This document shows positions 1 through 64,000 of a stretch of 64,000 bases of DNA, piece by piece. Each line of letters opens with the position of its first letter. Within the stretch, counting starts at the first letter, position 1. Position numbers and translations under genes: made by a program. Location of the stretch: the UHGV virus genome UHGV-0129253; one strand, written 5' to 3'. The notes beneath the pieces are model-generated. The model did not search any database. It saw nothing but the letters and a program-made list of their open reading frames with translations, and was not told where the DNA came from. The stretch comes from a virus.

Positions 1-11
1 TCAAGTTTACA

Positions 12-650
12 TTGAAAGGTTATGCAGAGGATGCGGTAGGCCAGATCATTATTGATAAAGGCATCGTTAAGTTTGAGGGGGATTTTGATGAATCCGCGAA
101 AACATTCATAGACTTCGTTGCCAAACGTTGGAGCGAGCAATGGAAAGACCTGGAAAAGCGCGCTAGTGAGTTTGATCGGTTCATGGATGCAATGGATACA
201 GCAAAAGAGGCTCTTGCTGCCGGGACTCCGTTAGATCTGGAGTCACTTTTCAACGGCGAAGTGGCCTCTGCGATGTTCGCCACCATGTTCGCGGGTGAGT
301 TCGTCCGCAGCGGTGCCAAAAACTACCTTGAGCTGGATTACAACGTCCCTGCAATTGGCGATTTCGTCGTTACCATCCAACGCAAAGAAGGTAAGACGCC
401 AGGTGAACGCGTCGCAGAGCTTGAGGCCGTTGTGGATCAGCGTAACGGAGAGTGTGACCGTTTGATCAACGAGCTTCATGCACTTCGGGAAGAAAGAATA
501 TGCGCGGGTAGCAATACACGTAATGCAGCGGATATCTACTTCCAGTTAGTTGAGGAATGCCAGATTCCACCAGGCGGCTCTCTTGTCGATTACGTCAGAC
601 ATTTAATGGCGGAAGTTAACTCCAGCCATAAAGATGGTGAGGTGCGCTGA
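12..650 (+). CDS. Hypothetical protein, possibly 5'-partial (TTG at window edge, no upstream in-frame stop)
   Basis: 212-aa ORF; stop overlaps next start (ATGA). Confidence 0.45.
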   Translation: MKGYAEDAVGQIIIDKGIVKFEGDFDESAKTFIDFVAKRWSEQWKDLEKRASEFDRFMDAMDTAKEALAAGTPLDLESLFNGEVASAMFATMFAGEFVRSGAKNYLELDYNVPAIGDFVVTIQRKEGKTPGERVAELEAVVDQRNGECDRLINELHALREERICAGSNTRNAADIYFQLVEECQIPPGGSLVDYVRHLMAEVNSSHKDGEVR

Positions 651-1030
651 TGTTTGGCATTGACGCACAGCGTATAGCCGCTTTTGCAAAAAGCCCTCTT
701 GATAATCCCTTGTCTCGTAGTGAGCAAATGGAGCTGGCAAGGCTTTTTCTTCACATTCAAAAACAGGCAGACATTTTCAATAACATGCCTAATCAACCTA
801 TTCTGGATGGTCACATCCAGATGGTCATTAACAGTCATGAGAAAGGCTGGGCTGCAATCGTCCCCTGCACAATTACATACAAGTTGGCGAAAGAGGTTCA
901 AGAGTTTCGAAAAGCCAGTGTCGAATCGGAGTCTACCAAAGCCGCAATAAACACTCTTATTCGCATGGGGTTCACATGGACCGGTGGAGCCTACTGGCAA
1001 GCACCTCAACCCATTTTATCCGGCAATTAG
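650..1030 (+). CDS. Hypothetical protein
   Basis: 126-aa ORF translationally coupled to upstream ORF; hairpin downstream. Confidence 0.5.
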   Translation: MFGIDAQRIAAFAKSPLDNPLSRSEQMELARLFLHIQKQADIFNNMPNQPILDGHIQMVINSHEKGWAAIVPCTITYKLAKEVQEFRKASVESESTKAAINTLIRMGFTWTGGAYWQAPQPILSGN

Positions 1031-1061
1031 GCGCTACAAATCCTTCTGCATGAATAAATAA

Positions 1062-1080
1062 AGGCCATAACTTATGGCCT
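1062..1080 (+). terminator. Perfect hairpin AGGCCATAA-C-TTATGGCCT after ORF 650-1030 (no clear T-run)
   Basis: 9-bp inverted repeat read directly. Confidence 0.35.
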
Positions 1081-1081
1081 T

Positions 1082-1140
1082 AAATAAATTGTTTTCTACC
1101 TTTTCTTATTTGTGAAAATAAACCAGCACTTGGTAGTGCT
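1082..1140 (+). promoter_or_regulatory. Early-type promoter module: degenerate palindrome AAATAAATTGTTTT, TGTGAAAAT extended -10-like box, palindrome AGCACTtggtAGTGCT
   Basis: Same ~40-bp module (ATTTGTTTTCTACC...TGTGAAAAT) recurs at 8011 and 12461. Confidence 0.35.
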
Positions 1141-1168
1141 TATGTAACAGCAAAGAAGAGAAAAACAC

Positions 1169-1720
1169 ATGAGTAACAAAATCGAAAATCCCGTAGTTCT
1201 CATTCACAAGCGCGAGAACCACGACTCCTATGCGGTGGCGATCACCAATGGGAGTCACGATTTTTACGATGGCCTGCTAATGGCCTCAGTGTCGCCTGAT
1301 GAGGCAGACAACTCTTTTGCCGTCTTCGCTATGGTTGGTTACTACATGGCTGCCGAAATTGAGAAGTTGCGGGCGCAGAGAGACGCATTAGCGGCGGAGA
1401 ATGTGGCATTGCGATCTAAGGCTGCGGAACTGGCACATGAAGCGTCAAAAATTTACTCGGCATATAACGCCACTATCACAGAGCCTGACGGGGATTTTAT
1501 GGACATGCAGACATTGCATGAAATGCAGTGCATAGAAACTCCAGCCACCGATGCTTTTCTGGCTGAAGTACGTGCGCAGGGCGTGGATATGGCTCGTAAC
1601 GCGATGATTGATTTTGTTGATGGTGAAGTTGGGCCAAACAAGAACGTTCCGGGGCTGATTAGAGGCGCAGAGATATGCGTAAGTATTGCTGAACAGCTTC
1701 GCAAAGGAGGCAACCAGTGA
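1169..1720 (+). CDS. Ead/Ea22-like prophage early protein
   Basis: 183-aa ORF; resembles the ead/Ea22-like family of lambdoid prophage early regions (from memory, not searched). Confidence 0.55.
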   Translation: MSNKIENPVVLIHKRENHDSYAVAITNGSHDFYDGLLMASVSPDEADNSFAVFAMVGYYMAAEIEKLRAQRDALAAENVALRSKAAELAHEASKIYSAYNATITEPDGDFMDMQTLHEMQCIETPATDAFLAEVRAQGVDMARNAMIDFVDGEVGPNKNVPGLIRGAEICVSIAEQLRKGGNQ

Positions 1721-2523
1721 GCAAGATTGACTATCAGGCACTGCGTGAAAAGGCAGAGAAAGCAACGTGTGGCGAGTGGGCGCTAGAATATGGAGATGGC
1801 AGATTTGATGGTGATGATGCACTAATTCATCGCGAGGCTGCTGGATATATTCCCATTTGCAGAATTGAAGGAGCGCATCCTGAAAGCGGTTTCGATGAAG
1901 ATTTCCAAATGGAGCAGCAGGCCAATGCTGAATTCATCGCCGCAGCCAACCCGGCTACTGTGCTGGTATTACTGGATGAACGGGAAAGGAACCAGCAATA
2001 CATCAAACGCCGTGACCAGGAGAACGAGGATATTGCGCTAACGGTTGGGAAGCTGCGCGTTGAGCTGGAAGCCGCAGAGAAGCGCATTGCTGAACTGGAG
2101 TCACTGATGGAACCAAAGTTACCGCAGCCAGCGGTGGTTGACAACGATAAGTTCCGAGCGGATTTTGAACGGTGGATGGTTGAGGATGAAAAGTGCATCG
2201 TAGGAAGCTCTGACCCTTATCCAGCTGGGATTGAGTCACGCAACTGGAGAGCATGGAACGCCTGCCGCGCCGCCATGCTTCAGAGTCAAGATAGTGGCAT
2301 TAAGGATAGCTGGATAAGCTGTAGTGAGCGAATGCCGGATACCAAAACAGCCGTTCTTGTTGCCAAGGAGTTTGATAGGAAAGGTGACTGGCGAATGAAA
2401 TGGGCGACTTACATCCCGGGGCATCCTGACGCTAATGATGGGTGGATCATTCCTGGGGCGTCGTGGAAACCGTCACACTGGATGCAGCTACCAGAACCTC
2501 CGCAGGAGTCGCAGAGTGAATAA
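1717..2523 (+). CDS. Ead/Ea22-like family protein with coiled-coil and Trp-rich C-terminal region
   Basis: 268-aa ORF, GTG start overlapping upstream stop. Confidence 0.5.
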   Translation: MSKIDYQALREKAEKATCGEWALEYGDGRFDGDDALIHREAAGYIPICRIEGAHPESGFDEDFQMEQQANAEFIAAANPATVLVLLDERERNQQYIKRRDQENEDIALTVGKLRVELEAAEKRIAELESLMEPKLPQPAVVDNDKFRADFERWMVEDEKCIVGSSDPYPAGIESRNWRAWNACRAAMLQSQDSGIKDSWISCSERMPDTKTAVLVAKEFDRKGDWRMKWATYIPGHPDANDGWIIPGASWKPSHWMQLPEPPQESQSE

Positions 2524-2737
2524 AGCAGAGTTATTTCAGAAAATATCGGCTCTCGCGACTGAATGTCACGCTATAGCATCTGAGCTTGATGTTGGCGGTG
2601 AACGAACCGAGATGTTCGAAATATACAGTGTGCTGCGCAATCTCTGTCGGCGTGGCTACGCCACTCAAGTAGGGCGAATGACTAACCCACTACTCTCATC
2701 CTGTGATGAGGATGACTCGGATGAGGATGACGAATGA
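2516..2737 (+). CDS. Small hypothetical protein with acidic C-terminus (DEDDSDEDDE)
   Basis: GTG start at 2516 with AGGAG ~9 nt upstream; the ORF track's longer start overlaps the upstream gene. Confidence 0.45.
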   Translation: MNKAELFQKISALATECHAIASELDVGGERTEMFEIYSVLRNLCRRGYATQVGRMTNPLLSSCDEDDSDEDDE

Positions 2738-3399
2738 TGCATAAATCAGTAGCCGGTGAGTTTCAGAAGGAAGTCGATAATACTACCGTTCTATTGGACG
2801 ATATTTTAAGCATTCTCGCGCTTCTTGAGGCTGGCGATTGGTCAGAACATTGCACTAAAACGGAGTTAGGCGGTCGGCTTGAAAGAGAGATTACACGACT
2901 TATTGGTGATGCGCAGGAAGCTACAGTCACTAGTTATGAGTTAATCGCTGAAGCCTGGCGTTTGATGGATGGACAAGATCCTAAAACTAGCGATTGGCAT
3001 AGCAAGGCTTCGAAGTATTTAAATTCCGATAGGGTAGAAAAAGTTGATGATGTGAAACCGAAGCCAGTAGACCACGGTTTCCGCGATAACTGCGAATGCT
3101 CTAGTTGCCAGACCACGGCCCGTATTTGTTCCGAATTGACAGATAAGTCCAGCCTAATCTACGAAGTTAATGTAGGCGGTAATACATGGGTCGAATGCAC
3201 AAGAGCTGCATACGTAAGAGCAAAAGACAAGGGTGAATTAACCAGAGTTGTTGCCCATCACCCAAATAATGAGCTTAAAGATCACCAGATTAGAGAACTG
3301 GTGAACGAGTTGCGGGATATTGCGGTTCAGTACCACGGAACGCAGCAATTGCGGGAGAAAATTGCCAGAGCAGTGAACAACTCAGTCCGTAAAAAATAA
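2734..3399 (+). CDS. Hypothetical protein (Cys cluster CECSSCQ)
   Basis: 221-aa ORF, ATGA overlap with upstream gene. Confidence 0.5.
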   Translation: MMHKSVAGEFQKEVDNTTVLLDDILSILALLEAGDWSEHCTKTELGGRLEREITRLIGDAQEATVTSYELIAEAWRLMDGQDPKTSDWHSKASKYLNSDRVEKVDDVKPKPVDHGFRDNCECSSCQTTARICSELTDKSSLIYEVNVGGNTWVECTRAAYVRAKDKGELTRVVAHHPNNELKDHQIRELVNELRDIAVQYHGTQQLREKIARAVNNSVRKK

Positions 3400-3786
3400 G
3401 CAATAGTACGATAAAGAGGCCCCATGCTCTTGATGGGGCCTGTAGCAACTAGCGTTATGGACGCTGGTTTACGTACTCAATGATCGCTTTGATAATCGCG
3501 AACATCGGCGGCACGATTTTGAACAGTAAGTTAACCATAACAGGCCTCACTTAGTTTTATCGCGCCTAGCTGCAAATACCTTTGGGCTTGCCTTTGCAGT
3601 TGCAATATCTGTAGTCGCCAGATACTTACGGCACGATTTCGAGTTAAGGTAAGGTTTTAGAGTCACCAAAAACCTGGACTTAAATCTTCTTTGAGAACAA
3701 CGATGTTTAGTAAATGGTCATTATTACCTGGTATGACCACTCAACGTTTCTTGATGAATCCAGTACATTCGGTTAATCTTAATTCA

Positions 3787-3870
3787 GTCGCCAGATACTT
3801 ATGGCTCAGGAACAGAGCCGCAAACTCTGTTTCCTTTTAAAAAGCCCAGCCTAGTCAACTGGGCTTTTTA
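3787..3870 (+). ncRNA. Candidate small RNA: repeated 16-mer AGTCGCCAGATACTTA, then hairpin AGGAACAGAG/CTCTGTTTCCT, then terminator hairpin plus T-run
   Basis: No ORF; two hairpins and a terminator in ~65 nt; the 16-mer also occurs at 3615. Confidence 0.25.
3843..3870 (+). terminator. Rho-independent terminator (AGCCCAG...CTGGGCT + TTTTT)
   Basis: 7-bp stem, 9-nt loop, T5 run. Confidence 0.55.
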
Positions 3871-4164
3871 ATGTCTATTTTTAACCCAACATACCCTCAA
3901 TACTGCAACATCAGTGTCTTGCGAATTAAGATAGTGTGAATAGATTTTTCATGCAAGTGCATAAGCCTGTGGATAACTCAGGAAGGAAAAAGTGACTTCT
4001 GCGCACTTTAGACAGGACAAGGCGTTCGAAAAAGTCAATGGGAAGAAAAAATTTGTTAAAAATAACGTTTGTTTGAATTGTATATATTTATGCCTTTCAA
4101 TAGTTAGCATCTTATTAACATCTTTTTTAAGAGATAGAGTTCAAAAATATATAGCTTCAATATA

Positions 4165-4184
4165 TACTGTATGTGTATACAGTA
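4165..4184. promoter_or_regulatory. LexA (SOS) box TACTGTATGTGTATACAGTA
   Basis: Perfect CTGT-N8-ACAG, 17 nt upstream of the UmuD'-like start. Confidence 0.7.
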
Positions 4185-4200
4185 TTAAGAGGCGAGTATT

Positions 4201-4590
4201 ATGGGCTTCCCTTCTCCTGCGGCGGATTATGCTGAGAGCCGTATTTCTCTTGATCAGCAGATAATTAGACATCCTTCAGCGACCTACTTCATGAGGGCAG
4301 CTGATAGTCATCATCGTGAGGGAATATTACAGGGTGCATTGCTGGTGGTCGATTCCTCACTTACCCCGGTTGATGGTTCTCTGCTTGTATGCGCTCTGGA
4401 TGGGGAATATCGCGTAAAAAGATACCGGAAGTACCCACGTCAGCATCTGGAGGATTTAAGAACCGGTAAGAAGGAAGCATTGCCAAAGGATGACGATGGA
4501 TGCACGGGCAGCAATGCCGTGTTTGGTGTGATCACTCACATTATCAACGACGCAAGAAGTGGCGAGTTTGATGATTGTCCTGTGATGTAG
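4201..4590 (+). CDS. UmuD'-like SOS mutagenesis protein (S24 LexA-like peptidase fold), HumD-like pre-processed form
   Basis: MGFPSPAADY...HPSATYF... begins at the UmuD Cys24-Gly25 cleavage position; LexA box upstream; no umuC partner in window. Confidence 0.75.
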   Translation: MGFPSPAADYAESRISLDQQIIRHPSATYFMRAADSHHREGILQGALLVVDSSLTPVDGSLLVCALDGEYRVKRYRKYPRQHLEDLRTGKKEALPKDDDGCTGSNAVFGVITHIINDARSGEFDDCPVM

Positions 4591-4601
4591 GAGAACTGTT
4601 T

Positions 4602-4626
4602 AGGTGGTGCAATGCACCACCTTTTT
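4602..4626 (+). terminator. Hairpin AGGTGGTGCA-A-TGCACCACCT + TTTT between convergent humD-like and mrp
   Basis: 10-bp stem plus T-run. Confidence 0.55.
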
Positions 4627-4627
4627 A

Positions 4628-5728
4628 TCACACTGCGCGGAATGCGATTTCGCCAGGTATTACTTCACCTTGCCAATACATTTGGGCAGCAACGCGATCT
4701 GCGAGGTCACGATAAATAGCCGTAAATTCACTATCTGGACGACTAATAACGGTTGGTGTTCCGTTATCCAGATCTTCACGAAGAGAGATATGAAGTGGCA
4801 TTTGGCCTAACAACTGCGTGTTGTATTTCTCGGCCAGTTTCTGTGCGCCACCGGTGCCAAAAATTGGCTCGTGATGACCGCAGTTACTGCAAATATGCAC
4901 ACTCATGTTTTCGACGATACCCAGTACCGGCACTTCGACTTTTTCGAACATCACAATGCCTTTCTTCGCATCGATCAGCGCGATGTCTTGCGGCGTAGTT
5001 ACCACAACCGCACCAGTTACAGGAATGTTCTGCGCCAGCGTCAACTGAATATCACCAGTGCCCGGCGGCATATCGAGAACGAGATAGTCCAGATCAGGCC
5101 ATATAGTTTCCTGCAACATCTGCATCAGCGCCTTGCTGGCCATCGGTCCACGCCACACCATTGCATTGTCGTCGGTGACCAGATAACCAATAGAGTTGGT
5201 TGCCAGGCCATGAGACATGATAGGTGCCATGTGAGTACCGTCAGGTGAGGTTGGACGTTGGTTTTCCGCGCCCAGCATGGTTGGAATTGATGGACCATAG
5301 ATATCGGCATCCAAAATACCAACTTTCGCACCTTCAGCAGCCAACGCCAGTGCCAGGTTTACCGCCGTGGAGGATTTACCCACGCCGCCCTTGCCTGAGC
5401 TGACGGCGATAATGTTCTTAACGCCATTAATGCCTGGTTGGTTTTTGACGCGCTTAAGCGTGGCAATGTTGTACGACAGCTTCCAGTCAATAGCCTTTGC
5501 GCCAGTGATACGGAGCAGATCACCACTACATTGCTCTTTCAGGTCTTCAAAAGGCTTATTCCACACGAAAGGCATGATTAGTTCGACATGCAGTGTGTCA
5601 TCCATCAACGCAACATGGTGTAACGCTTTAAGCGTAGTCAGGTTGTGTTTCAGGGTTGGGTGCTGAAAATTAGCCAGCGTACCGGCTACCATTGCTCTCA
5701 GGGCATCCGGCGATTTGGACTCGCTCAT
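4628..5728 (-). CDS. mrp: Iron-sulfur cluster carrier ATPase Mrp/ApbC
   Basis: 366 aa, P-loop SSGKGGVGKS, near-full-length match to enterobacterial Mrp; divergent from metG as in E. coli. Confidence 0.9.
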   Translation of the reverse strand: MSESKSPDALRAMVAGTLANFQHPTLKHNLTTLKALHHVALMDDTLHVELIMPFVWNKPFEDLKEQCSGDLLRITGAKAIDWKLSYNIATLKRVKNQPGINGVKNIIAVSSGKGGVGKSSTAVNLALALAAEGAKVGILDADIYGPSIPTMLGAENQRPTSPDGTHMAPIMSHGLATNSIGYLVTDDNAMVWRGPMASKALMQMLQETIWPDLDYLVLDMPPGTGDIQLTLAQNIPVTGAVVVTTPQDIALIDAKKGIVMFEKVEVPVLGIVENMSVHICSNCGHHEPIFGTGGAQKLAEKYNTQLLGQMPLHISLREDLDNGTPTVISRPDSEFTAIYRDLADRVAAQMYWQGEVIPGEIAFRAV

Positions 5729-5885
5729 CCCGTCTCCTTTATTTTAATTTGCGCAATTGTCGCCTTGTAGTGTACTCCAGCTACGGCATTTAATCATTTA
5801 TGAGAAATGCTGTTATCACATGGCAGACATAAGGCCATTTTGTTACTATCAAGCCCCTTTTCACTACAAAGAAGTAATGCCTACT

Positions 5886-7919
5886 ATGACCCAAGTCGCG
5901 AAGAAAATTCTGGTGACGTGCGCGCTGCCGTACGCTAACGGCTCAATCCACCTCGGCCATATGCTGGAGCACATCCAGGCTGATGTCTGGGTTCGTTACC
6001 AGCGAATGCGCGGCCACGAGGTTAATTTCATCTGTGCCGACGATGCCCACGGTACGCCGATCATGCTGAAAGCGCAGCAGCTTGGTATCACACCGGAGCA
6101 GATGATTGGCGAAATGAGTCAGGAACACCAGACTGATTTCGCAGGCTTTAACATCAGCTATGACAACTATCACTCGACGCACAGCGAAGAGAACCGCCAG
6201 CTGTCTGAGCTTATCTATACTCGCCTGAAAGAGAACGGTTTTATTAAAAACCGCACTATCTCTCAGTTGTACGATCCGGAAAAAGGCATGTTCCTGCCGG
6301 ACCGTTTTGTAAAAGGCACCTGCCCGAAATGTAAAGCGCCAGATCAATACGGCGATAACTGTGAAGTCTGCGGCGCAACATATAGCCCGACTGAATTGAT
6401 CGAGCCGAAATCGGTGGTTTCTGGCGCTACCCCGGTAATGCGTGATTCTGAACACTTCTTCTTTGATCTACCCTCTTTCAGCGAAATGTTGCAGGCATGG
6501 ACCCGCAGCGGCGCGTTGCAGGAGCAGGTGGCGAACAAAATGCAGGAATGGTTTGAATCCGGCCTGCAACAGTGGGATATCTCCCGCGATGCGCCTTACT
6601 TCGGTTTTGAAATTCCGAACGCGCCGGGCAAATATTTCTACGTCTGGCTGGACGCGCCGATTGGCTACATGGGTTCCTTCAAGAATCTGTGCGACAAGCG
6701 CGGCGATACCACCAGCTTCGATGAATACTGGAAGAAAGACTCCACCGCCGAGCTGTACCACTTCATCGGTAAAGATATTGTTTACTTCCACAGCCTGTTC
6801 TGGCCTGCCATGCTGGAAGGCAGCAACTTCCGCAAGCCGACCAACCTGTTTGTTCACGGCTATGTGACGGTGAACGGCGCGAAGATGTCCAAGTCTCGCG
6901 GCACCTTTATTAAAGCCAGCACCTGGCTGAATCATTTTGACGCTGACAGCCTGCGTTACTACTACACTGCGAAACTCTCTTCGCGCATTGATGATATCGA
7001 TCTCAACCTGGAGGATTTCGTTCAGCGCGTGAATGCCGATATCGTGAACAAAGTGGTTAACCTGGCCTCTCGTAATGCAGGCTTTATCAACAAGCGTTTT
7101 GACGGCGTGCTGGCAGGCGAACTGGCTGACCCGCAACTGTACAAAACCTTTACTGATGCCGCTGAAGTGATTGGCGAAGCATGGGAAAGCCGCGAATTTG
7201 GTAAAGCTATCCGTGAAATCATGGCACTGGCTGACCTGGCTAACCGCTATGTCGATGAACAGGCTCCGTGGGTGGTGGCGAAGCAGGAAGGTCGCGATGC
7301 CGATCTGCAGGCGATTTGCTCTATGGGCATTAACCTGTTCCGCGTGCTGATGACTTACCTGAAACCGGTACTGCCGAAACTGACTGAACGTGCAGAAGCA
7401 TTCCTGAATACAGAACTGACCTGGGATGGTATCCAGCAACCGCTGCTGGGCCATAAAGTGAATCCGTTCAAGGCACTGTATAACCGTATCGATATGAAAC
7501 AGGTGGAAGCACTGGTGGAAGCATCCAAAGAAGAAGTGAAAGCCACAGCCGCACCGGTAACTGGCCCACTGGCTGACGACCCGATTCAGGAAACCATCAC
7601 CTTTGACGACTTCGCCAAAGTTGACCTGCGTGTGGCGCTGATTGAAAACGCGGAGTTTGTTGAAGGTTCTGACAAACTGTTGCGCCTGACGCTGGATCTC
7701 GGCGGTGAAAAACGCAATGTCTTCTCAGGCATCCGTTCTGCTTATCCAGACCCACAGGCACTGATTGGTCGTCACACCATTATGGTGGCTAACCTGGCTC
7801 CGCGTAAAATGCGCTTCGGTATCTCCGAAGGCATGGTGATGGCTGCTGGCCCCGGCGGGAAAGATATCTTCCTGTTAAGCCCGGATGTCGGTGCTAAACC
7901 TGGCCACCAGGTTAAGTAA
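5886..7919 (+). CDS. metG: Methionine--tRNA ligase
   Basis: 677 aa from ATG 5886 ([25 protein letters not shown]...); HIGH-type and KMSKS motifs; the ORF track's 5757 start is an upstream artefact. Confidence 0.95.
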
Positions 7920-7941
7920 TTAAGCAACCATTCTTCACAAT

Positions 7942-7965
7942 GCCCAGCAATACGCTGGGCATTTT
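7942..7965 (+). terminator. metG terminator (GCCCAGC...GCTGGGC + TTTT)
   Basis: Hairpin plus T-run 23 nt after stop. Confidence 0.55.
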
Positions 7966-8003
7966 CATATAGACACAACCCCTTCTGACTTTAACAAACC
8001 CTA

Positions 8004-8018
8004 AAACAATTTGTTTTC
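8004..8018. promoter_or_regulatory. Early-type palindrome AAAACAA-T-TTGTTTT
   Basis: Perfect 7-bp arms; upstream of a GATAAT -10-like box. Confidence 0.4.
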
Positions 8019-8052
8019 TACCTTTTATTGATTGAGATAATAAGCCACATAA

Positions 8053-8068
8053 GAAAACAAATTGTTTC
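8053..8068. promoter_or_regulatory. Early-type palindrome GAAAACAAATTGTTTC
   Basis: 13 nt upstream of ATG 8081. Confidence 0.4.
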
Positions 8069-8080
8069 GGAGTGGTTGAA

Positions 8081-8380
8081 ATGTTGAACATTACCCAAGC
8101 CTACCAGGTGGCATTGATCAGTTCATCTCATACATCAGAGGAAGATGCTCGCCGATTCATGATCGCAAGCAATGAGCTGGATTGGGTTTCACAAATTGAC
8201 GGCGGTTGTATTGTCCACGCTGGGTTACAGGATGATGTCTGGAAAGAGGACTTGCGTCGATATGGTATATCCGAAGGCGCGATTGCTAACATTCAGAAAG
8301 TACTTGATGTAGGCTTTGACTCTGTACATTTTGATTGTGGTGCGCCGGTCGTTGAAGGGCTTGAGTGCTGGAACTGGTAA
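8081..8380 (+). CDS. Hypothetical protein
   Basis: ATG 8081 with GGAG upstream. Confidence 0.5.
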   Translation: MLNITQAYQVALISSSHTSEEDARRFMIASNELDWVSQIDGGCIVHAGLQDDVWKEDLRRYGISEGAIANIQKVLDVGFDSVHFDCGAPVVEGLECWNW

Positions 8381-8425
8381 CAGATATTAAAGCATTGGTA
8401 GTTTGTTTTTAGGATTATCAAAGAA

Positions 8426-9160
8426 ATGAAAAAGTTGAAAAGTTTAGAAATCCCTGGGACTGGTTATAAATTCTTTATGGACAACGCGGAGTGTGCACCT
8501 AACGCGTTGGAAAAAATACAAAGTCTTATCAACAGCCTTACTGAAGAAGCGAAAGAACTGAATAGCGAGGCGACAAAGGACAATACAGCTAAAATCCAAT
8601 GCTTAAATCTCGTTTCTTATTGTTTATATCAAGTGTCCAAGACACTGATTAAAGGCAATATCTATTACGACGATGAAGACACCTCGACACCTGAAGAAAA
8701 AGATAGCGATGAAGAACTCTATGAAGATATCTCTACTAGTGCGGGTCACGCTGCCTTCGATGCTATGGGTAAATCGTCAGGCATCAGATCGTTTGTTGAA
8801 CAGAACAATTCGACAATAATGATTGAGTACTGTGAACAAACAAGCTCCAAGGCCATACATGTTCTTCACGATGTTGCTGCAGGGGTTCGCTGTGAGGCTG
8901 AAGCGGTCAGAAAAGATGTATTTGGTGCAGACAGTAATACCGTGAAAGCGTTCATCAACAGTGCTCTGCTAAATTCTTACTCAAACCTTATCGTCAATGC
9001 GGCACTATGCGCAAATTCTGGTGAAGAACACATTGTCATAACCGAAACCAAATATGAGCATCAACAGTCACCAACCATAGAAGAGGTAACTGCATTGGCT
9101 ATCAAACAGGCGAGTGAAATTAGTGATGAAATTCTCTCTCTGCTAAACAAAACTAAGTAA
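8426..9160 (+). CDS. Hypothetical acidic protein
   Basis: 244-aa ORF with acidic stretches (DDEDTSTPEEKDSDEELYED). Confidence 0.5.
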   Translation: MKKLKSLEIPGTGYKFFMDNAECAPNALEKIQSLINSLTEEAKELNSEATKDNTAKIQCLNLVSYCLYQVSKTLIKGNIYYDDEDTSTPEEKDSDEELYEDISTSAGHAAFDAMGKSSGIRSFVEQNNSTIMIEYCEQTSSKAIHVLHDVAAGVRCEAEAVRKDVFGADSNTVKAFINSALLNSYSNLIVNAALCANSGEEHIVITETKYEHQQSPTIEEVTALAIKQASEISDEILSLLNKTK

Positions 9161-9229
9161 AACATTGATAATGGCGGTCACAATTTGATTCTTTTCTATA
9201 AGAATCCGTTGATCGCCACTACTCCCCTT

Positions 9230-10020
9230 CCATGCCTGGAATCACATCCTTAAATATCAATAGGTTACAGTTGTTTATACCAATAAGAAAACAACTGAAT
9301 AACAGATCAACGAAACATCAACGCTTTCACCCGATTTGGTCTAAAAAATTGACGTTTTCACACATCACTGCTTATACCCGTAATTCTACGCAGCAGACAG
9401 CGCCACAGCGTCCAATTTTCACCACAGACGACCCAACACACTACCAACAAAAACACACGCTCAAAATCGCTCCCGTTGCGTTACACAACCATATAAACAA
9501 CTTATTTTCAGGTATAACGAAACAACTAAATAACACATATGCCATTTCCAAAAACAACCAACCTCTTTATGGCAGGCTACCGAAAAGACCCACCTCTTCT
9601 CCCCAGGCTACCGGACAACCAACCTAACTTTCACAGGCAATCCGAAAACATTCATACGCGCGATACCCACGACACGCCATTACCCAAACAGCGAAGAAAC
9701 ACCAGAATCACTGAACCCCCAACGAAGCCTGTAACCGCAAGGCTTCTCTCAATCCCAAAAGACACGAAACAGAACAATCACGGGAAACGCCATTACCCAA
9801 CACACGAATAACTACAAAAGCCTTTCACACACTCCAGACAAACAACTCAAACACAATAACGAAAGGAATCGCCCACCTGCCATTACTCCATACACGGAGA
9901 AGAACAATCACCAAAACGACGAGAACACCCCATAGAAGAACCACCGCAAAACGAACGAAACCACATACACCGACAGAGAAAACAACACACCCAATTCACC
10001 AACAGAAATAGTCGCCGTAT
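9230..10020. other. G-depleted A+C-rich noncoding tract (~0.8 kb)
   Basis: Plus strand ~12-15% G by hand count on three 60-nt lines; ORFs in it translate to low-complexity sequence. Confidence 0.5.
9551..9653 (+). repeat. Direct repeats of CAGGCTACCG(A/G)A(A/C)AA..CC(A/C)ACCT (3-4 copies)
   Basis: Same family recurs at 13565-13648. Confidence 0.4.
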
Positions 10021-10219
10021 AGAACGTTCTGGAAGGAGTGAGCATTAACGCCTATAGAGAGGTTGAAACAGATAAAACACGAAGAAAACACAACATGTAT
10101 AGCGAACAAGACAGGTATGTATAAGTGGGGAGGGAAGGAGGGGTGTTGCCTCCTTTTTCGTATTTATTCAACTCCTGATTTTATCCCCCGTAACACCCCT
10201 ACGGTCAGCCTTCGGTCCA

Positions 10220-10360
10220 TACAGGGAAAAGGCTGCATCCTGCTACAGAAACGGCTGGGTTGCCTTCGGGGAACGGCTGGGGATTTTCAGGGAAACGGTC
10301 GAGTTGCCTGTGTGGATTTCGGGAAAAGGCTCGATGCCGGTTCAGGAACGGTGGCGTACC
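10220..10360 (+). repeat. Iteron array: six copies of (C)(A/G)GGAAA(A/C)GGCTG at ~21-24 bp spacing, with a DnaA-box-like TGTGGATTT
   Basis: Copies at 10222, 10246, 10268, 10288, 10320, 10343. Confidence 0.5.
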
Positions 10361-10690
10361 GGTATAGCGTGAGGGAGAGTTGCGGCTACCCACCTGTAAT
10401 GTGCGGGAAGAAGAGAGGCGCTCACGTGCAGGCGAACTTACTTACCGCAGGATTCCCTCTGAATGCCCAACTACAGCGTAATTGTGCCAGACAGCCAACG
10501 GGTCACAATCGATTTCAGTAGGTTTTCGGGGAGATGATTATTCTGCCCACCAGCCACCTTCGGCCACTAAATCAGAATAATGTAAAAAGTGTACTCGGTA
10601 CTGAACCTGAAAACTCACTGCCAAAACCACATTCACCGGAATAAAATCCTTTTCCGCCTTTGTCTTATTGCGATAATAACACCAACAAGT

Positions 10691-10704
10691 AAACAACATG
10701 TTTA
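10691..10704. promoter_or_regulatory. Early-type palindrome AAACAACATGTTTA after a GATAAT box
   Basis: Module CGATAAT(A/T)ACACCAACAAG-AAACAA..TGTTT shared with 13180 and 13670. Confidence 0.35.
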
Positions 10705-10735
10705 GACGTTATATAAACGAAGTGAGGATGAAGAG

Positions 10736-10954
10736 ATGATTAAGATGCCTGTGACGGTTGAGGTGTGGGGCGTGGATTCCCTGGCTGAGTGTCTGGATGC
10801 AGTGGGGCCGGAGTTGTACCGCAAGTTGTGGTCGTTCGTCCCGGCAGAAGGGGAATCGCCCAAAGGGAAGGATATCTGGCACCTGCTGAGTGAAGATGAA
10901 AAGCGAGAGCTGGTGGACGCGGTACACAGCGAGTTCCCGGGCGACGAAGATTAA
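10736..10954 (+). CDS. Small acidic hypothetical protein
   Basis: 72 aa; GTGAGGATG upstream; terminator downstream. Confidence 0.5.
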   Translation: MIKMPVTVEVWGVDSLAECLDAVGPELYRKLWSFVPAEGESPKGKDIWHLLSEDEKRELVDAVHSEFPGDED

Positions 10955-10961
10955 GAGTGAG

Positions 10962-10983
10962 GCCACCAGCACGGTGGCTTTTG
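10962..10983 (+). terminator. Terminator hairpin GCCACCAGCACGGTGGC + TTTTG
   Basis: One of a family of AAGGCCACCA...TGGTGGCCTT hairpins (also 11434, 13053, 13525). Confidence 0.5.
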
Positions 10984-11066
10984 TCGCTATTAACCTCCGG
11001 GGCAGCGCAGCACCGTAACGATATACTTTGTGGCCGTTTTCTTACTGGTATTGTTTACGCAATTCA

Positions 11067-11083
11067 GAAAACAACATGTTTAA
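11067..11083. promoter_or_regulatory. Early-type palindrome GAAAACAACATGTTTAA
   Basis: Downstream of a TATTGT -10-like box; module shared with 11520. Confidence 0.35.
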
Positions 11084-11093
11084 GGATTGCGTT

Positions 11094-11423
11094 ATGTTTG
11101 CAAATATCGACATCAACCAAATTAAGAAATTAACTCAAAAAGAGTTTGATCAGTTTTATGAGTTAGAAGGTTGGTCTTCCACTCTGATCAATTCGCGGTG
11201 GGTGCTTGAGCTGATGACTCGTGATGACGCACCTGCTTTGATGATTTGCGACATGGGTGAAGATGCTGACTTTATGGATATGAGCGAATTTTGTGTGGAC
11301 ACATACAACCGCAGCCAGAAGTACTACTTCACATGCGATAGCGAAAATGACGTGATTTCTAAGGTCTATCTTCACCTCGTCCAGCATTGGGACGTTCAGG
11401 AGTTTCTTGAAGTATTCGAGTAA
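11094..11423 (+). CDS. Hypothetical protein
   Basis: ATG 11094 with AAGGA 7 nt upstream; the longer track start lacks an RBS. Confidence 0.45.
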   Translation: MFANIDINQIKKLTQKEFDQFYELEGWSSTLINSRWVLELMTRDDAPALMICDMGEDADFMDMSEFCVDTYNRSQKYYFTCDSENDVISKVYLHLVQHWDVQEFLEVFE

Positions 11424-11550
11424 CCCCAACCAAAGCCAGCAATGCTGGCTTAATTTCTCTATAGCCGCAGGGAAGAACCTGCATATAGCTCATGCACCTG
11501 ATCAATATGCTTTGTAGCCGTTTTCTTACTGGTATTATTTACGCCATTGA

Positions 11551-11567
11551 GAAAACAAGTTGTTTAC
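11551..11567. promoter_or_regulatory. Early-type palindrome GAAAACAAGTTGTTTAC
   Basis: Follows a TATTAT -10-like box. Confidence 0.35.
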
Positions 11568-11576
11568 GGAGTTGTG

Positions 11577-11888
11577 ATGAAAAAATCATTGGTTCTTGGT
11601 CTGGACAAAGACCAGAAGAGAAAAGAGAAGCCTGCACTGGTTGCTCAATTAACTTTGCTAGACATCGTTGCCAATGGAACCTCTATTCGTCTGTTCCGTG
11701 AAACAGCGGTGTCTTTCGATAAAAACACCTTTACTCGTTATGTAATGAATGTTCGTCGCCAGCGTGGAAAAGGCTGGATGGCATTTCAAAGAATGTGGCC
11801 GGAACATCAGCTCGAACTGGCTTTGATGGAAGTTAACCGCGTGGCCCAGCAAGAAATTCAGAGAGCATCAGTGATGGCAATAGCCTGA
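11577..11888 (+). CDS. Hypothetical protein
   Basis: ATG 11577 with GGAG upstream. Confidence 0.5.
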   Translation: MKKSLVLGLDKDQKRKEKPALVAQLTLLDIVANGTSIRLFRETAVSFDKNTFTRYVMNVRRQRGKGWMAFQRMWPEHQLELALMEVNRVAQQEIQRASVMAIA

Positions 11889-11922
11889 TAATGTGCAAGT
11901 GGTAATTAGTCGACAGTACGAC

Positions 11923-11951
11923 AGCCCCGCCATCCTTACGGGGCTTTTTTG
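11923..11951 (+). terminator. Rho-independent terminator (AGCCCCG...CGGGGCT + TTTTTT)
   Basis: Hairpin plus T6. Confidence 0.65.
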
Positions 11952-12014
11952 TATTGTAAGTACATACTTACGATCATAGAATAGAAAAATAACCAATACA
12001 CTACGGAGAGTGAA

Positions 12015-12410
12015 ATGACCATTAAACGCGAAAAACTGACAGTTGATGTTTACTATGCCTCTGAAACCGCCGAAGGTAAGAATGTGGCAAAAATCACCGT
12101 TGTTACGTACAACACCGAAACTGGCGCCGAAGTACAGGCCAGTACGATCGTGCGTAAAGGTGATGCCTCCGACGGCGAGTACGCGATTCAATACCAGTCT
12201 ATTTTCGATGCAACTGACCCGCTGCTGCTGAAAATCGAGAACTACTTCCGCCAGGTTGATGAAGAGGTGTTTGAACCAATGATGAATATGGTTGACACCG
12301 TATTCGCCTCCAACCTGAATACCAACACTGCCTGGATTGGTCAGTACGGCCTGCGCATTACCTCTGGCATTCCTGCCGACACCTTAATCCCTGAAAGCGT
12401 ATTCGCTTAA
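12015..12410 (+). CDS. Hypothetical protein
   Basis: 131-aa ORF with GGAGAG RBS. Confidence 0.55.
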   Translation: MTIKREKLTVDVYYASETAEGKNVAKITVVTYNTETGAEVQASTIVRKGDASDGEYAIQYQSIFDATDPLLLKIENYFRQVDEEVFEPMMNMVDTVFASNLNTNTAWIGQYGLRITSGIPADTLIPESVFA

Positions 12411-12422
12411 TCCTCTTTAAAT

Positions 12423-12446
12423 GGCGCGTAAACCGCGCCATTTTCT
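12423..12446 (+). terminator. Rho-independent terminator (TGGCGCG-TAAA-CCGCGCCA + TTTTCTT)
   Basis: Hairpin plus T-run. Confidence 0.65.
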
Positions 12447-12456
12447 TATGCCCGAT

Positions 12457-12500
12457 AACAATTTGTTTTCTGCCTTATCTGATTTGTGAAAATGATTTCA
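12457..12500 (+). promoter_or_regulatory. Early-type promoter module (AACAATTTGTTTTCTGCC...TGTGAAAAT)
   Basis: Third copy of the module seen at 1082 and 8004. Confidence 0.35.
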
Positions 12501-12527
12501 CTGAAGCAACTTAATAAGGAAACCATC

Positions 12528-12902
12528 ATGGGACTTGATATCTATATCGAGACACAGCCTAAAAACGATCTGAATAACGAGGCATCCAGAAAGCAGGTTG
12601 CTTACTTCCGTAAGTTCAATGCGCTCGTTGGGTGGATGGAGCGCAACGTAGGTGAAGTCGAAAATTGTGAGCTTTTAGAATTAACGATGAATGACATTTG
12701 TTTTCTGAAGGCTCATTTGATGCACATAAACGAAAGCAATTGCGAAGAGTACTTGCCTACCCGGGAAGGTTTTTTCTTCGGCAGTCAGGAGTACGATGAA
12801 GGTTACTGGCATGACGTGGACAAGCTGAAAAAACTTGTGGAAGACCTGATCAGGAACCACGACTTTCACAATAACAGACTGACCTTCTGCGCCTGGTGGT
12901 AA
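12528..12902 (+). CDS. Hypothetical protein
   Basis: ATG 12528 with AAGGA upstream. Confidence 0.5.
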   Translation: MGLDIYIETQPKNDLNNEASRKQVAYFRKFNALVGWMERNVGEVENCELLELTMNDICFLKAHLMHINESNCEEYLPTREGFFFGSQEYDEGYWHDVDKLKKLVEDLIRNHDFHNNRLTFCAWW

Positions 12903-12904
12903 AT

Positions 12905-13036
12905 ATGGGCGATTTCAAGAAACGCCTGAAGGAAAGAGCCGAGATGGTCAGAAAGCAAAACGCCTCTTCTGTCATCAGATACGCAAGGCAGTTTAGTCGC
13001 AACAACAAATCAGTTGAGGAAAAGATCCTTAGCGTA
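12905..13036 (+). CDS. Small ORF (43 aa, basic), translationally coupled
   Basis: ATG 3 nt after upstream stop; below the track threshold; frame checked codon by codon. Confidence 0.3.
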
Positions 13037-13203
13037 ATCGGGCGATAATTATTAAGGCCACCAGCATTGGTGGTCTTAAATGACTTTTAATAACCGAAGG
13101 TTAGTTTGAAACCTGGCTATCAACTTCCAGAACCTTTCTTGTGTATTCAGCCTGTATTAACTTCTTTTATGCCTTATCTACACTGCGATAATTACACCAA
13201 CAA

Positions 13204-13220
13204 GAAAACAACATGTTTAC
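13204..13220. promoter_or_regulatory. Early-type palindrome GAAAACAACATGTTTAC after GATAAT
   Basis: Module shared with 10670 and 13670. Confidence 0.35.
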
Positions 13221-13237
13221 GCAGTGAGGATATGCTC

Positions 13238-13519
13238 ATGACTGATTTCACCATTACCCCTAAAGCACAAAATGTATTCCTTGAATCATGGCTGGACTTG
13301 CCGGAAACAGAACAGCAAGAAATGGATCATGTGGATTATGACGAGCAGGTAAGCACGCGATTCTTCCACTTTGAGGGATGCGTTTACGACATTGCCGACT
13401 TCATGCGAGATGACCGCTTCCCTGAATGGCACGCAAGCTATCCACTAAACGCCTTTGCCATGCTGATGATCCGTGTGGGTGATTCAGGGGATACCATCGA
13501 CATCGGTCTGCTCCACTAA
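13238..13519 (+). CDS. Hypothetical protein
   Basis: ATG 13238 with GTGAGGAT ~9 nt upstream. Confidence 0.45.
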   Translation: MTDFTITPKAQNVFLESWLDLPETEQQEMDHVDYDEQVSTRFFHFEGCVYDIADFMRDDRFPEWHASYPLNAFAMLMIRVGDSGDTIDIGLLH

Positions 13520-13564
13520 AGACTAAGGCCACCAATGCTGGTGGCCTTAAATGACCATCCTGTT

Positions 13565-13648
13565 TCCCGCAGGCTAAAAACACCAACCTCTTACCTCCAG
13601 GCAACCGACAAACCCACCTGTTCCCGTCCGGCTACCGCAACTTTCCAC
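13565..13648 (+). repeat. Direct repeats CAGGC(T/A)A..CGACAAACCCACCT (3 copies), second locus of the 9551 family
   Basis: Read directly. Confidence 0.4.
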
Positions 13649-13688
13649 TTTGACGCCTTATTCGTACAACGATAATTAACACCAACAA

Positions 13689-13703
13689 GAAAACAATTTG
13701 TTA
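13689..13703. promoter_or_regulatory. Early-type palindrome GAAAACAATTTGTTA after GATAAT
   Basis: ~20 nt upstream of ATG 13724. Confidence 0.35.
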
Positions 13704-13723
13704 TTTACGATAAGGAATTAATC

Positions 13724-14206
13724 ATGAATTTTATCGCTACTGTAAACGCACCCGCACATGGCAATATCGCTGTAACGTTCTCTGACATTGAAAAACGAGT
13801 ACTTGGTGCATGGCGCGACAATGAGACGGTAGAACTGTCAGCACAAGAAAAATGCATTATTGCACGCGACATCATTGGCAATCGTCGTTACTCGCGGGTA
13901 TTTGAGAAAGCGTATGTGGTAAATTCTGGGTTCGGAACGTTCGTCTTTCCGGTGCGCTCCGGGCGATTCTGCCAGTCCAAGCTGATTGAGTTCGCTACGC
14001 AGATTTCTGTCTGGATTAAAACTCAATCGTCGTTCAAATTTTCCGACGATGAAGCAGTATCGCAGGGGATGCGGATCGCCAACAATGCAATTAAATGCAA
14101 AAACATTACGTATACCGCTGGCGTTGACACATGGAAACTGTTTTGCGCTAACTTTATGCTGAATGTATACGCAAGCAACCGCATCCACATCCTTGATGGC
14201 GTGTAA
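13724..14206 (+). CDS. Hypothetical protein
   Basis: 160-aa ORF, AAGGA RBS. Confidence 0.55.
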   Translation: MNFIATVNAPAHGNIAVTFSDIEKRVLGAWRDNETVELSAQEKCIIARDIIGNRRYSRVFEKAYVVNSGFGTFVFPVRSGRFCQSKLIEFATQISVWIKTQSSFKFSDDEAVSQGMRIANNAIKCKNITYTAGVDTWKLFCANFMLNVYASNRIHILDGV

Positions 14207-14208
14207 CT

Positions 14209-14237
14209 GAGAAGAGGGCCAGAAACGGCCCTTTCTC
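14209..14237 (+). terminator. Long hairpin GAGAAGAGGGCC-AGAAAC-GGCCCTTTCTC after ORF 13724-14206
   Basis: ~11-bp stem; loop carries the iteron core GAAACGGCC. Confidence 0.4.
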
Positions 14238-14259
14238 TATAGCCACCAGCTGCCGCAGG

Positions 14260-14340
14260 GAAATTTTCAGAAACGGCGAGGAACGCATTCATGAGCCGAC
14301 GGGAAACGGCCAGGATTTTTTCGGGAAACGGCTGCATTCG
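14260..14340 (+). repeat. Second iteron array: 3 copies of (C)GGGAAACGGC
   Basis: Copies at 14268, 14300, 14322; same core as 10220-10360. Confidence 0.45.
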
Positions 14341-14742
14341 CCTTTATGTAGAAAAAAACATCGGGAAGCTGGTGGAATCCAACCAGCGGTTGTCGGACAG
14401 GCGAGCGGGGAAAATTATGATGACTTTCGTCGCCTGAGACATCCAGATTTCTTTCGTAGCGTAATCACATACGTGATTAAGTGGTGTGATTATGTGAAAA
14501 ATCACGCGCACATAATACGCGAGCGGATACGGAACAAAACAAAATGCCGATCCGCGCCGACAATTAAACGCGGATCATAAAGCAAGACTAAAAGCCAATG
14601 ATTAACCACACACCATAGCGCAATATAACGCGTTTTAAGCGCGTTAATGTGTTGAGTAATGGGTATGTACTGGTAAGGATATAAAAGCTCGTCTGTGGCG
14701 TTATTTTGGCGCTTATTTTATGTTGTTGGAGTGAGTCAAAGA

Positions 14743-14772
14743 CAATAAAAAACGCGCCATCATTGGCGCGTT
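14743..14772 (-). terminator. Minus-strand terminator (AACGCGCCATCATTGGCGCGTT, T-run on minus strand)
   Basis: Perfect 8-bp stem; A-run on plus strand. Confidence 0.55.
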
Positions 14773-14793
14773 ATGGTGGAAGTATTAGAAACG

Positions 14794-14816
14794 AAAAAAG
14801 CGCCCATAGTGGGCGC
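14794..14816 (-). terminator. Minus-strand terminator GCGCCCATAGTGGGCGC, copy 1
   Basis: Overlaps the stop of gene 14823-15053. Confidence 0.55.
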
Positions 14817-14822
14817 TTGATT

Positions 14823-15053
14823 TTATTTGTGCAAACTGATTTTAAATCCCATTTCTACAAACGCTTTTAGCATTAAAAATATATCAGCGTCATTCACGTC
14901 TGCTTTTTTCCGCTCCTGGTCGTTCAATAAGTCAATTTTTCGCGTTGTTTCATCGATAAACTCGACTGAGCGCCCAGCGTAACCAGCGATCCCAGCGATG
15001 CGATTAACAAAATAATCATTGCGCACGTTAACGCCAGCGATAAGAATAAACAT
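14823..15053 (-). CDS. Small hypothetical protein, paralog A (76 aa)
   Basis: Paralogous to 15096-15323; AAGGAG RBS. Confidence 0.55.
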   Translation of the reverse strand: MFILIAGVNVRNDYFVNRIAGIAGYAGRSVEFIDETTRKIDLLNDQERKKADVNDADIFLMLKAFVEMGFKISLHK

Positions 15054-15066
15054 GATTAAGCTCCTT

Positions 15067-15087
15067 AAAAGCGCCCATAGTGGGCGC
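15067..15087 (-). terminator. Intergenic hairpin GCGCCCATAGTGGGCGC, copy 2
   Basis: Identical stem-loop between the paralogs. Confidence 0.5.
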
Positions 15088-15095
15088 TATTGTTT

Positions 15096-15323
15096 TTATT
15101 TTTCTAAGTGAATATTAAAGCCAGCGTTTAAAAATTCTTGAAGCATTAAAGTTACATCAGCTTCATGTATTCCTGCGCGCGCTCTATGTTCTACGTCATT
15201 GATGTTTATTTTAAACGTTGTTTCGTCAACCACTTCAGAACTTAGAGCATACCCAGCTAAACCAGCAATATCATAAACAAGAGTATGATTGTTGATATTT
15301 ACGCCAGAGATGAAAATAACCAT
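15096..15323 (-). CDS. Small hypothetical protein, paralog B (75 aa)
   Basis: Tandem duplicate of 14823-15053. Confidence 0.55.
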   Translation of the reverse strand: MVIFISGVNINNHTLVYDIAGLAGYALSSEVVDETTFKININDVEHRARAGIHEADVTLMLQEFLNAGFNIHLEK

Positions 15324-15337
15324 GATTAAGCTCCTTT

Positions 15338-15357
15338 AAAGCGCCCATAGTGGGCGC
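15338..15357 (-). terminator. Intergenic hairpin GCGCCCATAGTGGGCGC, copy 3
   Basis: Identical stem-loop. Confidence 0.5.
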
Positions 15358-15370
15358 AAGATTCCATTAA

Positions 15371-16021
15371 TTACGCTTTAAAAGCATCAGCCAGATAGTT
15401 ATAGAAATCATTTTTAACGAAGCGATATTGCTGAGTGCCAGCTTTCGCGCTCCCAGCTCCTTTGACTTTTTCAACAAGTCCGAGACGTTCGCAAAGATTG
15501 ATCAACTGGTTGGCTTGAGTATAGCCAGCGTCCAATTTAATCTCGCACGCTTTTTTGGCTTCATTCATTAAATCGAAAACAGCGCCATTCGTGAACGTGT
15601 CGATCTCGTCGTTAATCATATCGATTAAAGCGAATACACGAGATCCAGACATATCAGCGACGGAATAAGTGCATTTGCCAGATTTAATTGATTTAACCAG
15701 ATAAACCAGTTTTTCCAGAGAATAACTATTAGTCATTGCATCACGGAAAAAAACTTCTGGCGTTTGTTTGCTTGCTTTGATCGCATAGTAGAAAACAGAG
15801 CACAATTTTTCGTCTTCTACAGCGTTTACAACGTTGTTGATGAAGTAAGCAAGTTTAGTGGTTGCAGCTTGCATATTTGCTTTGTCTGCTTTTGTGTGCG
15901 TACCATTTTTATAATGTTCGTTATATGTTTGAGTTGCCAGATCTGCTTTTTCGCGCAGCTCGTCGGATACAATGGCAGCAGCTTCAACGATGGATTTTTT
16001 AGAAATGATAATGTTAGCCAT
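15371..16021 (-). CDS. Hypothetical protein (216 aa)
   Basis: ORF with AT-rich promoter region upstream (16022-16300). Confidence 0.55.
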   Translation of the reverse strand: MANIIISKKSIVEAAAIVSDELREKADLATQTYNEHYKNGTHTKADKANMQAATTKLAYFINNVVNAVEDEKLCSVFYYAIKASKQTPEVFFRDAMTNSYSLEKLVYLVKSIKSGKCTYSVADMSGSRVFALIDMINDEIDTFTNGAVFDLMNEAKKACEIKLDAGYTQANQLINLCERLGLVEKVKGAGSAKAGTQQYRFVKNDFYNYLADAFKA

Positions 16022-16260
16022 GATAATTTTTCCTTATGTAAATTTAAAATTTATTGTCGTTAGCGTCTTCGCTTTCGACGAGTTCAATTATCGATATGCG
16101 AAAAAAGATTGCAAGTGTTTTTTTAAAATTTTTTGCAGGGATGAAAGTCCTAGAAATAAAAGCGAGATCGTCGAAGGTGTTCCCTAAATAAATAATCGAT
16201 TCCGGCTTTCGACCTTATATATTTAGGTTATTTGATTTGTAGATATAAAGAAGTGATGTG

Positions 16261-16290
16261 AAAAATAATAACCGGACTTAGCCGGTTATT
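16261..16290 (-). terminator. Minus-strand terminator (ATAACCGGACTTAGCCGGTTAT + T-run)
   Basis: 8-bp stem plus T-run on minus strand. Confidence 0.6.
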
Positions 16291-16302
16291 AACCTTATAG
16301 AT

Positions 16303-16611
16303 TTATTGAACAGACTCTACAGCCTTACGATTGGTGTCAAATAGCGCATCAACGAACTGTGCCGATGACTCGCTAGATTCGCAATCCAACATTGCCCGTT
16401 CTTCATTTGCCACTTTCTTACACAGTTCCACACTCTCACCTATCGCTTTTCCTGCTTTTACGGCTGCCGAAAATTGATACATACAAACTGATACATTCTG
16501 AGACGTTGAGCACACGTCATTCATCAGCGACTGAATGACAGGCTTATAGTCCATTGCATTTGCCGCAACTGAGCAAAGTAAAAATAATGGTGGTAACAAT
16601 ATCGATTTCAT
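16303..16611 (-). CDS. Secreted Cys-rich small protein (signal peptide, 6 Cys)
   Basis: N-terminal MKSILLPPLFLLCSVAANA hydrophobic leader. Confidence 0.55.
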   Translation of the reverse strand: MKSILLPPLFLLCSVAANAMDYKPVIQSLMNDVCSTSQNVSVCMYQFSAAVKAGKAIGESVELCKKVANEERAMLDCESSESSAQFVDALFDTNRKAVESVQ

Positions 16612-16614
16612 AAC

Positions 16615-17139
16615 TCAAAAAGGCAAAATTCGTTCAACCCAATCGAACAAAACAACTATTTTTCTACCGTTCTCGACACGTAGTGTAACCTGACAAGCAT
16701 CTGCGCCTGCTGACACCCCCTCAATTTCACGGCCATCCGCCATGTACACCCTTATAGATTTGTTTGCTTTGTAGGCTTGGTTGCAAATTGCAAAAAAATC
16801 GCGGCGTGATGGCCGATTATCGACATAATCAGGGTGAACTGTTAGTCGACCTTTGAAATCGTGAGCGATACTGTCAACCACACCTGATTCAATTGTACTA
16901 ATGCGTTCAAGTGGGAGCCTTATACGATTTTCTTTGTCAAAAGGGGCTGGGCAAAGGTCAACTTTGTTACGAGATGGCATGAGGCCATAAACGTACATGC
17001 AAAACGCCTGGCCATCTTCGAGAGTGACCCTTACAGGAATTTGTTCTCTGCGCCAGAACATCAGTAGTTTTTCAACGTTAGTGTAATCTCGCGGCCAGAG
17101 TTCAGCTTGGATACCGTAGGTAATATCTTTGGTTGTCAT
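16615..17139 (-). CDS. Hypothetical protein; start uncertain (alternative ATG at 17217 would overlap the upstream gene by 74 nt)
   Basis: ORF 16615-17217; internal ATG at 17139 lies 4 nt after the lipoprotein stop. Confidence 0.4.
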   Translation of the reverse strand: MTTKDITYGIQAELWPRDYTNVEKLLMFWRREQIPVRVTLEDGQAFCMYVYGLMPSRNKVDLCPAPFDKENRIRLPLERISTIESGVVDSIAHDFKGRLTVHPDYVDNRPSRRDFFAICNQAYKANKSIRVYMADGREIEGVSAGADACQVTLRVENGRKIVVLFDWVERILPF

Positions 17140-17143
17140 GTCA

Positions 17144-17566
17144 TCACAGAGTTGTTGGCAGAATGTCGATGTCACCAGAATTGCTGGTGAACACCCTGAA
17201 CGCTTTTGTGTCTCCATTCTTCAGAGTCGTTTCTCGCTCTTGACGAGCGGGGTTTAGAGCACATAAACCTGCACCTTCAAGAGATGCACCCACAATTAAT
17301 TCTCCGGCATTTAAATGGAAAGTCGCTTTTTCGCCTGTAGCCAGTTTTGCGACAGTTTCGCCATTGATGAAAATGGAAGCATCACATCCAGCTCCTACAA
17401 AACCTGCGTCTCTCATTACCACCAACGTAGCTGGCGCTGCGCTTTGATACTTGAACACTTTGGCCTGCGGTGCTGGTTTGGCGTCATGGATTGATATTGG
17501 ACGTGATTGGCACGCGGTAAGCATCAACACTGGTAACGTTAGTAGAGGGAGAAGCGAGTATTTCAT
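17144..17566 (-). CDS. Putative lipoprotein (lipobox LTAC); candidate superinfection-exclusion factor
   Basis: MKYSLLPLLTLPVLMLTAC signal/lipobox read directly. Confidence 0.5.
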   Translation of the reverse strand: MKYSLLPLLTLPVLMLTACQSRPISIHDAKPAPQAKVFKYQSAAPATLVVMRDAGFVGAGCDASIFINGETVAKLATGEKATFHLNAGELIVGASLEGAGLCALNPARQERETTLKNGDTKAFRVFTSNSGDIDILPTTL

Positions 17567-17634
17567 GTTAGTTTTAGAACAGAAAGTGAACAGTATGGGA
17601 GACTTCATCTTTGTCTCCCTAATTGATAGCGTGA

Positions 17635-17913
17635 TTATTTTAATCTGCTTAATAGCGTTTCGAGATCTTCCTTTGTCATATTAGAGTTCTCATAGATACG
17701 CATGATTTTCTCACGAGTCTTAGCGGAAGCCCCGACAGAAGATATAACCTTGTCAAAGTCGGCCATTGTCAATTGTTCCAGAATGGTATTTATGACTTCA
17801 GCCTTAGACATTTTGATATTTTTTTCTTTTAGTTTCACTTGAAACTTTCCAAGTTTGTCATTGGCCTTATCAGACAATGCTACCTGACAGTAAGTTGTTT
17901 TCTTTTCACTCAT
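17635..17913 (-). CDS. Hypothetical protein (92 aa)
   Basis: ORF immediately downstream of the helicase. Confidence 0.5.
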   Translation of the reverse strand: MSEKKTTYCQVALSDKANDKLGKFQVKLKEKNIKMSKAEVINTILEQLTMADFDKVISSVGASAKTREKIMRIYENSNMTKEDLETLLSRLK

Positions 17914-17915
17914 AA

Positions 17916-19475
17916 CTAATCTCGTTTCAGAACTCCAAAATCGAATGCTCCATCAATAGGCAATACACCTTCTGCAAAGCCAGGTGTGGTGTCGATGATG
18001 TGTTTTCGCTCATAAGAGTGAGACAACAGGTATTTGTTGCTAATGTCAATGAAATCAGTGATAAAACACACGTTTGCCTGATTTTTTTTGGCTCGTAAGC
18101 CACGACCGACACGCTGTCTCATTTCAACTTCTGCTTTCCCACCACCAGCAAGAATGACCGCACCAACGCTTGGCACATCAACACCAACATCCAGAATAGT
18201 CGAGCCTATTAAAACATCTATTTCACCAGACGCTAAACTATTCAGCTTTGCTTGCCTTGTCGTCTGGTTAGATTCCCCATAGATGAAATCAACTTTAAGA
18301 CCTGACTCCTTCATCATCTCCATCAGGATTTGCCCGTGGCGTTTAAGACGAACCAGAGTCATGCAGTTGAGTGAATGTTGCTTATAAAGCAATGCCTCGC
18401 GCACTATGGCCTCGTTACGTCCCAAATTATACACGATCCCCAACTGATAAGCCTTTTGGTAGGCGGTGCTCATACCAACTCTAAAATTGAGGTGTTTGTT
18501 GGCAAGTTCGGCCTTGATTCTGGTCTCGTCTGGCTTGTAGGCAACTTTATGATAAAGGAAGTACGGCTTTGCCAGAATGCCTCGATCAATCAGGTACTTT
18601 TCTGTGACTTTAATTTCAATTCGCCCGGCCACCGCCATCAGGCGCATGTTGGCTTCCGTCGAATCCTTCATGAACGGCGTGGCTGTAAGCGCCAGACGAT
18701 AGTCTGCGTTCACACATAATCTGGCGATGTCATAGAAATTTGAGCCTGAAGACTCATGCGCCTCTTCCAGAATAAGAAGAGAGACACTTGAAAGGAAGCG
18801 TTTCACCAACTCCCGACGTTTGAGGTGGTAGCTTTTCTTATCTGGTGTTGCATCGCGTGGTGGTTCTTCGAGGAAACTTGCAAGAGTTTGAACTGTAGCG
18901 ACGTTGATATGTCGTGATACCTGGAACTCACCCGAGCCAATGACTCCAACCTTTTGGTCTTTTAACCACGGTTCGCCATTTTCGGCGCGGTAGTCGATGG
19001 ATCTCTGGAAGTTTTCGGCCATTTGAAACATCAGAACAGAGCGGGTTGTTAAAAATAATGTCATTCGACCGATACGTGCAGCTGCTTTGCAGGCAACGTT
19101 AGATTTCCCGCCACCAGTAGCGATCTGCGCAATCATCATTCCCTCTCGAACCAGTGTTTCCACAGTCTGATCCTGATACGCATAATCAGGATTGTATGGG
19201 AATGGGTTAACCGCCGGATTTGGTTTACCAAGCGCCGGGGCTTTGTCTTTGCGGATATGAACACATTTGATGCCCGCCTTGTTCAAGTTCGCCGCTACAG
19301 GCTTGGCAAAGCCAGCAGGGAACGAGTTTTTACTCCAGTTGAACATCGTGCTTGTGCCCTTCCAGTCGCCAGTCTCGACTTCGTAGCTCAACATTTGCTG
19401 CACCAGTTGCTTTACCTTGTCATCTGCGCCAGAAATAAGCGCATTTACTGCGTTAGATACAATCCGAACAGTCAT
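17916..19475 (-). CDS. SF2 DEAD/DEAH-box helicase
   Basis: Motif I ATGGGKS, motif II ILEEAH, motif III LTATP, motif VI QRVGRGLR. Confidence 0.8.
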   Translation of the reverse strand: MTVRIVSNAVNALISGADDKVKQLVQQMLSYEVETGDWKGTSTMFNWSKNSFPAGFAKPVAANLNKAGIKCVHIRKDKAPALGKPNPAVNPFPYNPDYAYQDQTVETLVREGMMIAQIATGGGKSNVACKAAARIGRMTLFLTTRSVLMFQMAENFQRSIDYRAENGEPWLKDQKVGVIGSGEFQVSRHINVATVQTLASFLEEPPRDATPDKKSYHLKRRELVKRFLSSVSLLILEEAHESSGSNFYDIARLCVNADYRLALTATPFMKDSTEANMRLMAVAGRIEIKVTEKYLIDRGILAKPYFLYHKVAYKPDETRIKAELANKHLNFRVGMSTAYQKAYQLGIVYNLGRNEAIVREALLYKQHSLNCMTLVRLKRHGQILMEMMKESGLKVDFIYGESNQTTRQAKLNSLASGEIDVLIGSTILDVGVDVPSVGAVILAGGGKAEVEMRQRVGRGLRAKKNQANVCFITDFIDISNKYLLSHSYERKHIIDTTPGFAEGVLPIDGAFDFGVLKRD

Positions 19476-19520
19476 AAACCTCTTTCCTTAGTGCCTTTTG
19501 TATGTTATTTGGCTATTATA

Positions 19521-19540
19521 ATAAGTAAGTGATTACTTAG
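19521..19540. promoter_or_regulatory. Late-type motif ATAAGTAAGTGATTACTTAG in divergent promoter region
   Basis: First member of the (G)ATA(A/G)GTAAGTA...TACTTA family. Confidence 0.4.
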
Positions 19541-19557
19541 TGGATTGTAGCAATAAA

Positions 19558-20238
19558 ATGGATGTAAAAATCACGATTTTGCAGGTTGATGTTGCCAACC
19601 TTCGCCCGAATACCTGGAACACCAATTCGGTTGGTGCGCAGAATTTTGAAAAACTGAAAGGTTCTATCGAAAAATTGGGCTTTTTTAAGCCAATTTTGGC
19701 TCGTGAACTTGAAGATGGATTTTTTGAAATCCTCGGCGGTGAACATCGCTGGCGTGCTGCTATTGAGCAAGGAATTTCAACGGTTCCGGTGCTTTCTGTG
19801 GGCAAAATTAGCGATGTCGTAGCTAAACAGATGTCACTGGTGGACAACGAGCGATACGGTGAAGACGACCAAATCGCATTGCAACGCTTCATTGAAGAAA
19901 TTCAGTCAGAACTTGACTATCAACTGTCTGAAATCGCCCCGTATGACGACGAAATCTCGATGGTTTTAGCAAAAGAGGCGGCAATCGACCTTGAAGCACT
20001 GGAGGCATTGTCTCGTGGTAGTGATGAGCCTGTCGATACCGACAAACGAGAGAAAACCGAACGTGTGGGTGCGGAACATCAGACCATGCGCTTCAAAGTA
20101 ACTTTCGATGCGTCAGATCGTGTTGCAGAAACCATAAAAAACATCATCAAAGAGCAGGCTATTAACACCGGTAATGAAATGGAGAACGCTGGTGAGGCTC
20201 TGGTGTGGCTGGTCGACTACTACAAGGAGCGTATGTAA
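19558..20238 (+). CDS. ParB/Srx-fold (ParB N-terminal domain) protein 1
   Basis: GxxRxxA motif (EILGGEHRWRAA); start ATG 19558 (track gives GTG 19540). Confidence 0.6.
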   Translation: MDVKITILQVDVANLRPNTWNTNSVGAQNFEKLKGSIEKLGFFKPILARELEDGFFEILGGEHRWRAAIEQGISTVPVLSVGKISDVVAKQMSLVDNERYGEDDQIALQRFIEEIQSELDYQLSEIAPYDDEISMVLAKEAAIDLEALEALSRGSDEPVDTDKREKTERVGAEHQTMRFKVTFDASDRVAETIKNIIKEQAINTGNEMENAGEALVWLVDYYKERM

Positions 20239-20906
20239 TGACCAAAAAGTTTGAAATCGTATATCGCGACCCGGCAGATCTTATTCCCTATGAGATGAAT
20301 GCCAAAAAGCATGATGAACAGCAGATCCGAGATCTGGCCGCAGCCATTAAAAAGCGCGGATTTGACCAGCCAATTACGGTCGATAAGAACGACGTAATTA
20401 TTACTGGCCACGGCCGCCGTGAGGCTGCAATTTTTGCTGGACTTGAGCGCGTACCGGTTATTGTTCGTGATGATCTGAGTGATGACGAGGTACGTGCAAA
20501 GCGTCTTGAAGATAACCGACTTGCCAGCATTGATTACGATGCAATTAAGCTACAGAAAGAGCTTGAGTCGCTTGTTCTGGACGATATCGAGGTTTTCGGC
20601 TTTGAAGAGCGTGAGTTGAATGTTCTCGTTGGCAGTATGACAGAAGAAATGGACACCGACTCGCTAGTTATCGATCTTGGCGAAGAAACTAAACGACAGA
20701 AGGATGAACACACCGAGATCAGTCGTGAAGTTGCAGCGGAAGAAGTACGTGTTGTCGACGTATTGGGCTTTAAAACGCTCCCTGCTGGCTCTGCCATTGT
20801 TGTTGGTGATTTGCTTGCCCATATGGAAGAAATGACGGGAGAAAGCGGGGTAGACGCATTTGTGGCATATGCGGAGAAGATCTCTTCCGGGGAGATGGCT
20901 GCATGA
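20238..20906 (+). CDS. ParB/Srx-fold (ParB N-terminal domain) protein 2
   Basis: ITGHGRREAA motif; start overlaps upstream stop. Confidence 0.6.
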   Translation: MTKKFEIVYRDPADLIPYEMNAKKHDEQQIRDLAAAIKKRGFDQPITVDKNDVIITGHGRREAAIFAGLERVPVIVRDDLSDDEVRAKRLEDNRLASIDYDAIKLQKELESLVLDDIEVFGFEERELNVLVGSMTEEMDTDSLVIDLGEETKRQKDEHTEISREVAAEEVRVVDVLGFKTLPAGSAIVVGDLLAHMEEMTGESGVDAFVAYAEKISSGEMAA

Positions 20907-21568
20907 GCAAATACATCATCAACGTATCGTTTCAGACACGCGTAAATAAAACCACGCGCACGTTGGAAATCGCTGAGTCGTTCGGGCTTGGCCTGGACGA
21001 AAAAGAGTGGACGCTTTACGACAATCTGGAGCTGGAAGTGAAGCAGGGCGATGTGGTGTACATCACCGGCCAATCCGGTTCCGGCAAATCCGTTGTGCTG
21101 CGCGAGTTGCAACGACAGATGAAGGATGAAGGGCTGTCTGTAGCCTCCATCGATGATTTTACCTTCGATAATGAGGTTAACGTCATCGATCAGTTGGGCA
21201 AAACGACCAGTGATGCGCTTGGGTTGTTATCTATGGCTGGTCTGAACGATGCATATCTGTTTGTTCGCAAGCCTTCTGAAATGTCAGACGGCCAGAAATA
21301 TCGTCTCAAGATTGCCAAACTGATTGAGTCAGGCGCTAAAGTGTGGGCTGCTGACGAGTTCGGCGCTGTTCTCGACCGTGTAACCGCTCAGGTTGTGGCG
21401 TCTAACCTCCAGCGTGCCGCTCGAAAGGTTGGTGCGACGGTAATGGTGGCGACGACTCACGAAGACCTGAAGAACGCGCTGCGCCCTGATATGCAGATCA
21501 CCAAGCACTACAAAGAACGCGTGAAGGTGGAATATCACAATGGTAGTCATGATGAGGTCCATTCATGA
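20903..21568 (+). CDS. ABC-type ATPase (stand-alone nucleotide-binding domain)
   Basis: Walker A GQSGSGKS, signature-like SDGQKYRL, Walker B VWAADEF, H-loop ATTHED; ATGA overlap. Confidence 0.65.
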   Translation: MSKYIINVSFQTRVNKTTRTLEIAESFGLGLDEKEWTLYDNLELEVKQGDVVYITGQSGSGKSVVLRELQRQMKDEGLSVASIDDFTFDNEVNVIDQLGKTTSDALGLLSMAGLNDAYLFVRKPSEMSDGQKYRLKIAKLIESGAKVWAADEFGAVLDRVTAQVVASNLQRAARKVGATVMVATTHEDLKNALRPDMQITKHYKERVKVEYHNGSHDEVHS

Positions 21569-22455
21569 CGGACATCATCATTAAACGCTACCGCCCTGAA
21601 GAGTTTCCGCGTCATCTGGACTTTCTGGAGCGAATGACTGTTACAAAGGGAACTGTAGAGGACTGGCACGCTCTTAAGTCGCTTCACTACAAAACAGACG
21701 GCAAACCTTTCGCGCCAACTTACTATCGCTGCGAACTTGATGACCGTCTGGTGGGCGTCGTGGTTATGGCTTACCCGAAACTACTGTTGGCACCTCGCCA
21801 CCGCATGTTTCCTAAGTTGAAACCAACCACTAATACCACCGTGGCTAACCAGTACTGGGGTCGGTACGTGAATAACAACTTTGCGGTGATCAGTCGCTCA
21901 GTTGTGGATACTCAGTATCGTGGCGTAGGCGTCTCTTATCGAATGATTAACCTGGTTAGCAGGATGCATGACCGGCCAATCATTGAGATCCAGTCCTCGA
22001 TGAGCAAATACAATCCCTTCGCCATGAAAGCAGGGTTTAAGTTCATCCGTCCGGAGCGTCCGAAGAGCTATGAGAGTGCGTTGCGCGTCTTCCAGCGTCA
22101 TTTCCGTTCCGACCCTGGCGACAACGAAGCGATCGTCAAAGAGCTGTTTGCCATGAGTGAGTCTCGCCGTCGTCGTGCGCTGCGTGATCTGGTCGCTGAC
22201 TACCACAAGAACAGTTCCCTGGCAAAAGCTGGGCGGAATCGTGGCACGACGATTCAGGACATTGCCGACAGTCTGGTGGACGAGGCCAGCATTGTGAAGC
22301 TGCTCAAGGACATTCACAACCTGAGCTTTACGTCTCCGTTGTATGGTGTGTACCGAAACCCTGACTTTGGCCGTCGACTGCCTGACACGCTGCCACTGCT
22401 GGCATTCGACAAACAACCTTTGGATAAACCGTTAGAAATTGCTTTACCGGCATAA
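21565..22455 (+). CDS. GNAT-fold acetyltransferase-like protein with uncharacterised C-terminal domain
   Basis: Motif A QYRGVGVS and motif B NPFAMKAGFKFI; ATGA overlap. Confidence 0.5.
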   Translation: MTDIIIKRYRPEEFPRHLDFLERMTVTKGTVEDWHALKSLHYKTDGKPFAPTYYRCELDDRLVGVVVMAYPKLLLAPRHRMFPKLKPTTNTTVANQYWGRYVNNNFAVISRSVVDTQYRGVGVSYRMINLVSRMHDRPIIEIQSSMSKYNPFAMKAGFKFIRPERPKSYESALRVFQRHFRSDPGDNEAIVKELFAMSESRRRRALRDLVADYHKNSSLAKAGRNRGTTIQDIADSLVDEASIVKLLKDIHNLSFTSPLYGVYRNPDFGRRLPDTLPLLAFDKQPLDKPLEIALPA

Positions 22456-22464
22456 GGATTTGCC

Positions 22465-22731
22465 ATGACGTTAACCGATAAACAAAAGGACATCATCAAA
22501 ACGCTCAATCTCGGTTATGAGCGAGGTCATCTACTTGACCTGGACGAATTGCTTGAAGTTTTGCCGTACAAGACAACCAAGCAAAGTATCCAGTTCTCAA
22601 TTCGCGCTCTGATAAAAAAGGGGCTGGTGGAGAAAGGGCATACGCGCCAACGCAGTGACAATCGCTATCACCGCCGGACTCTTGGGTTAACCACTTTAGG
22701 TCGAGCCAAAGCGAAGTTACTGGTGATGTAA
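22465..22731 (+). CDS. Small putative winged-helix DNA-binding protein (88 aa)
   Basis: AAGGA RBS; basic C-terminus. Confidence 0.45.
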   Translation: MTLTDKQKDIIKTLNLGYERGHLLDLDELLEVLPYKTTKQSIQFSIRALIKKGLVEKGHTRQRSDNRYHRRTLGLTTLGRAKAKLLVM

Positions 22732-22755
22732 TCGGTCTGGGAGCTTATTTAAAGA

Positions 22756-22810
22756 CCTGCTTCTGTATATATAAATAATAAGTAACTTATTAAATATATA
22801 CGGAAGCAGG
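22756..22810. repeat. 55-bp AT-rich long hairpin CCTGCTTCTGTATATATAAATAATAAGTAACTTATTAAATATATACGGAAGCAGG, copy 1
   Basis: Identical copy at 55785-55839. Confidence 0.6.
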
Positions 22811-22846
22811 CTTCGTAAGACATGCCAGACCTAATTAAACACCCCA

Positions 22847-22861
22847 GAAAACAAGTTGGTT
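22847..22861. promoter_or_regulatory. Early-type half-palindrome GAAAACAAGTTGGTT
   Basis: Upstream of TerS-like gene. Confidence 0.3.
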
Positions 22862-22872
22862 AGCAGATGCAG

Positions 22873-22888
22873 TAAACAAGTTGTTTTA
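22873..22888. promoter_or_regulatory. Early-type palindrome TAAACAAGTTGTTTTA
   Basis: ~40 nt upstream of ATG 22927. Confidence 0.35.
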
Positions 22889-22926
22889 GAGCGCATGGAC
22901 GCGCTCTGTGTGTTTTAGAGGGATCT

Positions 22927-23559
22927 ATGACGGTCGAAAAAGACGAGGTAAAAACTCGCCTGACACCAGCGGAGTGGGCCGAAGCTGAAGCCAAATGGAC
23001 GTCAGGCGAATATACACTCTCAAAGCTGGAGGAAGAGTACGGCATTCGTCGTGAAACACTCTCCAGACATTTCAAAAAGCGAGGATTAGAGAAAGGCGCG
23101 GACTCTGTTGGGAAGATGGTTCGTGAGTCTCTTAAATCTGACGCAGAGCTTCGCGCTAAAGCCCGTGCGGAAAAGATAGAAGAACGTCGTACACGTTATG
23201 ACGGCTGGGCGTATGCGTTGGGGCAGATGGTGATGGTCGAAGTCACTACGGCCAAACGTGAGGGTAAGCCTTTAGGGGCGATTGAGGATTCTCTCAAGAG
23301 CTTACAGAGAGCCAGTAATACCCTTGCAAAATGCTTTGAAGTTTCGTCCAAAGCATTGGGCATGGATCATGCGGAAAATGACGAGGAAGAAATTCCGAAC
23401 CTGGTATTTGGTGAGCTTACGCCTTCCCAGGTGGCGAAATTACGTCAGGAAGACGACGAGCCTGAAATCATCGATGACGAATTGCTTGAGACGTTAGAAG
23501 AAGAAGCTCTAAGCGAATTTGATGCGACAGATGATGGAAGTGAAGGGGAGGACGAATAA
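22927..23559 (+). CDS. Putative terminase small subunit (N-terminal HTH, acidic C-terminus)
   Basis: Directly upstream of and overlapping TerL. Confidence 0.5.
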   Translation: MTVEKDEVKTRLTPAEWAEAEAKWTSGEYTLSKLEEEYGIRRETLSRHFKKRGLEKGADSVGKMVRESLKSDAELRAKARAEKIEERRTRYDGWAYALGQMVMVEVTTAKREGKPLGAIEDSLKSLQRASNTLAKCFEVSSKALGMDHAENDEEEIPNLVFGELTPSQVAKLRQEDDEPEIIDDELLETLEEEALSEFDATDDGSEGEDE

Positions 23560-24815
23560 TGGCAATCCCGTCCTCGCTCAGTCTTGTGCAACTGCATTCT
23601 GGACAGATGAAAGTCTTCCAGTCTCCGCATCGATTTAAAGTTGTTTGTGCTGGTCGACGCTGGGGAAAATCCCGGTTGTCGATCTCCACTATTATTCGTG
23701 CGGCGGCAAAGGAAAAAAAGCAAAGGGTCTGGTATGTCGCTCCTACTTACCAGATGGCTCGCCAGATTTTGTGGGACGATCTACAGGAAGTTCTGCCTCG
23801 TAAGTGGGTTAGGAAAAAGAACGACACCACGATGACAATCGTGTTGAAGAACGGTTCGGAGATCGCCCTCAAAGGTGCTGATAAGCCTGACACTCTGCGC
23901 GGCGTAGCGTTGCATTTTGTAGTGCTTGATGAATTTCAGGATATGAAGGCTGACACCTGGTACAAGGTGTTACGACCTACTCTTTCATCGACACGCGGCG
24001 GTGCACTGATCATTGGTACGCCAAAAGGCTTCTCGGAATTTCACAAACTGTGGACTATAGGCCAGAACGTAGAGCTGCAAAGAAAGGGACAGTGGAAGAG
24101 CTGGCAGTTTGTAACTGCCGATTCTCCGTTTGTGCCTACGGCGGAAATTGAAGCTGCTAAGAACGATATGGACCCCAAATCGTTCGCTCAGGAGTACCTG
24201 GCCAGCTTTGAGAACATGTCCGGGCGCGTTTACTACCCGTTCGATCGTAACGTGCATGTAAAACCGCTTCAGTTCAACCCTCGGTTGCCTATATGGGTAG
24301 GGCAGGACTTCAACATTGACCCGATGTCTTCAGTAATTTTGCAACCTCAGCCAAATGGTGAGCTATGGGCAATTGATGAATTGGTGCTCTTTTCCTCTAA
24401 CACGGCAGAGGTTTGTGATGAGCTTGAGAGACGCTTCTGGCGCTGGAAATCACAGATAACGGTATTTCCAGATCCGGCAGGTGCTTATCGCCAACATGCT
24501 CGCGGGGAGTCTGACGTCGACATATTCAAAGAGAAGGGATTCTTACGTGTCGATTATTCGAAAAAGCACCCGCCAATTGCGGATCGTGTTAATGCTGTTA
24601 ACCGAATGCTGATGACCGCATCTGGAGATATCCGGCTGTATATCGATCCGAAGTGCAAGCATTTGATTGATTCACTGGAAAAAGTCATCTACAAGCCTGG
24701 AACACGAGATATGGATAAGACAGGTGGCATTGAGCATAGTGCAGACGCATTGGGCTATCCAGTACATCGTAGGTATCCAGTCAAAAACCGTGTTATTCTT
24801 GGTGGTTCTCGATAG
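23559..24815 (+). CDS. Terminase large subunit
   Basis: Walker A VCAGRRWGKS, Walker B VVLDEF, C-terminal nuclease-like region; followed by portal. Confidence 0.8.
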   Translation: MAIPSSLSLVQLHSGQMKVFQSPHRFKVVCAGRRWGKSRLSISTIIRAAAKEKKQRVWYVAPTYQMARQILWDDLQEVLPRKWVRKKNDTTMTIVLKNGSEIALKGADKPDTLRGVALHFVVLDEFQDMKADTWYKVLRPTLSSTRGGALIIGTPKGFSEFHKLWTIGQNVELQRKGQWKSWQFVTADSPFVPTAEIEAAKNDMDPKSFAQEYLASFENMSGRVYYPFDRNVHVKPLQFNPRLPIWVGQDFNIDPMSSVILQPQPNGELWAIDELVLFSSNTAEVCDELERRFWRWKSQITVFPDPAGAYRQHARGESDVDIFKEKGFLRVDYSKKHPPIADRVNAVNRMLMTASGDIRLYIDPKCKHLIDSLEKVIYKPGTRDMDKTGGIEHSADALGYPVHRRYPVKNRVILGGSR

Positions 24816-24830
24816 GTAAGTAATTATCTA
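24812..24830. promoter_or_regulatory. Late-type motif ATAGGTAAGTAATTATCTA
   Basis: 12 nt upstream of portal ATG. Confidence 0.4.
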
Positions 24831-24841
24831 AGGTTATTCAA

Positions 24842-26416
24842 ATGGAATTGAACGACAAACAAATTAAGGATCTGGTGGCGCGACGCCACCCGGAATACGA
24901 AAAGAAAAAAGAACATTGGGACTTCCTCGCCAGCACTTACGCTGGCGGGCGTGGTTGGTTTACAGACAATATCTTTCGTTACTTTAAAGAGGGAGATCAG
25001 GAGTTTAAGGAGCGAGTTGAACGTGCTTATCGCTTCAACCACACTCGTGAGGTGGTAAACCTCATCAACAAATATCTCTTTAAAGAAGACATTCATAGAA
25101 ATATCGAAGAGGCACCAGAGCAGATCCGCAATTTCTGGAAACGTGCGACTCGCCAGAATGCCTCTATTGACTCATTTATGGCCGCTATTGATTTGCAGTC
25201 GTCTATTTACGGTCGCATATGGGTTGTTGTCGATAGCACGATGAGTGGTGATGTTGAGTCAGTAGCTGACGAGAAAAAGAAAGATGCTCGCGCCTACGCC
25301 TACTGGATTTCACCTCAGCAAATGCTGGATGTGGCATGGGACGACGACGGGAATATGTTGTGGGCGTTAATTGTGGAAGTCGCTCGTGATGACGCAGATC
25401 CTTTTACTTCTACAGGTCAGGAATACCAACGTTATCGTCTGTGGACACAAAACGAGTGGTATCTGTTCCGCGAGGAAGTGAAGAAGGGCGCTGGTGGAGC
25501 AGGTCGCCGTCAGGCAAAAGTTATTTTAGAGGATAGCGGTGAGCATAATCTCGGCGTAGTTCCTGTGTTTCCTGTTGATTGTATTGGAGAAAGTGAATCA
25601 CCGTATTTCAGCCCATCGTTGATCGATGATATCGCTTATCTTGATCGTGCGGTTGCAAACTATCTGTCAAACCTTGATGCCATTATTCAGGATCAGACAT
25701 TTAGCCAGTTGGCTATACCGGTACAGTCGCTTTTACCTGGTGATGAAAACCACACTAAAGTGCTTGAAATGGGCACAAAGCGAGTCTTCACCTACGATTC
25801 TGAAGGTGGAAACCAGCCGTTTTATCTGTCACCAGACCCGAAACAAGCTCAGATGATCATCACTACGATTAAGACGGTGATTAACGAAATCTACCATTCA
25901 GTTGGTGTAGCTGGTGAGCGAACGAAGCAGGACAACGCACAGGGAATCGATAATTCATCTGGTGCCGCAAAAATGTATGACTTCCAGCGTGTAAATAGCT
26001 TGCTTGTCACAAAAGCAGAGCGTCTGGAAAGGGCTGAACGCCAAATCATGCTACTGGTTGCGAAATGGATGGGGGCAGATCTGGACGAAGACCACTCTTT
26101 AATTGCGTATCCAGAAAGTTTCGATATTCGTGGCCTTACTGATGAATTTTCTGTTGCCGAGAAACTGTCATTACTTCAGGCACCGGACTCTGTACGTCGT
26201 CACCAGATGGAAATGCTTATTGAGAAGATTTTCCCGAACATTACTGAGGCGATGAAAAAGGAATTTGATAAAGATCTCTTGAATTTTCCTCCAAAAAATG
26301 ATCTAAATACCCTTGAAAATAAGTCAGTACTTACTTATGATCGTGGTACGGCCCAAGAAAGCGGGCAAGATCAACCCCGAGGGAATGGGGACTCATCTAC
26401 TCAAGAGAACGAGTGA
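24842..26416 (+). CDS. Portal protein
   Basis: 524 aa, position between TerL and scaffold. Confidence 0.75.
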   Translation: MELNDKQIKDLVARRHPEYEKKKEHWDFLASTYAGGRGWFTDNIFRYFKEGDQEFKERVERAYRFNHTREVVNLINKYLFKEDIHRNIEEAPEQIRNFWKRATRQNASIDSFMAAIDLQSSIYGRIWVVVDSTMSGDVESVADEKKKDARAYAYWISPQQMLDVAWDDDGNMLWALIVEVARDDADPFTSTGQEYQRYRLWTQNEWYLFREEVKKGAGGAGRRQAKVILEDSGEHNLGVVPVFPVDCIGESESPYFSPSLIDDIAYLDRAVANYLSNLDAIIQDQTFSQLAIPVQSLLPGDENHTKVLEMGTKRVFTYDSEGGNQPFYLSPDPKQAQMIITTIKTVINEIYHSVGVAGERTKQDNAQGIDNSSGAAKMYDFQRVNSLLVTKAERLERAERQIMLLVAKWMGADLDEDHSLIAYPESFDIRGLTDEFSVAEKLSLLQAPDSVRRHQMEMLIEKIFPNITEAMKKEFDKDLLNFPPKNDLNTLENKSVLTYDRGTAQESGQDQPRGNGDSSTQENE

Positions 26417-26437
26417 TAAGTAACAAAAGGAATTTTT

Positions 26438-27325
26438 ATGAATCTGTGGCAAATGCTTTTGGCCCGTCGTGGTCTGATGGATGTCGCTGAAGCGCATGAG
26501 CGTGGAGGCGCTGGCGGTGTAGCTGCTGATAATGAGCAGAGTACACAAGATCCTGACAAACAGGGTGAACAAAAAGAGCAGCCGAAGGGCGATGACGAAT
26601 ACGCTGGCATGACTCAGGAAGAGTTACTGGCCGAACTTCGTAAAACCAAGAAAGCTGGTGCTGAACTGCTGAAGGAGAACATGAAGCGCAAAGAGAAAGA
26701 GCGCACATTGGCCGATCAGCTTGCTCAGTACGGTGATATCGATCCGGCTCGTGCTCGCCAGCTTTTAGAAGCTGAACAGGCCGCAGAAAACGCACGTCGT
26801 GAGGCGGAGCAAGCTGAACTGGAGCGTCGTGGTGAGTTCGATGCTGTTAAAAAACAGATGATCGAAGCACACCAGGCAGAGCTGGCACAGCGTGACGAAC
26901 GTTATGCAGCACTGGAAAGTGAAAACGCATCACTGAAATCTCAATTAGTCGAGATGACCGTGGGCGCTTCCTTCAGTAACTCTCTCTTCCTACGTGACAA
27001 AGTTCTGATGACCCCGGCAAAAGCCCGCGTGATCTACGGTTCTCATTTTGAAGTGGGTGAAGACGGTAGCGTAGTGGGTTATGACAAACCGGCAGGTCAC
27101 AAAGAACGAGCTGTTCTGGTTGACGGTGAAGGTAAGCCGTTGCCGTTTGAATCCGCGATTGAACGCATTGTGCGGGCAGATCCGGAAGCTGACGCATTGA
27201 TGCGTAGCGAAGCCAAGCAGGGTGTAGGCTCACATTCCAAATCGACCTACACAATATCCCAACCGAAGAACAAGTCGACTATGGATAAGTTGGCCTCCGG
27301 TCTGGGGAAAATTGGACTTAAGTAA
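26438..27325 (+). CDS. Scaffolding protein
   Basis: Charged coiled-coil-rich 295 aa between portal and capsid. Confidence 0.55.
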   Translation: MNLWQMLLARRGLMDVAEAHERGGAGGVAADNEQSTQDPDKQGEQKEQPKGDDEYAGMTQEELLAELRKTKKAGAELLKENMKRKEKERTLADQLAQYGDIDPARARQLLEAEQAAENARREAEQAELERRGEFDAVKKQMIEAHQAELAQRDERYAALESENASLKSQLVEMTVGASFSNSLFLRDKVLMTPAKARVIYGSHFEVGEDGSVVGYDKPAGHKERAVLVDGEGKPLPFESAIERIVRADPEADALMRSEAKQGVGSHSKSTYTISQPKNKSTMDKLASGLGKIGLK

Positions 27326-27350
27326 CATCTAAATCAAAGGGAATTGATAG

Positions 27351-28226
27351 ATGCCATTACTGCGTGAAGAAGCTGAAAAGCTGTCTAACAACGAACTTGA
27401 ACAGGGCGTGATTGAAACCATCATCGATCGCGATGACCTGTTTGCCATCCTGCCTTTTATGAAAATTAATTCAAAGGCATATCTGTACAACCGTGAAAAA
27501 ACGCTGAGTGAAGCTACCTTCATCGACGTTAACGACACCATCACTGAAGGTGCAGCAACCTTCGAAGAATGCGTTGCGAAACTGCGTATTCTGGCTGGTG
27601 ACGTAGACGTTGATAAATTCCTGGCAACCACTATGGCCGACACCAATAACCAGTTGGCTATTCAGGTTCGTCAGAAAGTTAAAGGTCTGGCTCGTGCGTT
27701 CCGTCGCAACCTGATTTTGGGTGACTCCAGCTCCAACACCAAAGCGTTCGACGGCATTCCACGCCTGATGCACGCAGATCAGAAGATCGATATCGCCGGT
27801 GCATCTATGACTTTCTCTATGTTCGACGAACTGGTCGATGCGGTGAAAGATCTTGGTGCTGACTGCATCATGATGCGTTCAGAGCACCTGCGTGCTTACC
27901 GTGCGCTGCTGCGTACAGTAAACGTAGGTCCGTCTGAAATCATGATGGAGAACTTCGGTCGTCCGATGCTGTGTCATAACGGCGTTCCGTTCATCATCAA
28001 CGACTTCATCCCGACCGATTCTGGCAAAGCAAGCATCTACTGCCTGCATCTGTCAGAAGAGAACGGCGTTACTGGTCTGTATGGCGGCGACAACGCAGGT
28101 ATCGTTGTTGAAAACATTGGTACTGTACAGAACAAAGACGCAGTACGTACCCGTGTGAAGTGGTACTGCTCTCTGGCGAATAAGCACGATAAGGCTATCG
28201 CTGCACTGACCAATGTAAAAATTTAA
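27351..28226 (+). CDS. Major capsid protein
   Basis: 291 aa, canonical position; strong terminator downstream. Confidence 0.65.
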   Translation: MPLLREEAEKLSNNELEQGVIETIIDRDDLFAILPFMKINSKAYLYNREKTLSEATFIDVNDTITEGAATFEECVAKLRILAGDVDVDKFLATTMADTNNQLAIQVRQKVKGLARAFRRNLILGDSSSNTKAFDGIPRLMHADQKIDIAGASMTFSMFDELVDAVKDLGADCIMMRSEHLRAYRALLRTVNVGPSEIMMENFGRPMLCHNGVPFIINDFIPTDSGKASIYCLHLSEENGVTGLYGGDNAGIVVENIGTVQNKDAVRTRVKWYCSLANKHDKAIAALTNVKI

Positions 28227-28233
28227 TCAGTGA

Positions 28234-28254
28234 AGTAGATAAGTAATTATCTAT
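28234..28254. promoter_or_regulatory. Late-type motif AGTAGATAAGTAATTATCTAT
   Basis: Between capsid and Ig-like gene. Confidence 0.4.
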
Positions 28255-28260
28255 GTTAAA

Positions 28261-28286
28261 GGGTGGGCTATACGCCCACCCTTTTT
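28261..28286 (+). terminator. Rho-independent terminator (GGGTGGGC-tatac-GCCCACCC + TTTTT)
   Basis: 8-bp GC stem plus T5. Confidence 0.65.
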
Positions 28287-28299
28287 GTAGGAGCGAGAA

Positions 28300-29220
28300 A
28301 TGCCAGAACAAAAGATGAAGATTACGGAAGAGACATTTTCGGATTTTACGGGGCATATGTGCCGTGCCGGATTTACCAATTCTATCTCCGATGAACCTTT
28401 AACCGAGCGACAACAAAGTCAGCTATCTGCTTGTTTGCAGGCGGTTCCCCTCTCCCAATCCGTAAACATAACCCCGGCTTCACCGTCAGTTTTGGTTGGG
28501 AAAACTGTTCAACTTAGTGCAGGTATTAGTATGGGTAAGAGTGCCAGTTCATTCACCTGGAAGTCAGCGAATGATCAAATTGCAACCGTCAACGGCACTG
28601 GATTAGTAACTGGCGTAGCACCAGGCAAAGTGAAAATTACCGCAACTGATCAGGAAACCCAGCTTTCCGCGTCAGTGGAAGTCACCGTAAATCCGGTAGC
28701 CGTTCAATCCGTAACGGTAACGCCAGACTCAACCTCTGTTGAGAAAGGGAAATCAGTCAGTCTGAAAGCGAATGTTCAGCCGTCAAATGCGACGAATAAG
28801 GCTGTTACCTGGTCTTCAAAAAATGAAGATAAGGCAACGGTAGACCAGAGCGGGAACGTTACTGGTGTAGAAGTTGGCACTGCGACGATTGAGATCGTTT
28901 CCCAAGATGGCAGCAAAAAGGCAACTGCAACGGTGGAAGTAACTGCGCCTGTTGTGGCTGTTACCGGCGTCGAAATCGACCCAAATAGCACAACCGTTGA
29001 GGCAAACAAAACTGTTCAGCTGACCGCAAATGTCGAGCCGGCAGGAGCAACAAATAAAACCGTTACTTGGGAATCCAAAAATACCGAGTTTGCAACGGTG
29101 GATAGCGAAACCGGTGTTGTAACTGGCGTTGCGGCTGGTACTGCCACAATCGAGGTTACTACCCAAGATGGTAGCCACAAAGCGACAGCGACCGTAGAAG
29201 TCACTGCTGCACAGGAATAA
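28300..29220 (+). CDS. Ig-like (Big_2-type) repeat protein, likely head decoration
   Basis: Three repeats of ~80-aa units (e.g. VTPDSTSVEKGKSVSLKANVQP...). Confidence 0.65.
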   Translation: MPEQKMKITEETFSDFTGHMCRAGFTNSISDEPLTERQQSQLSACLQAVPLSQSVNITPASPSVLVGKTVQLSAGISMGKSASSFTWKSANDQIATVNGTGLVTGVAPGKVKITATDQETQLSASVEVTVNPVAVQSVTVTPDSTSVEKGKSVSLKANVQPSNATNKAVTWSSKNEDKATVDQSGNVTGVEVGTATIEIVSQDGSKKATATVEVTAPVVAVTGVEIDPNSTTVEANKTVQLTANVEPAGATNKTVTWESKNTEFATVDSETGVVTGVAAGTATIEVTTQDGSHKATATVEVTAAQE

Positions 29221-29264
29221 TCAATATTGGGCGGCGAAAGCCGCCCATGTAGAGAGAAAGCGTT

Positions 29265-29699
29265 ATGAAACCAGCAAAAATTGTTTTATTAGAACCGCAA
29301 TTTTCCGGTTATTCGGGAATGCTGTGTGGCGTTCAGTTCGAGAACGGGGTATCCGTAGCGGAGTTGCCTTTTATCGATCAGCAGAGGATTTGTGCTTCAA
29401 TGCGAGCGTCAACAGTAGAGGGCAAAAATGTTTCTCCGTCTGCCGCATACAGTGATCGTGGTGAATTGACCGCAGACCTGATTACCGAGCCAGCAGCACC
29501 TGACATTGTGCCAATGAAACGTGGGACACCAGATGAACCGGCCAAACAGATCCAGACTTTCACACGAGAAGAGTTGGAGTCAATTGCAGACAATGAAGGT
29601 ATTGCCGGTCTACGTGTGATTGGTAATCAGGTTGGTGTCAAAGCGAAAGGAATTGTCGAGATGATTGAAGGCATCCTGAAAGCACAAGGCGGTGAGTAA
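29265..29699 (+). CDS. Hypothetical head-associated protein
   Basis: 144-aa ORF in head module. Confidence 0.45.
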   Translation: MKPAKIVLLEPQFSGYSGMLCGVQFENGVSVAELPFIDQQRICASMRASTVEGKNVSPSAAYSDRGELTADLITEPAAPDIVPMKRGTPDEPAKQIQTFTREELESIADNEGIAGLRVIGNQVGVKAKGIVEMIEGILKAQGGE

Positions 29700-30532
29700 T
29701 GGCGCAGATCGACTCGTATCGTAGCGGTGAAGCTGTTTCCCTTTCATTTGCCTTCAACGTGCTGGATATCGAATCTGCTACCTACACAGTAAAGGACAGC
29801 ACCGGGGCTATTCTCGTTGATGGAGAGCCGCTAGAAATTACCAGCGGTCAAATGTCGATTCCGGTTGTCGTGTCGGCTGAATATAACCAGCTCTCTGAGA
29901 AAGAGCGAGATCTGCGGTACGTCATTGTGAAGGCTGTTGCATCGGGTCTGACGCATGAAGAGCGGCAAATGTATGTTCTGCTGAATAGTTTTGAACTGTC
30001 GATACCAGAACAGTCGTTTGCAACTGTCGCTGATGCTCAAATGCAGGCGATCGATATGCTGAATGGGGACACTTTGCTGTCGGATGGTGAAGGCTTAATG
30101 CGCAAGCGTCTCATTGAGGCTACCAGACGAATTAAAACTTTACCGTTCTCAATCCGCAAAATTCTACGTATCGACTTTGACCGATACGATCGCCCTCAAA
30201 ATATGCTGAATGTGTATGACATTCCGTGGGGAGCAGATGGAGCGTACCGGCATGATTTAGTCGATTGGGAAAAGATGACGCAGGAGAAGTTTGAAGAGTT
30301 CCCTGACTACTTCAAAGAAGCGTTGATGCTTGCCGTTGTCAACGAAGCGTGTGAGATCGCAAATGGCAATGATGTTGCCGCAGCACGAGAGGATGGCATT
30401 TTGTCAGAGTCAATCGGTGAAACAACCAACATGTACCGTACCGGTAAAGCTGCAAACGTGCATGTGGCTCGCAGTACCTGGCGCTTGCTGGTCAGTTACA
30501 TCAACAACCGTATGATTGTTCGCCGTGCGTAA
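29699..30532 (+). CDS. Hypothetical head completion/connector-region protein
   Basis: 277-aa ORF overlapping upstream stop. Confidence 0.45.
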   Translation: MAQIDSYRSGEAVSLSFAFNVLDIESATYTVKDSTGAILVDGEPLEITSGQMSIPVVVSAEYNQLSEKERDLRYVIVKAVASGLTHEERQMYVLLNSFELSIPEQSFATVADAQMQAIDMLNGDTLLSDGEGLMRKRLIEATRRIKTLPFSIRKILRIDFDRYDRPQNMLNVYDIPWGADGAYRHDLVDWEKMTQEKFEEFPDYFKEALMLAVVNEACEIANGNDVAAAREDGILSESIGETTNMYRTGKAANVHVARSTWRLLVSYINNRMIVRRA

Positions 30533-30611
30533 CGCCAGTCGCATTATTTACTTTTGGTCTAAAGGGTTTTTGGCCAGTAATGAGAGCGACCGACAACAAC
30601 AGGGAGAGAGC

Positions 30612-30956
30612 ATGAATATTTCATGGCAAACAGAAATTGCGATCTACCGCTTTGGCGCAAAGAACGTTTACGGTGAGGCGCAATTACAATTCGTCAGGAA
30701 GACGAATGTCGGCGTGGTTAAGTTCGAACAGAGTAATGAGAAATCGTCAGTTCGTGCTGATAGCTCTGGTAGTCGTGGTAAGGCGAGTCTGGAGCTGTTT
30801 GATGCTGTGTTAGTTGTCCCTTTAGAAGCGGCTGTACAACTTGATGATGTGCTGATCCTTGAAGGTCAAAAATTAAAGGTGTCCAGTGTTCATCGCCGCT
30901 GGGGGCTACGAGGAAGACCTGGGCATCTTGAAGTAGGGGCGAATATATGGGTCTGA
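30612..30956 (+). CDS. Hypothetical head-tail adaptor-like protein
   Basis: ATG 30612 with GGGAGAG RBS. Confidence 0.4.
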   Translation: MNISWQTEIAIYRFGAKNVYGEAQLQFVRKTNVGVVKFEQSNEKSSVRADSSGSRGKASLELFDAVLVVPLEAAVQLDDVLILEGQKLKVSSVHRRWGLRGRPGHLEVGANIWV

Positions 30957-31420
30957 AATACGATGCGCATCAGTTCAAACGTGCGGGGAATCGACTCAAC
31001 AACAGCCAGAAAGCATTTAAGCGATATCTTATCCGGGACATGGAAAAGCTGGCGCGTTTGGTTGAGCGTCTCAGCCGTGCAATGGCCCCGCTGGAAACCG
31101 GATCTCTGGAGACAGCCATCTTTGCCAGGGTGATTAAAGAAGGTTATTCAGGGCTGCGTATTGAGCTTTCTGTGTCTGGAGCAAAACCACGTCAGGGGCA
31201 TCCGGGCGTAGAAGTAGGTGACTATGCTAAGTACATGGAGCTGGGTAAATACCGACTCGGTTATCTTTCTCGAATGAAGAACGTGACAAACCCACCAATT
31301 GCCGGTGTTAAACCCCGTGTTGGGCCACACTTTCTGGAAAGAGCGGTGGAAATTAGCGAGAAGCAGTTCTCAGAAGCGATTCTTGAGGCTGCCAGAAAAG
31401 CCGGATTTACAAGAGGTTAA
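30947..31420 (+). CDS. Virion morphogenesis protein (HK97 gp10 / lambda Z-like position)
   Basis: 157 aa; position before tail terminator. Confidence 0.5.
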   Translation: MGLKYDAHQFKRAGNRLNNSQKAFKRYLIRDMEKLARLVERLSRAMAPLETGSLETAIFARVIKEGYSGLRIELSVSGAKPRQGHPGVEVGDYAKYMELGKYRLGYLSRMKNVTNPPIAGVKPRVGPHFLERAVEISEKQFSEAILEAARKAGFTRG

Positions 31421-31421
31421 T

Positions 31422-31805
31422 GTGTTTATTGAAGCGTTTGCAAGTTTGATGCAGAAGGCAAAGATTGGCACGGTCGGGACTGACATTTTCTGTCACTACT
31501 TGCCTGCCAATGTGAAATCTGGCGTCCTGCTTATTAACCCAAATACCGGCATCAGCATCGATCATGAGCTACAGGGCTTTTATCACGAATCATTCACAAT
31601 CATTGTGCGTGGTTCGTCAATTACTACGACGGTTGAGAAAGCCAATAAAATCATTGAGATGTTTCCAGTAGAGGAAACGGAATCTGGTGGTGTTTATTTT
31701 CGACTTGTACGACCGATGGCGATGCCAATCATTTATCCCAAAAATGATGGGGCATTAATAGAAGCAGGCATTCCTGTTGAATTTGCTGGCTATTTATTGA
31801 ATTAA
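31422..31805 (+). CDS. Putative tail terminator (lambda U-like position)
   Basis: GTG 31422 with AGAGG 5 nt upstream; track start 31299 overlaps the upstream gene. Confidence 0.4.
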   Translation: MFIEAFASLMQKAKIGTVGTDIFCHYLPANVKSGVLLINPNTGISIDHELQGFYHESFTIIVRGSSITTTVEKANKIIEMFPVEETESGGVYFRLVRPMAMPIIYPKNDGALIEAGIPVEFAGYLLN

Positions 31806-31812
31806 CTCAATT

Positions 31813-31830
31813 GGTAAGTATATACTTACT
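31813..31830. promoter_or_regulatory. Late-type perfect palindrome GTAAGTATATACTTAC
   Basis: Upstream of major tail gene. Confidence 0.4.
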
Positions 31831-31879
31831 ATTAGCGCAATGAATGCGTAGAATTAACGGAAAAAGGAGTTTTCCATCA

Positions 31880-32626
31880 ATGTCTAATACCCATGTAAAA
31901 AACATCAAACTTGGTGCCTGTAAGGTGTCGTTTGGTGGTGTGGATTTGGGTTACACCAAAGGTGGTGTTCAGGTTGAAGTAGCCACTGAAACGCTGAAAG
32001 TCACCGTCGATCAGTTGGGGCAGACCGTAATTTCCGAATTAGTTCAGGGGCGCAACATTACCATCACCGCGCCTCTGGCTGAGTCTGTACTCCAAAACAT
32101 GGTTGACCTGATGCCTGGTTCTACTCTGAGCGAAGATGACAGCTCTGTCACGATCACATCTGCACAGGGCGTTAACCTGATTGATGTGGCGAAGGAGCTG
32201 GTTCTGACTCCGCAGGACACCACCGACTATGTGTTGACCATCCCGAAAGCGGCAACCGCGGGCAACTTCACTATGACCTACCAGTCTGATGATGTTCGTG
32301 TGTTCTCTGTTCAGTTCAGTGCATACCCGGATGATGAAGGCGTTCTGGGCAAAATGAGCGGCCCTAAACCGGTAAAAACCGTGTCGATCAAACCGGAATC
32401 TCCAACCGTAAAAGCTGGAGAAACTGTGCAACTGACAGCCGAAATCACTCCAGCTGATGCCGCAGACAAAACCGGTGTTTGGGAATCCGAAGACCAGGAA
32501 AAGGCCACGGTAGATCAAACGGGTCTGGTACGTGGTGTGGCGCAGGGTTCTACAAATATCTCCTTCACCAGCAATAGCGGTGGTAAGAAGGCAACTAAGT
32601 CAGTAACGATTAACCCCGCAGATTAA
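31880..32626 (+). CDS. Major tail protein with C-terminal Ig-like domain (lambda V-like)
   Basis: ATG 31880 with GGAG upstream; C-terminal Big_2-like repeat; terminator downstream. Confidence 0.7.
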   Translation: MSNTHVKNIKLGACKVSFGGVDLGYTKGGVQVEVATETLKVTVDQLGQTVISELVQGRNITITAPLAESVLQNMVDLMPGSTLSEDDSSVTITSAQGVNLIDVAKELVLTPQDTTDYVLTIPKAATAGNFTMTYQSDDVRVFSVQFSAYPDDEGVLGKMSGPKPVKTVSIKPESPTVKAGETVQLTAEITPADAADKTGVWESEDQEKATVDQTGLVRGVAQGSTNISFTSNSGGKKATKSVTINPAD

Positions 32627-32640
32627 TCAGTAATTAAGCA

Positions 32641-32665
32641 GAGGCTCAGGATGAGCCTCTCTTTT
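32641..32665 (+). terminator. Terminator (GAGGCTC-aggat-GAGCCTC + CTTTT)
   Basis: Hairpin after major tail gene. Confidence 0.55.
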
Positions 32666-32681
32666 AAAAGGATTTTAACCA

Positions 32682-32999
32682 ATGACCAAATTACTCGATC
32701 TCGATTCCATTCTGCCTCCGAAGAAAAGCATCAAATTTGGCGGTCAGGAATATCCCATCGTTGAAATGACGGTAGGTCTGTTCGTTTCCATCAAGCAGAT
32801 GGAAGGCAAAGATCTCATGAACATGTCTCCTGTTGAGCAAGTGACAGCTTATGCAGATCTGGTTCGTAAGGTTATCCCTTCAGTACCTGACGAAGTTCTT
32901 GAAAAACTGACTGTTCCGCAACTCCAGCAGATCTTCACCTTCGCTATGGAAGTGATTGATGAAGAAAACGAAAAAGCGGCTGGCGAAGGGGCAAAGTAA
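32682..32999 (+). CDS. Tail assembly chaperone (lambda G-like)
   Basis: 105-aa acidic protein directly upstream of tape measure. Confidence 0.6.
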   Translation: MTKLLDLDSILPPKKSIKFGGQEYPIVEMTVGLFVSIKQMEGKDLMNMSPVEQVTAYADLVRKVIPSVPDEVLEKLTVPQLQQIFTFAMEVIDEENEKAAGEGAK

Positions 33000-33349
33000 T
33001 TTCCCGCGATGAATCCGGGACAAGGACCGTCTCAATAGATCTCGGATTCTATTTCAGTCGTGTAGTTGCTCACTACGCCGTGTCGCCATTAGAGCTACTG
33101 AACGTTCCTCTCACGATGTTCTGGATGCTCAGTCGCAATATAGACCGTCTGCGTGCGGAAGAGGATGTCCGCAACTTACAAGTCGCTCGTGCGTCCCAGG
33201 CGGATGGCGAGGCTGTGAAGGCGTTCATGGAGGGTTTGCAACTCAGGATTGGAAGACCAGTCGTAACAGATAAAGTCTACGATCCAAGCCAGGATAAGGC
33301 AGACCCTGACGCCAAAGAGCAACTGATGCAAATATTTGGCAGAGGATGA
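32682..33349 (+). CDS. Putative -1 frameshift fusion product (lambda GT-like)
   Basis: -1 frame is open from 32963 to 33349 and ends 8 nt before the tape-measure start; candidate slip site GAAAAAG at 32970-32976. Confidence 0.4.
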
Positions 33350-33356
33350 CAAGGGA

Positions 33357-36300
33357 ATGTCACAAAACGTAGAGTTTATCCTGTCGCTGGAAGACAAACA
33401 GTTTACAGCGTCAATCGATCGTGCGGGGAAACTGCTTACTCGATTTGGTGAGCAGGTAACAAAGCCTGCTCAAAAAATCCAAACCTTTGAACGCTCTTTG
33501 GGTTCGGTCGCCCGTATCATTGGCGTTCTGGAAAGCAAGCTCGATTCTACGGCAGATAAACTACAGGATGTAGCTGCCGGTTTTGAGCTTGCTTCAGATG
33601 CTACGCGTAAAATGCGTGGCAACATCACCAGCCTCAATTCTGGTCTTAAAGCCCTGATTGAGCGCGTCGATACGACAACTTCTTCAGTAGATAAACTCAC
33701 CGCGTCATTACGTAAAGTGCAATCAGAGCTAAATGATTTCTCTGATTGGGCGACCTATGCAAGCAAAAGCGCAAGCCGCTTTGGTACGGAGGTCAAAGAA
33801 GCCTCTGCGTCCGTGAGTGGCATGAATACGCGCCTTAATACCACGACGAAGCGACTCAGTAATTGGGGTGTCACAACGAGTCAGGCTGCCGAGGGACTGA
33901 AAAAGGTTCGTGAGCAGATGGACGAAGTTATCGGACGTCAGCAACTGATTAGCAAGCCGGTACGCGTTCGTACATCTGGAAGTGGCGATGGTGGTAGCGG
34001 GCGGCGTAGCGGCGCTTCTGGCCATAGCGGTAAAAGTAACGAAGGAGGTATGTTCTCTGGCCTTCGTGGCAACATTTTCCTGCTTGGCGAGATCGGAGAT
34101 GCAGCCAGAACGGTTACTGACATCATGTTTGGGTGGCAGAAGCCTATTGTTGAAGCTGCGGCCGAAATGGAACGTATGCGGGTGATGCTTCGAGGGTTGA
34201 ATAAGGAGAAGTCCAACCCGGGCCAGGCTGCCGCTGATGATATGAAGTACATCGTAGACATGGCGCAAAATGCGCCGTTCGCGATGCAGGCGTTAACAGA
34301 TTCCTTCGTGAAGTTTCGTTCTGCTGGCTTAGATCCAACCGATGGTTCTCTGAAGGCGCTGGTGGACTCCGTTGCTCGTTTTGGTGGTGATAGTGAGCTG
34401 TTGAAACGTGCGGCTGTGGCCGTTCAGCAGATGTCCGGTAAGGGCGTTGTGTCAATGGAAGAGCTACGTCAGCAATTAGGTGAAGCCGTTCCTAACGCGA
34501 TGCAGGCAATGGCAGACGCCGCAGGCATCACTATGGGGGAACTGACTAAAGCCGTTGCCAGCGGTACGGTTGAGGCAAAACAGGCGTTGTCTCTGATGTT
34601 TGTTGGTCTGCGTGCGGAGAATGAGAACGCAGCGAAAGACATGATGCAAACCTACACAGGTGCGCTGGCGCAACTTCAGACGTCATTCACGTTATTTGCT
34701 GATCGGGTTGGTCAGGCCGGATATCTGGATTCTCTATCGAAGGGGATGAAAGAACTGGCTTCAATCATGAATAGCGCCGAAGGGATTTCGTTTGCCAATT
34801 CTTTAGGTTCGGGGTTAACAACGGCAATCGATGGGTTGCGTCAGCTTGCTCAATGGTTAGCAAAGAACCAAGAGCTGGTGATTAATCTCGGTAAGGTCGT
34901 GGCCGCGATGGTTGCGTTCAAACTGATGCGAGCAGGGATCATGGGGGTAGTTGGCGCAGGCAGCCAGATGGTTAGCACCTTTGCCACGATGGCGACCGCC
35001 ATACAGACTCCATTTAACCTCGGCGCTACAGCAGTAACCCGATTCAATCGTGCGGCACGTATGGGGCTGGCTCCGATCCCCTCTCTTATTTTCGCCATCC
35101 GTGGGGCGATTACGGGGCTTAAAGGCGCTTTTGCTGGATTAACGGCGTTCATTGCGGCAAACCCTATAGGGGCAGCATTTACAGTCGCCACTGTAGCTGT
35201 TGCTGGCCTAATCACGTACATGACCATGCTCCGCAGCGAAACTTCAAAGGTCGTTGACGAGATTAGGAAAATACCAGAGGCGATGACGGCGGCCAAACGT
35301 GCACAAATGGCCGACCGCGCAGAAAAGCTCGAAAAGCAGATTCTTGCTGATCAACGAGCATTAAAAACTGGTGAGGGTGTTAATTACGTATCTAACTCTG
35401 CCGGTGTTATTACTCACAAAGAGTCGAAGGCTGACATCGAAGCACGCCTGAAAAAAAATCAGGAAGAGTATCAAAAGATAACCGGCACGATAGCTCTTGG
35501 TGACGGCGCTGTAGCAAAGCGTTTGGCTAAAGAGGCTGCCGAATCTCAGATTGAGAAAATTCGAGCGGAAAACCAGATTTTCGCGGCAACATTCGTGAAA
35601 GCCCGGCAGGAGGCTCTGGATAAGATCCAGAAAATCAATGATGACGGTTCACTTTCAGATGACGAAAAGAACAAGCTATTGGCACCGTTACGTGAAACGG
35701 TAAACAAAAGCTATCTGGAGCCTGCGCAAAAACTGGTTGATTCACTTTCTTCTCGTAAGAATGCGACCGAGAAGCAAATCGCGACTCTTAATGATCAGCT
35801 TGAAAAAGCCAAAAAGGATGGCAATACCGAGCAAATCCAGAAACTGCAAGGCAGTATTCGTGGTTATCAGGAGCATTTGGAAGCCGTTGCTCAGGAACTT
35901 ACTCAGGCAGAGTTCGAGAGAGATAACGCGGCCAAAACTGGTAAGGGCGTAATGTCAAACCAGGGGACTGTTCTTGGGTTAGGTACAACTGATAAAGCTG
36001 CTCAGAAGGCGTTGGCGCAATATATGCGAAACCAGATGGATTCTGCGACTTATCAGCGTACTTTGCCTGACGGCACTCCGATGATGGACTTCGAAGGTAA
36101 GCCGATTATTGGGCCTAAACAACTCAAGACGCAGCTTAATTTGCAGAAAGCATCCAGCGCCAGCTCTCTGGAGAAAATGAGCGATGAAGAGCGTGCCGCA
36201 GCCATTGCTGCACTGACTAAAGCTCGTGAACAGGATGCAGCAGCTGCCGAGAAAGCAGCCCAACGATCAGCTAACGCCTCGCAGCGTGCGGCCAAGAAGG

Positions 36301-37928
36301 AACAGGCAGCGCAACAGAAACTGGCAGCCGGATACCAGAAGGCTCTGGACAAAGCCGATCAGCTTATGGGGCAAATGGGTGAAAGCTCTAAGGCTACGGT
36401 ATCGTTTGATCAGTCTCTTCGCGATACAACGAAATCGCTGACAGATTTGGCTAATGCGGTTCCTAACGAGTTCATCACTCAAGAGATGATCGACAAGGCG
36501 AAAAAACGTCTTGAAGACCTCAAAAATGCGACACCTGAATATCGCGAGATGTTTAATCGCCGCAATGTTGAGCAGATGATCTCCACTTGGGCACCGGAGG
36601 CGGATTCCATTATTAGTGCTGGCTATACGCCGTCTCGCGAAGAGAAAGTTGCTGATTTCGAAGACACCTACAACCGCAATCTCAAAGCGTTGATAGAACT
36701 TCGTGATAAGGCGTCTGATCCTAAAGTTGTGGCGCTTTATACAAAGAAAATCAATCAACTGATTGCTGCTGGCAATACCGCGCTTATTAAAGAGACGGGG
36801 ACTGCGACGCAGAAGTTGGCACTGGAATACGAAAATCTGGCAGAGCAGATCGAAAGCACCTGGACTGATTTGTTTAGTGGCTTAACTGATGTCCTGACTG
36901 ATTTCGTTATTAACGGGAAGATGAGCTTCTCCAGCCTATCTCAGTCCATTTTGAAAGATATCACCAATATGGTCGTGAAGTCGCAGATCACGCTGCCTCT
37001 AATGAACATGTTGGGGATGGGAACCACCGCAGCTGGTAGTTCACAGAGTGGTAATTTGCTCACCGGGGTTGCTTCCGCAGTTGCCAATCAAGGTGTGCGC
37101 ATAAGCAACACTGTTAATGGCGACAAGTCGGTAGGAGAAGCCACGAAGGAGACGTCCAGTTCGGTAACTGGATTGGGGCAAACGACACAGCAGACCACCA
37201 GCGCAATTGGCACAGCAACAAATGCGATTGGTAGCTGGGTATCGGGGCTATTTGATAGCACCGAAGCCAAAGATGCTGAGACAAAAGCCGTGAAGGACTC
37301 CATCTTCTCGATGCAGAACCTCAGCTCTGTTACCGGCGCGCTGTCTGCCGCGTTTGCAATGCTTGGAGCTAATGCTTCCGGCTCTGGTAATAAGTGGTTG
37401 AGTTTTGGAGCAACGGTTGCATCTGGTCTTGTTTCAGCTTGGGCTGGCGGTGGATTCGATGGATTGATGTCCGGTTCTTCTGGCTCAACTTCCGGGTTCA
37501 ACAATCTGACCAGTTCTGCTGCCGATGGCACGAATGGTATTCCTGCAATTCCGAAGTTTGCAAATGGTGGCATATTCGGAAAAGACGGCGTGATCCCGCT
37601 CCGGGCATACCAGAAAGGCGGTATCGCCAACTCACCTCAATTGGCGTTGTTTGGGGAAGGCGATATGAATGAGGCGTATGTTCCATTGCCTGATGGTCGA
37701 ACAATCCCTGTAACGCTCAGTACCGATGGTATGAGTGGAGGAGGAAATGTTCTTTCTCCGGTATCAATTGAGATCAACGTCCATAGTGACGGTAGCACAA
37801 CTGAATCCGGCGATACAGAAAGCATATGGAACAATGCCGCTCAACGGATGAAAGCAATCGCGCTTGAGACTATCGCTCAAGAGAAACGCCCTGGCGGATC
37901 ACTCAACCCAAACACTCAACGTAACTAA
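33357..37928 (+). CDS. Tail tape measure protein
   Basis: ~1523 aa, coiled-coil rich, position after G/GT; ATG 33357 with GAGGA upstream. Confidence 0.85.
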   Translation: MSQNVEFILSLEDKQFTASIDRAGKLLTRFGEQVTKPAQKIQTFERSLGSVARIIGVLESKLDSTADKLQDVAAGFELASDATRKMRGNITSLNSGLKALIERVDTTTSSVDKLTASLRKVQSELNDFSDWATYASKSASRFGTEVKEASASVSGMNTRLNTTTKRLSNWGVTTSQAAEGLKKVREQMDEVIGRQQLISKPVRVRTSGSGDGGSGRRSGASGHSGKSNEGGMFSGLRGNIFLLGEIGDAARTVTDIMFGWQKPIVEAAAEMERMRVMLRGLNKEKSNPGQAAADDMKYIVDMAQNAPFAMQALTDSFVKFRSAGLDPTDGSLKALVDSVARFGGDSELLKRAAVAVQQMSGKGVVSMEELRQQLGEAVPNAMQAMADAAGITMGELTKAVASGTVEAKQALSLMFVGLRAENENAAKDMMQTYTGALAQLQTSFTLFADRVGQAGYLDSLSKGMKELASIMNSAEGISFANSLGSGLTTAIDGLRQLAQWLAKNQELVINLGKVVAAMVAFKLMRAGIMGVVGAGSQMVSTFATMATAIQTPFNLGATAVTRFNRAARMGLAPIPSLIFAIRGAITGLKGAFAGLTAFIAANPIGAAFTVATVAVAGLITYMTMLRSETSKVVDEIRKIPEAMTAAKRAQMADRAEKLEKQILADQRALKTGEGVNYVSNSAGVITHKESKADIEARLKKNQEEYQKITGTIALGDGAVAKRLAKEAAESQIEKIRAENQIFAATFVKARQEALDKIQKINDDGSLSDDEKNKLLAPLRETVNKSYLEPAQKLVDSLSSRKNATEKQIATLNDQLEKAKKDGNTEQIQKLQGSIRGYQEHLEAVAQELTQAEFERDNAAKTGKGVMSNQGTVLGLGTTDKAAQKALAQYMRNQMDSATYQRTLPDGTPMMDFEGKPIIGPKQLKTQLNLQKASSASSLEKMSDEERAAAIAALTKAREQDAAAAEKAAQRSANASQRAAKKEQAAQQKLAAGYQKALDKADQLMGQMGESSKATVSFDQSLRDTTKSLTDLANAVPNEFITQEMIDKAKKRLEDLKNATPEYREMFNRRNVEQMISTWAPEADSIISAGYTPSREEKVADFEDTYNRNLKALIELRDKASDPKVVALYTKKINQLIAAGNTALIKETGTATQKLALEYENLAEQIESTWTDLFSGLTDVLTDFVINGKMSFSSLSQSILKDITNMVVKSQITLPLMNMLGMGTTAAGSSQSGNLLTGVASAVANQGVRISNTVNGDKSVGEATKETSSSVTGLGQTTQQTTSAIGTATNAIGSWVSGLFDSTEAKDAETKAVKDSIFSMQNLSSVTGALSAAFAMLGANASGSGNKWLSFGATVASGLVSAWAGGGFDGLMSGSSGSTSGFNNLTSSAADGTNGIPAIPKFANGGIFGKDGVIPLRAYQKGGIANSPQLALFGEGDMNEAYVPLPDGRTIPVTLSTDGMSGGGNVLSPVSIEINVHSDGSTTESGDTESIWNNAAQRMKAIALETIAQEKRPGGSLNPNTQRN

Positions 37929-37970
37929 CTATCGACTGCCCCGACCGGGGCAGTCTCACAAGGATGTGAG

Positions 37971-38306
37971 ATGGAAAGACAAACGTTTAATTGGTATCCA
38001 GATTACGAATCTGAAAAGAGCGTAAAACCGAATGTAACGGTACTTAATTTTGGTGATGACTACGAGCAGCGACAGGCTCAAGGTCTTAATCGTATTAAAG
38101 AAGAATGGTCGTTAACCTTTACCAGATCATACAACGAAATTAATGCAATCGATGACTTCCTGACTGAGCGAGCAGGCGTTGAGTCGTTCTATTGGGTTAA
38201 TCCAAGAGGAAAACGGATTGTAGTTGTATGTGACAGTCATACGGTCAAGCGATATCAGGGGTACTGTGTCTTAACTGCTACATTCAGACAAGTATTTGAG
38301 GCTTAA
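37971..38306 (+). CDS. Minor tail protein (lambda M-like)
   Basis: 111 aa; FGDDYEQR...GLN resembles lambda gpM. Confidence 0.6.
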   Translation: MERQTFNWYPDYESEKSVKPNVTVLNFGDDYEQRQAQGLNRIKEEWSLTFTRSYNEINAIDDFLTERAGVESFYWVNPRGKRIVVVCDSHTVKRYQGYCVLTATFRQVFEA

Positions 38307-38312
38307 GTATCT

Positions 38313-38335
38313 GGATAAGTAAGTACTAATTTACT
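38313..38335. promoter_or_regulatory. Late-type motif GGATAAGTAAGTACTAATTTACT
   Basis: Between M-like and L-like genes. Confidence 0.35.
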
Positions 38336-38388
38336 ATCATTGTGGCGCTGACAGGATGTTAGCGCCTACTTATTTCAAGGATGAAACA

Positions 38389-39087
38389 ATGGGAATTAAA
38401 GCTGATATTCAGAGCTTATCTCCCTCTGCACTCATTGAGTTGTTCGTACTGGATATGTCGAACACAACTTCAGGGGGGAAGTTATTCTTCCACGCCGGAA
38501 CAAACGAACTGATGCAACCTGTCGTCTGGCAAGGAGTGACATACGAGCCGTGGCCAATCAAAGCATCAGGCTTTGACAAAACTGGCCAGGGAACGTTGCC
38601 ACGTCCAAAAATTCAGGTATCGAACTTTGCCGGAACCGTCTCTGCGGAAGTTCAGGCGAACGACGATCTTGTTGGCTGCCGCATTATTCGCAAGATGACG
38701 CTGGCTCGCTTCCTCGATGCCGTTAATTTTAAAGACGGCAACCCAACAGCAGATCCAAACCAACATTTCCCGGATGAAATGTGGTTTATCGAACAGAAAA
38801 CTCTCGAAACTCATCAGGTTGTCGAGTTTGAATTGTCCAGTGTGTTCGATTTGATGGGGGTGCAACTGCCGTATCGTCAGATCATTAAAAACACCTGCCC
38901 GTGGAAATACCGAGGGCCAGAATGCGGCTATACCGGTCCATATTTCGACAAAAATAACCAGCAGACGTCTATGTCTGGTGCTGATTACTGCACAAAACGT
39001 TATGACGCCTGTAATGCGCGTCGGAATTATTTTGCCAACGGAGTGATCCATTTTGGCGGGTTTATTGGAGCTACGCGATATGGGTAA
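38389..39087 (+). CDS. Minor tail protein (lambda L-like, Cys cluster)
   Basis: RFLDAVNF and CPWKYRGPECGYTGP...C..C match lambda gpL signatures. Confidence 0.8.
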   Translation: MGIKADIQSLSPSALIELFVLDMSNTTSGGKLFFHAGTNELMQPVVWQGVTYEPWPIKASGFDKTGQGTLPRPKIQVSNFAGTVSAEVQANDDLVGCRIIRKMTLARFLDAVNFKDGNPTADPNQHFPDEMWFIEQKTLETHQVVEFELSSVFDLMGVQLPYRQIIKNTCPWKYRGPECGYTGPYFDKNNQQTSMSGADYCTKRYDACNARRNYFANGVIHFGGFIGATRYG

Positions 39088-39877
39088 TAAAGCAATCCCT
39101 GAGCTTGGCTCTGATGTTATGCAGCAAATCTATCTCTGCGCCATAAATCGCTACCCTAATGAAGCGTGTGGCTTTCTGGTGAGAACTAATGGCGACAAAT
39201 ATCGCTTTATGGAAGCGCGAAATGTTTCGGAGAACCCGCAGAACACTTTTGTAATGCACGTTGACGACATTATGGCGGCGGAGGATGCAGGTGACGTAAT
39301 CGCAATCTGGCATTCACATACTGATGAATCAGCAGAAGCATCTGATGCCGATCGTGCAGGCTGTGAAGCGACGGAAGTTCCGTGGATGATTCTGGCTATT
39401 CGCAAGAATGTTGAGGGAGATGCCCCTTTCCATTTTAGCGAGATGAATGTGATCACACCTGATGGTTTCGAAATGCCATACCTGGGTAGACCGTATGTAT
39501 TTGGCGTATTCGATTGCTGGATGTTGTGTCGGGACTATTTGAAGCGTGAGTTTAACGTCGAGCTTAACCCGAACGCACACCTGCATATTCCATCGTGGTA
39601 CACCGGCGATAACGACATTCTCGACCAGAACTACCGAAACGAGGGATTGGTACGGCTTGCGCCTGGAACAGAGCCTCAACGTGGGGACGTCTTCTTTATT
39701 CAATACGGGAAAATGCCAGATCACTGCGCGGTTTATATCGGCGATGGAATGATTCTTCATCACCAGATCGACCGTCTTAGTTGTCGTGCTTATTACGGCG
39801 GAATGTATCAGAAACATACGACGCATCACTTGCGTCACAGAGACTTGCTCAAGGGAGATGAGACGTGTCTGAGTTAG
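39080..39877 (+). CDS. Tail tip assembly protein (lambda K-like, JAB/MPN plus NlpC/P60)
   Basis: ACGFLV... and HSH(T)DESAEASDAD JAB-like motif; start choice between 39080 and 39119 uncertain. Confidence 0.75.
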   Translation: MGNKAIPELGSDVMQQIYLCAINRYPNEACGFLVRTNGDKYRFMEARNVSENPQNTFVMHVDDIMAAEDAGDVIAIWHSHTDESAEASDADRAGCEATEVPWMILAIRKNVEGDAPFHFSEMNVITPDGFEMPYLGRPYVFGVFDCWMLCRDYLKREFNVELNPNAHLHIPSWYTGDNDILDQNYRNEGLVRLAPGTEPQRGDVFFIQYGKMPDHCAVYIGDGMILHHQIDRLSCRAYYGGMYQKHTTHHLRHRDLLKGDETCLS

Positions 39878-40458
39878 TTCATGTGCAGCTTGGCGGCCCT
39901 ATGGCCAAACATTTTGGCCGCCACTGGCATCTAAAGGTGCGCAATACAAAACAGGCTCTGGATTTAATTGAGGCCAACAAGCCTGGGTTTAAAGCATGGA
40001 TGAAGCGCAATATAAAAACCTATGACCGTTACCACATCCAGATCACCAATAAACAGGGCCACAAGTGGTCTGTTGACGAAAGTGAATATCAGATGATGGG
40101 GCAGTCTGACAACATTGCCAAAATCCGCATTACACCTGTTCCGCGAGGAAGCGGTGGATCTGCTTTTGGGTGGTTTCAGACGGTAGTAGGGGCCGCTTTG
40201 TTGGTTGTATCGGCGGTAGTGATGCCTGCTTTAGCACCTCTCGGTTTGTCACTGATGATGGGCGGCATATCACAAATCATATCGCCGCAAGCCACTAACG
40301 AAAGTGTGAGACAGGCAGATAACTCGAACTCTTATTATTTCGACGGCCCTCAAAATACAGAAAACCAGGGCAACCCAGTACAACTTATCTATGGCGAGGA
40401 AATTCTGGTTGGCTCACAGGTTGTGAGTTCTTCAATCACGATTGACCAGCTAATGTAA
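39865..40458 (+). CDS. Tail assembly protein (lambda I-like)
   Basis: VPRGSGGSA, hydrophobic segment, LIYGEEILVGSQVVS resemble lambda gpI. Confidence 0.75.
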   Translation: MSELVHVQLGGPMAKHFGRHWHLKVRNTKQALDLIEANKPGFKAWMKRNIKTYDRYHIQITNKQGHKWSVDESEYQMMGQSDNIAKIRITPVPRGSGGSAFGWFQTVVGAALLVVSAVVMPALAPLGLSLMMGGISQIISPQATNESVRQADNSNSYYFDGPQNTENQGNPVQLIYGEEILVGSQVVSSSITIDQLM

Positions 40459-40475
40459 ACAAGGATTTTTTGAAC

Positions 40476-43400
40476 ATGGAACAGTTCAAGAAGAAAAAGC
40501 TACCGCTGTTTATTGCCGGTGCGGGTGGTAAAAAAAGCAGCAAAAGCTCCAGCCGTACACCGGTTGAAGCCGACGATACCGTAAATTCTCGTGCAATGGC
40601 CGCTATCCTCGATCTTCTTGGGGAAGGGGTAATTGGCGGCTTAGTAAATGGCGCAAGATCTATTTTTATCGACGATCTGCCGATTGTAAATGAAGACGGT
40701 TCCTCCAACTTCAGCGGAATCACATGGGATTTTCGCGACGGTTCACAAGACCAGACTCCAATGTCTGGCTTTGATTTCGTTGAAACGCCTAAATCCGTCA
40801 ATATCCAGTTAAAAAAAACACATTATGTAACGGTTTCAATCGATAACGATGAAGCTGATCGGGTTCGTGTCATCATGAAGTTTCCTTCTTTGCGAAGCAT
40901 AGATAAAAAAACTGGTGACACGAACGGTACGACTGTTGAGTACAAGTTCCAGATAGCAAATGGCGACTCAACATTTGTAGATGTGGTCGCTGAAGGTGAA
41001 AAAAGCGTTGGCATTAAGCTAACAGCAAAGAAGACCGGCGTTTATTACCGTAGCTATGAGCTGAAGCTGCCTAAGCCTGGACGAGCATACAAGGTTCGTG
41101 TGGTCCGTATTACCGATGATAACAGCAGCCAGTATCTCTATAACGATACATGGGTGGACTCAATAGGTGAGATTGTAGATACACCGATGAACTACCCAAA
41201 CTCTGTGCTGGTGGGTCTGAAGGTTAATTCTGAGCAGTTTGGTAGCACCATGCCATCTCGTTCGTATTTGGTACGTGGATTAAAAATTCGCGTGCCGTCA
41301 AACTACAACGAGGCCAGCAACACTTATGATGGTGTATGGGATGGCACTTTTAAGCTGTTGTCTTCTTCAAACCCCGCGTGGATTCTCTTTGATTTGCTGA
41401 CCAATGCTCGATATGGCCTTGGTCAGTATGTGTCGGAATCTATGATTGACCTTGGCCAGTTGTACCAGATTGGTCGATATTGTGACGAAGAGGTCGATGA
41501 TGGCTTTGGTGGCAAAGAGAAACGCTTTGCAATCAATACGCAGATCACCAGTCGACAGGACGCATACCGGCTAATTCAGGATATTGCCGGAGCATTCCGC
41601 GGCATGGTGTTTTGGGCTGGTGGGATGGTCAACATCATGCAGGATAGCCCATCAGATCCGGTAATGATGTTTACCAACTCTAACGTCAAAGATGGATTGT
41701 TTACCTATAAAGGTTCTGCGCGTAAAGATCGCCCATCCGTTGCGCTCGTAACCTACAACAACAAGGAGGACGGTTATAAGCAAAACATCGAGTACGTCGA
41801 AGATCAGGACGCAATGCGCCGTTATGGTGAGCGTAAAACAGAAGTCGTAGCATTTGGCTGTACAAGCCGAGGGCAGGCTCACCGAGTTGGTTTGTGGCTT
41901 TTATATACCGCCAGAATGGAGTCGGATGTAATTACATTTACTGCCGGCTTAGACGCGTCATTTCTGATGCCTGGTGAAACCGTTCTGATTCAGAACAAAT
42001 ATCGCGCAGGCAAACGTAACTCAGGTCGAATTGTGGCGTTTACCAAAAACAGCGTCACACTCGATGCGCCTGTGTCGTTAGCCAAAGGCGGCTGCTTTAT
42101 TCGAATACTGAATCAGGAAGGCAAAATCGTTGAACGCGATGTTCTTGAAACTGGCGAAAATATAACAAAAGTTACGTTTTCAAAAGACCTGTCTTCGGCT
42201 GAAACGCCTGTTTTGAACGGCGTCTGGACTATTACAGAACCAGACCTCGAACCTATGCGCGTTCGCATCGTTAACATCGCGCAGGGGGAAACGCCGGGTA
42301 GCTTTGACATCACCGCTGTTGAGAACAATCCGTCTAAATATGAGGCAATCGACAATGGTGCAACGCTGATTCCGCAGAATACGACGGTATTGGACCCAAC
42401 TTACTCCAAGCCATCTAATTTGCAAATCACTGAAGGGACTTATCTCTCAAGCCCGGGCAACCTGTCAGTAAAACTGACTGCAACATGGGAAGGGAAATCT
42501 CCAGAGTATTGGATCAGTTGGCGACGTTCTGATGAAAACAATGTATCGAACTGGCAATCGGCGCGTGTAACCGAAGAGCAATACGAAATCGTTAATGTCG
42601 CGGAGAATGGACGCTACGACTTCCAGCTGTATGCGGTTTCATTCAACGGTAAAAAAACAGAGATTATCAGTGCCGTTTATCAGGTGTTGGGCACAATGAC
42701 ACCGCCGGATTCCCCAACGTCATTAACGGCCGTTGGAGACTATCGTAATGTGATACTGAATTGGGTTAATCCAGATTCGGTAGACCTTGATCACATTAAT
42801 GTTTACGCATCCCAGACCAACAATCTGGATACGGCGAAACTGATCGCAGAGTCTGCAAGCACCACCTTTACACATGCTGGTCTTGGGGATAGCGAAACGT
42901 GGTATTACTGGGTTCGAGCATCGAACAAGCGAGGTATGTTAAGTCCTCCGAACTCAAACTTGGGTACAGAGGCGACAACTCGCGATGTACTGTCGTTCCT
43001 GACTGGCAAAATTACATCTTCCGAGCTTGGTCAGGCTCTGCTTGAGGACATCAACAGCAAAGCCTCTCAAGAAGCAGTTGACGAGTTAAATGAGCATATC
43101 AACCAGAGCGTCGAATCTTTGGAGGGGGCGGTAAACGACGTTAAGGAAGATATAGCTGAATTAGATAAGCAGTTCAGCGATAACCTCGCGGATTTTGAAA
43201 TAAAATTCAACGAGCGTAGCGATGCTTTGGAGAACGCACAAACCGAGCTTAAAGGTGAGGTTTCGGCAACGATTGACAAGGTCAATGAAGCGTTTGAAAA
43301 AATTGATGCTACTGATGCTGCAATTGTTGAAATCGAAAACACCGTATCTGAACACGATAAAGCTCTCGCTAATACAGTCGAGGCAATAAAGGCTGCAAGA

Positions 43401-45203
43401 GATGAAGCGGCGGCTCTTATTGCTAAGGAAAGCGAGGCTCGTGTTGAAGGCGATGCTGCAAACGCTAAACAACTGGAAGTGTTGCAGTCAACGGTAGAGG
43501 AAAGCTCCGCTGCCGTTGAAGAAATGAAAAAGACGGTTGCAGAGGTCGATCGTGCCAGTGCAGAACTGACTACGAACATTGAGGCGTTAGCCAAAACAAA
43601 TATTGACCTGGCTCTTCGTCAAGATGAAGACCAGCACAAGCAGATGGTCAATAACGCGAAGATCGCAACAACACAGAAAACCTTTGCTGATGATATGTCT
43701 GCAATGGCCACGAAGGTTGAGGAAATTCGCGTAGAAATTGGCGAAGACATTAAGGCCAGTATTCTGGAAGAGTCCACCGCTCGTGCCGATGGCGATGAAG
43801 CGTTGGCAAAGCGTGTCACTCAGCTGCAATCTAAGTTTGAAGGAGATATCAGCGCGGCGATTAGTACAGAGCAGGAGGCTCGTACATCTGCCGATGAAGC
43901 TCTGACGACACAGATCACTCAGCTTGAGTCGAAAGTAAGCAACGATATCGTCGCAGCTATTAAGGAAGAACAAGAAGCCCGAGCAACGGAAGATTCGGCT
44001 CTGGCAAGCCAGATCACCCAACTTCAGGCAAAGGTTGATGATGATATTTCTGCTGCAATACGTAGTGAGCAGGAGGCCCGAGCAAGCGGGGACTCTGCGT
44101 TAGCCAAACAAATAAACCAGCTTCAGTCAAAGGTTGACGGTGATATATCCGCTGCCATCACTCAGGAGCAGGAGGCCAGAGCAAGTGCTGACCAGGCGCT
44201 CTCACGAGAAATTAACAGCCTGCGAGCACAAACCGGAACTGATATTGCCGCAGCGGTTGCTGTAGAGACAAAAGCAAGGACTGATGCCGATAGTGCATTG
44301 TCTACCCAGATTACGTCTCTTACAGCAAAAGCTAATGATCTCGAGGCGTCTCTTGCCAGAGAAACAACGGCTCGTGCAGATGGTGATACCGCTTTAACAA
44401 AAGAGGTTTCAAGTTTAAAAGCACAGACAGCGAAAGATATTAGTGCGGCCGTTGCAGTTGAAACGCAGGCTCGAACTGATGCTGACTCGGCGTTGTCGTC
44501 TCAGATCACCAAGCTGACCTCTCAATACAAAGAGGATATTAAAGCGGCTGTAGCAACCGAAACGAAAACGCGTACAGAGCAAGATGCTGCATTGGCGACT
44601 CAAATCACAAACTTAGAGTCTCAAACGGCAGCCAACATTTCCGCGGCGGTAACAACTGAAACGACAGCGAGAACGCAGGCAGATAATGCTCTGAGTGGGC
44701 GAATCGATACTCTGAAAGCAGAGGTGGATGGAAATACCGCGACAATTCAACAGCAGGCAACAGCTATTGCTGATACCAACAAAAAAGTATCAACCGCGTG
44801 GACGTTGAAAATGGAGACTTCAACGAGCGGAGGGCAGAAGTATGTTGCCGGTATTGCGCTTGGTATTGACACCACTGGGCTATCTCAGTTTTTGGTTCAG
44901 GCGGACAGGTTTGGTTTGGTCAACTCTGTTAACGGGAAGATCACAACGCCATTTGTTATCGAAAACAGTATCGCCTATATGAATGGAGCGTATATCAAGG
45001 ATGGCACAATCACCAATGCAAAAGTAGGCGATCTGCAATCTACCAATTTTGTTAGCGGTAGATCTGGATGGCGGTTCGGCAAAAATGGAACGCTTGAGAT
45101 CAACGGTAATAGCGGCGGCAATGGGCGATTGGTTATAAATGGTCAGCGGATTGACGTTTATGACGATAACAACGTCCTACGAGTAAGAATTGGCCGTCTG
45201 TGA
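40476..45203 (+). CDS. Central tail fibre / host specificity protein (lambda J-like)
   Basis: NYPNSVLVGLKVNSEQFG, AFGCTSRGQAHRVGLWL match gpJ; ~1575 aa. Confidence 0.85.
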   Translation: MEQFKKKKLPLFIAGAGGKKSSKSSSRTPVEADDTVNSRAMAAILDLLGEGVIGGLVNGARSIFIDDLPIVNEDGSSNFSGITWDFRDGSQDQTPMSGFDFVETPKSVNIQLKKTHYVTVSIDNDEADRVRVIMKFPSLRSIDKKTGDTNGTTVEYKFQIANGDSTFVDVVAEGEKSVGIKLTAKKTGVYYRSYELKLPKPGRAYKVRVVRITDDNSSQYLYNDTWVDSIGEIVDTPMNYPNSVLVGLKVNSEQFGSTMPSRSYLVRGLKIRVPSNYNEASNTYDGVWDGTFKLLSSSNPAWILFDLLTNARYGLGQYVSESMIDLGQLYQIGRYCDEEVDDGFGGKEKRFAINTQITSRQDAYRLIQDIAGAFRGMVFWAGGMVNIMQDSPSDPVMMFTNSNVKDGLFTYKGSARKDRPSVALVTYNNKEDGYKQNIEYVEDQDAMRRYGERKTEVVAFGCTSRGQAHRVGLWLLYTARMESDVITFTAGLDASFLMPGETVLIQNKYRAGKRNSGRIVAFTKNSVTLDAPVSLAKGGCFIRILNQEGKIVERDVLETGENITKVTFSKDLSSAETPVLNGVWTITEPDLEPMRVRIVNIAQGETPGSFDITAVENNPSKYEAIDNGATLIPQNTTVLDPTYSKPSNLQITEGTYLSSPGNLSVKLTATWEGKSPEYWISWRRSDENNVSNWQSARVTEEQYEIVNVAENGRYDFQLYAVSFNGKKTEIISAVYQVLGTMTPPDSPTSLTAVGDYRNVILNWVNPDSVDLDHINVYASQTNNLDTAKLIAESASTTFTHAGLGDSETWYYWVRASNKRGMLSPPNSNLGTEATTRDVLSFLTGKITSSELGQALLEDINSKASQEAVDELNEHINQSVESLEGAVNDVKEDIAELDKQFSDNLADFEIKFNERSDALENAQTELKGEVSATIDKVNEAFEKIDATDAAIVEIENTVSEHDKALANTVEAIKAARDEAAALIAKESEARVEGDAANAKQLEVLQSTVEESSAAVEEMKKTVAEVDRASAELTTNIEALAKTNIDLALRQDEDQHKQMVNNAKIATTQKTFADDMSAMATKVEEIRVEIGEDIKASILEESTARADGDEALAKRVTQLQSKFEGDISAAISTEQEARTSADEALTTQITQLESKVSNDIVAAIKEEQEARATEDSALASQITQLQAKVDDDISAAIRSEQEARASGDSALAKQINQLQSKVDGDISAAITQEQEARASADQALSREINSLRAQTGTDIAAAVAVETKARTDADSALSTQITSLTAKANDLEASLARETTARADGDTALTKEVSSLKAQTAKDISAAVAVETQARTDADSALSSQITKLTSQYKEDIKAAVATETKTRTEQDAALATQITNLESQTAANISAAVTTETTARTQADNALSGRIDTLKAEVDGNTATIQQQATAIADTNKKVSTAWTLKMETSTSGGQKYVAGIALGIDTTGLSQFLVQADRFGLVNSVNGKITTPFVIENSIAYMNGAYIKDGTITNAKVGDLQSTNFVSGRSGWRFGKNGTLEINGNSGGNGRLVINGQRIDVYDDNNVLRVRIGRL
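43780..44770 (+). repeat. Tandem in-frame ~87-bp repeats (>=10 units) encoding coiled-coil motif (D/S)AL(A/S)xQITxLxSKVxxDISAAIxxEQEAR
   Basis: Read directly in J-like translation. Confidence 0.6.
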
Positions 45204-45234
45204 TGGTGGAAAAAAAATTTTATATCGGTAAAAA

Positions 45235-45254
45235 TAGGTAAGTAATTACTTAAT
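45235..45254. promoter_or_regulatory. Late-type perfect palindrome GTAAGTAATTACTTA
   Basis: Upstream of tail fibre gene. Confidence 0.4.
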
Positions 45255-45296
45255 GGCGGGCAAGGATAACCCGCCAAATCAAGGAGCATATTCAAC

Positions 45297-48200
45297 ATGT
45301 GGTACAGGGAAGGTACTATCACATTTACACAGGGTAGCAATACTCTGGTTGGGGCAGGGACAGCCTGGAACGTAACAGCTAATGGTGTGTTGCCGGGGAT
45401 GATCGTCATTGGCCCCGACAATAAGCTGTATGAGATCAAGCGCGTAATAAGCGATACGAATATTGTTCTCTCAGAACCTTATACCGGCGAAACTCAGTCT
45501 GAAGTTCCGTGCCGAATCATTACGACCTATGAAGGCGACTTAACACAGTTTAGCGCGCGCTTTACTGCGCTAATGTCGCGTATGTCGGCTGATTCCAAGT
45601 CTATGCGCAGTTGGTTGACTGCGCTGGATGAGGTGACAATCGAGCGTGAAGACGGTACAGAAGTGGCCGTTAAGCCGCTGATGCAGATCGTCAACGAGCA
45701 CAACGAAAACGTTGAGTGGTATAAAAATAACACTGACGCGATTGATGCCGCTGGCGACAAAGCTCGTGAGGCGGCGGCCAGTGCTGCCGCAGCGGCAGAA
45801 AGCGCCAATACCGCTGGAGAAAAAGCCTCTCAAGCGTCTCAAAGTGCATCCGCTGCGGCATCCTCACAAAGTGCCGCAAGTGCGAGTGCAACTGCTGCGA
45901 AAAAATCTGAAACGAATGCTGCAGCGTCACAAAAATCTGCAGCCACTTCTGCATCCACCGCGACCACGAAAGCGTCAGAAGCTGCCACCTCAGCCAGAGA
46001 TGCGTCGGCTTCAAAAGAGGCGGCAAAATCATCAGAAACGAGCGCAGCCTCGAGCGCCAGTAGTGCAGCCTCCTCGGCAACAGCGGCAGGCAATTCCGCG
46101 AAGGCGGCAAAAACGTCCGAGACGAACGCCAGGTCTTCTGAAACGGCAGCGGGACAGAGTGCCTCGGCTGCGGCAGGCTCAAAAACAGCGGCTGCGTCGT
46201 CTGCCAGTGCCGCGTCAACAAGTGCCGGGCAGGCCTCAGCCAGTGCCACCGCCGCCGGAAAATCGGCAGAAAGTGCCGCATCGTCTGCTTCAACAGCCAC
46301 AACGAAGGCTGGCGAAGCCACTGAACAGGCCAGCGCAGCAGCGAGGTCTGCTTCCGCAGCGAAGACATCCGAAACGAACGCGAAAGCGTCGGAAACCAGC
46401 GCAGAATCCTCAAAAACGGCTGCCGCATCGTCCGCCAGTTCGGCGGCGTCATCGGCATCATCGGCGTCTGCTTCAAAAGATGAGGCGACCAGACAAGCGT
46501 CCGCAGCGAAGGGCAGCGCCACGACAGCATCCACGAAGGCGACAGAGGCAGCTGGCAGTGCGACGGCGGCAGCACAGAGCAAAAGTACGGCGGAATCCGC
46601 GGCAACGCGCGCCGAGACAGCGGCAAAACGGGCAGAGGATATTGCATCCGCCGTGGCGCTTGAGGATGCAAGTACGACGAAAAAGGGGATAGTACAGCTC
46701 AGCAGTGCGACCAACAGTACGTCTGAAACGCTGGCCGCAACGCCAAAAGCAGTTAAAGCAGCCAATGACAATGCGAATAGCAGGGTGCCATCTAACCGAA
46801 AAGTTAACGGAAAAGCACTGACTGCGGATATAACATTAACGCCGAAAGATATTGGTACTTTAAATTCAGTAACGATGTCTTTCTCTGGCGGGGCTGGGTG
46901 GTTCAAACTGGCTACGGTTACCATGCCACAAGCGAGTTCCATCGTTTACATCGCATTGATTGGTGGCGCTGGTTACAACGTCGGTTCCCCACATCAGGCA
47001 GGCATTTCAGAACTGGTTCTACGAGCAGGCAATGGAAACCCCAAAGGAATTACCGGGGCTTTGTGGAAGCGTACAGCCGTCGGATTAACGAATTTCGCCT
47101 GGATCAACACATCCGGCGATACATATGATATTTACGTTGAGATTGGCAATTATGCGACGAGTGTAAATATCCATTGGGATTGTACTGCAAATGCGTCAGT
47201 TTCTGTTTATACCTCGCCAACATATTCAGCGAGTAAGCCTTCCAGCGTTACCGATGGTGTTGTTTATACGATGTATAGCACACATCAGAAACCGACGCCG
47301 TTAGATATTGGAGCACTGCCAACAACCGGAGGAACAGTTTCAGGTCCGTTGTCTGTTACAGGTGGATTAACTGGTTCATTGAATGGTAATGCAAGTACAG
47401 CCACGAAATTGCAGACGGCAAGATCTATCGGTGGAGTTGTTTTCGACGGTTCTGCAAATATTAATTTGCCAGGTGTTAATACGACTGGTAATCAGAATAC
47501 AACGGGCAACGCTGCAACCGCTACAAAACTACAGACAGCGCGTACAATCAACGGTGTTAAGTTTGATGGTTCTGCGGACATAACGCTGACTCCTGCGAAC
47601 CTTGACGTATACAGCAAAAGCGAAATAGACAATAAAAAAGGGATGAGAAAATACACTTTTTCAGCGCCTGCAAATGCAGTAAGCGGTAAGTGGTATCCTA
47701 TAGTCTTTCGCCGATCTGGAGGCAGTACCGATGAATTAGCCTCACGAGTTGTGATAACTACTTATTCCTCAGCTGGCGGATACGCCATGAATAATTGTGA
47801 ATTTAATGGGTTTGTTATGCCTGGCGGTTGGTCTGATCGCGGTTCATATGCGGCTGGTTTTTTCTCAATATATTCTACTGCTGAGCGAGCTATACACTCG
47901 ATTATTTCAAGTGTGAAAGATGACGATTTGTGTAGTGTATTTTACGTTGAAGCCAGAGCATTCCCTATCAAGATATTTGCTGAGGAGGGCTTGAACGTAA
48001 TTGTTCCAACGGCTGATTATGCAGTTGGTCAAACCACTTATAAGTGGGGGGCAACTGATCCTTTATCAGAAAGTACGAATGCACAGATAATTTTGGACTT
48101 TAAAAATGGACGAGGTTATTACTGTTCACATCCATTTATTTCAAGTCTTTCAGGAAATGCTGCTACAGCAACGAAATTGCAGACTGCAAGAACTATCGGC

Positions 48201-50333
48201 GGCGTGGCCTTCGATGGATCTGCGAACATAAATTTGCCTGGTGTAAACACGGCAGGTAATCAGAATACAACGGGCAACGCGGCTACTGCTACGAAGTTGC
48301 AAACAGCGAGAAACATCAATGGTGTTAAGTTTGATGGCTCAGGCGATATCAACATTAATACACTGGTATCTCGTGGCCGAGTTACGGCGTTAAGCGGCTC
48401 TACTCAAGGCACTGCTGGCATTCAAATGTATGAGGCGTACAACAATAGCTACCCGACCATGTATGGCAACGTATTGCACATGAAAGGTGCGAGTGCTTCT
48501 GGTGAGGGCGAGATGCTTGTTGGCTGGAGCGGAACGGATGGTGCTCATGCACCGGTTTATGTTCGTTCACGCCGTGATACTTCGACAGCGAATTGGTCTG
48601 GTTGGGCGCAGGTCTATACCACTGCTCATAAACCCACAGCGAAAGATGTTGGGGCTGCACAGACGTTTAGCGCGTCATACAGTACTGGGGCTGGCAACTG
48701 GACTACCGCTGAATTTATCGCATGGCTGAAGGAGCGTGGTGCTTTCGCCGTACCGTATTGGATGATGAAAGGCTCTTGGTCATATGCCGACAATAAAATT
48801 ATCACTGATACAGGTGTCGGCAATATTTGTCTTGCTGGTGCGGTTATCGAGGTTTTAGGTCACGAAGGCGCAATGACCATCCGAGTTACTACGCCTACAA
48901 CGACAACCGGAGGTGGTATTGCCAGTGCTCAGTTCACCTATATTAATCACGGTAGCGCGTATGCCCCTGCCTGGCGCAGAGATTACAACACGACTCTCAA
49001 ACCCACTGCGGCTGATGTCGGTGCGTTGCCGAGCGGTGGCGGCACACTTTCCGGCGCACTCACATTATCTATGGCTGCGCCAAGTGTCCAGTTACGAGGG
49101 CAAGGTACGGACACCAGACAGTACATCATGGCTTACAGAACCGATGGCGCTACATCATGGTATGTGGGCAAGGCTAACAACGGCTCCGATAATGCGATGT
49201 TCTGGAACTATACCGGCTCCAACGGAATTGAATTGGCTGCCGATGGCAATGTGCGTATTAATGCGAAGGGTAAACAGTTTACGTTCGCAAACAATGGGAA
49301 CTTAGGTCTTGTTGCTTCGTTAGATCAGAGTTCAGTTCCACAGGGTACTTACCATCAAGTAGCTCTTAACACTGGCACTGTTGGTGGTAAATCGTACCTT
49401 CGAAAATTCCGCGGCGGCAACACAGACACCATTTGGCATGAGACGGTTCAGGGCGGCTTCCTTCGTTGGGCAACCGGCAATGCTGATGAGCAAGAAGAAC
49501 TGTCTATCAGTACTGGCTATGGTGTTCGAGCAAGAGGTGAAATCACTTCCCTTAGCGCCAATGGTCTAAGAGTGGCTTACGGGAATTACGGCTTCTTTAT
49601 TCGCAATGATGGCGGAACAACTTACTTCTTGCTGACTGCTTCTGGCGACAAGTTCGGAAGCTGGAATGCTTTGCGTCCAATGTACATTAACAACGCTTCA
49701 GGCGCGGTTACGATGGGGAACGGGTTGTCGCTTGCCGGTGGCTTAAATGTCACGAGCGGAAATATCCGAATCCCGACGTCGAGTACATCTTGGATCGACA
49801 TGAGAAACAATGCCGCTCTGTCTAACAGTTCTGCGGTTGCCACTTCCTCTGCATCGGCCATTATTCGTCAGGAGCACGCCGATCGTCATTATTTTGTTGG
49901 TGGTTTAGGCAACTCTCAGTTCGGGTTCTACATGATTAACAAGTCACGAACCGCGAACGGCACGGATGCGAACGCATACCTCCAGAATGACGGTACTTGG
50001 GTTTGCGGCGGTAATGGCAGCTTTAATGACGTTTATATCCGTTCTGACCGCCGTAGTAAGCGCAATATTCGCAAGATTGACCGGGCGCTCGACAAGCTGG
50101 AGCAGATCGAAGGTGTTCTCTACGAGATTCAGGTCTGTGGCCGTTATGAGCAGTCTGGTGGCCTCATCGCTCAGGATGTCCAGAATGTTCAACCTGAACT
50201 GGTAACGGTCGACCATAACGATCAGTCAGGAGAGCCTCGTCTGCGTCTTAACTACAACGGCGTTATCGGCATGTTGGTTGAGGCTGTCAAAGAGTTGCGC
50301 GAGGAAGTGCGCGAACTGAAGGCAAAAATGTAA
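45297..50333 (+). CDS. Side tail fibre with Ala/Ser-rich region, tail-fibre repeats and C-terminal S74 intramolecular chaperone domain
   Basis: Repeats GNAATATKLQTAR.I.GV.FDGS; C-terminal SDRRSKRNI...LREEVRELKAKM typical of endosialidase-type chaperone. Confidence 0.8.
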   Translation: MWYREGTITFTQGSNTLVGAGTAWNVTANGVLPGMIVIGPDNKLYEIKRVISDTNIVLSEPYTGETQSEVPCRIITTYEGDLTQFSARFTALMSRMSADSKSMRSWLTALDEVTIEREDGTEVAVKPLMQIVNEHNENVEWYKNNTDAIDAAGDKAREAAASAAAAAESANTAGEKASQASQSASAAASSQSAASASATAAKKSETNAAASQKSAATSASTATTKASEAATSARDASASKEAAKSSETSAASSASSAASSATAAGNSAKAAKTSETNARSSETAAGQSASAAAGSKTAAASSASAASTSAGQASASATAAGKSAESAASSASTATTKAGEATEQASAAARSASAAKTSETNAKASETSAESSKTAAASSASSAASSASSASASKDEATRQASAAKGSATTASTKATEAAGSATAAAQSKSTAESAATRAETAAKRAEDIASAVALEDASTTKKGIVQLSSATNSTSETLAATPKAVKAANDNANSRVPSNRKVNGKALTADITLTPKDIGTLNSVTMSFSGGAGWFKLATVTMPQASSIVYIALIGGAGYNVGSPHQAGISELVLRAGNGNPKGITGALWKRTAVGLTNFAWINTSGDTYDIYVEIGNYATSVNIHWDCTANASVSVYTSPTYSASKPSSVTDGVVYTMYSTHQKPTPLDIGALPTTGGTVSGPLSVTGGLTGSLNGNASTATKLQTARSIGGVVFDGSANINLPGVNTTGNQNTTGNAATATKLQTARTINGVKFDGSADITLTPANLDVYSKSEIDNKKGMRKYTFSAPANAVSGKWYPIVFRRSGGSTDELASRVVITTYSSAGGYAMNNCEFNGFVMPGGWSDRGSYAAGFFSIYSTAERAIHSIISSVKDDDLCSVFYVEARAFPIKIFAEEGLNVIVPTADYAVGQTTYKWGATDPLSESTNAQIILDFKNGRGYYCSHPFISSLSGNAATATKLQTARTIGGVAFDGSANINLPGVNTAGNQNTTGNAATATKLQTARNINGVKFDGSGDININTLVSRGRVTALSGSTQGTAGIQMYEAYNNSYPTMYGNVLHMKGASASGEGEMLVGWSGTDGAHAPVYVRSRRDTSTANWSGWAQVYTTAHKPTAKDVGAAQTFSASYSTGAGNWTTAEFIAWLKERGAFAVPYWMMKGSWSYADNKIITDTGVGNICLAGAVIEVLGHEGAMTIRVTTPTTTTGGGIASAQFTYINHGSAYAPAWRRDYNTTLKPTAADVGALPSGGGTLSGALTLSMAAPSVQLRGQGTDTRQYIMAYRTDGATSWYVGKANNGSDNAMFWNYTGSNGIELAADGNVRINAKGKQFTFANNGNLGLVASLDQSSVPQGTYHQVALNTGTVGGKSYLRKFRGGNTDTIWHETVQGGFLRWATGNADEQEELSISTGYGVRARGEITSLSANGLRVAYGNYGFFIRNDGGTTYFLLTASGDKFGSWNALRPMYINNASGAVTMGNGLSLAGGLNVTSGNIRIPTSSTSWIDMRNNAALSNSSAVATSSASAIIRQEHADRHYFVGGLGNSQFGFYMINKSRTANGTDANAYLQNDGTWVCGGNGSFNDVYIRSDRRSKRNIRKIDRALDKLEQIEGVLYEIQVCGRYEQSGGLIAQDVQNVQPELVTVDHNDQSGEPRLRLNYNGVIGMLVEAVKELREEVRELKAKM
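45760..46650 (+). repeat. Low-complexity Ala/Ser/Thr-rich coding repeat (GC-rich) inside the tail fibre gene
   Basis: Generates long spurious ORFs in other frames and on the minus strand. Confidence 0.6.
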
Positions 50334-50399
50334 TCAAGGTGAATGGTGAGGGGCCACCCTCACCAATTCAGGATATTCACATCAAAAAGGAGATTAGAT

Positions 50400-51182
50400 G
50401 TGCCAATTGTCGGTGTTCCCGGTTGGATTGGGTCTTCGGCTGTCAGTGTGACAGGCCAGAGATGGATGAGTGCGGCTCGAACGGCGGTGCAACTGCCAGC
50501 GGCTGGTTCAATGTCTCAAATGGCCGGGCGATCTAAAGAAGTTCAGTACAGCATCGGTGCGAATCATAACTACAACAAAGACACACTGATCAACTATTTA
50601 AAATCCCAGGGGGCGACGCCAGTCGTTGTTACCATTACAGGGGATCTGGTGTCGTCCAGTAGCGGCGTGCCATGTTTAGATTTCCCGAGTTCACTTACCA
50701 ACTCTTATATCAGCCTTGTAATCAACGCAGGTGTGACTGTCTATGGACGCGGTGGCAATGGTGGTAGTAACGCTGCCGGTGCTGCTGGTGGTAACGCAAT
50801 TAATAATGGCATCGGTACACGCTTGCGTATTACGAATAATGGTGCAATCGCTGGAGGTGGTGGCGGCGGTGGCGGCGGTAACAGGGGTCGACTAGTATTT
50901 GGTGGTGGCGGTGGGTGCCCATTCGGTGCTGGTGGGTCTTCCTCTCATATGAGTTCCGGTGCAACTGCTGGTACTATTTCCACTCCTGGTAAGGGATCTG
51001 TTGGTGAGGGGTCTCTTAGTGCATATACAGGCGGTTCGGGTGGTAATGTCGGTGCTGCTGGAGGAAGATGTAATACTCAAGGTAACGGTACAGAATATAA
51101 CGGCGGAGCAGCTGGTAAAGCTGTTACTGGTAATGCTCCAACTTGGACTAAAGTTGGGGCAATTTACGGCGCTCATGTGTAA
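50400..51182 (+). CDS. Glycine-rich protein, possibly tail fibre-associated
   Basis: GTG 50400 with AAGGAG 7 nt upstream; poly-Gly tracts. Confidence 0.45.
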   Translation: MPIVGVPGWIGSSAVSVTGQRWMSAARTAVQLPAAGSMSQMAGRSKEVQYSIGANHNYNKDTLINYLKSQGATPVVVTITGDLVSSSSGVPCLDFPSSLTNSYISLVINAGVTVYGRGGNGGSNAAGAAGGNAINNGIGTRLRITNNGAIAGGGGGGGGGNRGRLVFGGGGGCPFGAGGSSSHMSSGATAGTISTPGKGSVGEGSLSAYTGGSGGNVGAAGGRCNTQGNGTEYNGGAAGKAVTGNAPTWTKVGAIYGAHV

Positions 51183-51195
51183 GTACTTACCTACC
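51177..51195. promoter_or_regulatory. Late-type palindrome GTAAGTACTTAC
   Basis: Upstream of lysis cassette. Confidence 0.35.
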
Positions 51196-51256
51196 AAGTG
51201 TGGGCGTTTTATGATATAAAACCGCCATCCCGATTTGACTTTTCATGGAGGAAAAC

Positions 51257-51580
51257 ATGTCGAACGAGATGGCGGGCGTTACAACAGAGCAAGTTGAGCG
51301 TATTGCCGCGATCGTTGCTCGGGAGGTTGTTGGCAAATTAGGTAAAGAGCTACGTGAAGAAATTGGCCAGGAGGTCAATGATCAGCTGAAAACCTACTTT
51401 GGTGATATGACCCCGGCGCAACATAGTATTCAACACTCCAATCTGGACAAACTCCTTAACCGGTTAGATTCCATCTCAAGTGGGTTCTTTGGCGGCATTG
51501 TTTCTAAAATAACGTCGTTCATTATTACCGCACTGCTTTTGGGGTTAGCCGCGTATGGCGTAAAAAGTGGACTGCAATAA
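51257..51580 (+). CDS. Putative holin or membrane lysis protein (single C-terminal TM)
   Basis: Hydrophobic FIITALLLGLAAYGV; first gene of lysis cassette. Confidence 0.4.
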   Translation: MSNEMAGVTTEQVERIAAIVAREVVGKLGKELREEIGQEVNDQLKTYFGDMTPAQHSIQHSNLDKLLNRLDSISSGFFGGIVSKITSFIITALLLGLAAYGVKSGLQ

Positions 51581-51593
51581 CAGGAGATCAAGG

Positions 51594-52286
51594 ATGAAAA
51601 CTCCGAGAGGCATTCGTAATAACAACCCTGGCAACCTCGACAAAGGTTCGCCGTGGCAGGGGCTAATCGACAACCCTGCCGAACCGCGCTTTTGCACGTT
51701 TAAAGACCCTGTTTGGGGGATTCGTGCGCTGGCGGTGACTCTAATTACCTACCACGACAAACGTCGCGCAAAAGACGGCTCAAGTATCGATACCATTCGT
51801 GAAGTTATTGAACGTTGGGCACCGCCGAATGAAAACAATACTGACGCCTACATTAATGAGGTGTCTAAAGCCGTTGGTGTAACCGCAGACATGATTATCG
51901 ATCTGCATGATTACGACATTCTTCGACCTTTGGTTGAGGCAATCATTCGCCATGAGAATGGGCGAGGTCCGCTAAAAACGCTGAACACCTGGTATGCGGC
52001 AGAAGTTATTGAGGAAGGTCTGCGTCGAGCTGGCGTTGTTAAGCCGGCGAAAACCGTGAAGGCTGTTCCTGTAACTAAAGAAACCGCAGGCGCAACTGTT
52101 ACAGCAGGTATTGGTCTGGCGCAGCTGGCCGATGTTATGCCGCAGGTTTCCGCTGCTATGGATAAAGCACAAGGTCATATCTCTAGCGGGGATACAGTAC
52201 GCATCATCTTCGGTATTGCCACCATTGTTGTGGCAGGATTCATTGCCTGGTCGCAGGTAAGAAAACACCAGAAAGGGATGGTCTAA
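51594..52286 (+). CDS. Putative endolysin / lysis protein (by position), with C-terminal TM segment
   Basis: 230 aa between holin-like and spanin genes; function not recognised from sequence. Confidence 0.35.
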   Translation: MKTPRGIRNNNPGNLDKGSPWQGLIDNPAEPRFCTFKDPVWGIRALAVTLITYHDKRRAKDGSSIDTIREVIERWAPPNENNTDAYINEVSKAVGVTADMIIDLHDYDILRPLVEAIIRHENGRGPLKTLNTWYAAEVIEEGLRRAGVVKPAKTVKAVPVTKETAGATVTAGIGLAQLADVMPQVSAAMDKAQGHISSGDTVRIIFGIATIVVAGFIAWSQVRKHQKGMV

Positions 52287-52287
52287 T

Positions 52288-52539
52288 ATGCTAGGCAGCC
52301 TGATGACAAAGCTAAAAGTTGCTTTGATTACGCTGGCTGCCGTTCTTTTCGTTCTTGTCGGCGCTTACACGATGGGCGGGAATGCGGCGCGACGAGCAAT
52401 GGAAGAGAAGGCAAAACAGGAAGACAGAAAACGACTTCAAAACACAGTGAAAGTGGTGAATGAGACGAACAGTGAAATACGTCAGAAAGATGCTTCTGCC
52501 ATTCATCGTGAGCTGCATGATAAGTGGATGCGTCATTAA
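52288..52539 (+). CDS. i-spanin (Rz-like): N-terminal TM plus charged coiled coil
   Basis: MLGSLMTKLKVALITLAAVLFVLVGAY then EEKAKQEDRKRLQ. Confidence 0.55.
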   Translation: MLGSLMTKLKVALITLAAVLFVLVGAYTMGGNAARRAMEEKAKQEDRKRLQNTVKVVNETNSEIRQKDASAIHRELHDKWMRH

Positions 52540-52675
52540 GCCACAAACCACTAGCGTGTTGTTCTGCGATGGCGCTGAACCTATTTATATCAGCAATGAC
52601 GATGTAATGACCGAAGAAACCGAACGCCAAATCCTTTTTCACAATACGATGGGAGAGAGAGTTTGCGGTTGGTGA
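52490..52675 (+). CDS. o-spanin (Rz1-like) lipoprotein, +1 frame overlapping the i-spanin 3' end
   Basis: Signal MLLPFIVSCMISGC with lipobox ISGC; overlaps 52490-52539. Confidence 0.55.
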   Translation: MLLPFIVSCMISGCVIKPQTTSVLFCDGAEPIYISNDDVMTEETERQILFHNTMGERVCGW

Positions 52676-52707
52676 TGTCGAAGTTCCCCTCAAATGAGGG
52701 GGACACA

Positions 52708-53229
52708 TTATTCTTCGAACAATTTTTCGATAGATTTTGTTGGATAGAACAAAGAACGATCGTTGTTACCAACCAGCTGGATAAAGCCCAAACTTTTATA
52801 AAACGCCCTGGCTTTATCGTTCAACGCCTCAACGAAAAGCCCATGAATGCCTACCGCAAGAGATGCATTGTACACAACACGCATTGCGTGAGTTACAAGC
52901 ATTGAGCCAAGCCCCTGACCTTGAAGAGATTTGTCCAAAGCCAGTCTGCCTAAAGTGATACTTGGGACATTCCGATAAGGCACTTTCTTTTGCTGACTCT
53001 TTGAAGGTAAGGTTTCTTTCTCAAAGCAGCTGCCTGACAAAGTGTAATAACCTAATACCTTTGGTATTTCTTCTTTAGTGCAAAGCACATAAGCGCGAAG
53101 AATTTTTCCTTCATGCTGTCTTTTTAAGTGGTTGGTCAAAAATGCGTTTAGTGACTCTTCGCCGCAATCAAAACCGTTTAGATCATAATCGTTCTCTCCA
53201 GAGAAAATCTCGATCGTCGTATTGCTCAC
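52708..53229 (-). CDS. GNAT-family toxin (TacT/AtaT/KacT-like type II TA toxin)
   Basis: 173 aa GNAT; paired with upstream DUF1778-type antitoxin. Confidence 0.75.
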   Translation of the reverse strand: MSNTTIEIFSGENDYDLNGFDCGEESLNAFLTNHLKRQHEGKILRAYVLCTKEEIPKVLGYYTLSGSCFEKETLPSKSQQKKVPYRNVPSITLGRLALDKSLQGQGLGSMLVTHAMRVVYNASLAVGIHGLFVEALNDKARAFYKSLGFIQLVGNNDRSLFYPTKSIEKLFEE

Positions 53230-53236
53230 GAGTAAA

Positions 53237-53506
53237 TTACTCCATGCTTTTCAGACGATTGGCAGCTCGTTTCAGCTTGTCGTTCGGTGCCGGAGGATTG
53301 CTTATAGCATCCATAACCAGATTCCAGGACTCTTCACTTAGAACCAGTCTACGGTGTTGCTCTATCACCTTCACGGCACGTTCGGATGCACTGCTAACCA
53401 TGAACTGGGTAATGCTCTGGTTAGACATTGCGGCAGCTTCCTCGATGATGCTTTTATCGTCATCGGTTAATCTCAAATCGATGCGCTGCTTTTTCAGTGC
53501 GGACAT
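53237..53506 (-). CDS. DUF1778 / RHH antitoxin (TacA/AtaR-like)
   Basis: 89 aa, 7 nt upstream of the GNAT gene on the same strand. Confidence 0.75.
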   Translation of the reverse strand: MSALKKQRIDLRLTDDDKSIIEEAAAMSNQSITQFMVSSASERAVKVIEQHRRLVLSEESWNLVMDAISNPPAPNDKLKRAANRLKSME

Positions 53507-53775
53507 GTGTACCCCCTGATGGCCGGTGATGTAGGAAGGCCATCATTGCTCTCTATTTAAACTGAGTTTTCGACTCAAAGGTTATTTAACTGGGCTATAG
53601 CCCATTGCGTATGTGTCATCAAATTGTGTACGGCAATTTACCGTACTCGTAATATAGAGATGATTGTCACTTTTTTCAACAGACAAATGAAAACAGTTAC
53701 TAGCAATAGGCAATAACAACCTACTAAATAACCTTTACACCGCAGCCGTAGGCATTTAGGCTATATCACATATAA

Positions 53776-53791
53776 GAAAACAAGTTGTTTC
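53776..53791. promoter_or_regulatory. Early-type palindrome GAAAACAAGTTGTTTC upstream of the ParA-like gene
   Basis: 35 nt upstream of ATG 53826, followed by GATAAT. Confidence 0.4.
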
Positions 53792-53825
53792 AGACGATAA
53801 TTATATACGCAAAGGGAACTCTCCA

Positions 53826-54494
53826 ATGACCAAGATCTTTGTGGTTGGCGGCACAAAGGGCGGGCCTGGCAAATCCACTGTTGCCCAGCAAATTGCCGTT
53901 TGCCTGAAAGTCAAAAAGAAGAAGAAGGTTTATATCACTGATATAGATATTCAGCGCACGACAACAAGCTGGTGTGAAGACCGTAGACAGAACGAAGACC
54001 TTGAGCTGATTCCTTTTGCATACGTTCAGGATGACATCATTAAGCACCTAAAATCGCTTCAGGGTAGAGCTGAGTTTGTAGTGGTAGATGCTGGTGGCTT
54101 TGACTCCGAAATTCAGCGACAAGCGATGCTGATGGCCGACGTTATCATTATCCCGCTTCGTCCCAAGCGTCGTGATTTGAAATCTCTGCGTGACATTGAT
54201 CCTATTATCGACAATGTTCGTAATGTAAACGATAAAGTGAAGGTCCGCGCGGTCATGAACCAGTGCCCGGCTTTGCCATCACAAGTGTCTCGCATTCTGG
54301 CGGCTAAAGAGATTGTTGAGACGTTTGGCATCGAGTCTGCGCCAGTCAATTTATATAACCGCAACGTCTATGATGATGCGGAAGAGTCTGGTCGTTCTAT
54401 CTTTGAAATGACCGGTAGCGAGCGCGACAAAAAGGCGGAAGCCGAGTTTGAAGAATTTGTAGATTATCTGTTGAGTCTGGAGGAAGAAGAATAA
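53826..54494 (+). CDS. ParA/ParF-type partition ATPase
   Basis: Deviant Walker A GGTKGGPGKST; 222 aa. Confidence 0.8.
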   Translation: MTKIFVVGGTKGGPGKSTVAQQIAVCLKVKKKKKVYITDIDIQRTTTSWCEDRRQNEDLELIPFAYVQDDIIKHLKSLQGRAEFVVVDAGGFDSEIQRQAMLMADVIIIPLRPKRRDLKSLRDIDPIIDNVRNVNDKVKVRAVMNQCPALPSQVSRILAAKEIVETFGIESAPVNLYNRNVYDDAEESGRSIFEMTGSERDKKAEAEFEEFVDYLLSLEEEE

Positions 54495-54853
54495 TGTCCA
54501 TGAAAATGGGTGACCTAGCAAAGCGCAAAGAGCCTGATGCACCGGCCAAGAACACAACTCCTTTGCGCCAACCAGTCAGACCACAGGGACGCCCGACTCG
54601 TGGCAAAGAGAAAATTAAAAGCCGCACAATGTCACTGGAGGACGAATACTTCGAACTGCTGGAAATGATGAAGTTCATCCCTCGTTTCGAGAAGTTCACC
54701 CGTTCTGACGTGATTCGCGCAGCCATTTTCCATCTGGCAGAGAAGTCACCGCAGGAAATCGAGGACATCGTGAAATTGAATGAGGCGATCACCGCTGCCG
54801 ATGTCACGATGCGTACCGATGAAATCAAACGAGAGTTGATGAAGAAAGGTTAA
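54494..54853 (+). CDS. Putative partition partner (ParG/ParB-like, basic N-terminus)
   Basis: 119 aa, start overlapping ParA-like stop. Confidence 0.5.
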   Translation: MSMKMGDLAKRKEPDAPAKNTTPLRQPVRPQGRPTRGKEKIKSRTMSLEDEYFELLEMMKFIPRFEKFTRSDVIRAAIFHLAEKSPQEIEDIVKLNEAITAADVTMRTDEIKRELMKKG

Positions 54854-54858
54854 AAATC

Positions 54859-54889
54859 ATGCATTGGCGCGTACATTGCGCCAATGCAT
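54859..54889. terminator. Perfect palindrome ATGCATTGGCGC-gtacatt-GCGCCAATGCAT between convergent genes
   Basis: 12-bp arms; bidirectional terminator or centromere-like site. Confidence 0.45.
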
Positions 54890-54905
54890 AACTACAGTGT
54901 CAGCT

Positions 54906-55673
54906 TTATGCCGCGCTAACACTATGTTCAGTCCTAACCACCCCAACCTTCACAAAAGGGCTACCGTAGCTTGGTGGCTTCTTGATTAATTTGCCTACAT
55001 ACAGTTTTCTAATATGCTCATCGGCTATTCTGCCAACAAATTCATAACGTTTTGTGTCGGGGCCAAGAGCTATATCCCTTGTAAAGTACTGCTGAGAACC
55101 GGCTTTGACCCAGCATTCAATCTGATAAACTTCCATTATTAGCCCACCATATGTAGCGTAGGCATATTTGAGATTCTCGTCTCTTGGAACCTTTGCCCAT
55201 ACGCCACGCGTAGCTTCATATAATGCCAGAGCGGACATTCCTGACTTGTAGGTGCTGTTTAGCAGGAAGGCAAGACCGGCGTGCTCAGGAGCAATTTCAG
55301 TTTCCTCTTGCAGCACTAAGTGATGGTAGGCGTCCAGTGATATTCTGCCCATCATGGAACCACTTCCTCGTACCTTATTCGTAAGCTCTCCGACCCCCAT
55401 AAGGTCGATGCATGTCGCCTCAACAAGTTTGGCTGTGGTTTCATCCATACCATGACGAAGAATATCTATGCCTAATTTTTTATTAGCCAAAAGTTCTTTG
55501 ATCCGCATGGATTTGGGAGAGTCATCGGGATACTTGATGTGATCGAGACAACGAGTCGATTTGCCTTTTCCTATGTAAAACGGTCTTTTCATCTTGTCTT
55601 CTGTATCATAGAGGCAGTAAACATAGTATTTAGCCTTATCCAATGATCTCGCGTATACCGATAAATCGTCCAT
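54906..55673 (-). CDS. GIY-YIG nuclease-domain protein
   Basis: N-terminal YYVYCLYD...RPFYIGKGKSTR motif; 255 aa. Confidence 0.6.
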   Translation of the reverse strand: MDDLSVYARSLDKAKYYVYCLYDTEDKMKRPFYIGKGKSTRCLDHIKYPDDSPKSMRIKELLANKKLGIDILRHGMDETTAKLVEATCIDLMGVGELTNKVRGSGSMMGRISLDAYHHLVLQEETEIAPEHAGLAFLLNSTYKSGMSALALYEATRGVWAKVPRDENLKYAYATYGGLIMEVYQIECWVKAGSQQYFTRDIALGPDTKRYEFVGRIADEHIRKLYVGKLIKKPPSYGSPFVKVGVVRTEHSVSAA

Positions 55674-55784
55674 TATTGCATCTCTTTGCTACTGACTAAT
55701 GCGTTCTATTTTACACATAAGTTTTTAATCAATTTAACAGGCTCAAAGTGTAGAGCTTCTGGGCGTCTAAGACGACAAGTTATG

Positions 55785-55839
55785 CCTGCTTCTGTATATA
55801 TAAATAATAAGTAACTTATTAAATATATACGGAAGCAGG
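55785..55839. repeat. 55-bp AT-rich long hairpin, copy 2 (identical to 22756-22810)
   Basis: Exact repeat read directly. Confidence 0.6.
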
Positions 55840-55922
55840 TCTTTTAAAAGACACCACCAGAACAACTCCCTTCCGTTTCCACTTCCAAAAACTGCCACCA
55901 GTCGCTATCATCCGCTCATCGT

Positions 55923-55944
55923 GATAAGTAAGTAACTACCTACC
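55923..55944. promoter_or_regulatory. Late-type motif GATAAGTAAGTAACTACCTACC
   Basis: Upstream of gene 55956. Confidence 0.35.
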
Positions 55945-55955
55945 AGGTGAGCCAC

Positions 55956-56696
55956 ATGAGCCAGATCTTTTTCGATACCATCGACAACGACCAGTACGAC
56001 TTCATGACAGAGTGGAATACCGCTGTTATGGACAAGTGGGTCGCTGAAAACATTGGTTTGTCGCGCTGTAAAGACGAGGCTGAACTCTTCGAGACGAAGT
56101 GGTTTGATTACCGCGACATGCATCCTCTCATGGCCACCTGTCTTTTTACGGAGGCATACAAACGTCAGTACTCAAATATCATGCTGACGCACGGTCGCGA
56201 ACACTTTGAAACAGCTCCGTTCACCACCGGGTTAAAACGCCTGCCTTATCAGGAGTTGTCGACTGCCAATAAAACGTCGCTATGGAAAGCGCGCCAGTTT
56301 GCGGATCGCTATTGCTGCTCATACGACTACTTTATCTCCACCGTTCTTTCCGCAGCTGCACGACGGCTGTGGGACAAGCTGCCGCGCCCACAGCATTTAT
56401 GGCAGCAAGAACTGATTGAGATATTCGAAGAGAAATTAGCCAGACGCGCAACAACCCGTCTGGATGACTCTCTGGTTAGCTTTAAGCATATGGGGGACAT
56501 GCAGTTCAACCCGATTCAGGAAAGCTATTTTGAGTGGATTCTGGAGCGTTTACGCACCATCCCTCGCAGCAAGCGCATACGCGCAATTTTCTCCGCTATC
56601 TGGCTAATGGAAATCGTTCCAGAGCGCCTTATTTCCGCCCACTTTCCAGAAGAACTGGAAGAAGCACGGCGGTTTATTGATCCCCTATCTAATTAA
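55956..56696 (+). CDS. Hypothetical protein, first gene of the replication module
   Basis: ATG 55956 (track gives GTG 55947). Confidence 0.45.
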   Translation: MSQIFFDTIDNDQYDFMTEWNTAVMDKWVAENIGLSRCKDEAELFETKWFDYRDMHPLMATCLFTEAYKRQYSNIMLTHGREHFETAPFTTGLKRLPYQELSTANKTSLWKARQFADRYCCSYDYFISTVLSAAARRLWDKLPRPQHLWQQELIEIFEEKLARRATTRLDDSLVSFKHMGDMQFNPIQESYFEWILERLRTIPRSKRIRAIFSAIWLMEIVPERLISAHFPEELEEARRFIDPLSN

Positions 56697-56705
56697 CTAA
56701 TACTA

Positions 56706-56721
56706 GAAAACAATTTGTTTA
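56706..56721. promoter_or_regulatory. Early-type palindrome GAAAACAATTTGTTTA
   Basis: 19 nt upstream of helicase ATG. Confidence 0.4.
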
Positions 56722-56739
56722 AAAAACAAAGGAAAGCAC

Positions 56740-58080
56740 ATGACCGAACTTTGCCATACAGGACGCGGGCTGTCCGAAGAGTTTGATGAAGATTTTCAGA
56801 ACAGATTGACGGCCTATTTTTGTCGTGATCACGAGTTTCTTACTCGTGCTGGAGATCTGGTTGTACCTAGCCAATTTGCCAATGCGGCCAATGCCATATT
56901 GGTTAATATGGTTTCGGGCTATTACCGTATGTACAAGAGCGCGCCCTCTTCATCTGCGATTCTGGATATGCTTAAGCGTGCGAAACGCGATAAGACTATC
57001 CGTGAGGAACTATTCGCCGATGTTGTTGCTGCGTTTAAGCGCATCCTTGCAGAAAAATTGTCTGATACCTCGTACATGGTTGACCAGGTATCAACCTTCG
57101 CAAAAAGCGTAGCGTTTGATGATGCTCTGATTAAGGCTGCTGAACTGAAAGAGAAAGGCGACTTTCAGGGGGCGATGGCAATCATGGCCAAGGTTCAGCA
57201 GATTGGATCGAACGAAGCGACCGGAATCTATGACTACTACACCTCCGCAAGTGAGCGATTGAAAGCGCGTGAATATGAGGCTTCAGAGGAGTATGTACCA
57301 AACAGTATTACAACTGGACTCCCTCTTCTCGATAGGTTGCTGTACCAAAAAGGCTGGGCAAAGCGCGAAATGGTGCTCTTCATGGGGTTCGCTAAATCCG
57401 GTAAATCGACCGCAATGGGTGAGTTTTCCATAAACGCAACGCTTGCTGGCTACAATGTTCTGTATCTCTCGCTGGAGGTTCACACCACCATTTTATCCGA
57501 CCGTTTTGATGCAAGATTGTCGGAGACAGAAATGTCCAAGCTGGTGGAACGGCGCGATGAGGTTCATCGTAAGTTGGCAGAGTTGGGAGCCACGAAGGGG
57601 ATTGGTAGTTTGTGGGTTGTTGAGCGTCCGTCAGGAAGTATGTCACCGGCAGATCTGGATCGTATGCTTAACAGCATGAAAGCCAATGGCATGGTGCCTG
57701 ACATGGTTGTTGTCGACTATGCAGATTTGATGCGTGCCAGTTATGACCTTCGTGATGATCGCGCCAACATACGTAGTATCTATACCGACTTACGTGCTCT
57801 TTATGACAAACACAACGTTGCTGGTATCACAGCATCGCAAACAAACCGTGAAGGTGGCGCGTCAGAAGTTGCCACAATGATGCACGCTGCCGACAACATC
57901 GAAAAAGTACGTATTGCTGACCTGGTAATAACGATCAACAAAACCGAAGAAGAAGAAGCGAAAGGAGAGGCTCGTCTCTACTTTGCTGGTTCACGTAACC
58001 AGCAGGGAGGGATCAGCATTCGCGTTAAACAAAACCTCGAACAAATGCGCTTCATTGAGCGAATCTTAGACGTTACCTAA
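56740..58080 (+). CDS. DnaB-family replicative helicase
   Basis: Walker A GFAKSGKST, Walker B VVVDYADLM, SQTNRE motif. Confidence 0.7.
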   Translation: MTELCHTGRGLSEEFDEDFQNRLTAYFCRDHEFLTRAGDLVVPSQFANAANAILVNMVSGYYRMYKSAPSSSAILDMLKRAKRDKTIREELFADVVAAFKRILAEKLSDTSYMVDQVSTFAKSVAFDDALIKAAELKEKGDFQGAMAIMAKVQQIGSNEATGIYDYYTSASERLKAREYEASEEYVPNSITTGLPLLDRLLYQKGWAKREMVLFMGFAKSGKSTAMGEFSINATLAGYNVLYLSLEVHTTILSDRFDARLSETEMSKLVERRDEVHRKLAELGATKGIGSLWVVERPSGSMSPADLDRMLNSMKANGMVPDMVVVDYADLMRASYDLRDDRANIRSIYTDLRALYDKHNVAGITASQTNREGGASEVATMMHAADNIEKVRIADLVITINKTEEEEAKGEARLYFAGSRNQQGGISIRVKQNLEQMRFIERILDVT

Positions 58081-58161
58081 AAAATAAGCGTGGAGAACAC
58101 CTCCACGCTTGATTCATTGGTGAAACAACTTTTCTTTTGCCAAACCACAAAAGAAAAACAC

Positions 58162-59343
58162 ATGAGCCTTTATGTTATATCAACATTTAGGTTGGTCACA
58201 ATATTGCCTGTTAAAAGTGGAATTATCGTGAGCGAGCTGAAAGAGCTAATTACCGAATTAGATTTTGAACAATGGTTGGATACTGAAGGTATCGTTTATC
58301 GACGTGGAGGCGTGAGTACTCGCGGTCGTGAAGTGAATATCAAGGAGTGTCCGGTATGTGGCAGCTCCAACTGGAAGGTATATTTCAATCTGACCAGTGG
58401 CGTCGGTAAATGCTTCGCTGGTGATCATCCCGAAGAGATTCAGTTCAATAAGCTGGTCTTCCTCAAGCACTACAGCGGCAAATCACGACGACAGTTCGAG
58501 GAATATGTGCAGAACGCCCTTCTTTCCCAGGGGTGGGCACCAAAGAAAGAAGAGATAGTGCTTGCAAGCACAGTCGAGTTAGAGGGACCACTTGCACTCC
58601 CTCGTCATTACGAACTTCCTATAGATGGCCGTCTTCCAGACTATCTGGTTGAACGAAACATATCGCCTGAAATGGCAAAGTATTTTGACCTACGATACTG
58701 CGTCGAAGGCAAGCACGCTTATGTAGATCCGTATACAGATCAGGTTAAAGGACAGATATTCGATATGCGAATACTGATACCGGTTTACGATCTGGATGGG
58801 GTAATGAAGACATTTCAGGGGCGAGACATTACCGGTACAGCAGAACGCCGCTACCTCTTTCCTATGCAGCTTCCAGCTTCAGGTAAGTTTCTCTACAACG
58901 GCCATAATGCGGTCGGCAAACAGACTGTAGTTGTCTGTGAGGGGGCGTTCGATGTTATGGGAGTTAAACGAGCTATTTTTGATGAAGAAACATTACGTGA
59001 TTACGTGGAACCGATAGGAACGTTCGGGATGCATCTATCTGGTAACACCACTCAGGATGCAGAAGATCAGTTGGGCGCGTTCCTGACGCTCAAGGCGCGT
59101 GGATTACGTAATGTGATCATGATGTGGGATAGTGAAAAGCAAGCTATACGCAACACTATGGCCGCAGCCAGGCGACTGACCAGTATTGGTCTTAATGTCA
59201 AAGTAGCATGTTTGGGCGAGGAAGGACTCGACCCAGGCGATGCAACGCCAGAACAAATTATCAAAGCCTATTATCGGGCAAAACCGTATACCAAACAGTT
59301 GGAGTTGCAAAGCAAGGTTTTGGGCATTAAGGCGCTATCGTAA
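58162..59343 (+). CDS. DNA primase (zinc ribbon plus TOPRIM-like); start uncertain (58090 to 58230)
   Basis: CPVCGSS...CFAGDH zinc-binding motif; VVVCEGAFD and MWDSE acidic motifs. Confidence 0.5.
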   Translation: MSLYVISTFRLVTILPVKSGIIVSELKELITELDFEQWLDTEGIVYRRGGVSTRGREVNIKECPVCGSSNWKVYFNLTSGVGKCFAGDHPEEIQFNKLVFLKHYSGKSRRQFEEYVQNALLSQGWAPKKEEIVLASTVELEGPLALPRHYELPIDGRLPDYLVERNISPEMAKYFDLRYCVEGKHAYVDPYTDQVKGQIFDMRILIPVYDLDGVMKTFQGRDITGTAERRYLFPMQLPASGKFLYNGHNAVGKQTVVVCEGAFDVMGVKRAIFDEETLRDYVEPIGTFGMHLSGNTTQDAEDQLGAFLTLKARGLRNVIMMWDSEKQAIRNTMAAARRLTSIGLNVKVACLGEEGLDPGDATPEQIIKAYYRAKPYTKQLELQSKVLGIKALS

Positions 59344-59355
59344 CAAGTGCCGCTA

Positions 59356-59378
59356 AAATAAGTAGATGATTACTTATC
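59356..59378. promoter_or_regulatory. Late-type palindrome ATAAGTAgatgaTTACTTAT
   Basis: Upstream of gene 59419. Confidence 0.4.
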
Positions 59379-59418
59379 TTTCTGTAAGAATACTTTCATC
59401 TGTTAGCTAGGAGTTGGT

Positions 59419-60195
59419 ATGAAAGACGAAATTCAGAAATTAGCCTGCGACATCATTGATAAAACTGGTTTAGAAATCAGCGAGAGCAATCGACTAGACA
59501 TCATTGAAAAAGCGGTAAAAACAGCAATGGATCATATCGCCACTCGTTTGGTTGAGATCCCGCTACCAGGGCTACCTTATCTGAAAGTTGAGTTACACGT
59601 ATGGGGTGAACCTTCTTGTGCACGGCGTTCTGCATTAGTTGTTTTTATTAGCAAAGAAAACCCGCTCAGTCTTAAAGTGCAGGTTGGTGCATGGATGGAT
59701 GGCAAAGTGATCTACACAAATACCGTTTTTTGTCTTTCAAACGACGAAACTATTGAAGCGGCCATTCAAGAAGCAGTTCTAGCAATGCGCAGCAGCGGTT
59801 TGATGAAGAATAACTACGAAGAGTACTTGCGTTCGATAAGTGGTGAAAAGACATTATCTCTGAAAGCAGATTTCGTTACCCCGAAAAATCTGTTGGAAGT
59901 CTTGCTTAATAAAGGGGCTAATGATGCCGTAAATGTAATCAGAGAGAGTGAGTATGCGTCTCTTTGCGACATGTGCAAAAGCCAGTTGGATCTGGTGCAT
60001 ATCGTTATTGATGCTGGGAAGGCATGTGATGGCGTAATGGCGGAATTTGCTTGGAAGGTGGTCAGGATTGCTAACGAATTACCGATGATAGAGCAAGAGG
60101 CCAAATCATACGCCACCAATCATGTCACAGAGCTTCTTGCCCCCTATCGCTTAGAAAGCAATCAGCGCAAGATGGTTAGCTGGGGAAGTTGGTAA
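59419..60195 (+). CDS. Hypothetical protein (258 aa)
   Basis: ORF with GGAG RBS. Confidence 0.5.
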   Translation: MKDEIQKLACDIIDKTGLEISESNRLDIIEKAVKTAMDHIATRLVEIPLPGLPYLKVELHVWGEPSCARRSALVVFISKENPLSLKVQVGAWMDGKVIYTNTVFCLSNDETIEAAIQEAVLAMRSSGLMKNNYEEYLRSISGEKTLSLKADFVTPKNLLEVLLNKGANDAVNVIRESEYASLCDMCKSQLDLVHIVIDAGKACDGVMAEFAWKVVRIANELPMIEQEAKSYATNHVTELLAPYRLESNQRKMVSWGSW

Positions 60196-60227
60196 TCTCT
60201 CCGCGCGTCGTTTTTTACGCAAATAAC

Positions 60228-60253
60228 GATAGGTAAGTACAAGATTATTTATG
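60228..60253. promoter_or_regulatory. Late-type motif GATAGGTAAGTACAAGATTATTTATG
   Basis: Overlaps start of gene 60251. Confidence 0.3.
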
Positions 60254-60733
60254 GCGGTAGTTGTGAAAGCTGATTTGTCAAAAATCCCTTCTATTTCAGG
60301 AAATAACGGTTATTCACTTCGTTGTGAGGAAGTAAAGATAAACGGTGAGTCGGCATATTGCAGCTATTCCGTTTGCCAGCACACCATTCTTGCCTTCAAA
60401 GAAAACCGTCTTCCTCGAACTTCTTTCCAGTCGTGCGCAACCGCTATTAAAGCAGGCAAATGCAAGGCGTTAAAAATGATGGTTGAAGAGATTCGTAAAG
60501 GAGAATCTCTGTATTTCGAAGATATGACCGCGCTCATTAAGGAGGTTGAAGAACGGAATAAACAAGCCAGAACTATAAAACGAAAACGTGACAGTGTAAC
60601 GATTAATAGCATGGTTAAGAAGAGCACCACATCACAAACAGCGATCACTGACGTGTATGCGGCGTTGCTTGAAGAAACAACAAAAGAAACACATGAGCAA
60701 ATCGATCAACATATGGAGGCAAAACAACAATGA
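60251..60733 (+). CDS. Hypothetical Cys-containing protein (160 aa)
   Basis: ORF. Confidence 0.45.
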   Translation: MAVVVKADLSKIPSISGNNGYSLRCEEVKINGESAYCSYSVCQHTILAFKENRLPRTSFQSCATAIKAGKCKALKMMVEEIRKGESLYFEDMTALIKEVEERNKQARTIKRKRDSVTINSMVKKSTTSQTAITDVYAALLEETTKETHEQIDQHMEAKQQ

Positions 60734-62052
60734 AAAAGTTGATCGCACTTAAGCATAAGCTGGACGAAATGAAAGCTATGGGAACCAATGCAAAAAAAGA
60801 GGCATTGACCAACATGGATGACTTCGAGCAAAGCATGGTTTCATTGATGCTCAACCCTTTCATCCGTTTTGGGGTAAAGAAATACAAAGTGGCAGAGCCG
60901 CTTAGTGAGTCCGTCCCAAGTGACGAAAAAGCCATTGATGTACTGAATAAGCTGGCCTCTCGCGAGCTGACGGGGAACGCAGCAATAGAAGCTGTTGAGT
61001 CTATCGTGGCGTCAATGTGCGCCGATGGGCAGGACGTGTTCCGTCGTTTCCTCTTAAAAGACCCGAAAGCAGGTGTTGGGATTAGCCTATGCAACAAGGT
61101 TTTTGAAAATCCCATTCCGAAATTCGAGGTGCAGCTGGCGTCACCGTATAAAGAAAAAGGCGACAAATACCCCTTCAAGCCAAATCCTAAAGCAAAATGG
61201 CCGATGATTGGCAGTCTTAAGCTCGATGGTTTGCGAGTAATTTGTGAGGTTATTGTTGACGAGGAAGAGGTGAACTTCCTTTCTCGTACTGGTAATCCAA
61301 TCACGTCTCTCGATCACCTAAAGCCAGCCATGCTCGAATTAGGCAAACTTTCAGGCCACAAACACATCTTCTTCGATGGTGAAGGAACAGCCGGTTCATT
61401 TAACCAGTCCGTATCTGCATTGCGCAAAAAGAACGTGCAGGCAATTGGCGCTATTTATCATGTTTTCGACTTCTTCCTACCGGAATGGCGGGCACAGGCT
61501 AAATCCAAAGAGTATGCAAAGACAGGTATGAAGCTGAAAGAGCGCCTGGCTATTCTCGTGGCGTTGTTCAAAAACGATCGCAGTGAAGACTACGCGCAAG
61601 ACATTCACCTACATCCGTTCTACATCATCCATAGCCACGAAGACTTCATCGAACGCTTCATGAAACGCCTGGACGATAACGAAGAAGGGGAGATGGGCAA
61701 AGATCCGAACTCTGTTTACGAGTTTAAACGTACCCGCAGCTGGTGGAAGTTAAAAGACGAAGATTCAGAAGATGGTGAAATTATCGATTTTGAGCCTGGC
61801 GACCCGGACTCTGGTTTTGCCAACACGCTTGGAAAAATTGTTATTCGTCTTGAAAACGGCGTCATCGTTCGTGCGAGCGGCATTAAGCATAAATATCTGG
61901 ACGAGATCTGGAACAACAAAGAGAAGTACCGTGGTCGTATTGTCGAGGTTCATTGTCACGAGAAAACGCCTGATGGCAGCTTACGCCACCCACGACTGAA
62001 ATGGCCGCGTTGCTTACGCGATACCGAAGATCGAATCGGAGATAAAGAATGA
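60730..62052 (+). CDS. ATP-dependent DNA ligase
   Basis: Adenylation motif I KLDGLR, motif III FFDGEG; 440 aa. Confidence 0.7.
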   Translation: MKKLIALKHKLDEMKAMGTNAKKEALTNMDDFEQSMVSLMLNPFIRFGVKKYKVAEPLSESVPSDEKAIDVLNKLASRELTGNAAIEAVESIVASMCADGQDVFRRFLLKDPKAGVGISLCNKVFENPIPKFEVQLASPYKEKGDKYPFKPNPKAKWPMIGSLKLDGLRVICEVIVDEEEVNFLSRTGNPITSLDHLKPAMLELGKLSGHKHIFFDGEGTAGSFNQSVSALRKKNVQAIGAIYHVFDFFLPEWRAQAKSKEYAKTGMKLKERLAILVALFKNDRSEDYAQDIHLHPFYIIHSHEDFIERFMKRLDDNEEGEMGKDPNSVYEFKRTRSWWKLKDEDSEDGEIIDFEPGDPDSGFANTLGKIVIRLENGVIVRASGIKHKYLDEIWNNKEKYRGRIVEVHCHEKTPDGSLRHPRLKWPRCLRDTEDRIGDKE

Positions 62053-62264
62053 TCGTATTAAGTAAAAGGGAGAAAGAAACGCTTCATGAAATCAGTAAGT
62101 GGCCGGAGTTCCCTGAGTACTGGAAGCCTAAAACGCGAGCTAAGTTAGAGCGTTTAGGGTTGGTTGCAAACGTTTCTGAAACGTGGTGCTCGGCCAACTA
62201 CCAGTTAACTGATAAAGGGAAAGTATTGCTACAGCAATTAGTAGAATCAGGAGTGTTAAAATGA
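62049..62264 (+). CDS. Hypothetical small protein (71 aa)
   Basis: ATGA overlap with ligase stop. Confidence 0.45.
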   Translation: MIVLSKREKETLHEISKWPEFPEYWKPKTRAKLERLGLVANVSETWCSANYQLTDKGKVLLQQLVESGVLK

Positions 62265-62413
62265 TTCCATACATCTCATTAGCTTTTATGGGTGGCTTCC
62301 TTATCGGCTTCGGCATCTGTCGTGATTTAATTAAGCAGGAACTTAAAACCAAAACACTGTGCATCGGAAAGCGTGTGTATCGGGTAGTTCATGAAACAAA
62401 GGTGAAAAAATGA
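62261..62413 (+). CDS. Small membrane protein (50 aa, one TM), translationally coupled
   Basis: ATGA overlaps at both ends; frame verified codon by codon; below track threshold. Confidence 0.3.
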   Translation: MIPYISLAFMGGFLIGFGICRDLIKQELKTKTLCIGKRVYRVVHETKVKK

Positions 62414-62700
62414 GCAATTTAACTTCTTGGGAATGGTGGTTGGCCACCTATTTCTTAGCGGCCGGAGTCGCATTCGCCTTTTACGTAGGTCAGTTAGTCG
62501 TAAAACTGTTGCTGATTAAATTTGCTAGTCATAAACGTATCGATGATGGTCTGTGGCGTCTTGGCACCCTGGTGGAAACTCGCTACGGGCAACTTAAGGA
62601 GAACGAAACCATTACTATCCAAGCGAAACGATTCACTGCCACCATCACAAGAACACCTAGTCGTAGAGTGGCCTTGATCATAAAAGTCACAACCGAATAA
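62410..62700 (+). CDS. Small membrane protein (96 aa)
   Basis: N-terminal TM WWLATYFLAAGVAFAFYVGQLVV. Confidence 0.5.
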   Translation: MSNLTSWEWWLATYFLAAGVAFAFYVGQLVVKLLLIKFASHKRIDDGLWRLGTLVETRYGQLKENETITIQAKRFTATITRTPSRRVALIIKVTTE

Positions 62701-62709
62701 AAACATGAT

Positions 62710-62731
62710 GATAAGTATTTACTTACTTATC
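62710..62731. promoter_or_regulatory. Late-type motif GATAAGTATTTACTTACTTATC, possibly driving the tRNA region
   Basis: Last member of the family; no plus-strand CDS follows before the tRNAs. Confidence 0.3.
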
Positions 62732-62937
62732 TTTTATGTATAAGATGACTTTGTTTTCGTTGAGACGCGACTGTTTGAACTTAAATACAAGTGCAAACGA
62801 AGAAGTCTATCTGGCAGTAGCCTAATAAGCCAAACACCAGCGAGGTCAGTTTCCAGCCTCGTTACCGAAATGGGACACACTGAGCGAGTGTGATTGCAGA
62901 ACGCAGGAGGGAACATTCATGTTCCCTCCGATGAAGT

Positions 62938-63014
62938 AACAGAATGGGCGGTTGGTATATTTTCAACTCCATATGACTCCCGGATTCTTAGCCACTGACC
63001 GCCCATCCTGTTAC
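62938..63014. repeat. Long hairpin element (arms ACAGAATGGGCGGT / ACCGCCCATCCTGT)
   Basis: ~14-bp arms around a ~45-nt interior containing a second palindrome GGGAACATtcATGTTCCC nearby. Confidence 0.35.
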
Positions 63015-63090
63015 GTCATTTTGTTCAATTATGTCGTTTATACTGGGTTAAAAAGCGGCGACGTAGCCCGGCTGGTATGGTTAGCCAGCA

Positions 63091-63212
63091 CACAACGTTG
63101 AGGCCATTACATTTTTATCAATTCTAAGGTTCTATTCACAGAGATACCGGCGAGCGTTGATATGTAACATGTTGGGCAAACATTCAATCGGAGTAGTGGC
63201 CTCAACGTTGTG
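63091..63212. repeat. Long hairpin element 1 (20-nt arms CACAACGTTGAGGCCATTAC / GTAGTGGCCTCAACGTTGTG)
   Basis: One G-T position, ~82-nt loop. Confidence 0.5.
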
Positions 63213-63478
63213 AAGACAGGATTGTTGTGTAGGTTTAACCACTGTTGCCATTGGTGCCTGTTTTCACAACAAATGATTCCATACATCACATTGTATAAAT
63301 TACAAAGTAGGTGCTGTCCTCAGAAACATCATCTACTTAAAGATTTTGCCTTCTACTATTGAGCGAAGTCGAAAGCGTCTGGCACTAACGAAAAGTGCAA
63401 GTAGCGGTGCGTTTCCTGGCAGAAACTAAACCGTCGCGATTGGCACTGTTGAGTAATAAATACTGGCAGTGCTGAATT

Positions 63479-63553
63479 GATGGTGTAGCTCAGCGGTAGA
63501 GCAGTTGGCTGTTAACCAACTGGTCGGTGGTTCGAATCCACCCACCATCGCCA
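63479..63553 (+). tRNA. tRNA-Asn (anticodon GUU)
   Basis: Hand-folded cloverleaf: acceptor GATGGTG/CACCATC, D-stem GCTC/GAGC, anticodon loop CTGTTAA, T-arm GGTGG-TTCGAAT-CCACC, encoded CCA; unlike the enterobacterial tRNA-Asn as I recall it. Confidence 0.8.
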
Positions 63554-63558
63554 ATTTA

Positions 63559-63645
63559 GGGGAGTTAGTCCGTAGGGGCAGCGGGGTAGACTGTAAATCT
63601 ACTGTCATTGCGACTCGGGTGGTTCGACTCCATCACTCCCCACCA
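63559..63645 (+). tRNA. tRNA-Tyr (anticodon GUA), type II with long variable arm; D-arm non-canonical
   Basis: Acceptor GGGGAGT/ACTCCCC, anticodon arm GTAGA-CTGTAAA-TCTAC, variable-arm hairpin GTC-ATTGC-GAC, T-arm GGTGG-TTCGACT-CCATC, encoded CCA. Confidence 0.6.
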
Positions 63646-63649
63646 AATT

Positions 63650-63725
63650 GCCGGTTTAGCTCAGTTGGTAGAGCGCCTGCCTTGTAAGCAGGATGTCAGC
63701 GGTTCGATCCCGTTAACCGGCACCA
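63650..63725 (+). tRNA. tRNA-Thr (anticodon UGU)
   Basis: Acceptor GCCGGTT/AACCGGC, D-stem GCTC/GAGC, anticodon arm CCTGC-CTTGTAA-GCAGG, T-loop TTCGATC, encoded CCA. Confidence 0.8.
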
Positions 63726-63726
63726 A

Positions 63727-63815
63727 CACAACAGGTAAGAGCATTGGGCGAATCGGCGATACTGACCCACAAGCCCGTAAATCGATAGAGTCAGACCAGT
63801 GCTCTTACCGTTGTG
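63727..63815. repeat. Long hairpin element 2 (arms CACAACAGGTAAGAGCATTGG / CCAGTGCTCTTACCGTTGTG)
   Basis: Starts immediately after tRNA-Thr CCA; paralogous to 63091 and 63868. Confidence 0.5.
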
Positions 63816-63867
63816 AGGAAGTGCAGCTCTTTGAAGCAACCAGAAGATAAGCATCTGGCTTCACAAC

Positions 63868-63944
63868 ACAACGATAAGATCATTACGGTTAATCGTCGTT
63901 CATGTGCACAATGACTGGTCGAAAGTAGTGATCTTACCGTTGTG
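63868..63944. repeat. Long hairpin element 3 (arms ACAACGATAAGATCATTAC / GTAGTGATCTTACCGTTGTG)
   Basis: Same terminal CACAAC...CGTTGTG signature with compensatory changes. Confidence 0.5.
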
Positions 63945-64000
63945 ATGAATGCACAGGCTGATGTGCCGCAACTACAGTAGTGCGCGCTTTGCGGGGCTTG

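Follow-up and report, generated by a model that had tools for sequence, protein, structure and literature searches.

Two housekeeping genes of enterobacterial type, apbC (mrp) and metG, lie among phage genes in the 64-kb stretch of DNA analysed here (the window). How did they come to be there, and what keeps them? The initial annotation offered three origins: cargo captured by the element, a junction between chromosome and prophage segments, or a chimeric assembly. We consider it highly probable that the window is part of an SSU5-supergroup phage-plasmid, and that its slot at 4591-7997 holds an anciently captured apbC-metG moron kept by selection, with persistence as the likeliest benefit. The analysis establishes the identity, context, integrity, selection and prevalence of this cassette. 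Table 1 lists the features of the locus.

Table 1. Features of the apbC-metG slot and its borders, from left to right
Feature	Position	Strand	Basis and remarks
LexA-box-like palindrome TACTGTATGTGTATACAGTA (CTGT-N8-ACAG), putative	4166..4185	+	5' of humD; read from sequence
humD, UmuD-like S24 peptidase	4201..4590	+	NCBIfam NF051876, 219.8 bits, cut-off 120
Variable cargo slot	4591..7997		apbC-metG cassette here; blastn against pGS04EC-1
Hairpin AGGTGGTGC-AAT-GCACCACCT, then TTTTTA	4602..4622	+	Terminator-like for humD; terminator scan
apbC/mrp, Fe-S cluster carrier P-loop NTPase, 366 aa, intact	4628..5728	-	NF008669; Pfam PF10609
Divergent apbC-metG intergenic region, chromosomal type	5729..5885		Alignment with chromosomal loci
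metG, methionyl-tRNA synthetase, 677 aa, intact	5886..7919	+	NF001100; PF09334 and PF01588
metG terminator-like hairpin ATGCCCAGC..GCTGGGCAT and TTTTCAT	7939..7963	+	
Backbone promoter/operator module	7998..8080	+	Palindrome 8004, TGAGATAAT extended -10-like element, palindrome 8055, GGAG, ATG
DUF5983-family small gene	8081..8380	+	Pfam PF19419, E = 7.8e-11; first backbone gene right of slot

The carrier is of the SSU5 phage-plasmid type and not an integrated temperate phage. Positions 1-12000 are about 98% identical to, and colinear with, circular plasmids of ~108 kb in 74 complete E. coli genomes, and are also colinear with phages Cyrano, CMS-2020a and PhiR41_1. Over positions 1-25000, the identity to pLF82 and to S. 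sonnei plasmids is 98%. Positions 20000-44999 contain terminase, portal, capsid, tape measure and tail genes and match SSU5 with 80.8% nucleotide identity over 82% of their length. Plasmid functions in the window include a ParA-family ATPase (53826-54494) and a DnaB-like helicase (56740-58080), and a TacA antitoxin/GNAT toxin pair lies at 52708-53506. The near-identical plasmid pEC332_01 is annotated with terminase, portal, capsid, tape-measure, ParB, ParA/MipZ, DnaB and TacAT genes. The element carries genes for tRNA-Asn, tRNA-Tyr and tRNA-Thr; the Rfam search returned three tRNAs and no other known RNA family, and Tandem Repeats Finder returned no tandem repeats. Among complete E. coli genomes, about 4% have this plasmid type, and it is never chromosomal. 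Judged by these matches, the carrier is an SSU5-type phage-plasmid of the lineage that contains pLF82/Cyrano and the S. sonnei plasmids. The window is a linear excerpt, and about 200 near-identical complete records, all closed circular plasmids of 105-120 kb, suggest that its element is circular and extrachromosomal. Siphovirus particles have been seen for Cyrano, whose virion DNA measured by qPCR was 32-fold above the contamination level and whose production was raised 39-fold by ciprofloxacin (PMC9928086). The element in the window would be a siphovirus kept as a low-copy circular plasmid of ~108 kb, with 4591-7997 as a variable slot of its accessory arm.

The borders of the slot were located by blastn against the cassette-free plasmid pGS04EC-1, which matched at 4093-4590 and 7998-8380 only, with breaks at 4590 and 7998. 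The pGS04EC-1 slot is occupied by a DUF4145 gene. The left border is formed by humD, a backbone gene; the palindrome upstream of it resembles the LexA consensus. On the right, Cyrano and pEC332_01 both have an annotated DUF5983-family gene at the matching position. The homologous stretch shared with the E. coli chromosome is limited to 4632-7920 (88-90% overall) and ends at both stop codons. The chromosomal mrp-metG pair is present in all 5426 E. coli genomes, and its neighbours are yehE and yehF, with no phage genes. Where its left flank is deleted or replaced, the apbC-metG cassette is kept.

The spacing at both ends agrees with the initial annotation after small corrections. The stop codons of humD and apbC are separated by 37 nt (38 nt had been given), and the hairpin between them has a 9-bp stem (-15.3 kcal/mol, z = -3.3) with a T-run on the plus strand only and none on the minus strand that encodes apbC. 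The start codon of metG is the ATG at 5886, not 5887. The hairpin 3' of metG has a 10-bp stem (-17.6 kcal/mol, z = -5.1), and the backbone module begins about 35-40 nt past it (~40 nt had been claimed). Among the matches listed for more than 80 loci, this hairpin was found in none of the chromosomes sampled and was matched only in a Salmonella phage-plasmid; it appears to be specific to phage-plasmid cassettes. The slot holds a self-contained cassette of chromosomal type, with apbC and metG diverging from their own intergenic region, bordered by terminator-like hairpins on both sides and lacking the element's promoter/operator module inside.

That module had been reported on both flanks of the gene pair. 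The module does exist and is over-represented: the window has 13 occurrences of the core palindrome AAAACAAnTTGTTTT versus 0.18 expected, and the copies at ~1082, 8004 and 12456 (the last previously placed at 12457) agree at 31-35 of 44 positions. However, it is not specific to the flanks. It lies 5' of at least 10 small genes (1082, 8004/8055, 10691, 11069, 11553, 12456, 13206, 13691, 53778 and 56708), its closest copy left of the cassette is 3.5 kb away, and the apbC-metG cassette itself is without it. The module is a general trait of the small-gene array of the element and does not mark the cassette insertion. Because a sigma-70 scan of 4000-8500 found sites no commoner than in shuffled sequence, statements about promoters rest on conservation only.

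As had been claimed, Mrp and MetG lie between phage-type genes. Both are intact and full length and score above their equivalog cut-offs. MetG reaches 1017.7 bits with NCBIfam NF001100 (cut-off 587) over residues 4-677 of 677. Its HLGH (22) and KMSKS (333) motifs and the zinc-knuckle pairs CPKC (146) and CEVC (159) are kept, and the C-terminal tRNA-binding/dimerisation domain is present (PF01588 at 581-674, TIGR00399 at 543-677). ETIT 569-572 and G263/S264 are unaltered. The plasmid copies examined have only one substitution in common that is absent in all the sampled chromosomes, S151A in the zinc-knuckle loop. ApbC reaches 758.1 bits with NCBIfam NF008669 (cut-off 348) over residues 2-366 and keeps the deviant Walker A P-loop GKGGVGKS (112) and the CXXC cluster-binding motif CSNC (280). 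In the alignment, a 9-nt deletion close to the N-terminus leaves it 3 residues short of its chromosomal orthologues. Substitutions unique to plasmid ApbC (W41L, S58K, A59P and A69G) cluster in the N-terminal domain.

Comparison with the host locus, proposed in the initial annotation, gave different identities for the two genes and showed different chromosomal flanks. Relative to E. coli K-12, metG has 94.2% nucleotide and 98.5% amino acid identity with a dS of 0.28, is Escherichia-like and has unchanged GC3. In apbC, the nucleotide identity is 82%, dS is about 1.5 and GC3 is 0.52, down from about 0.61 toward the 47% GC of the element; the gene is on a long branch relative to Escherichia. The plasmid-type apbC (at least 90% identity) was found in 216 records, with 220 places on plasmids; the other 5421 records have apbC at 82-83% only, and no chromosome among 5426 complete E. 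coli genomes carries the plasmid type. Integration at metG was considered and rejected on this last result. The dS values of both genes and the plasmid-only apbC allele indicate an old capture from an enterobacterial chromosome and not a recent pick-up. Purifying selection on both genes is strong among the plasmid copies, with dN/dS of about 0.02 (0.01-0.035 for metG among five copies), and four plasmid apbC copies have up to 29 nt differences with zero amino acid changes. The near identity of MetG to the K-12 protein and the low dN/dS suggest that the plasmid MetRS is active in aminoacylation. Purifying selection has probably held the cassette in a functional state since its capture. Its mosaic composition, an apbC drifted to lower GC3 beside an Escherichia-like metG, is possibly a new detail. 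Among GTDB species representatives (at least 80 MetG loci listed, without E. albertii, E. fergusonii and E. marmotae chromosomes), no donor closer than Escherichia, 88% over the pair, was found.

Only one Salmonella phage-plasmid, CP053410.1, has the cassette. It is 97-100% Salmonella-like between the apbC stop and a point about 7 nt short of the metG stop, yet it keeps the plasmid-specific metG terminator and the downstream module. This Salmonella-type coding sequence with a plasmid-type right junction is possibly a second new detail. Its Citrobacter-like intergenic region was considered as an ancestral relic and rejected: a chromosomal S. Kentucky fragment has the same type at 96-99%. Only the right junction is diagnostic in this plasmid. 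Ongoing gene conversion among E. coli copies was considered by comparing three copies for the allele that agrees with K-12; an apbC tract of Cyrano (5162-5420) is suggestive, but changes among three sequences cannot be polarised. We tentatively propose, at a little under even chances, that the metG-bearing SSU5-type phage-plasmids all trace back to a single ancient apbC-metG capture whose coding sequence was occasionally overwritten by chromosomal alleles of the host genus through homologous recombination. If true, this would point to selection for an auxiliary MetRS that matches the host, with heterodimer or tRNA compatibility as possible reasons, and to a standing route by which phage-plasmid and chromosome exchange sequence at an essential gene. 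The old capture, purifying selection, mosaic origin and host-matched Salmonella version suggest long-term selection on the cargo with occasional chromosomal exchange.

The intergenic region is closest, at about 75-78%, to chromosomes of Citrobacter species and S. enterica among the matches listed. A TGnTACTAT element is conserved about 40 nt 5' of the metG ATG, and the region probably has a promoter role. In LF82, RNA-seq of the plasmid state placed apbC (CYRAN_99) 9-fold above the prophage background (PMC9928086). In stationary phase, plasmid metG (CYRAN_100) had a value of about 16 versus 92 for apbC (PMC9928086), which is about 1.6-fold over the prophage background in these data. Strong metG expression in lysogeny is not supported by this stationary-phase data set. 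Cassette expression is probably autonomous of phage circuits. A carrier cell would gain a second MetRS and ApbC at plasmid dosage, independent of those circuits, as expected of a moron.

The remaining two origins in the initial annotation are both excluded as extremely improbable. A junction of the chromosomal mrp-metG locus with flanking prophage segments or remnants would account for the host-type genes and for the copy found in every E. coli chromosome. Against it, the chromosomal pair sits between yehE and yehF, the identity to the chromosome is just 82% (apbC) and 94% (metG) and stops at both stop codons, and the plasmid-type apbC allele is never chromosomal. Flanks and cassette keep the same order, humD-apbC-metG-module, in about 200 circular plasmids (~108 kb; range ~105-115 kb) that were assembled independently; together with the three phages named above, this recurrence supports capture as cargo, the correct one of the three origins. 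A chimera of chromosomal reads with phage or plasmid contigs was a possibility a priori and nothing more, but the same junctions recur in many independent complete assemblies, which come from various laboratories and hosts and from four species (E. coli, E. albertii, E. fergusonii and S. sonnei). Moreover, the cassette differs from any E. coli chromosome by 6-18%, so host chromosomal reads cannot have been its source.

According to the accounts available of the pWPMR2 literature, the auxiliary metG gives rise to a subpopulation of persisters that withstand antimicrobials, the likeliest benefit retaining it. Tam et al. (2024; cited in PMC12452169) are reported to have found that phage-plasmid metG gives a subpopulation predisposed to acquire cephalosporin resistance, and pWPMR2-like elements are reported from S. 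sonnei and E. coli CC131/23/73 (bioRxiv 10.1101/2025.09.12.675607). The metG alleles that give high persistence in the laboratory reduce MetRS function (PMC11004401), and the plasmid MetRS is without their changes, so a gain in persistence from an extra, near-wild-type metG does not follow from those alleles. The cassette might instead mainly serve the phage, its MetRS and ApbC sustaining both initiation and elongation of translation together with the element's tRNAs during lytic growth or once a stressed host has been infected, with persistence as a side-effect. The three tRNA genes fit this idea, the weak metG expression in LF82 lysogens leaves room for expression at induction, and strong purifying selection suits any functional role. 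We regard it as unlikely: the cassette has its own chromosomal-type promoter region, is insulated by terminators and is without the element module, apbC is expressed in the lysogen, SSU5 and many relatives thrive without the cassette, and published data, as cited in PMC12452169, link it to a host phenotype. Less probable still is a neutral hitch-hiker or a mere homology patch for chromosomal recombination or integration. Two kb at 94% to chromosomal metG could support RecA-dependent exchange, and the Salmonella phage-plasmid shows past exchange with the chromosome. However, neutrality is excluded by the dN/dS of about 0.02 and by ApbC proteins identical across up to 29 synonymous differences, and both the absence of plasmid-type apbC from the 5426 complete E. 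coli genomes' chromosomes and the survival of the cassette through flank rearrangements oppose this reading.

A selected cassette with a probable persistence benefit places an essential translation enzyme on an element that is both phage and plasmid, which is unusual. It was fair to call a phage-borne aminoacyl-tRNA synthetase unusual, though Tam et al. (2024; cited in PMC12452169) have already described a metG-bearing phage-plasmid, pWPMR2. The cassette is a known feature, and its evolutionary details leave that classification unchanged. Published epidemiology and experiments, as far as the cited accounts go, link this cargo to the survival of antimicrobials by Shigella and E. coli. Being able to recognise the cassette is relevant to genomic surveillance, given its presence in about 4% of the complete E. 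coli genomes examined, and keeps it from being mistaken for contamination, a chimeric assembly or a duplicate of the chromosomal locus.

Among known systems, pWPMR2 is an S. sonnei SSU5-supergroup phage-plasmid with an auxiliary metG (Tam et al. 2024, medRxiv 10.1101/2024.10.27.24316207; via PMC12452169 and bioRxiv 10.1101/2025.09.12.675607); compared by description only, it shares element family and cargo with the window. The S. sonnei PLSDB plasmids NZ_CP034066.1 and NZ_CP099775.1 (~109-111 kb) match window positions 1-25000 with 98% identity over 89% and have metG and apbC annotated. The best matches of the window are E. coli plasmids at 98-99%, none identical. Cyrano/pLF82 of E. coli LF82 (OV696614, NC_011917) matches positions 1-12000 with 97.8% over 94% and has the same humD-apbC-metG-small-gene order. 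It differs in the Ea22-region genes, in metG by 39 nt and 3 aa, and in apbC by 21 nt and 1 aa. Cyrano is a plasmid of about 5.5 copies with ciprofloxacin-inducible siphovirus particles; its authors labelled apbC 'MinD' and left metG undiscussed (PMC9928086). The SSU5/pHCM2 prototypes share the structural arm (80.8% over 82% of 25 kb) and the accessory-arm layout of a DUF4942 methyltransferase followed by a small-gene array, but SSU5 is without humD, apbC and metG, its arm having an HD phosphohydrolase and host-type ydfZ among others. The chromosomal mrp(apbC)-metG locus of E. coli K-12 (b2113-b2114) has the two genes in the same divergent orientation, with like lengths and a like proximal metG upstream element; it differs in its terminator and intergenic type, and its apbC is without the 9-nt deletion. 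Finally, the laboratory metG alleles delta-ETIT, metG630 and metG83/87 (PMC11004401) share the gene and the reported persistence/tolerance class, but they are loss-of-function-like in a sole copy, whereas the window has an additional, essentially wild-type copy.

Both genes of the apbC (mrp)-metG pair are full length, in keeping with the near full-length, host-type Mrp and MetG described in the initial annotation. Their scores far exceed the NCBIfam equivalog cut-offs and the expected motifs are kept, namely HIGH (as HLGH), KMSKS and the zinc-knuckle in MetG and the P-loop and CXXC in ApbC, which confirms the observation. The layout drawn initially also stands, with small corrections that place the metG ATG at 5886 and set the spacer between the humD and apbC stop codons at 37 nt. 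Directly upstream of humD lies a perfect LexA-box-like palindrome, TACTGTATGTGTATACAGTA (4166-4185), which suggests SOS control of this UmuD-like gene beside the cassette. In LF82 RNA-seq, expression across the cassette neighbourhood is highest for humD.

Features of the apbC-metG region and positions of the promoter/operator module in the window
Feature	Position	Strand	Remarks
humD	4201-4590	+	ORF listing, sequence reading; HumD 220 bits vs. NCBIfam cut-off 120
Hairpin, 9-bp stem, then T-run on plus strand	4602-4622	+	inside the 37-nt humD-apbC spacer
apbC/mrp	4628-5728	-	full length; 758 bits vs. NCBIfam equivalog cut-off 348
Divergent apbC-metG intergenic region	between 5728 and 5886		157 nt; sequence reading
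metG	5886-7919	+	full length; 1018 bits vs. NCBIfam equivalog cut-off 587
Hairpin, 10-bp stem	7939-7963		3' of metG
Promoter-like module	from 7998		leads into DUF5983 gene
DUF5983 gene	8081-8380	+	right of module
Module/palindrome	1082, 8004, 8055, 10691, 11069, 11553, 12456, 13206, 13691, 22849/22874, 53778, 56708		palindrome AAAACAAnTTGTTT(T)

The finding is real, and its interpretation as captured cargo is right. The only stretch homologous to the E. coli chromosome is 4632-7920. The cassette-free relative pGS04EC-1 is homologous to the window up to 4590 and resumes at 7998, and the cassette is retained both in pAMPD1, where the left flank is deleted, and in a 64-kb E. albertii plasmid, where it is replaced. 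Together these results define 4591-7997 as a variable cargo slot. The slot in pGS04EC-1 holds a DUF4145 gene on the minus strand (6236-6979 of its record, L005), and SSU5, which has neither humD nor the cassette, carries a host-type ydfZ on the minus strand at the equivalent accessory-arm position (5736-5939 of its record, L090); the slot thus behaves as an exchange point for cargo. A junction between chromosome and prophage, one of two other explanations raised initially, is contradicted by the confinement of chromosomal homology to the cassette and by the K-12 chromosome, in which the mrp-metG pair lies between yehE and yehF. The other explanation, a chimeric assembly, is ruled out by the same arrangement in many independent closed assemblies.

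Window 1-12000 is colinear (about 98%) with circular plasmids of about 108 kb in 74 complete E. coli genomes; further matches to it are the phage records Cyrano (= pLF82), CMS-2020a and PhiR41_1. Over 1-25000 the window shares 98% identity with metG- and apbC-bearing plasmids from E. coli, E. albertii and Shigella sonnei, and Salmonella phage SSU5 matches the structural arm at 80.8% identity over 82% of 25 kb. The near-identical pEC332_01 carries genes for terminase, portal, capsid, tape measure, tail fibre, ParB, MipZ/ParA, DnaB, ligase and TacAT; the window itself carries ParA, DnaB-like and TacA/GNAT genes and three tRNA genes. Judged by its sequence, the element is an SSU5-supergroup phage-plasmid, and all membership features open to sequence analysis were found in it.

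Other parts of the element were also noted. The tRNA cluster at 63479-63725 (Asn-GTT, Tyr-GTA and Thr-TGT by ARAGORN and Rfam) is a second translation-related cargo. A TacA-type antitoxin (PF08681) and a GNAT acetyltransferase toxin (KacT in the Cyrano annotation) are encoded at 52708-53506 on the minus strand. GNAT toxins of the TacA/KacT class acetylate aminoacyl-tRNAs, and such a toxin and an extra MetRS on one replicon may be functionally linked. On the plus strand, A and C make up 69% of a stretch of about 860 nt (9160-10020; G 12.8%, T 18%), which is the most G-depleted 800-nt stretch in the 64 kb, about 4 SD under the mean. PGAP annotates no gene at its counterpart in pEC332_01. The bias is kept at the equivalent position in SSU5, the Salmonella phage-plasmid and pGS04EC-1, even at a sequence identity of only 67-79%; no Rfam match or tandem repeat was found in it. 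Possible candidates are a non-coding RNA, an origin-like or single-strand element, or a low-complexity ORF.

The promoter module that the initial annotation saw in both flanks is real. Its copies at about 1082, 8004 and 12456 share 31-35 of 44 positions, and shuffled sequence predicts 0.18 occurrences of the core palindrome AAAACAAnTTGTTTT where the window has 13. A consensus of about 70 nt came from aligning ten intergenic copies; in it, an extended -10-like element, TTCTTTTnTGCCTTTTCTTTATTGnGATAAT, is followed by a palindrome in the leader, AACnCCAACAAGAAAACAAnTTGTTT, and then by a Shine-Dalgarno sequence and ATG. The module is usually found just upstream of the Shine-Dalgarno of small accessory genes; the copies at 53778 and 56708 precede the ParA and DnaB-like genes, and the module is also conserved in the Salmonella relative. 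No copy was found in the apbC-metG cassette. The module is thus no marker of the insertion; it serves the small-gene array as a general regulatory unit. These repeats form a regulon-like family and are probably the operator of an element-encoded regulator; alternatively, the palindrome may act as a hairpin in a leader RNA.

A divergent promoter region of chromosomal type is retained in the cassette; its TGnTACTAT element, about 40 nt before the metG ATG, is conserved across every chromosomal locus aligned. From the insulating hairpins and the lack of an element operator module, we infer that expression of the cassette would start from its own divergent promoter region and would not depend on the phage programme. 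In LF82 the plasmid is present at about 5.5 copies per cell, ciprofloxacin induces virion production from it, and transcription of the homologous apbC exceeds the prophage background 9-fold (PMC9928086). The supplementary table of that study gives 148 for humD, 92 for apbC and just 16 for metG, so high metG expression in lysogeny is not demonstrated.

The two genes differ in divergence from K-12. Plasmid metG has 94.2% nucleotide identity (dS 0.28, dN 0.007) and apbC 82% (dS about 1.5, dN 0.034), while between K-12 and Escherichia sp. E1V33 the apbC/metG dS ratio is just about 2 (0.58 vs. 0.28). In an NJ bootstrap tree of 37 taxa, support is 100% for placing plasmid metG within Escherichia, where it forms a trichotomy with K-12 and E1V33; plasmid apbC forms a long branch outside K-12 and E1V33, and its wider grouping with Escherichia has 80% support. 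GC3 agrees with the tree, at 0.52 for plasmid apbC vs. 0.60-0.62 in Escherichia and 0.617, the chromosomal value, for plasmid metG (the whole element is 47% GC). The apbC alleles of complete E. coli genomes form two clean classes, with 216 records at 90% identity or more and 5421 at 82-83%. The plasmid type (at least 90%) was found in 220 places, on plasmids. The element is present in about 4% of complete E. coli genomes, none of which yielded an integrated copy.

Five plasmid copies show strong purifying selection: metG dN/dS lies at 0.01-0.035, with dS reaching 0.19, and the ApbC protein is identical in four copies with up to 29 nucleotide differences. Plasmid ApbC has a specific 9-nt deletion near the N-terminus and changes at positions invariant in the sampled chromosomes (W41L, S58K, A59P, A69G, H303N and L350M). 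The plasmid MetRS copies share one change seen in no sampled chromosome, S151A in the zinc-knuckle loop. In Cyrano, apbC has a cluster of about 20 sites (window 5162-5420) unlike the window and pEC332_01, most of which match E. coli chromosomal sequence; a short recombination tract from the chromosome or another cassette lineage is possible. Two MetG proteins on contigs of about 109 kb, P0006 (412 aa) and P0014 (479 aa), are truncated; some phage-plasmid metG copies may be interrupted or frameshifted, unless these are annotation artefacts. The mrp-metG pair of CP170191.1, labelled Enterobacter hormaechei B56 chromosome, is 100% identical to K-12 in both genes, a sign that this record of the species-representative collection may be mislabelled or contaminated.

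In the Salmonella phage-plasmid CP053410.1 (107.7 kb) the cassette occupies the same arm. Its sequence matches Salmonella chromosomes at 97-100% identity between the apbC stop and a point about 7 nt short of the metG stop; its last metG codons, terminator hairpin and downstream module share homology with those of the E. coli phage-plasmid, and this right-junction sequence was absent from every sampled chromosome and from the cassette-free relative. The simplest model is a single ancestral cassette in which host alleles would have replaced the interior by homologous recombination. Because it draws on a single Salmonella record and the left junctions of the two elements differ, we rate it plausible, short of shown. 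Overwriting by host alleles would explain a fresh-looking E. coli-lineage metG beside an old-looking apbC. We hold a single ancient capture with such overwriting across metG-bearing elements tentatively, at slightly under even weight. The intergenic region of the Salmonella element was considered as an ancestral relic and rejected, since an S. Kentucky chromosomal fragment natively has the same type.

The closest known system is the pWPMR2/Cyrano group of SSU5-type phage-plasmids; a metG-bearing phage-plasmid having been described already, we count the finding as known. In bioRxiv 10.1101/2025.09.12.675607, the S. sonnei phage-plasmid pWPMR2 is placed in SSU5 clade K. Its metG is associated with multidrug-resistant lineages, and metG expression gives a subpopulation predisposed to acquiring third-generation cephalosporin resistance, according to Tam et al. 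2024 as cited in PMC12452169. Laboratory persister metG alleles work by lowering MetRS function (PMC11004401), whereas the extra metG in the window is near-wild-type, with none of the laboratory persister changes present in the plasmid allele. Such an additional copy might lead to persistence through dosage imbalance, heterodimers with the chromosomal enzyme or altered homocysteine editing.

Follow-up and report, generated by a model that had tools for sequence, protein, structure and literature searches.

Rho binds C-rich, G-poor, unstructured and ribosome-free RNA of ~80 nt, and in E. coli it acts to silence foreign DNA and prophages. Rho-dependent terminators and attenuators (lambda tR1, the tna and rho leaders, prophage silencing) are among the closest described systems to the locus analyzed here, and other kinds of element also invite comparison. 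These include long non-coding RNAs with several copies of a short motif in an A-rich context, such as CrcZ/CrcY (Hfq) and CsrB/RsmZ (CsrA). The TMV omega leader and the CA-repeat translational enhancers of E. coli are 30-70 nt long and lie directly upstream of a translated ORF. Transcription-primed or transcription-activated origins are represented by ColE1 RNA II, T4 oriF/ori(34) and lambda ori.

The locus is an A/C-rich tract at positions 9230-10020 (+ strand) of the window, by which we mean the whole 64,000-nt stretch that was analyzed. Like Rho-dependent terminators, the tract is C-rich, G-poor, unstructured and untranslated, is followed by a G-rich, pause-dense region, and lies in mobile DNA after an expressed gene with no convincing intrinsic terminator. 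Unlike a rut site, it is about 10 times longer, selected at the level of sequence, poor in U as well as in G and not enriched in YC, and it includes 4-6 copies of an 11-12-nt motif together with a repressor operator. The tract shares with CrcZ/CrcY and CsrB/RsmZ the long non-coding form, the motif copies and the A-rich context, but its AAnAAnAA/ARN or hairpin-loop GGA elements occur at chance, it has no Rfam match and it is silent in lysogens. It is nearly G-free, A/C-rich and fold-preventing like the omega and CA-repeat leaders, but is ~800 nt long and is not followed by a conserved ORF, the next gene being served by a promoter of its own. As in transcription-activated origins, a promoter-like element precedes a purine/G-rich stretch, an A/T block and direct repeats by several hundred nt; however, the tract transcript would be C-rich and unstructured, whereas RNA II function is fold-dependent, and the repeats are not RepA iterons. 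Finally, one operator is scattered before many early genes as are the C1 operators of phage P1 (NC_005856), AAACAAnTTGTTT being present 14 times with one copy in the tract, but C1 operators are asymmetric 17-mers and the first 50 kb of P1 hold no comparable A/C tract. No description of the tract region was found in the searchable literature. Of the readings considered, we tentatively favor that of a possible untranslated and unstructured Rho-loading barrier or attenuator.

Base composition of the tract

The host element of the window is an SSU5-like phage-plasmid with 97.7% identity to Escherichia phage Cyrano. On the + strand the tract has A 0.393, C 0.314, G 0.126 and T 0.167 (71% A+C), against A 0.279, C 0.221, G 0.251 and T 0.249 for the whole window. 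The computed 12.6% G agrees with the 12-15% that a preliminary description of this DNA had counted by hand. Among all 790-nt windows, G has a mean of 0.250 (sd 0.030) and a minimum of 0.123, while A+C has a mean of 0.501 (sd 0.031) and a maximum of 0.710; both extremes start at 9221. The tract is the lowest in G and highest in A+C within the 64-kb window, ~7 SD off the mean, and positions 9201-10000 show its strongest skews (GC skew -0.437, AT skew +0.389), so the strand asymmetry that had been called atypical indeed lies far beyond the range found elsewhere in the element. In 600-nt windows the tract peaks at A+C 0.74, the next non-overlapping window reaches 0.595, and the maximum in the first 50 kb of phage P1 is 0.585.

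With the core defined by C/G of at least 1.5 in every 78-nt window, it spans 9264-10040 (777 nt), and the runner-up stretch in the window measures 221 nt. Together with the composition scans, this core shows the coordinates of 9230-10020 given previously to be correct to ~30 nt. The reported richness in CA/ACA/AAC units holds as an effect of composition but not beyond it, as judged against dinucleotide-preserving shuffles (ACA z 0.45, AAC 1.1, CAA -0.7). A MazF-type ACA enrichment was likewise rejected, ACA being at chance frequency given the composition. The tract has 0 Chi sites and 1 GATC (Dam) site, with no clustering of either.

Coding potential and conservation

The tract is non-coding. 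Two + strand ORFs overlap it, 9232-9627 (131 aa) and 9539-9811 (90 aa), one of which is annotated in Cyrano as CYRAN_103 (window 9271-9627); PGAP left the entire 1.58 kb unannotated in the closest plasmid. Stop-to-stop maps of eight orthologues gave no common reading frame across the tract. Orthologues are separated by 1-, 2-, 8-, 10- and 11-nt indels, those between close relatives being frame-breaking, and autocorrelation of the tract mismatches found no 3-nt periodicity. A coding gene or pseudogene is ruled out by the lack of a shared frame, the frame-breaking indels, the aperiodic mismatches and the absence of coding-frame homology. The earlier statement that the tract lacks credible ORFs is thus right in substance, although two + strand ORFs do exist. 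Of the two outcomes that the preliminary description had named as speaking against it, neither was found: the composition is not within the normal range, and there is no homology to a frameshift-disrupted gene.

Comparison with related phages, which had been suggested as a check, revealed that the tract is conserved and that its composition is kept even in distant families. Tract identity to SSU5 is 0.68, compared with 0.65 for the surrounding coding DNA, and 4-fold degenerate sites of neighboring genes are saturated at an identity of 0.34 (n = 116). Against composition-matched shuffles the alignment z of the tract is 22-28 (28 within the SSU5 group). In an alignment of 38 sequences, 210 of 616 columns (34%) are invariant, and 836 plasmid records match the tract. 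For the distant phage-plasmid families L082 and L083 core similarity is marginal (alignment z 3.6 and 2.4), and the equivalent syntenic place has A ~0.40, C ~0.30, G 0.13-0.18 and T 0.10-0.14; most sequence similarity is gone there, while composition, motifs and position are retained. Biallelic columns in the tract hold 60 A<->C swaps against 4 G<->T swaps, where composition alone predicts a ratio of 2.3, and the adjacent G-rich region has the opposite bias (15 A<->C against 33 G<->T). These alignments show that the tract is under strong purifying selection and that composition itself is a conserved property. Since it is conserved at least as well as the neighboring genes and its composition outlasts its sequence, the tract is clearly functional.

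A functionless origin, either a decayed gene or a neutral spacer skewed by strand-biased mutation such as deamination, is largely refuted by these conservation data and is the sort of explanation we consider extremely improbable. In the E. coli lineage, + strand G losses do outnumber gains (39 versus 22) with G>A the commonest change, as deamination of C on the opposite strand would produce, but the other two lineages show no such mutational asymmetry. The identity of 0.68 against 0.34 at saturated synonymous sites, the alignment z of 22-28, the 34% invariant columns among 38 sequences and the lack of coding-frame homology all speak against it.

One relative has dispensed with the region. In Y. 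pestis pMT1 the module around the tract was lost via an IS1541-associated rearrangement; to our knowledge pMT1 is kept as a plasmid, and we know of no phage production from it. As pMT1 persists as a plasmid without the module, the module is dispensable for plasmid maintenance.

Architecture of the module

The tract forms the core of a larger conserved unit, a gene-less module of ~1.5 kb situated at the junction of the variable cargo region with a conserved block of small repressor-controlled genes. From left to right, the module consists of a boundary motif, a promoter-like element, the A/C tract itself, which holds a repressor operator and the repeated (C)TGCCATTACCC motifs, a purine-rich stretch, a hairpin and a 22-bp-spaced repeat array. 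Its features, other than the repeats of the tract and array, are:

9161-9222, + strand: left boundary block, starting 1 nt past the stop codon of the last cargo gene (8426-9160)
9173-9181, 9195-9203 and 9208-9217, + strand: boundary-block motifs GGCGGTCAC, TCTATAAGA and GTTGATCGCC, respectively
9187-9206: 7-bp hairpin GATTCTT/AAGAATC in the boundary block, only in this lineage
9285-9303, + strand: degenerate early promoter/operator unit, AAGAAAACAACTGAATAAC, from alignment and comparison with the element's standard units
9307-9312 and 9318-9323, + strand: two direct TCAACG repeats, 11 bp apart, from direct reading
9343-9378, + strand: promoter-like element with A-tract (9343-9348), TTGACG (9349-9354), 17-nt spacer and TTATAC/TATACC (9372-9378)
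9495-9507: operator-like 13-bp palindrome AAACAAnTTGTTT inside the tract, reading AAACAACTTATTT
10013-10145, + strand: purine-rich segment (A+G 0.68), opening with conserved CGCCGTATAGA (10013-10023) and closing in GGGGAGGGAAGGAGGGG
10132-10168, + strand: terminator-like hairpin AAGGAGG..CCTCCTT followed by a T-run, from a consensus scan (-24.8 kcal/mol, z = -2.7)
10669-10677, + strand: extended -10 promoter TGcGATAAT at the right end of the module
10691-10703, + strand: operator palindrome of the first small early gene (10736-10954)

In every orthologue the variable cargo stops and conserved sequence begins at the boundary block, which has a mean conservation of 0.90-0.94 and whose TCTATAAG..GTTGATC is also found in L082 and L083. 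A sigma-54 promoter and an RfaH ops element were rejected for this block, as by-eye comparison with either consensus fails at invariant positions. The L082 equivalent of the degenerate unit at 9285-9303 (position 3752) is a perfect AAACAACTTGTTT palindrome. The TCAACG repeats are conserved in all SSU5-group lineages and appear as GTCAA..GTCAA in L082 and L083, and an inverted copy forms the downstream -35-like hexamer. In all clades both hexamers of the promoter-like element are invariant, with a spacer variable in sequence but fixed in length, and L082 and L083 carry a matching TTGAC(A/T)-17-CTTA(T/C)ACC. The -10 of this element does not end in the consensus T, which is why the consensus scan missed it; were the element to act as a promoter, transcription would start near 9386.

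The palindrome at 9495 is conserved in every lineage and perfect in the Salmonella and Klebsiella lineages. The 14 copies of AAACAAnTTGTTT compare with 0.38 expected in the window, and at early genes the other copies are placed between the extended -10 promoter and the ribosome-binding site. To the right of the tract, the L083 counterpart of the purine-rich segment is ~200 nt long with ~80% A+G. The hairpin at 10132-10168 is kept in the Klebsiella lineage; the Salmonella group and distant families lack the U-run or do not clearly conserve the hairpin. An A/T-rich block at 10155-10190 is conserved. PHROG assignment places all neighboring proteins, including the product of the first small early gene, in families of unknown function; they therefore offer no functional hint and no initiator candidate.

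Repeated motifs and possible roles at the DNA level

Repeats occur both within the tract and in the G-rich region beyond it:

9541-9551, + strand: copy 1 of the GCCATTACCC motif, degenerate (TGCCATTTCCA)
9552-9643, + strand: three tandem 30-31-nt repeats, (A/C)CCACCTCTT..CAGGCTACCG, with the first two copies 0.94 conserved
9676-9686, + strand: copy 2, GCCATTACCCA motif
9789-9799, + strand: copy 3, GCCATTACCCA motif
9879-9889, + strand: copy 4, GCCATTACTCC motif with flank CATACACGGAGAAGAAC, the best-conserved copy
10224-10366, + strand: six iteron-like direct repeats (C)AGGRAAMGG(C/T) in the G-rich region, with spacings of 24, 22, 22, 31 and 22 bp

The tract motif, of 11-12 nt, is present in all families in 4-6 co-oriented copies per lineage, and GCCATT is the sole word over-represented in all five lineages and families. 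The tandem repeats have an L083 analogue, ACACCACCCAA..CAAGGC. Tract repeats are only degenerate (65-85% identity) and Tandem Repeats Finder returned nothing, which excluded tandem-repeat RNA loci such as a type III antitoxin locus or a CRISPR array. Inverted repeats I2-I4, which might have paired the tract with the G-rich region over a long range, were also dismissed, as their arms are not nested and not conserved in relatives.

The six-repeat array lies outside the tract proper and is conserved in all families, with RAAACGG repeats at the equivalent place in L082 and L083. A RepA iteron or incA-like locus was discarded: true iterons score 20-25 bits on the PWM, whereas the module reaches at most 8.9 bits, and the repeats at 10224-10366 differ from the plasmid's own RepA iterons, which have the form ATCCACTATAGAGAG. 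The earlier suggestion of an origin-associated region is supported insofar as the tract adjoins an origin-like array.

One alternative to the Rho reading is a DNA-level cis element, either a lytic replication origin or another nucleoprotein complex, which we regard as rather unlikely. A phage protein would bind the GCCATTACCC-type sites and the related (C)AGGRAAACGG repeats at 10224-10366, and the tract and its transcript would aid activation or priming beside the purine-rich stretch and the A/T-rich block at 10155-10190. The ~22-bp spacing of the array corresponds to two helical turns and all families keep it. The 5' flank of the tract motif (CAGGGAACGCC in SSU5-group lineages, CGGGAAACGCC in the window) resembles the array repeat (CAGGGAAACGG), and the purine-rich stretch, which would form a stable RNA:DNA hybrid if transcribed, precedes the conserved A/T-rich block. 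Additionally, the element encodes a helicase, a primase, DnaE and a ligase but has no annotated lytic origin, and pMT1, for which we know of no phage formation, is without the module. However, proteins that bind double-stranded DNA need no 800-bp strand-asymmetric composition, and the excess of A<->C over G<->T swaps indicates a constraint on a single strand. The motif spacings in the tract (142, 135 and 93 bp) vary between families and are out of helical phase, the array repeats are not RepA iterons (8.9 versus 20-25 bits), no initiator candidate is found among the neighboring proteins of unknown function, and a C-rich rightward RNA disfavors R-loops over the tract. An R-loop-prone region, as had been proposed, would fit only leftward transcription yielding G-rich RNA, for which there is no evidence; rightward RNA would be C-rich.

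A recognition region for DNA packaging (pac or cos) had also been suggested, and we judge it extremely unlikely. Short motifs distributed over several hundred bp do resemble some binding regions of terminase small subunits. Nothing ties the motifs to terminase, however, and the terminase/structural module starts ~13 kb downstream of the tract, where the SSU5 and Cyrano records were opened.

Predicted properties of a rightward transcript

The + strand is nearly free of G and poor in T, so that rightward RNA would be unfoldable, ribosome-free and C-rich. Indeed, predicted folding of the + strand tract RNA (785 nt) gives -123.5 kcal/mol, or -0.16 per nt, with a z of -0.6 relative to shuffles. This bears out the lack of structure proposed earlier: a + strand transcript would be essentially structure-free. 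The - strand fold has z = +1.8 and the G-rich region at 10118-10420 has z = 0.05. Selected RNA structure was rejected, the shuffle z-scores being unremarkable and a small hairpin at ~9465-9482 having no covariation support in the alignment.

An Hfq-binding leader or sponge of (ARN)n character, comparable to CrcZ or the rpoS leader, was the leading idea of the preliminary description. The RNA would be A-rich (39%) and unstructured, and ARN triplets could come from the purine-rich segment (10013-10145) and, in L083, from its 200-nt A/G stretch. Runs in the tract itself are at chance, with 5 ARNx3 against 4.8 expected, 1 ARNx4 against 0.9 and 3 AANx3 against 2.1. Given also the silence of the tract in lysogens and the lack of an Rfam match (Rfam 15 search of 9161-10736, no match at E <= 1), we consider Hfq binding very improbable. 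Sponges for other regulators were rejected on similar grounds. For CsrA (CsrB/RsmZ type), GGA occurs 4 times in the tract against 5.1 expected, again with no Rfam match, and the GGA within the repeated motif is missing from several copies and lineages. For GcvB, duplexes of the tract with R1 average -19.3 kcal/mol against a window-wide -16.5 +/- 4.4 kcal/mol, with the top sites elsewhere. No sequence complementary to the GCCATTACCC motif was found elsewhere in the window beyond chance.

YC dinucleotides number 89 in the tract compared with 101 +/- 6 in mononucleotide shuffles (z = -2), a density of ~14 per 100 nt that is ample in absolute terms. The pause-core motif (G-10..Y-1 G+1) occurs 1.39 times per 100 nt in the tract, in the bottom 2% of windows, and 5.98 times per 100 nt in 10200-10450.

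Expression in the lysogen and a possible Rho-loading barrier

In lysogens, two expressed genes flank the tract, which itself is silent. Published RNA-seq of a Cyrano lysogen gives up to ~590 FPKM for CYRAN_102, upstream and in the same orientation, and up to ~200 FPKM for CYRAN_105 downstream, while CYRAN_103 has 0-14 FPKM, with zero reads in LB and a signal that may mix strands (PMC9928086, S1 Table). In macrophage samples CYRAN_105 rises to ~200 FPKM but the tract stays at 5-7 FPKM (PMC9928086, S1 Table); the early gene and the tract are therefore not co-expressed. The RNA-seq check proposed in the preliminary description has a counterpart in these lysogen data, where the tract yields 0-14 FPKM. 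The signal falls ~250-fold within 111 nt of the CYRAN_102 stop codon, and sequence reading and a consensus scan of 9160-9271 gave no convincing intrinsic terminator.

We infer + strand transcription into the tract, Rho loading and termination as follows. RNA polymerase would enter from expressed cargo genes or from the module's own promoter-like elements. Rho would load on the naked, C-rich RNA and travel along a stretch with few pause sites, and polymerase would be released in the G-rich, pause-rich zone at ~10020-10450, ahead of the repeat array and early genes. The hairpin-less RNA would then be trimmed by 3' exonucleases, and in lysogens a repressor at the tract operator (9495) may add a roadblock.

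The Rho reading is consistent with a rut-like composition at a scale unique in the window (C/G of at least 1.5 over 777 nt versus 221 nt), with RNA that is untranslated and predicted to be unstructured with no selected fold, and with a composition kept across families through A<->C rather than G<->T swaps. A pause-poor tract followed by a pause-dense zone is the usual layout of a rut site and release zone. The expressed upstream gene, the loss of signal at the tract with no convincing intrinsic terminator in between, and the persistence of pMT1 without the module also fit. On the other hand, ~80 nt suffices for a rut site whereas the tract has ~800, and conservation of sequence and the co-oriented (C)TGCCATTACCC motifs would be superfluous for one. 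YC, the unit of the Rho primary site, is not enriched beyond composition, and a ~250-fold drop is too fast for Rho alone, requiring the added assumption of exonucleolytic trimming. In Klebsiella lineages the adjacent cargo genes are oriented away from the tract, which is still conserved, so insulation from upstream cargo is not the whole story.

A possible transcript made after induction

A different explanation, which we hold to be somewhat improbable, is an induction-specific long non-coding RNA that acts in trans by titrating a protein of the host or the phage that binds single-stranded RNA, such as Rho. Such an RNA would be 600-850 nt long, structure-free and U-poor, would start at promoter-like elements at ~9285, 9349-9378 and 9480 and end at the 10132-10168 hairpin, and after repressor loss would bind through its C-rich body and the repeated UGCCAUUACCCA motifs. 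The module contains gene-less rightward promoter/operator units homologous to those of early genes, and in this lineage a hairpin and T-run are suitably placed. Sequence conservation and 4-6 co-oriented motif copies fit repeated binding sites, silence in lysogens fits repressor control, and an RNA so low in U would be cleaved poorly by RNase E. Against this, the tract is not co-expressed with the early gene CYRAN_105 in macrophages, the -10 elements of the internal units have decayed in this lineage (TACACA), and the intrinsic terminator is not conserved in the Salmonella group or distant families. Rho itself should terminate untranslated C-rich RNA. No partner was found: Hfq and CsrA motif counts are at expectation, GcvB duplex energies are unexceptional and the window has no complementary sequence elsewhere, and we know of no binder of the repeated motif UGCCAUUACCCA.

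The trans and origin readings can be stated jointly as a structure-free platform, held free of G and T by selection and made as RNA only after induction, serving either as a trans decoy that captures Rho or another single-strand RNA binder or as the activating or priming transcript of a lytic origin that the neighboring purine tract and 22-bp repeats would form; we think it unlikely. In its decoy variant, capture via the C-rich body and UGCCAUUACCCA repeats would globally loosen host termination and RNA control in lytic growth.

Implications

The tract adds a functional, unannotated 0.8 kb, conserved at least as well as neighboring genes, to SSU5-like phage-plasmids, which occur commonly among clinical isolates of E. 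coli, Klebsiella, Salmonella and Enterobacter and whose resistance and virulence cargo sits exactly at the junction where the module begins. If the tract is a Rho barrier, it would explain how expressed cargo can lie directly upstream of an early control region without triggering it, and would provide an unusually clean natural case of selection for unfoldable RNA. If a decoy RNA or origin transcript is made instead, it would be a new control point of the plasmid-to-phage switch, and therefore of cargo spread, and a new class of phage-plasmid cis or trans RNA element on more than 800 clinical Enterobacteriaceae plasmids.

The preliminary description had not foreseen that the tract is under strong purifying selection, that its composition is conserved across families, or that an operator and repeated motifs are embedded in it.

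Composition and coding status of the tract

On the + strand, the tract at 9230-10020 consists of 39.3% A, 31.4% C, 12.6% G and 16.7% T. Among all 790-nt windows of the 64 kb it has the lowest G (~4 SD from the mean) and the highest A+C (~7 SD), and the strongest skews of the window (GC -0.44, AT +0.39) are found here. The C/G ratio is at least 1.5 in each 78-nt window across 777 nt (9264-10040), other such stretches being at most 221 nt long; in 600-nt windows, A+C climbs to 0.74 in the tract, compared with a next-highest value of 0.595 and a maximum of 0.585 for the first half of phage P1. Computed composition and skew thus bear out the hand count and limits of the G-poor tract in the preliminary description. 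A second compositional outlier at 45600-46800 (GC 0.60, AT skew +0.41) is the Ala/Ser/Thr-rich low-complexity part of a 1678-aa tail-fibre-like ORF (45297-50333); it is coding and has no relation to the tract.

Two + strand ORFs of 131 aa and 90 aa lie inside the tract, one of them annotated in Escherichia phage Cyrano. Long ORFs are expected here, since stop codons need T and G, both of which are scarce. Stop-to-stop maps of eight orthologues have no common reading frame, relatives of 96% identity are four 1-nt indels apart in the tract, more distant relatives carry indels of 2, 8, 10 and 11 nt, and mismatches between relatives lack lag-3 periodicity. The tract is therefore noncoding, in keeping with the earlier remark that it holds no credible ORFs, and the NCBI pipeline leaves it unannotated in most plasmids.

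Layout of the module

Over 9100-10200, Cyrano (pLF82 of E. coli LF82) shares 97.7% identity with the window, and further SSU5-like phage-plasmids share 94-97%. The annotation of the closest plasmid, pEC7518-111k, includes a RepFIB-type repA, terminase, tail genes and toxin-antitoxin pairs, together with a replisome of its own (DnaE, DnaB-like helicase, primase, ligase).

Table. Features of the module and its surroundings (window coordinates; strand given for genes)
5886-7919, + strand, methionyl-tRNA synthetase gene, complete, upstream cargo
8081-8380, + strand, hypothetical gene
8426-9160, + strand, hypothetical gene, CYRAN_102 of Cyrano
From the 8426-9160 gene to 10736, annotation-free gap of ~1.58 kb
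9161-9222, boundary block with TCTATAAGA and GTTGATCGCC, both kept even in distant families
9285-9303, early promoter/operator unit, degenerate
9307-9323, TCAACG twice, 11 bp apart
9343-9378, promoter-like element: A-tract (9343-9348), TTGACG (9349-9354), 17-nt spacer, TTATAC/TATACC (9372-9378)
9495-9507, palindrome AAACAAnTTGTTT, one copy inside the tract
9541 (degenerate), 9676, 9789, 9879, (C)TGCCATTACCC, four copies inside the tract
9552-9643, three 31-nt repeats inside the tract
10013-10145, purine-rich segment right of the A/C tract
10132-10168, hairpin and T-run
10155-10190, A/T-rich block, conserved
10224-10366, six repeats, (C)AGGRAAMGG(C/T), ~22-bp spacing, in a G-rich region
10669-10703, promoter and operator of the first early gene
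10736 onward, + strand, series of small genes of unknown function

The promoter-like element is found in all families, its spacer variable in sequence and constant in length; its -10 (9372-9378) is non-consensus. Only the word GCCATT is in excess in each of the five lineages and families tested (2-5 copies versus 0.1-0.2 expected). The module region has no match in Rfam, and our literature search found no description of it. In the cargo just upstream, an ApbC/Mrp (MinD-like) ATPase gene (~4628-5728, - strand) is expressed during lysogeny in LF82; as auxiliary genes, it and the methionyl-tRNA synthetase gene are unusual in a temperate phage.

The window has 14 copies of the 13-bp palindrome AAACAAnTTGTTT versus 0.38 expected (1082, 8004, 8055, 9495, 10691, 11069, 11553, 12456, 13206, 13691, 22849, 22874, 53778 and 56708). 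As a rule a copy is placed after an extended -10 promoter (TGnGATAAT) and before a small gene's ribosome-binding site, with copies in some cases upstream of the promoter as well. The palindrome looks like a putative dispersed operator of the element's main repressor, much as P1 has C1 operators, and the copy in the tract would tie the module to the repressor-controlled (early) regulon. The E. coli Chi octamer GCTGGTGG is present in 21 copies in 64 kb (14 +, 7 -; + strand positions include 4341, 10909, 13537, 14368, 22623 and 25490) versus ~2 expected for a random octamer, which suggests selection for protection against RecBCD; none of the 21 lies in the tract.

Conservation of sequence and composition

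With blastn, the tract was matched in 836 plasmids, whose hosts are Klebsiella, Escherichia, Enterobacter, Salmonella, Citrobacter and Cronobacter, among others. Variable cargo, which includes Ivy, GIY-YIG nuclease and restriction-modification genes and IS elements, stops at a sharp junction at ~9161-9165 in each lineage that was compared, and an unannotated conserved gap of 1.4-1.9 kb follows. Against SSU5, the namesake of the group, identity is 0.68 in the tract and 0.65 in the flanking coding DNA of three genes, whose 4-fold degenerate sites are saturated (0.34, n = 116); against Klebsiella the values are 0.61 for the tract, 0.55 for flanking coding DNA and 0.40 for 4-fold sites. Because low-complexity composition inflates identity, alignment scores were compared with composition-matched shuffles, giving z = 28 (SSU5) and z = 22 (Klebsiella); the comparison of relatives proposed in the preliminary description thus finds the tract kept. 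An alignment of 38 non-redundant sequences shows no variation in 210 of the 616 columns of the tract, versus 69 of 538 at 10110-10750 of the same gap. By these alignments, the tract appears better conserved than the neighbouring genes.

Composition is retained as well: tract G is 0.12-0.18 and A+C 0.62-0.70 in 40 of 40 representatives. The two distant phage-plasmid families, OW968253.1 and CP056499.1, belong to different replicon clusters, with a marker protein only 31-33% identical, and have an unannotated gap of matching layout at the corresponding syntenic place. Their A/C-rich tracts (~650-850 nt, G 0.12-0.18, T 0.06-0.14) have marginal core similarity to the window (z 3.6 and 2.4). Biallelic tract columns show 60 A<->C versus 4 G<->T exchanges, where composition predicts a ratio of 2.3, and the ratio is reversed in the G-rich region to the right (15 versus 33). 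Composition itself is a conserved property of the tract. The finding is genuine: a statistical extreme that is kept by selection and spread widely among plasmids of clinical relevance.

The tract has lost further G in the E. coli lineage (39 losses, 22 gains), which makes it more extreme in the window (12.6% G) than in SSU5 (~17%). Changes on the + strand in this lineage favor G>A (23) and T>C (14) over C>T (13) and A>G (10) despite far fewer G and T sites, a signature that would be expected of opposite-strand deamination; the excess was not found in the Salmonella or Klebsiella lineages.

Expression and possible functions

In LF82 lysogens (log2(FPKM+5), S1 Table of PMC9928086), CYRAN_102 reaches 5.6-9.2, CYRAN_103 (9271-9627) 2.32 in LB (zero reads) and at most 4.3 elsewhere, CYRAN_104 (10117-10521) 2.6-4.7, and CYRAN_105, the first early gene, a maximum of 7.8 in macrophages. 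The tract is thus silent in lysogens and flanked by two units that can be active. Neither reading of the sequence nor a consensus scan found a convincing intrinsic terminator after the CYRAN_102 stop codon. The + strand RNA of 9386-10170 has a fold energy of only -123 kcal/mol (-0.16 per nt; z = -0.6), giving no sign of a selected fold; it is unstructured because of its composition.

A does not pair with C, and G and U are promiscuous partners, so a strand selected to be A/C-only is selected against folding. This points to a constraint on the single-stranded form, most simply the rightward transcript. Rho is established as the enterobacterial factor that seeks out long, C-rich, G-poor, ribosome-free, unstructured RNA, descriptors that are also given in published work. 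The order of parts agrees with a rut region that has a release zone behind it, since pause-core motifs are sparse in the tract (1.39 per 100 nt, bottom 2% of windows) and dense at 10200-10450 (5.98). Rightward transcription would be ended by Rho here and the hairpin-less RNA tail then trimmed by a 3' exonuclease, which would explain the silence downstream of the expressed CYRAN_102; the barrier would shield the 22-bp repeat array and early genes. We tentatively infer a Rho-dependent barrier or attenuator, the reading that we favor and consider possible but short of probable. It does not account for a tract as long as 800 nt, for conservation at the level of sequence, for UGCCAUUACCCA motifs that share one orientation, for YC dinucleotides that are not enriched, or for the retention of the tract in Klebsiella lineages whose adjoining cargo genes face away. 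For these reasons two serious rivals are kept.

The first, a trans-acting decoy RNA made specifically upon induction, would give the conserved motifs a role, and we think it rather unlikely. No partner complementary to the repeated motif occurs elsewhere in the window, and the tract does not stand out in its complementarity to the G/U-rich R1 region of GcvB. The Hfq-binding (ARN)n character once proposed gains no support, as ARN and AAN run counts in the tract do not exceed shuffles; nor do those of ACA and GGA.

The second, also improbable in our estimate, is a DNA or transcript element of a lytic origin to which the purine tract and the 22-bp repeats would also belong. The repeats (10224-10366) keep their position and type in all families examined; although iteron-like, they differ from the plasmid's own RepA iterons and are not RepA sites, and they may serve as a regulatory array or as a second (lytic) origin. 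After its A/C tract, CP056499.1 has a ~200-nt purine tract (2860-3070, ~80% A+G) with three CCGTATAGA-like motifs, and OW968253.1 has five TTTGGGAAG repeats (4500-4640); the segment at 10013-10145 is the short counterpart of these longer purine and G-rich repeat tracts. If the Rho reading is right, the tract is a new, extreme variant of Rho-dependent terminator or insulator; under either rival it would be more novel still.

Losses and remnants

In 42 of the 47 IMG/VR loci with sufficient upstream sequence, the tract precedes the marker gene by 3.3-4.8 kb. For four of the five tract-less loci, much or all of the sequence closely matches the Yersinia pestis pMT1 locus; the remaining one matches it only weakly. 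In pMT1 (NC_004838.1, 5856-6800) the site is taken up by an IS1541 copy and unrelated genes; the marker gene and regulators downstream are retained, and the whole noncoding module and several small early genes are missing. Since pMT1 persists as a plasmid and is not known to yield phage, the loss fits a function on the phage rather than the plasmid side, compatible with a Rho barrier, a decoy RNA and a lytic origin alike. The left third of the module alone (window ~9279-9613) is present in K. pneumoniae pKP106-1, a large non-phage-plasmid (186 kb, IncFIB/IncHI1B), where it adjoins a type I restriction-modification locus and is probably a recombination remnant.

Follow-up and report, generated by a model that had tools for sequence, protein, structure and literature searches.

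A pair of conserved direct-repeat arrays bracketing the early genes of SSU5/pHCM2-type phage-plasmids: candidate protein-binding sites with a possible role in partition

Which function is served by a cluster of short direct repeats lying in a non-coding part of a phage-plasmid genome: replication, partition, transcriptional control, packaging, or an activity of RNA? This question was addressed for a window of 64 kb, i.e. the whole stretch of DNA that was analysed. Because of its megablast matches, we assign the window to an E. coli phage-plasmid of the SSU5/pHCM2 type: the region 9000-12000 is 97-99% identical to E. coli plasmids of ~107-112 kb (e.g. pXH988_2), and further matches are to the phages Cyrano, PhiR41_1 and CMS-2020a, with Salmonella phage SSU5 and Klebsiella phage-plasmids as more distant ones. 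With the annotation of Cyrano as a guide, position 1 of the window corresponds to about 85.1 kb in Cyrano, and the genes follow the order early region, terminase and structural genes, lysis genes, parA, and DnaB-like helicase and primase. The window also carries genes for a methionyl-tRNA synthetase (5757-7919, + strand) and an ApbC/Mrp (MinD-like) ATPase (4600-5700, − strand), as well as three tRNA genes (63479-63722).

Among clinical Enterobacteriaceae, phage-plasmids of the SSU5/pHCM2 type are widespread (S. Typhi pHCM2, Shigella pWPMR2, carriers of ESBL), and Y. pestis pMT1 is related to them. Their cis-acting maintenance and replication sites are essentially unmapped, and the pair of arrays described here offers a handle on this gap. 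We conclude from sequence comparisons that the arrays are a genuine, deeply conserved and unannotated cis-element of this clinically widespread family, which appears to belong to a kind of element already known, the direct-repeat protein-binding array. Possible uses include finding the centromere or the lytic origin, and designing minimal replicons or incompatibility tools to cure these elements.

Two arrays of one motif and their conservation

The positions of both arrays and of the elements around them are given in Table 1. The core-to-core spacing of array 1 is 22-22-22-31-22, and all copies in the two arrays lie on the + strand. The sequence GGGAAAMGG occurs five times in the 64-kb window, always on the + strand and always within the two arrays. 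The clustering is far beyond chance: up to six cores were observed per 130 bp, whereas at most three were reached when the window was simulated 300 times with a first-order Markov model. The extended consensus derived from 61 distinct sites in ten elements reads yCrGGGAAAMGGCyGG, with a weaker CC ~14-15 nt past the start of the core. One extra core, at 14222, occupies the loop of the terminal hairpin of the 160-aa gene, a loop that carries a core-like GAAACGG in certain lineages only; this hairpin was missed by our terminator scan because its T run is weak.

Table 1. Coordinates in the window of the two arrays, their flanking elements and the genes of the candidate binder.
Feature	Position	Strand	Description
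Hairpin + T5, terminator-like	10132-10158	+	Ends the A/C-rich stretch; 65 bp 5' of array 1; position conserved
Left flank of array 1, CCCCCGTAACACCCCTACGGTCAGCCTTCGGTCCATACA	10185-10223	+	Nearly invariant in alignments
Array 1	10224-10357	+	Six direct units; GRAAMGG cores at 10226, 10248, 10270, 10292, 10323, 10345
TGTGGATTT, DnaA-box-like	10311-10319	+	7/9 versus TTATCCACA; in the 31-bp spacer between units 4 and 5
GGTATAGCG	10361-10369	+	Conserved element ~18-20 nt past the start of the last core; found after most arrays
Promoter and leader module TTATTGCGATAATAACACCAACAAGTAAACAACATGTTTAG of the first early gene	10664-10703	+	Invariant block; outside the array
Hairpin GGGCC-AGAAAC-GGCCC + TTTCTCT	14216-14238	+	Ends the 160-aa gene; read directly from the sequence
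GCCGCAGGGAAA	14253-14263	+	Precedes the array-2 cores
Array 2	14258-14334	+	Cores at 14270, 14303, 14325; spacing 33-22; same motif and strand as array 1
parA (222 aa, type Ib) and 119-aa putative ribbon-helix-helix partner	53826-54853	+	parA 53826-54494, partner 54494-54853; candidate binder

The first-pass annotation of this DNA had described six GGGAAA(A/C)GGCTG repeats at roughly two-helical-turn spacing, with a DnaA-box-like sequence embedded in them and a recurrence of the core at 14260-14340. The near two-turn spacing (22 bp as measured, with one interval of 31 bp) and the recurrence, i.e. the three cores of array 2, agree with our findings. Six same-strand cores do exist, but they are degenerate, and the literal 12-mer fits just the copy at 10224, the other array-1 copies being off by 1-3 positions. 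As for TGTGGATTT, it is present in the array, but its match to the DnaA box is limited to seven positions out of nine and is not kept in relatives: the spacer that holds it reads CGCTATACGAACC in SSU5, and this part of the array is missing from the main Klebsiella clade. Because of this lack of conservation we judge TGTGGATTT to be a chance match, and reject it as a DnaA box.

The arrays are conserved across the family. The array-1 region has matches in 712 plasmid records (from Klebsiella, Escherichia, Enterobacter, Salmonella, Citrobacter, Cronobacter and others), and both arrays occur in 12 of 12 related phage records. The 22-22-22-31-22 spacing is identical in SSU5, pHCM2, Citrobacter, divergent E. 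coli plasmids and dozens of IMG/VR contigs. Array 1 reads 44-22-31-22 in Enterobacter L010 and Citrobacter sp. L014, because one unit no longer fits the search pattern; it has four units (22-22-22) in the main Klebsiella clade, and in PhiR41_1 it lacks a 22-bp block, which is one unit length. The array-2 spacing of 33/34-22 is kept in Enterobacter, pHCM2, Citrobacter and others, and the last unit of this array, TTTTCGGGAAACGGC, is present in every lineage examined but pMT1. In an alignment of 16 sequences, the mean pairwise identity is 0.87 for the cores versus 0.73 for the spacers and flanks, and there is one insertion column within the 143-bp array versus 37 in 96 flanking positions. Because core identity is higher and insertions are nearly excluded from the array, this alignment indicates that both the cores and their spacing are under selection in the main clade.

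Beyond the main clade, the motif is found at both syntenic places in three deep lineages (the divergent Klebsiella plasmid pRHB30-C05_4, Cronobacter JZ38 and Pectobacterium Drgb1), the proteins of which mostly share 35-70% identity with those encoded in the window. These lineages differ in copy number, and also in spacing (37/16/12 in the divergent Klebsiella, 27/58 in Cronobacter JZ38 and 27/17/17/33 in Pectobacterium). Y. pestis pMT1 has neither array at the syntenic sites, and Yersinia plasmids are absent from the matches to array 1 and to the 119-aa protein. A degenerate-pattern scan of IMG/VR returned SSU5-like contigs together with unrelated tandem iterons of 11 or 22 bp that contain GAAAMGG by chance, and the motif array therefore appears to be family-specific. 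We found no description of these repeats in the literature. The first-pass annotation had asked whether the repeats are absent in close relatives, and had proposed a binding array as one possible type of element; the repeats proved to be conserved across relatives, and with their near two-turn spacing they look like a conserved repeat array of the protein-binding kind.

A natural deletion derivative of this family, the E. coli plasmid pRHB27-C18_3 (52 kb, L229), has no annotated structural, terminase, DnaB or primase genes, and retains RepA, the ParA/ribbon-helix-helix pair and the early-gene cluster. Its array 1 matches ours, and an IS100 directly adjoins the match, probably being inserted in the right end of the array. 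Because the early genes are retained too, this plasmid does not discriminate between the hypotheses considered below.

Transcriptional setting and the choice between DNA and RNA

Array 1 lies in ~1.5 kb (9160-10740) that have no PGAP annotation, and no annotated gene underlies the array-1 match in 57 of the 60 plasmid records listed; the gain for annotation is thus ~1.5 kb left empty by most automatic annotations. Within the left flank of array 1, the CCTACGG part is retained even in Pectobacterium and the divergent Klebsiella lineage. GGTATAGCG recurs in variant form (TATAG, TACAG or TGTAG) behind the final unit of one of the two arrays in the window, in both Klebsiella lineages, in Cronobacter JZ38 and in Pectobacterium. 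In SSU5, pHCM2 and Enterobacter, an 80-aa gene encoded on the other strand heads towards array 1. The terminator-like hairpin of Table 1 stands upstream of this array; array 2 is enclosed by the hairpin of the 160-aa gene on one side and by several terminators of the opposite strand on the other. From these hairpins and terminators we infer that both arrays lie in zones sheltered from transcription. No promoter was found between the upstream terminator and array 1, nor overlapping either array.

Further upstream, ~750 nt of the + strand (~9390-10130) are A/C-rich, G/T-poor and unannotated, with internal repeats of 31 nt and ~29 nt. A promoter-like TTGACG-N18-TATACC stands ahead of this stretch (~9350-9385), which is conserved in SSU5, the divergent Klebsiella lineage and Pectobacterium, and which is probably a long non-coding RNA of ARN-rich, Hfq- or Rho-attracting composition.

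Could the arrays themselves act as RNA, as a non-coding transcript serving as a sponge or scaffold for a FljA-like protein, Hfq or CsrA? The motif is kept while its spacing shifts in the deep lineages, every copy is on one strand, the gene of a FljA-family protein lies at a distance of 2.3 kb, and the probable A/C-rich RNA lies just upstream. Sponge RNAs of the CsrB/RsmZ type likewise carry a short purine-rich motif repeated many times on one strand; unlike them, the arrays have no promoter, hairpin presentation, covariation or Rfam match, their motif is not ANGGA, and their phasing is DNA-like. Thus, Rfam gave no match at the arrays at either gathering or permissive thresholds; single-sequence folding of both strands was no better than that of shuffled sequence (z of +0.73 and +0.38); and the RNAalifold covariation term in 16 divergent sequences was −0.62 kcal/mol, which is essentially none. 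The arrays are also located downstream of terminator-like hairpins. CsrA requires GGA, which is missing from two of the six array-1 cores (CAGAAACGG at 10246) and from their array-2 counterparts. FljA is an RNA-binding translational repressor, but the FljA-family protein of the element is conserved at 31% in the divergent Klebsiella and absent from Pectobacterium, where the motif persists, and it was rejected as the binder. An RNA-level function is thus very unlikely in our estimation. The strict 22-bp phasing frozen in the main clade is a feature of the DNA helix, and given this phasing and the negative RNA results we treat the arrays as double-stranded-DNA sites. They are best read as candidate cis-acting binding sites for a sequence-specific protein encoded by the element.

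The FljA-family protein (200 aa; 16615-17217, − strand) matches the Pfam family Flag1_repress (FljA, phase-1 flagellin repressor) with an E value of 2.5e-84, and shows a faint Hfq-like match in its C-terminal part; in relatives it is annotated as "transcriptional regulator" only, and Pectobacterium Drgb1 lacks it. Through it, the phage-plasmid may be able to repress the flagellin of the host or mRNAs of its own. The Pectobacterium plasmid Drgb1 has its own hfq gene (L143 31355-31576), between the homologue of the 249-aa protein gene and the DnaB-like helicase gene.

The early-gene cluster (10736-14206), which is bracketed by the two arrays, comprises 3.5 kb of small genes that have no significant Pfam or NCBIfam match (the 160-aa neighbour of array 2 is considered separately below). 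The invariant block of the first early gene comprises an extended −10 (TGcGATAAT) and a leader with AAACAAnnTGTTT. Throughout the window, at least ten genes are headed by a ~45-bp module in which a T-rich stretch is combined with an extended −10 (TGnGATAAT-like), with ACACCAACAAG and with the palindrome AAACAAnnTTGTTT, located ~20-45 nt ahead of the start codon. These genes are most of the small early ones as far as 13724, plus terS, parA and the gene for the DnaB-like helicase (positions 8005, 8056, 9495, 10691, 11069, 11554, 12457, 13206, 13691, 22850, 22875, 53779 and 56709). The palindrome has 19 matches versus 0.6 expected. This module looks like an early-promoter family with a common leader or operator, on which a repressor, either global or translational, may act.

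This location raises the question of whether the arrays are transcriptional control or boundary elements, at which a regulator would load and then silence, loop or insulate the 10736-14206 block in the plasmid state. The regulator could be a ParB_N protein acting like KorB, or the 88-aa winged-helix protein. The bracketing itself fits this proposal, as most of the enclosed genes have their own conserved promoter/leader module, and array 1 is ~310-450 bp upstream of the first of these promoters; in addition, RNA polymerase or another protein could make a further contact at the conserved GGTATAG-type element that follows the last unit, and few non-structural regions are as well conserved as the cluster encoding the ParB_N proteins, the ABC-type ATPase and the winged-helix protein (66-87% in the divergent Klebsiella). 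However, neither array is overlapped by a promoter, and array 2 comes after the last gene, in a convergent zone. Moreover, palindromes are the usual targets of ParB-family and winged-helix dimers, and an abundant palindrome, AAACAAnnTTGTTT, exists separately in the element. We consider a boundary function rather unlikely; if the arrays were ordinary regulator sites, their value would be mainly one of annotation.

The cluster in question (19540-22731, + strand) lies directly upstream of terS and encodes two ParB_N-domain proteins, an ABC-type ATPase, a 296-aa protein and the 88-aa winged-helix protein.

Origins of replication and packaging sites

The first-pass annotation had also seen a resemblance to a plasmid origin, and this part of its proposal did not survive. 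RepA (CYRAN_63) is encoded at 60633-61688 of Cyrano, outside the window, and the two sides of repA carry at least 15 CTCTCTAYAGTGGWTA iterons with a 21-bp spacing (Cyrano 60.1-62.4 kb; L136 18150-18640 and 19730-20350), the consensus of which is unrelated to GGGAAAMGG. The same locus contains GGATCT (GATC) repeats, exact DnaA boxes TGTGGATAA and AT-rich DNA. Judged by these sequences, the repA locus is a P1/RepFIB-style oriR, the true origin of the prophage-plasmid; the relatives with a replicon typing shown are all "IncFIB". The four iterons reported downstream of repA in IncpKPHS1 plasmids (PMC6735626) fit the RepA locus, not the arrays. Because RepA carries its own, different iterons elsewhere, we reject the arrays as the plasmid origin.

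The likeness to iteron origins is nevertheless real. As in theta-type origins (P1 incC/incA, F ori2, R6K gamma, lambda ori, P4 ori/crr), there are 4-6 same-orientation repeats with a period of ~22 bp, the cores are conserved and the spacers variable, and copy number shifts by whole units; both arrays have at least three direct repeats of ~17-22 bp with helical-phase spacing, and a second array of the same motif a few kb away recalls P1 incA and P4 crr. Unlike these origins, the arrays have no adjacent AT-rich unwinding element, no conserved host-factor site (DnaA box or IHF) and no adjacent cognate initiator gene. The nearest 40-bp stretches with at least 70% A+T lie at 10640 for array 1 and 14820 for array 2, i.e. 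at distances of ~280 bp and ~480 bp, respectively.

These observations bear directly on the proposal of a lytic (phage) origin, or of a bipartite origin plus enhancer like P4 ori/crr or SPP1 oriL/oriR, where the iteron-like units would be recognised by a phage initiator that brings in the DnaB-like helicase and primase module. We regard such an origin, and this mechanism with it, as conceivable but doubtful. It would agree with the 22-bp same-strand periodicity frozen in the main clade, with the presence of two arrays of the same motif 4 kb apart, and with their non-coding location next to a probable non-coding RNA gene and the early-promoter cluster. Furthermore, helicase, primase and Pol III form a module of the element's own, distinct from RepA, and the 22-bp tandem iterons of unrelated phages happen to contain GAAACGG. 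Besides the missing AT-rich region and the non-conserved DnaA-like box, three lines of evidence argue against it. First, no initiator gene is adjacent: the 160-aa neighbour of array 2, predicted to have an alpha/beta fold (AF2, pLDDT 85), has no PDB match, is conserved at 32% in the divergent Klebsiella and is absent from Pectobacterium, and was rejected as an initiator or binder, while the 249-aa protein encoded upstream of DnaB shows a weak gp59-like resemblance only. Second, the replication and recombination gene set is T4-like (UvsW, UvsY, gp32-like, RecA-like). Third, spacing and copy number vary in the deep lineages.

Two other possible indicators were set aside. GC skew is uninformative, as it tracks gene orientation. 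The Chi sites beside array 2 are not a special mark, being part of an element-wide enrichment (14 on the + strand and 7 on the − strand of the 64-kb window).

A packaging site, pac- or cosB-like, bound by the small terminase or by the 88-aa winged-helix protein encoded just upstream of terS, is highly improbable. The R sites of lambda cosB (the gpNu1 sites) presumably share with the arrays the short core GGAAACG, in multiple copies, and three proteins are well kept in the divergent Klebsiella (91% identity for TerL, 61% for terS and 78% for the 88-aa protein). In contrast with the cosB R sites, the arrays are away from the terminase genes, have a single orientation and lack an accompanying cosN-like or IHF element. 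They are 8.6-12.6 kb from terS (22927-23559), the gene within or next to which the known pac and cos sites are located, and none of the deposited phage records of the family has either terminus at an array. In addition, pMT1 retains terS and terL without the arrays; conversely, the 52-kb derivative described above retains array 1 and the ParA/ribbon-helix-helix pair without annotated terminase or structural genes. TerS has no Pfam family match, and therefore no match to the Nu1 family.

Candidate binders and a possible role in partition

Plausible DNA-binding proteins encoded in all motif-bearing lineages are the 119-aa partner of ParA, the 88-aa winged-helix protein (78% and 59% identity in two deep lineages), the two ParB_N proteins (66/67% and 45/71% in deep lineages) and terS. 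ParA matches the Pfam families MipZ, AAA_31, CbiA and ParA. Its 119-aa partner has a weak match to a ribbon-helix-helix family (E 2e-4) and a basic N-terminal tail followed by a beta-alpha-alpha sequence pattern, from which we assign it putatively to this class. The putative DNA-reading beta-strand, IKSRTxSxEDE, is invariant in three deep lineages, where the protein is otherwise 34-49% identical. This invariance parallels that of the DNA motif, and we therefore count it in favour of the 119-aa protein as the binder. Its gene (CYRAN_29) is expressed in lysogens of the close relative Cyrano (PMC9928086). A search for distant homologues of this protein with genomic context returned only close relatives.

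With these elements in hand, our leading reading, which we hold as possible rather than probable and only slightly ahead of the lytic-origin and boundary proposals, is that the arrays are centromere-like sites, split in two, for the type Ib ParA and its 119-aa ribbon-helix-helix partner. Dimers of the partner would coat the repeat units on one face of the helix to form a partition complex, which the nucleoid-bound ParA ATPase would move so that each daughter cell receives a copy; the terminators on the approach sides would stop transcription from stripping this complex. Ribbon-helix-helix centromere-binding proteins are known to bind direct-repeat arrays (ParG/parH, ParR/parC, omega). The likeness to type Ib and II centromeres (TP228 parH/ParG, R1 parC/ParR, pSM19035 omega) is threefold: the sites are direct-repeat arrays, sometimes at more than one locus; the element encodes a cognate small Walker-type ParA with a small putative ribbon-helix-helix partner; and transcription is kept off the sites. 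When the window and the rest of Cyrano were swept for k-mers and tandem repeats, the non-coding direct-repeat arrays detected were only the RepA iterons and those described here. It is also worth noting that pMT1 has lost the arrays and that the Yersinia plasmids have no match to the 119-aa protein; this co-loss weighs little, because pMT1 lost many other genes too.

Several features speak against a partition role. Type Ib centromeres normally lie beside the par operon, usually upstream of parA, and autoregulate it, whereas the arrays are ~40 kb from par and hold their position relative to the early-gene cluster; no repeat array is found near or upstream of parA in three deep lineages. Typical ribbon-helix-helix repeats are contiguous units of 4-11 bp, and the ~10-13-bp core recurring every 22 bp is both larger and sparser. 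Finally, the spacing is not kept in the deepest lineages. To our knowledge, the dispersed sopC sites of N15, which like the arrays occupy more than one locus, are the sole precedent for a centromere located away from par.

A more elaborate version of the partition reading would have a split, remote centromere, or a bipartite pair like P4 ori/crr, bracket the early genes so that one and the same complex segregates or replicates the element and also insulates or silences these genes. We regard this combination as unlikely. If true, plasmid maintenance would be physically coupled to the lysis-lysogeny decision, in an arrangement akin to, and distinct from, the sopC sites of N15.

Another repeated element of the window is an identical 53-bp AT-rich palindrome with a perfect stem (CTGCTTCTGTATATAT...ATATATACGGAAGCAG), which occurs at 22757-22809, just upstream of terS, and at 55786-55838, just upstream of the operon encoding the 249-aa protein, DnaB and primase. 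Its candidate roles are those of a terminator, a regulatory cruciform or an origin-like element.
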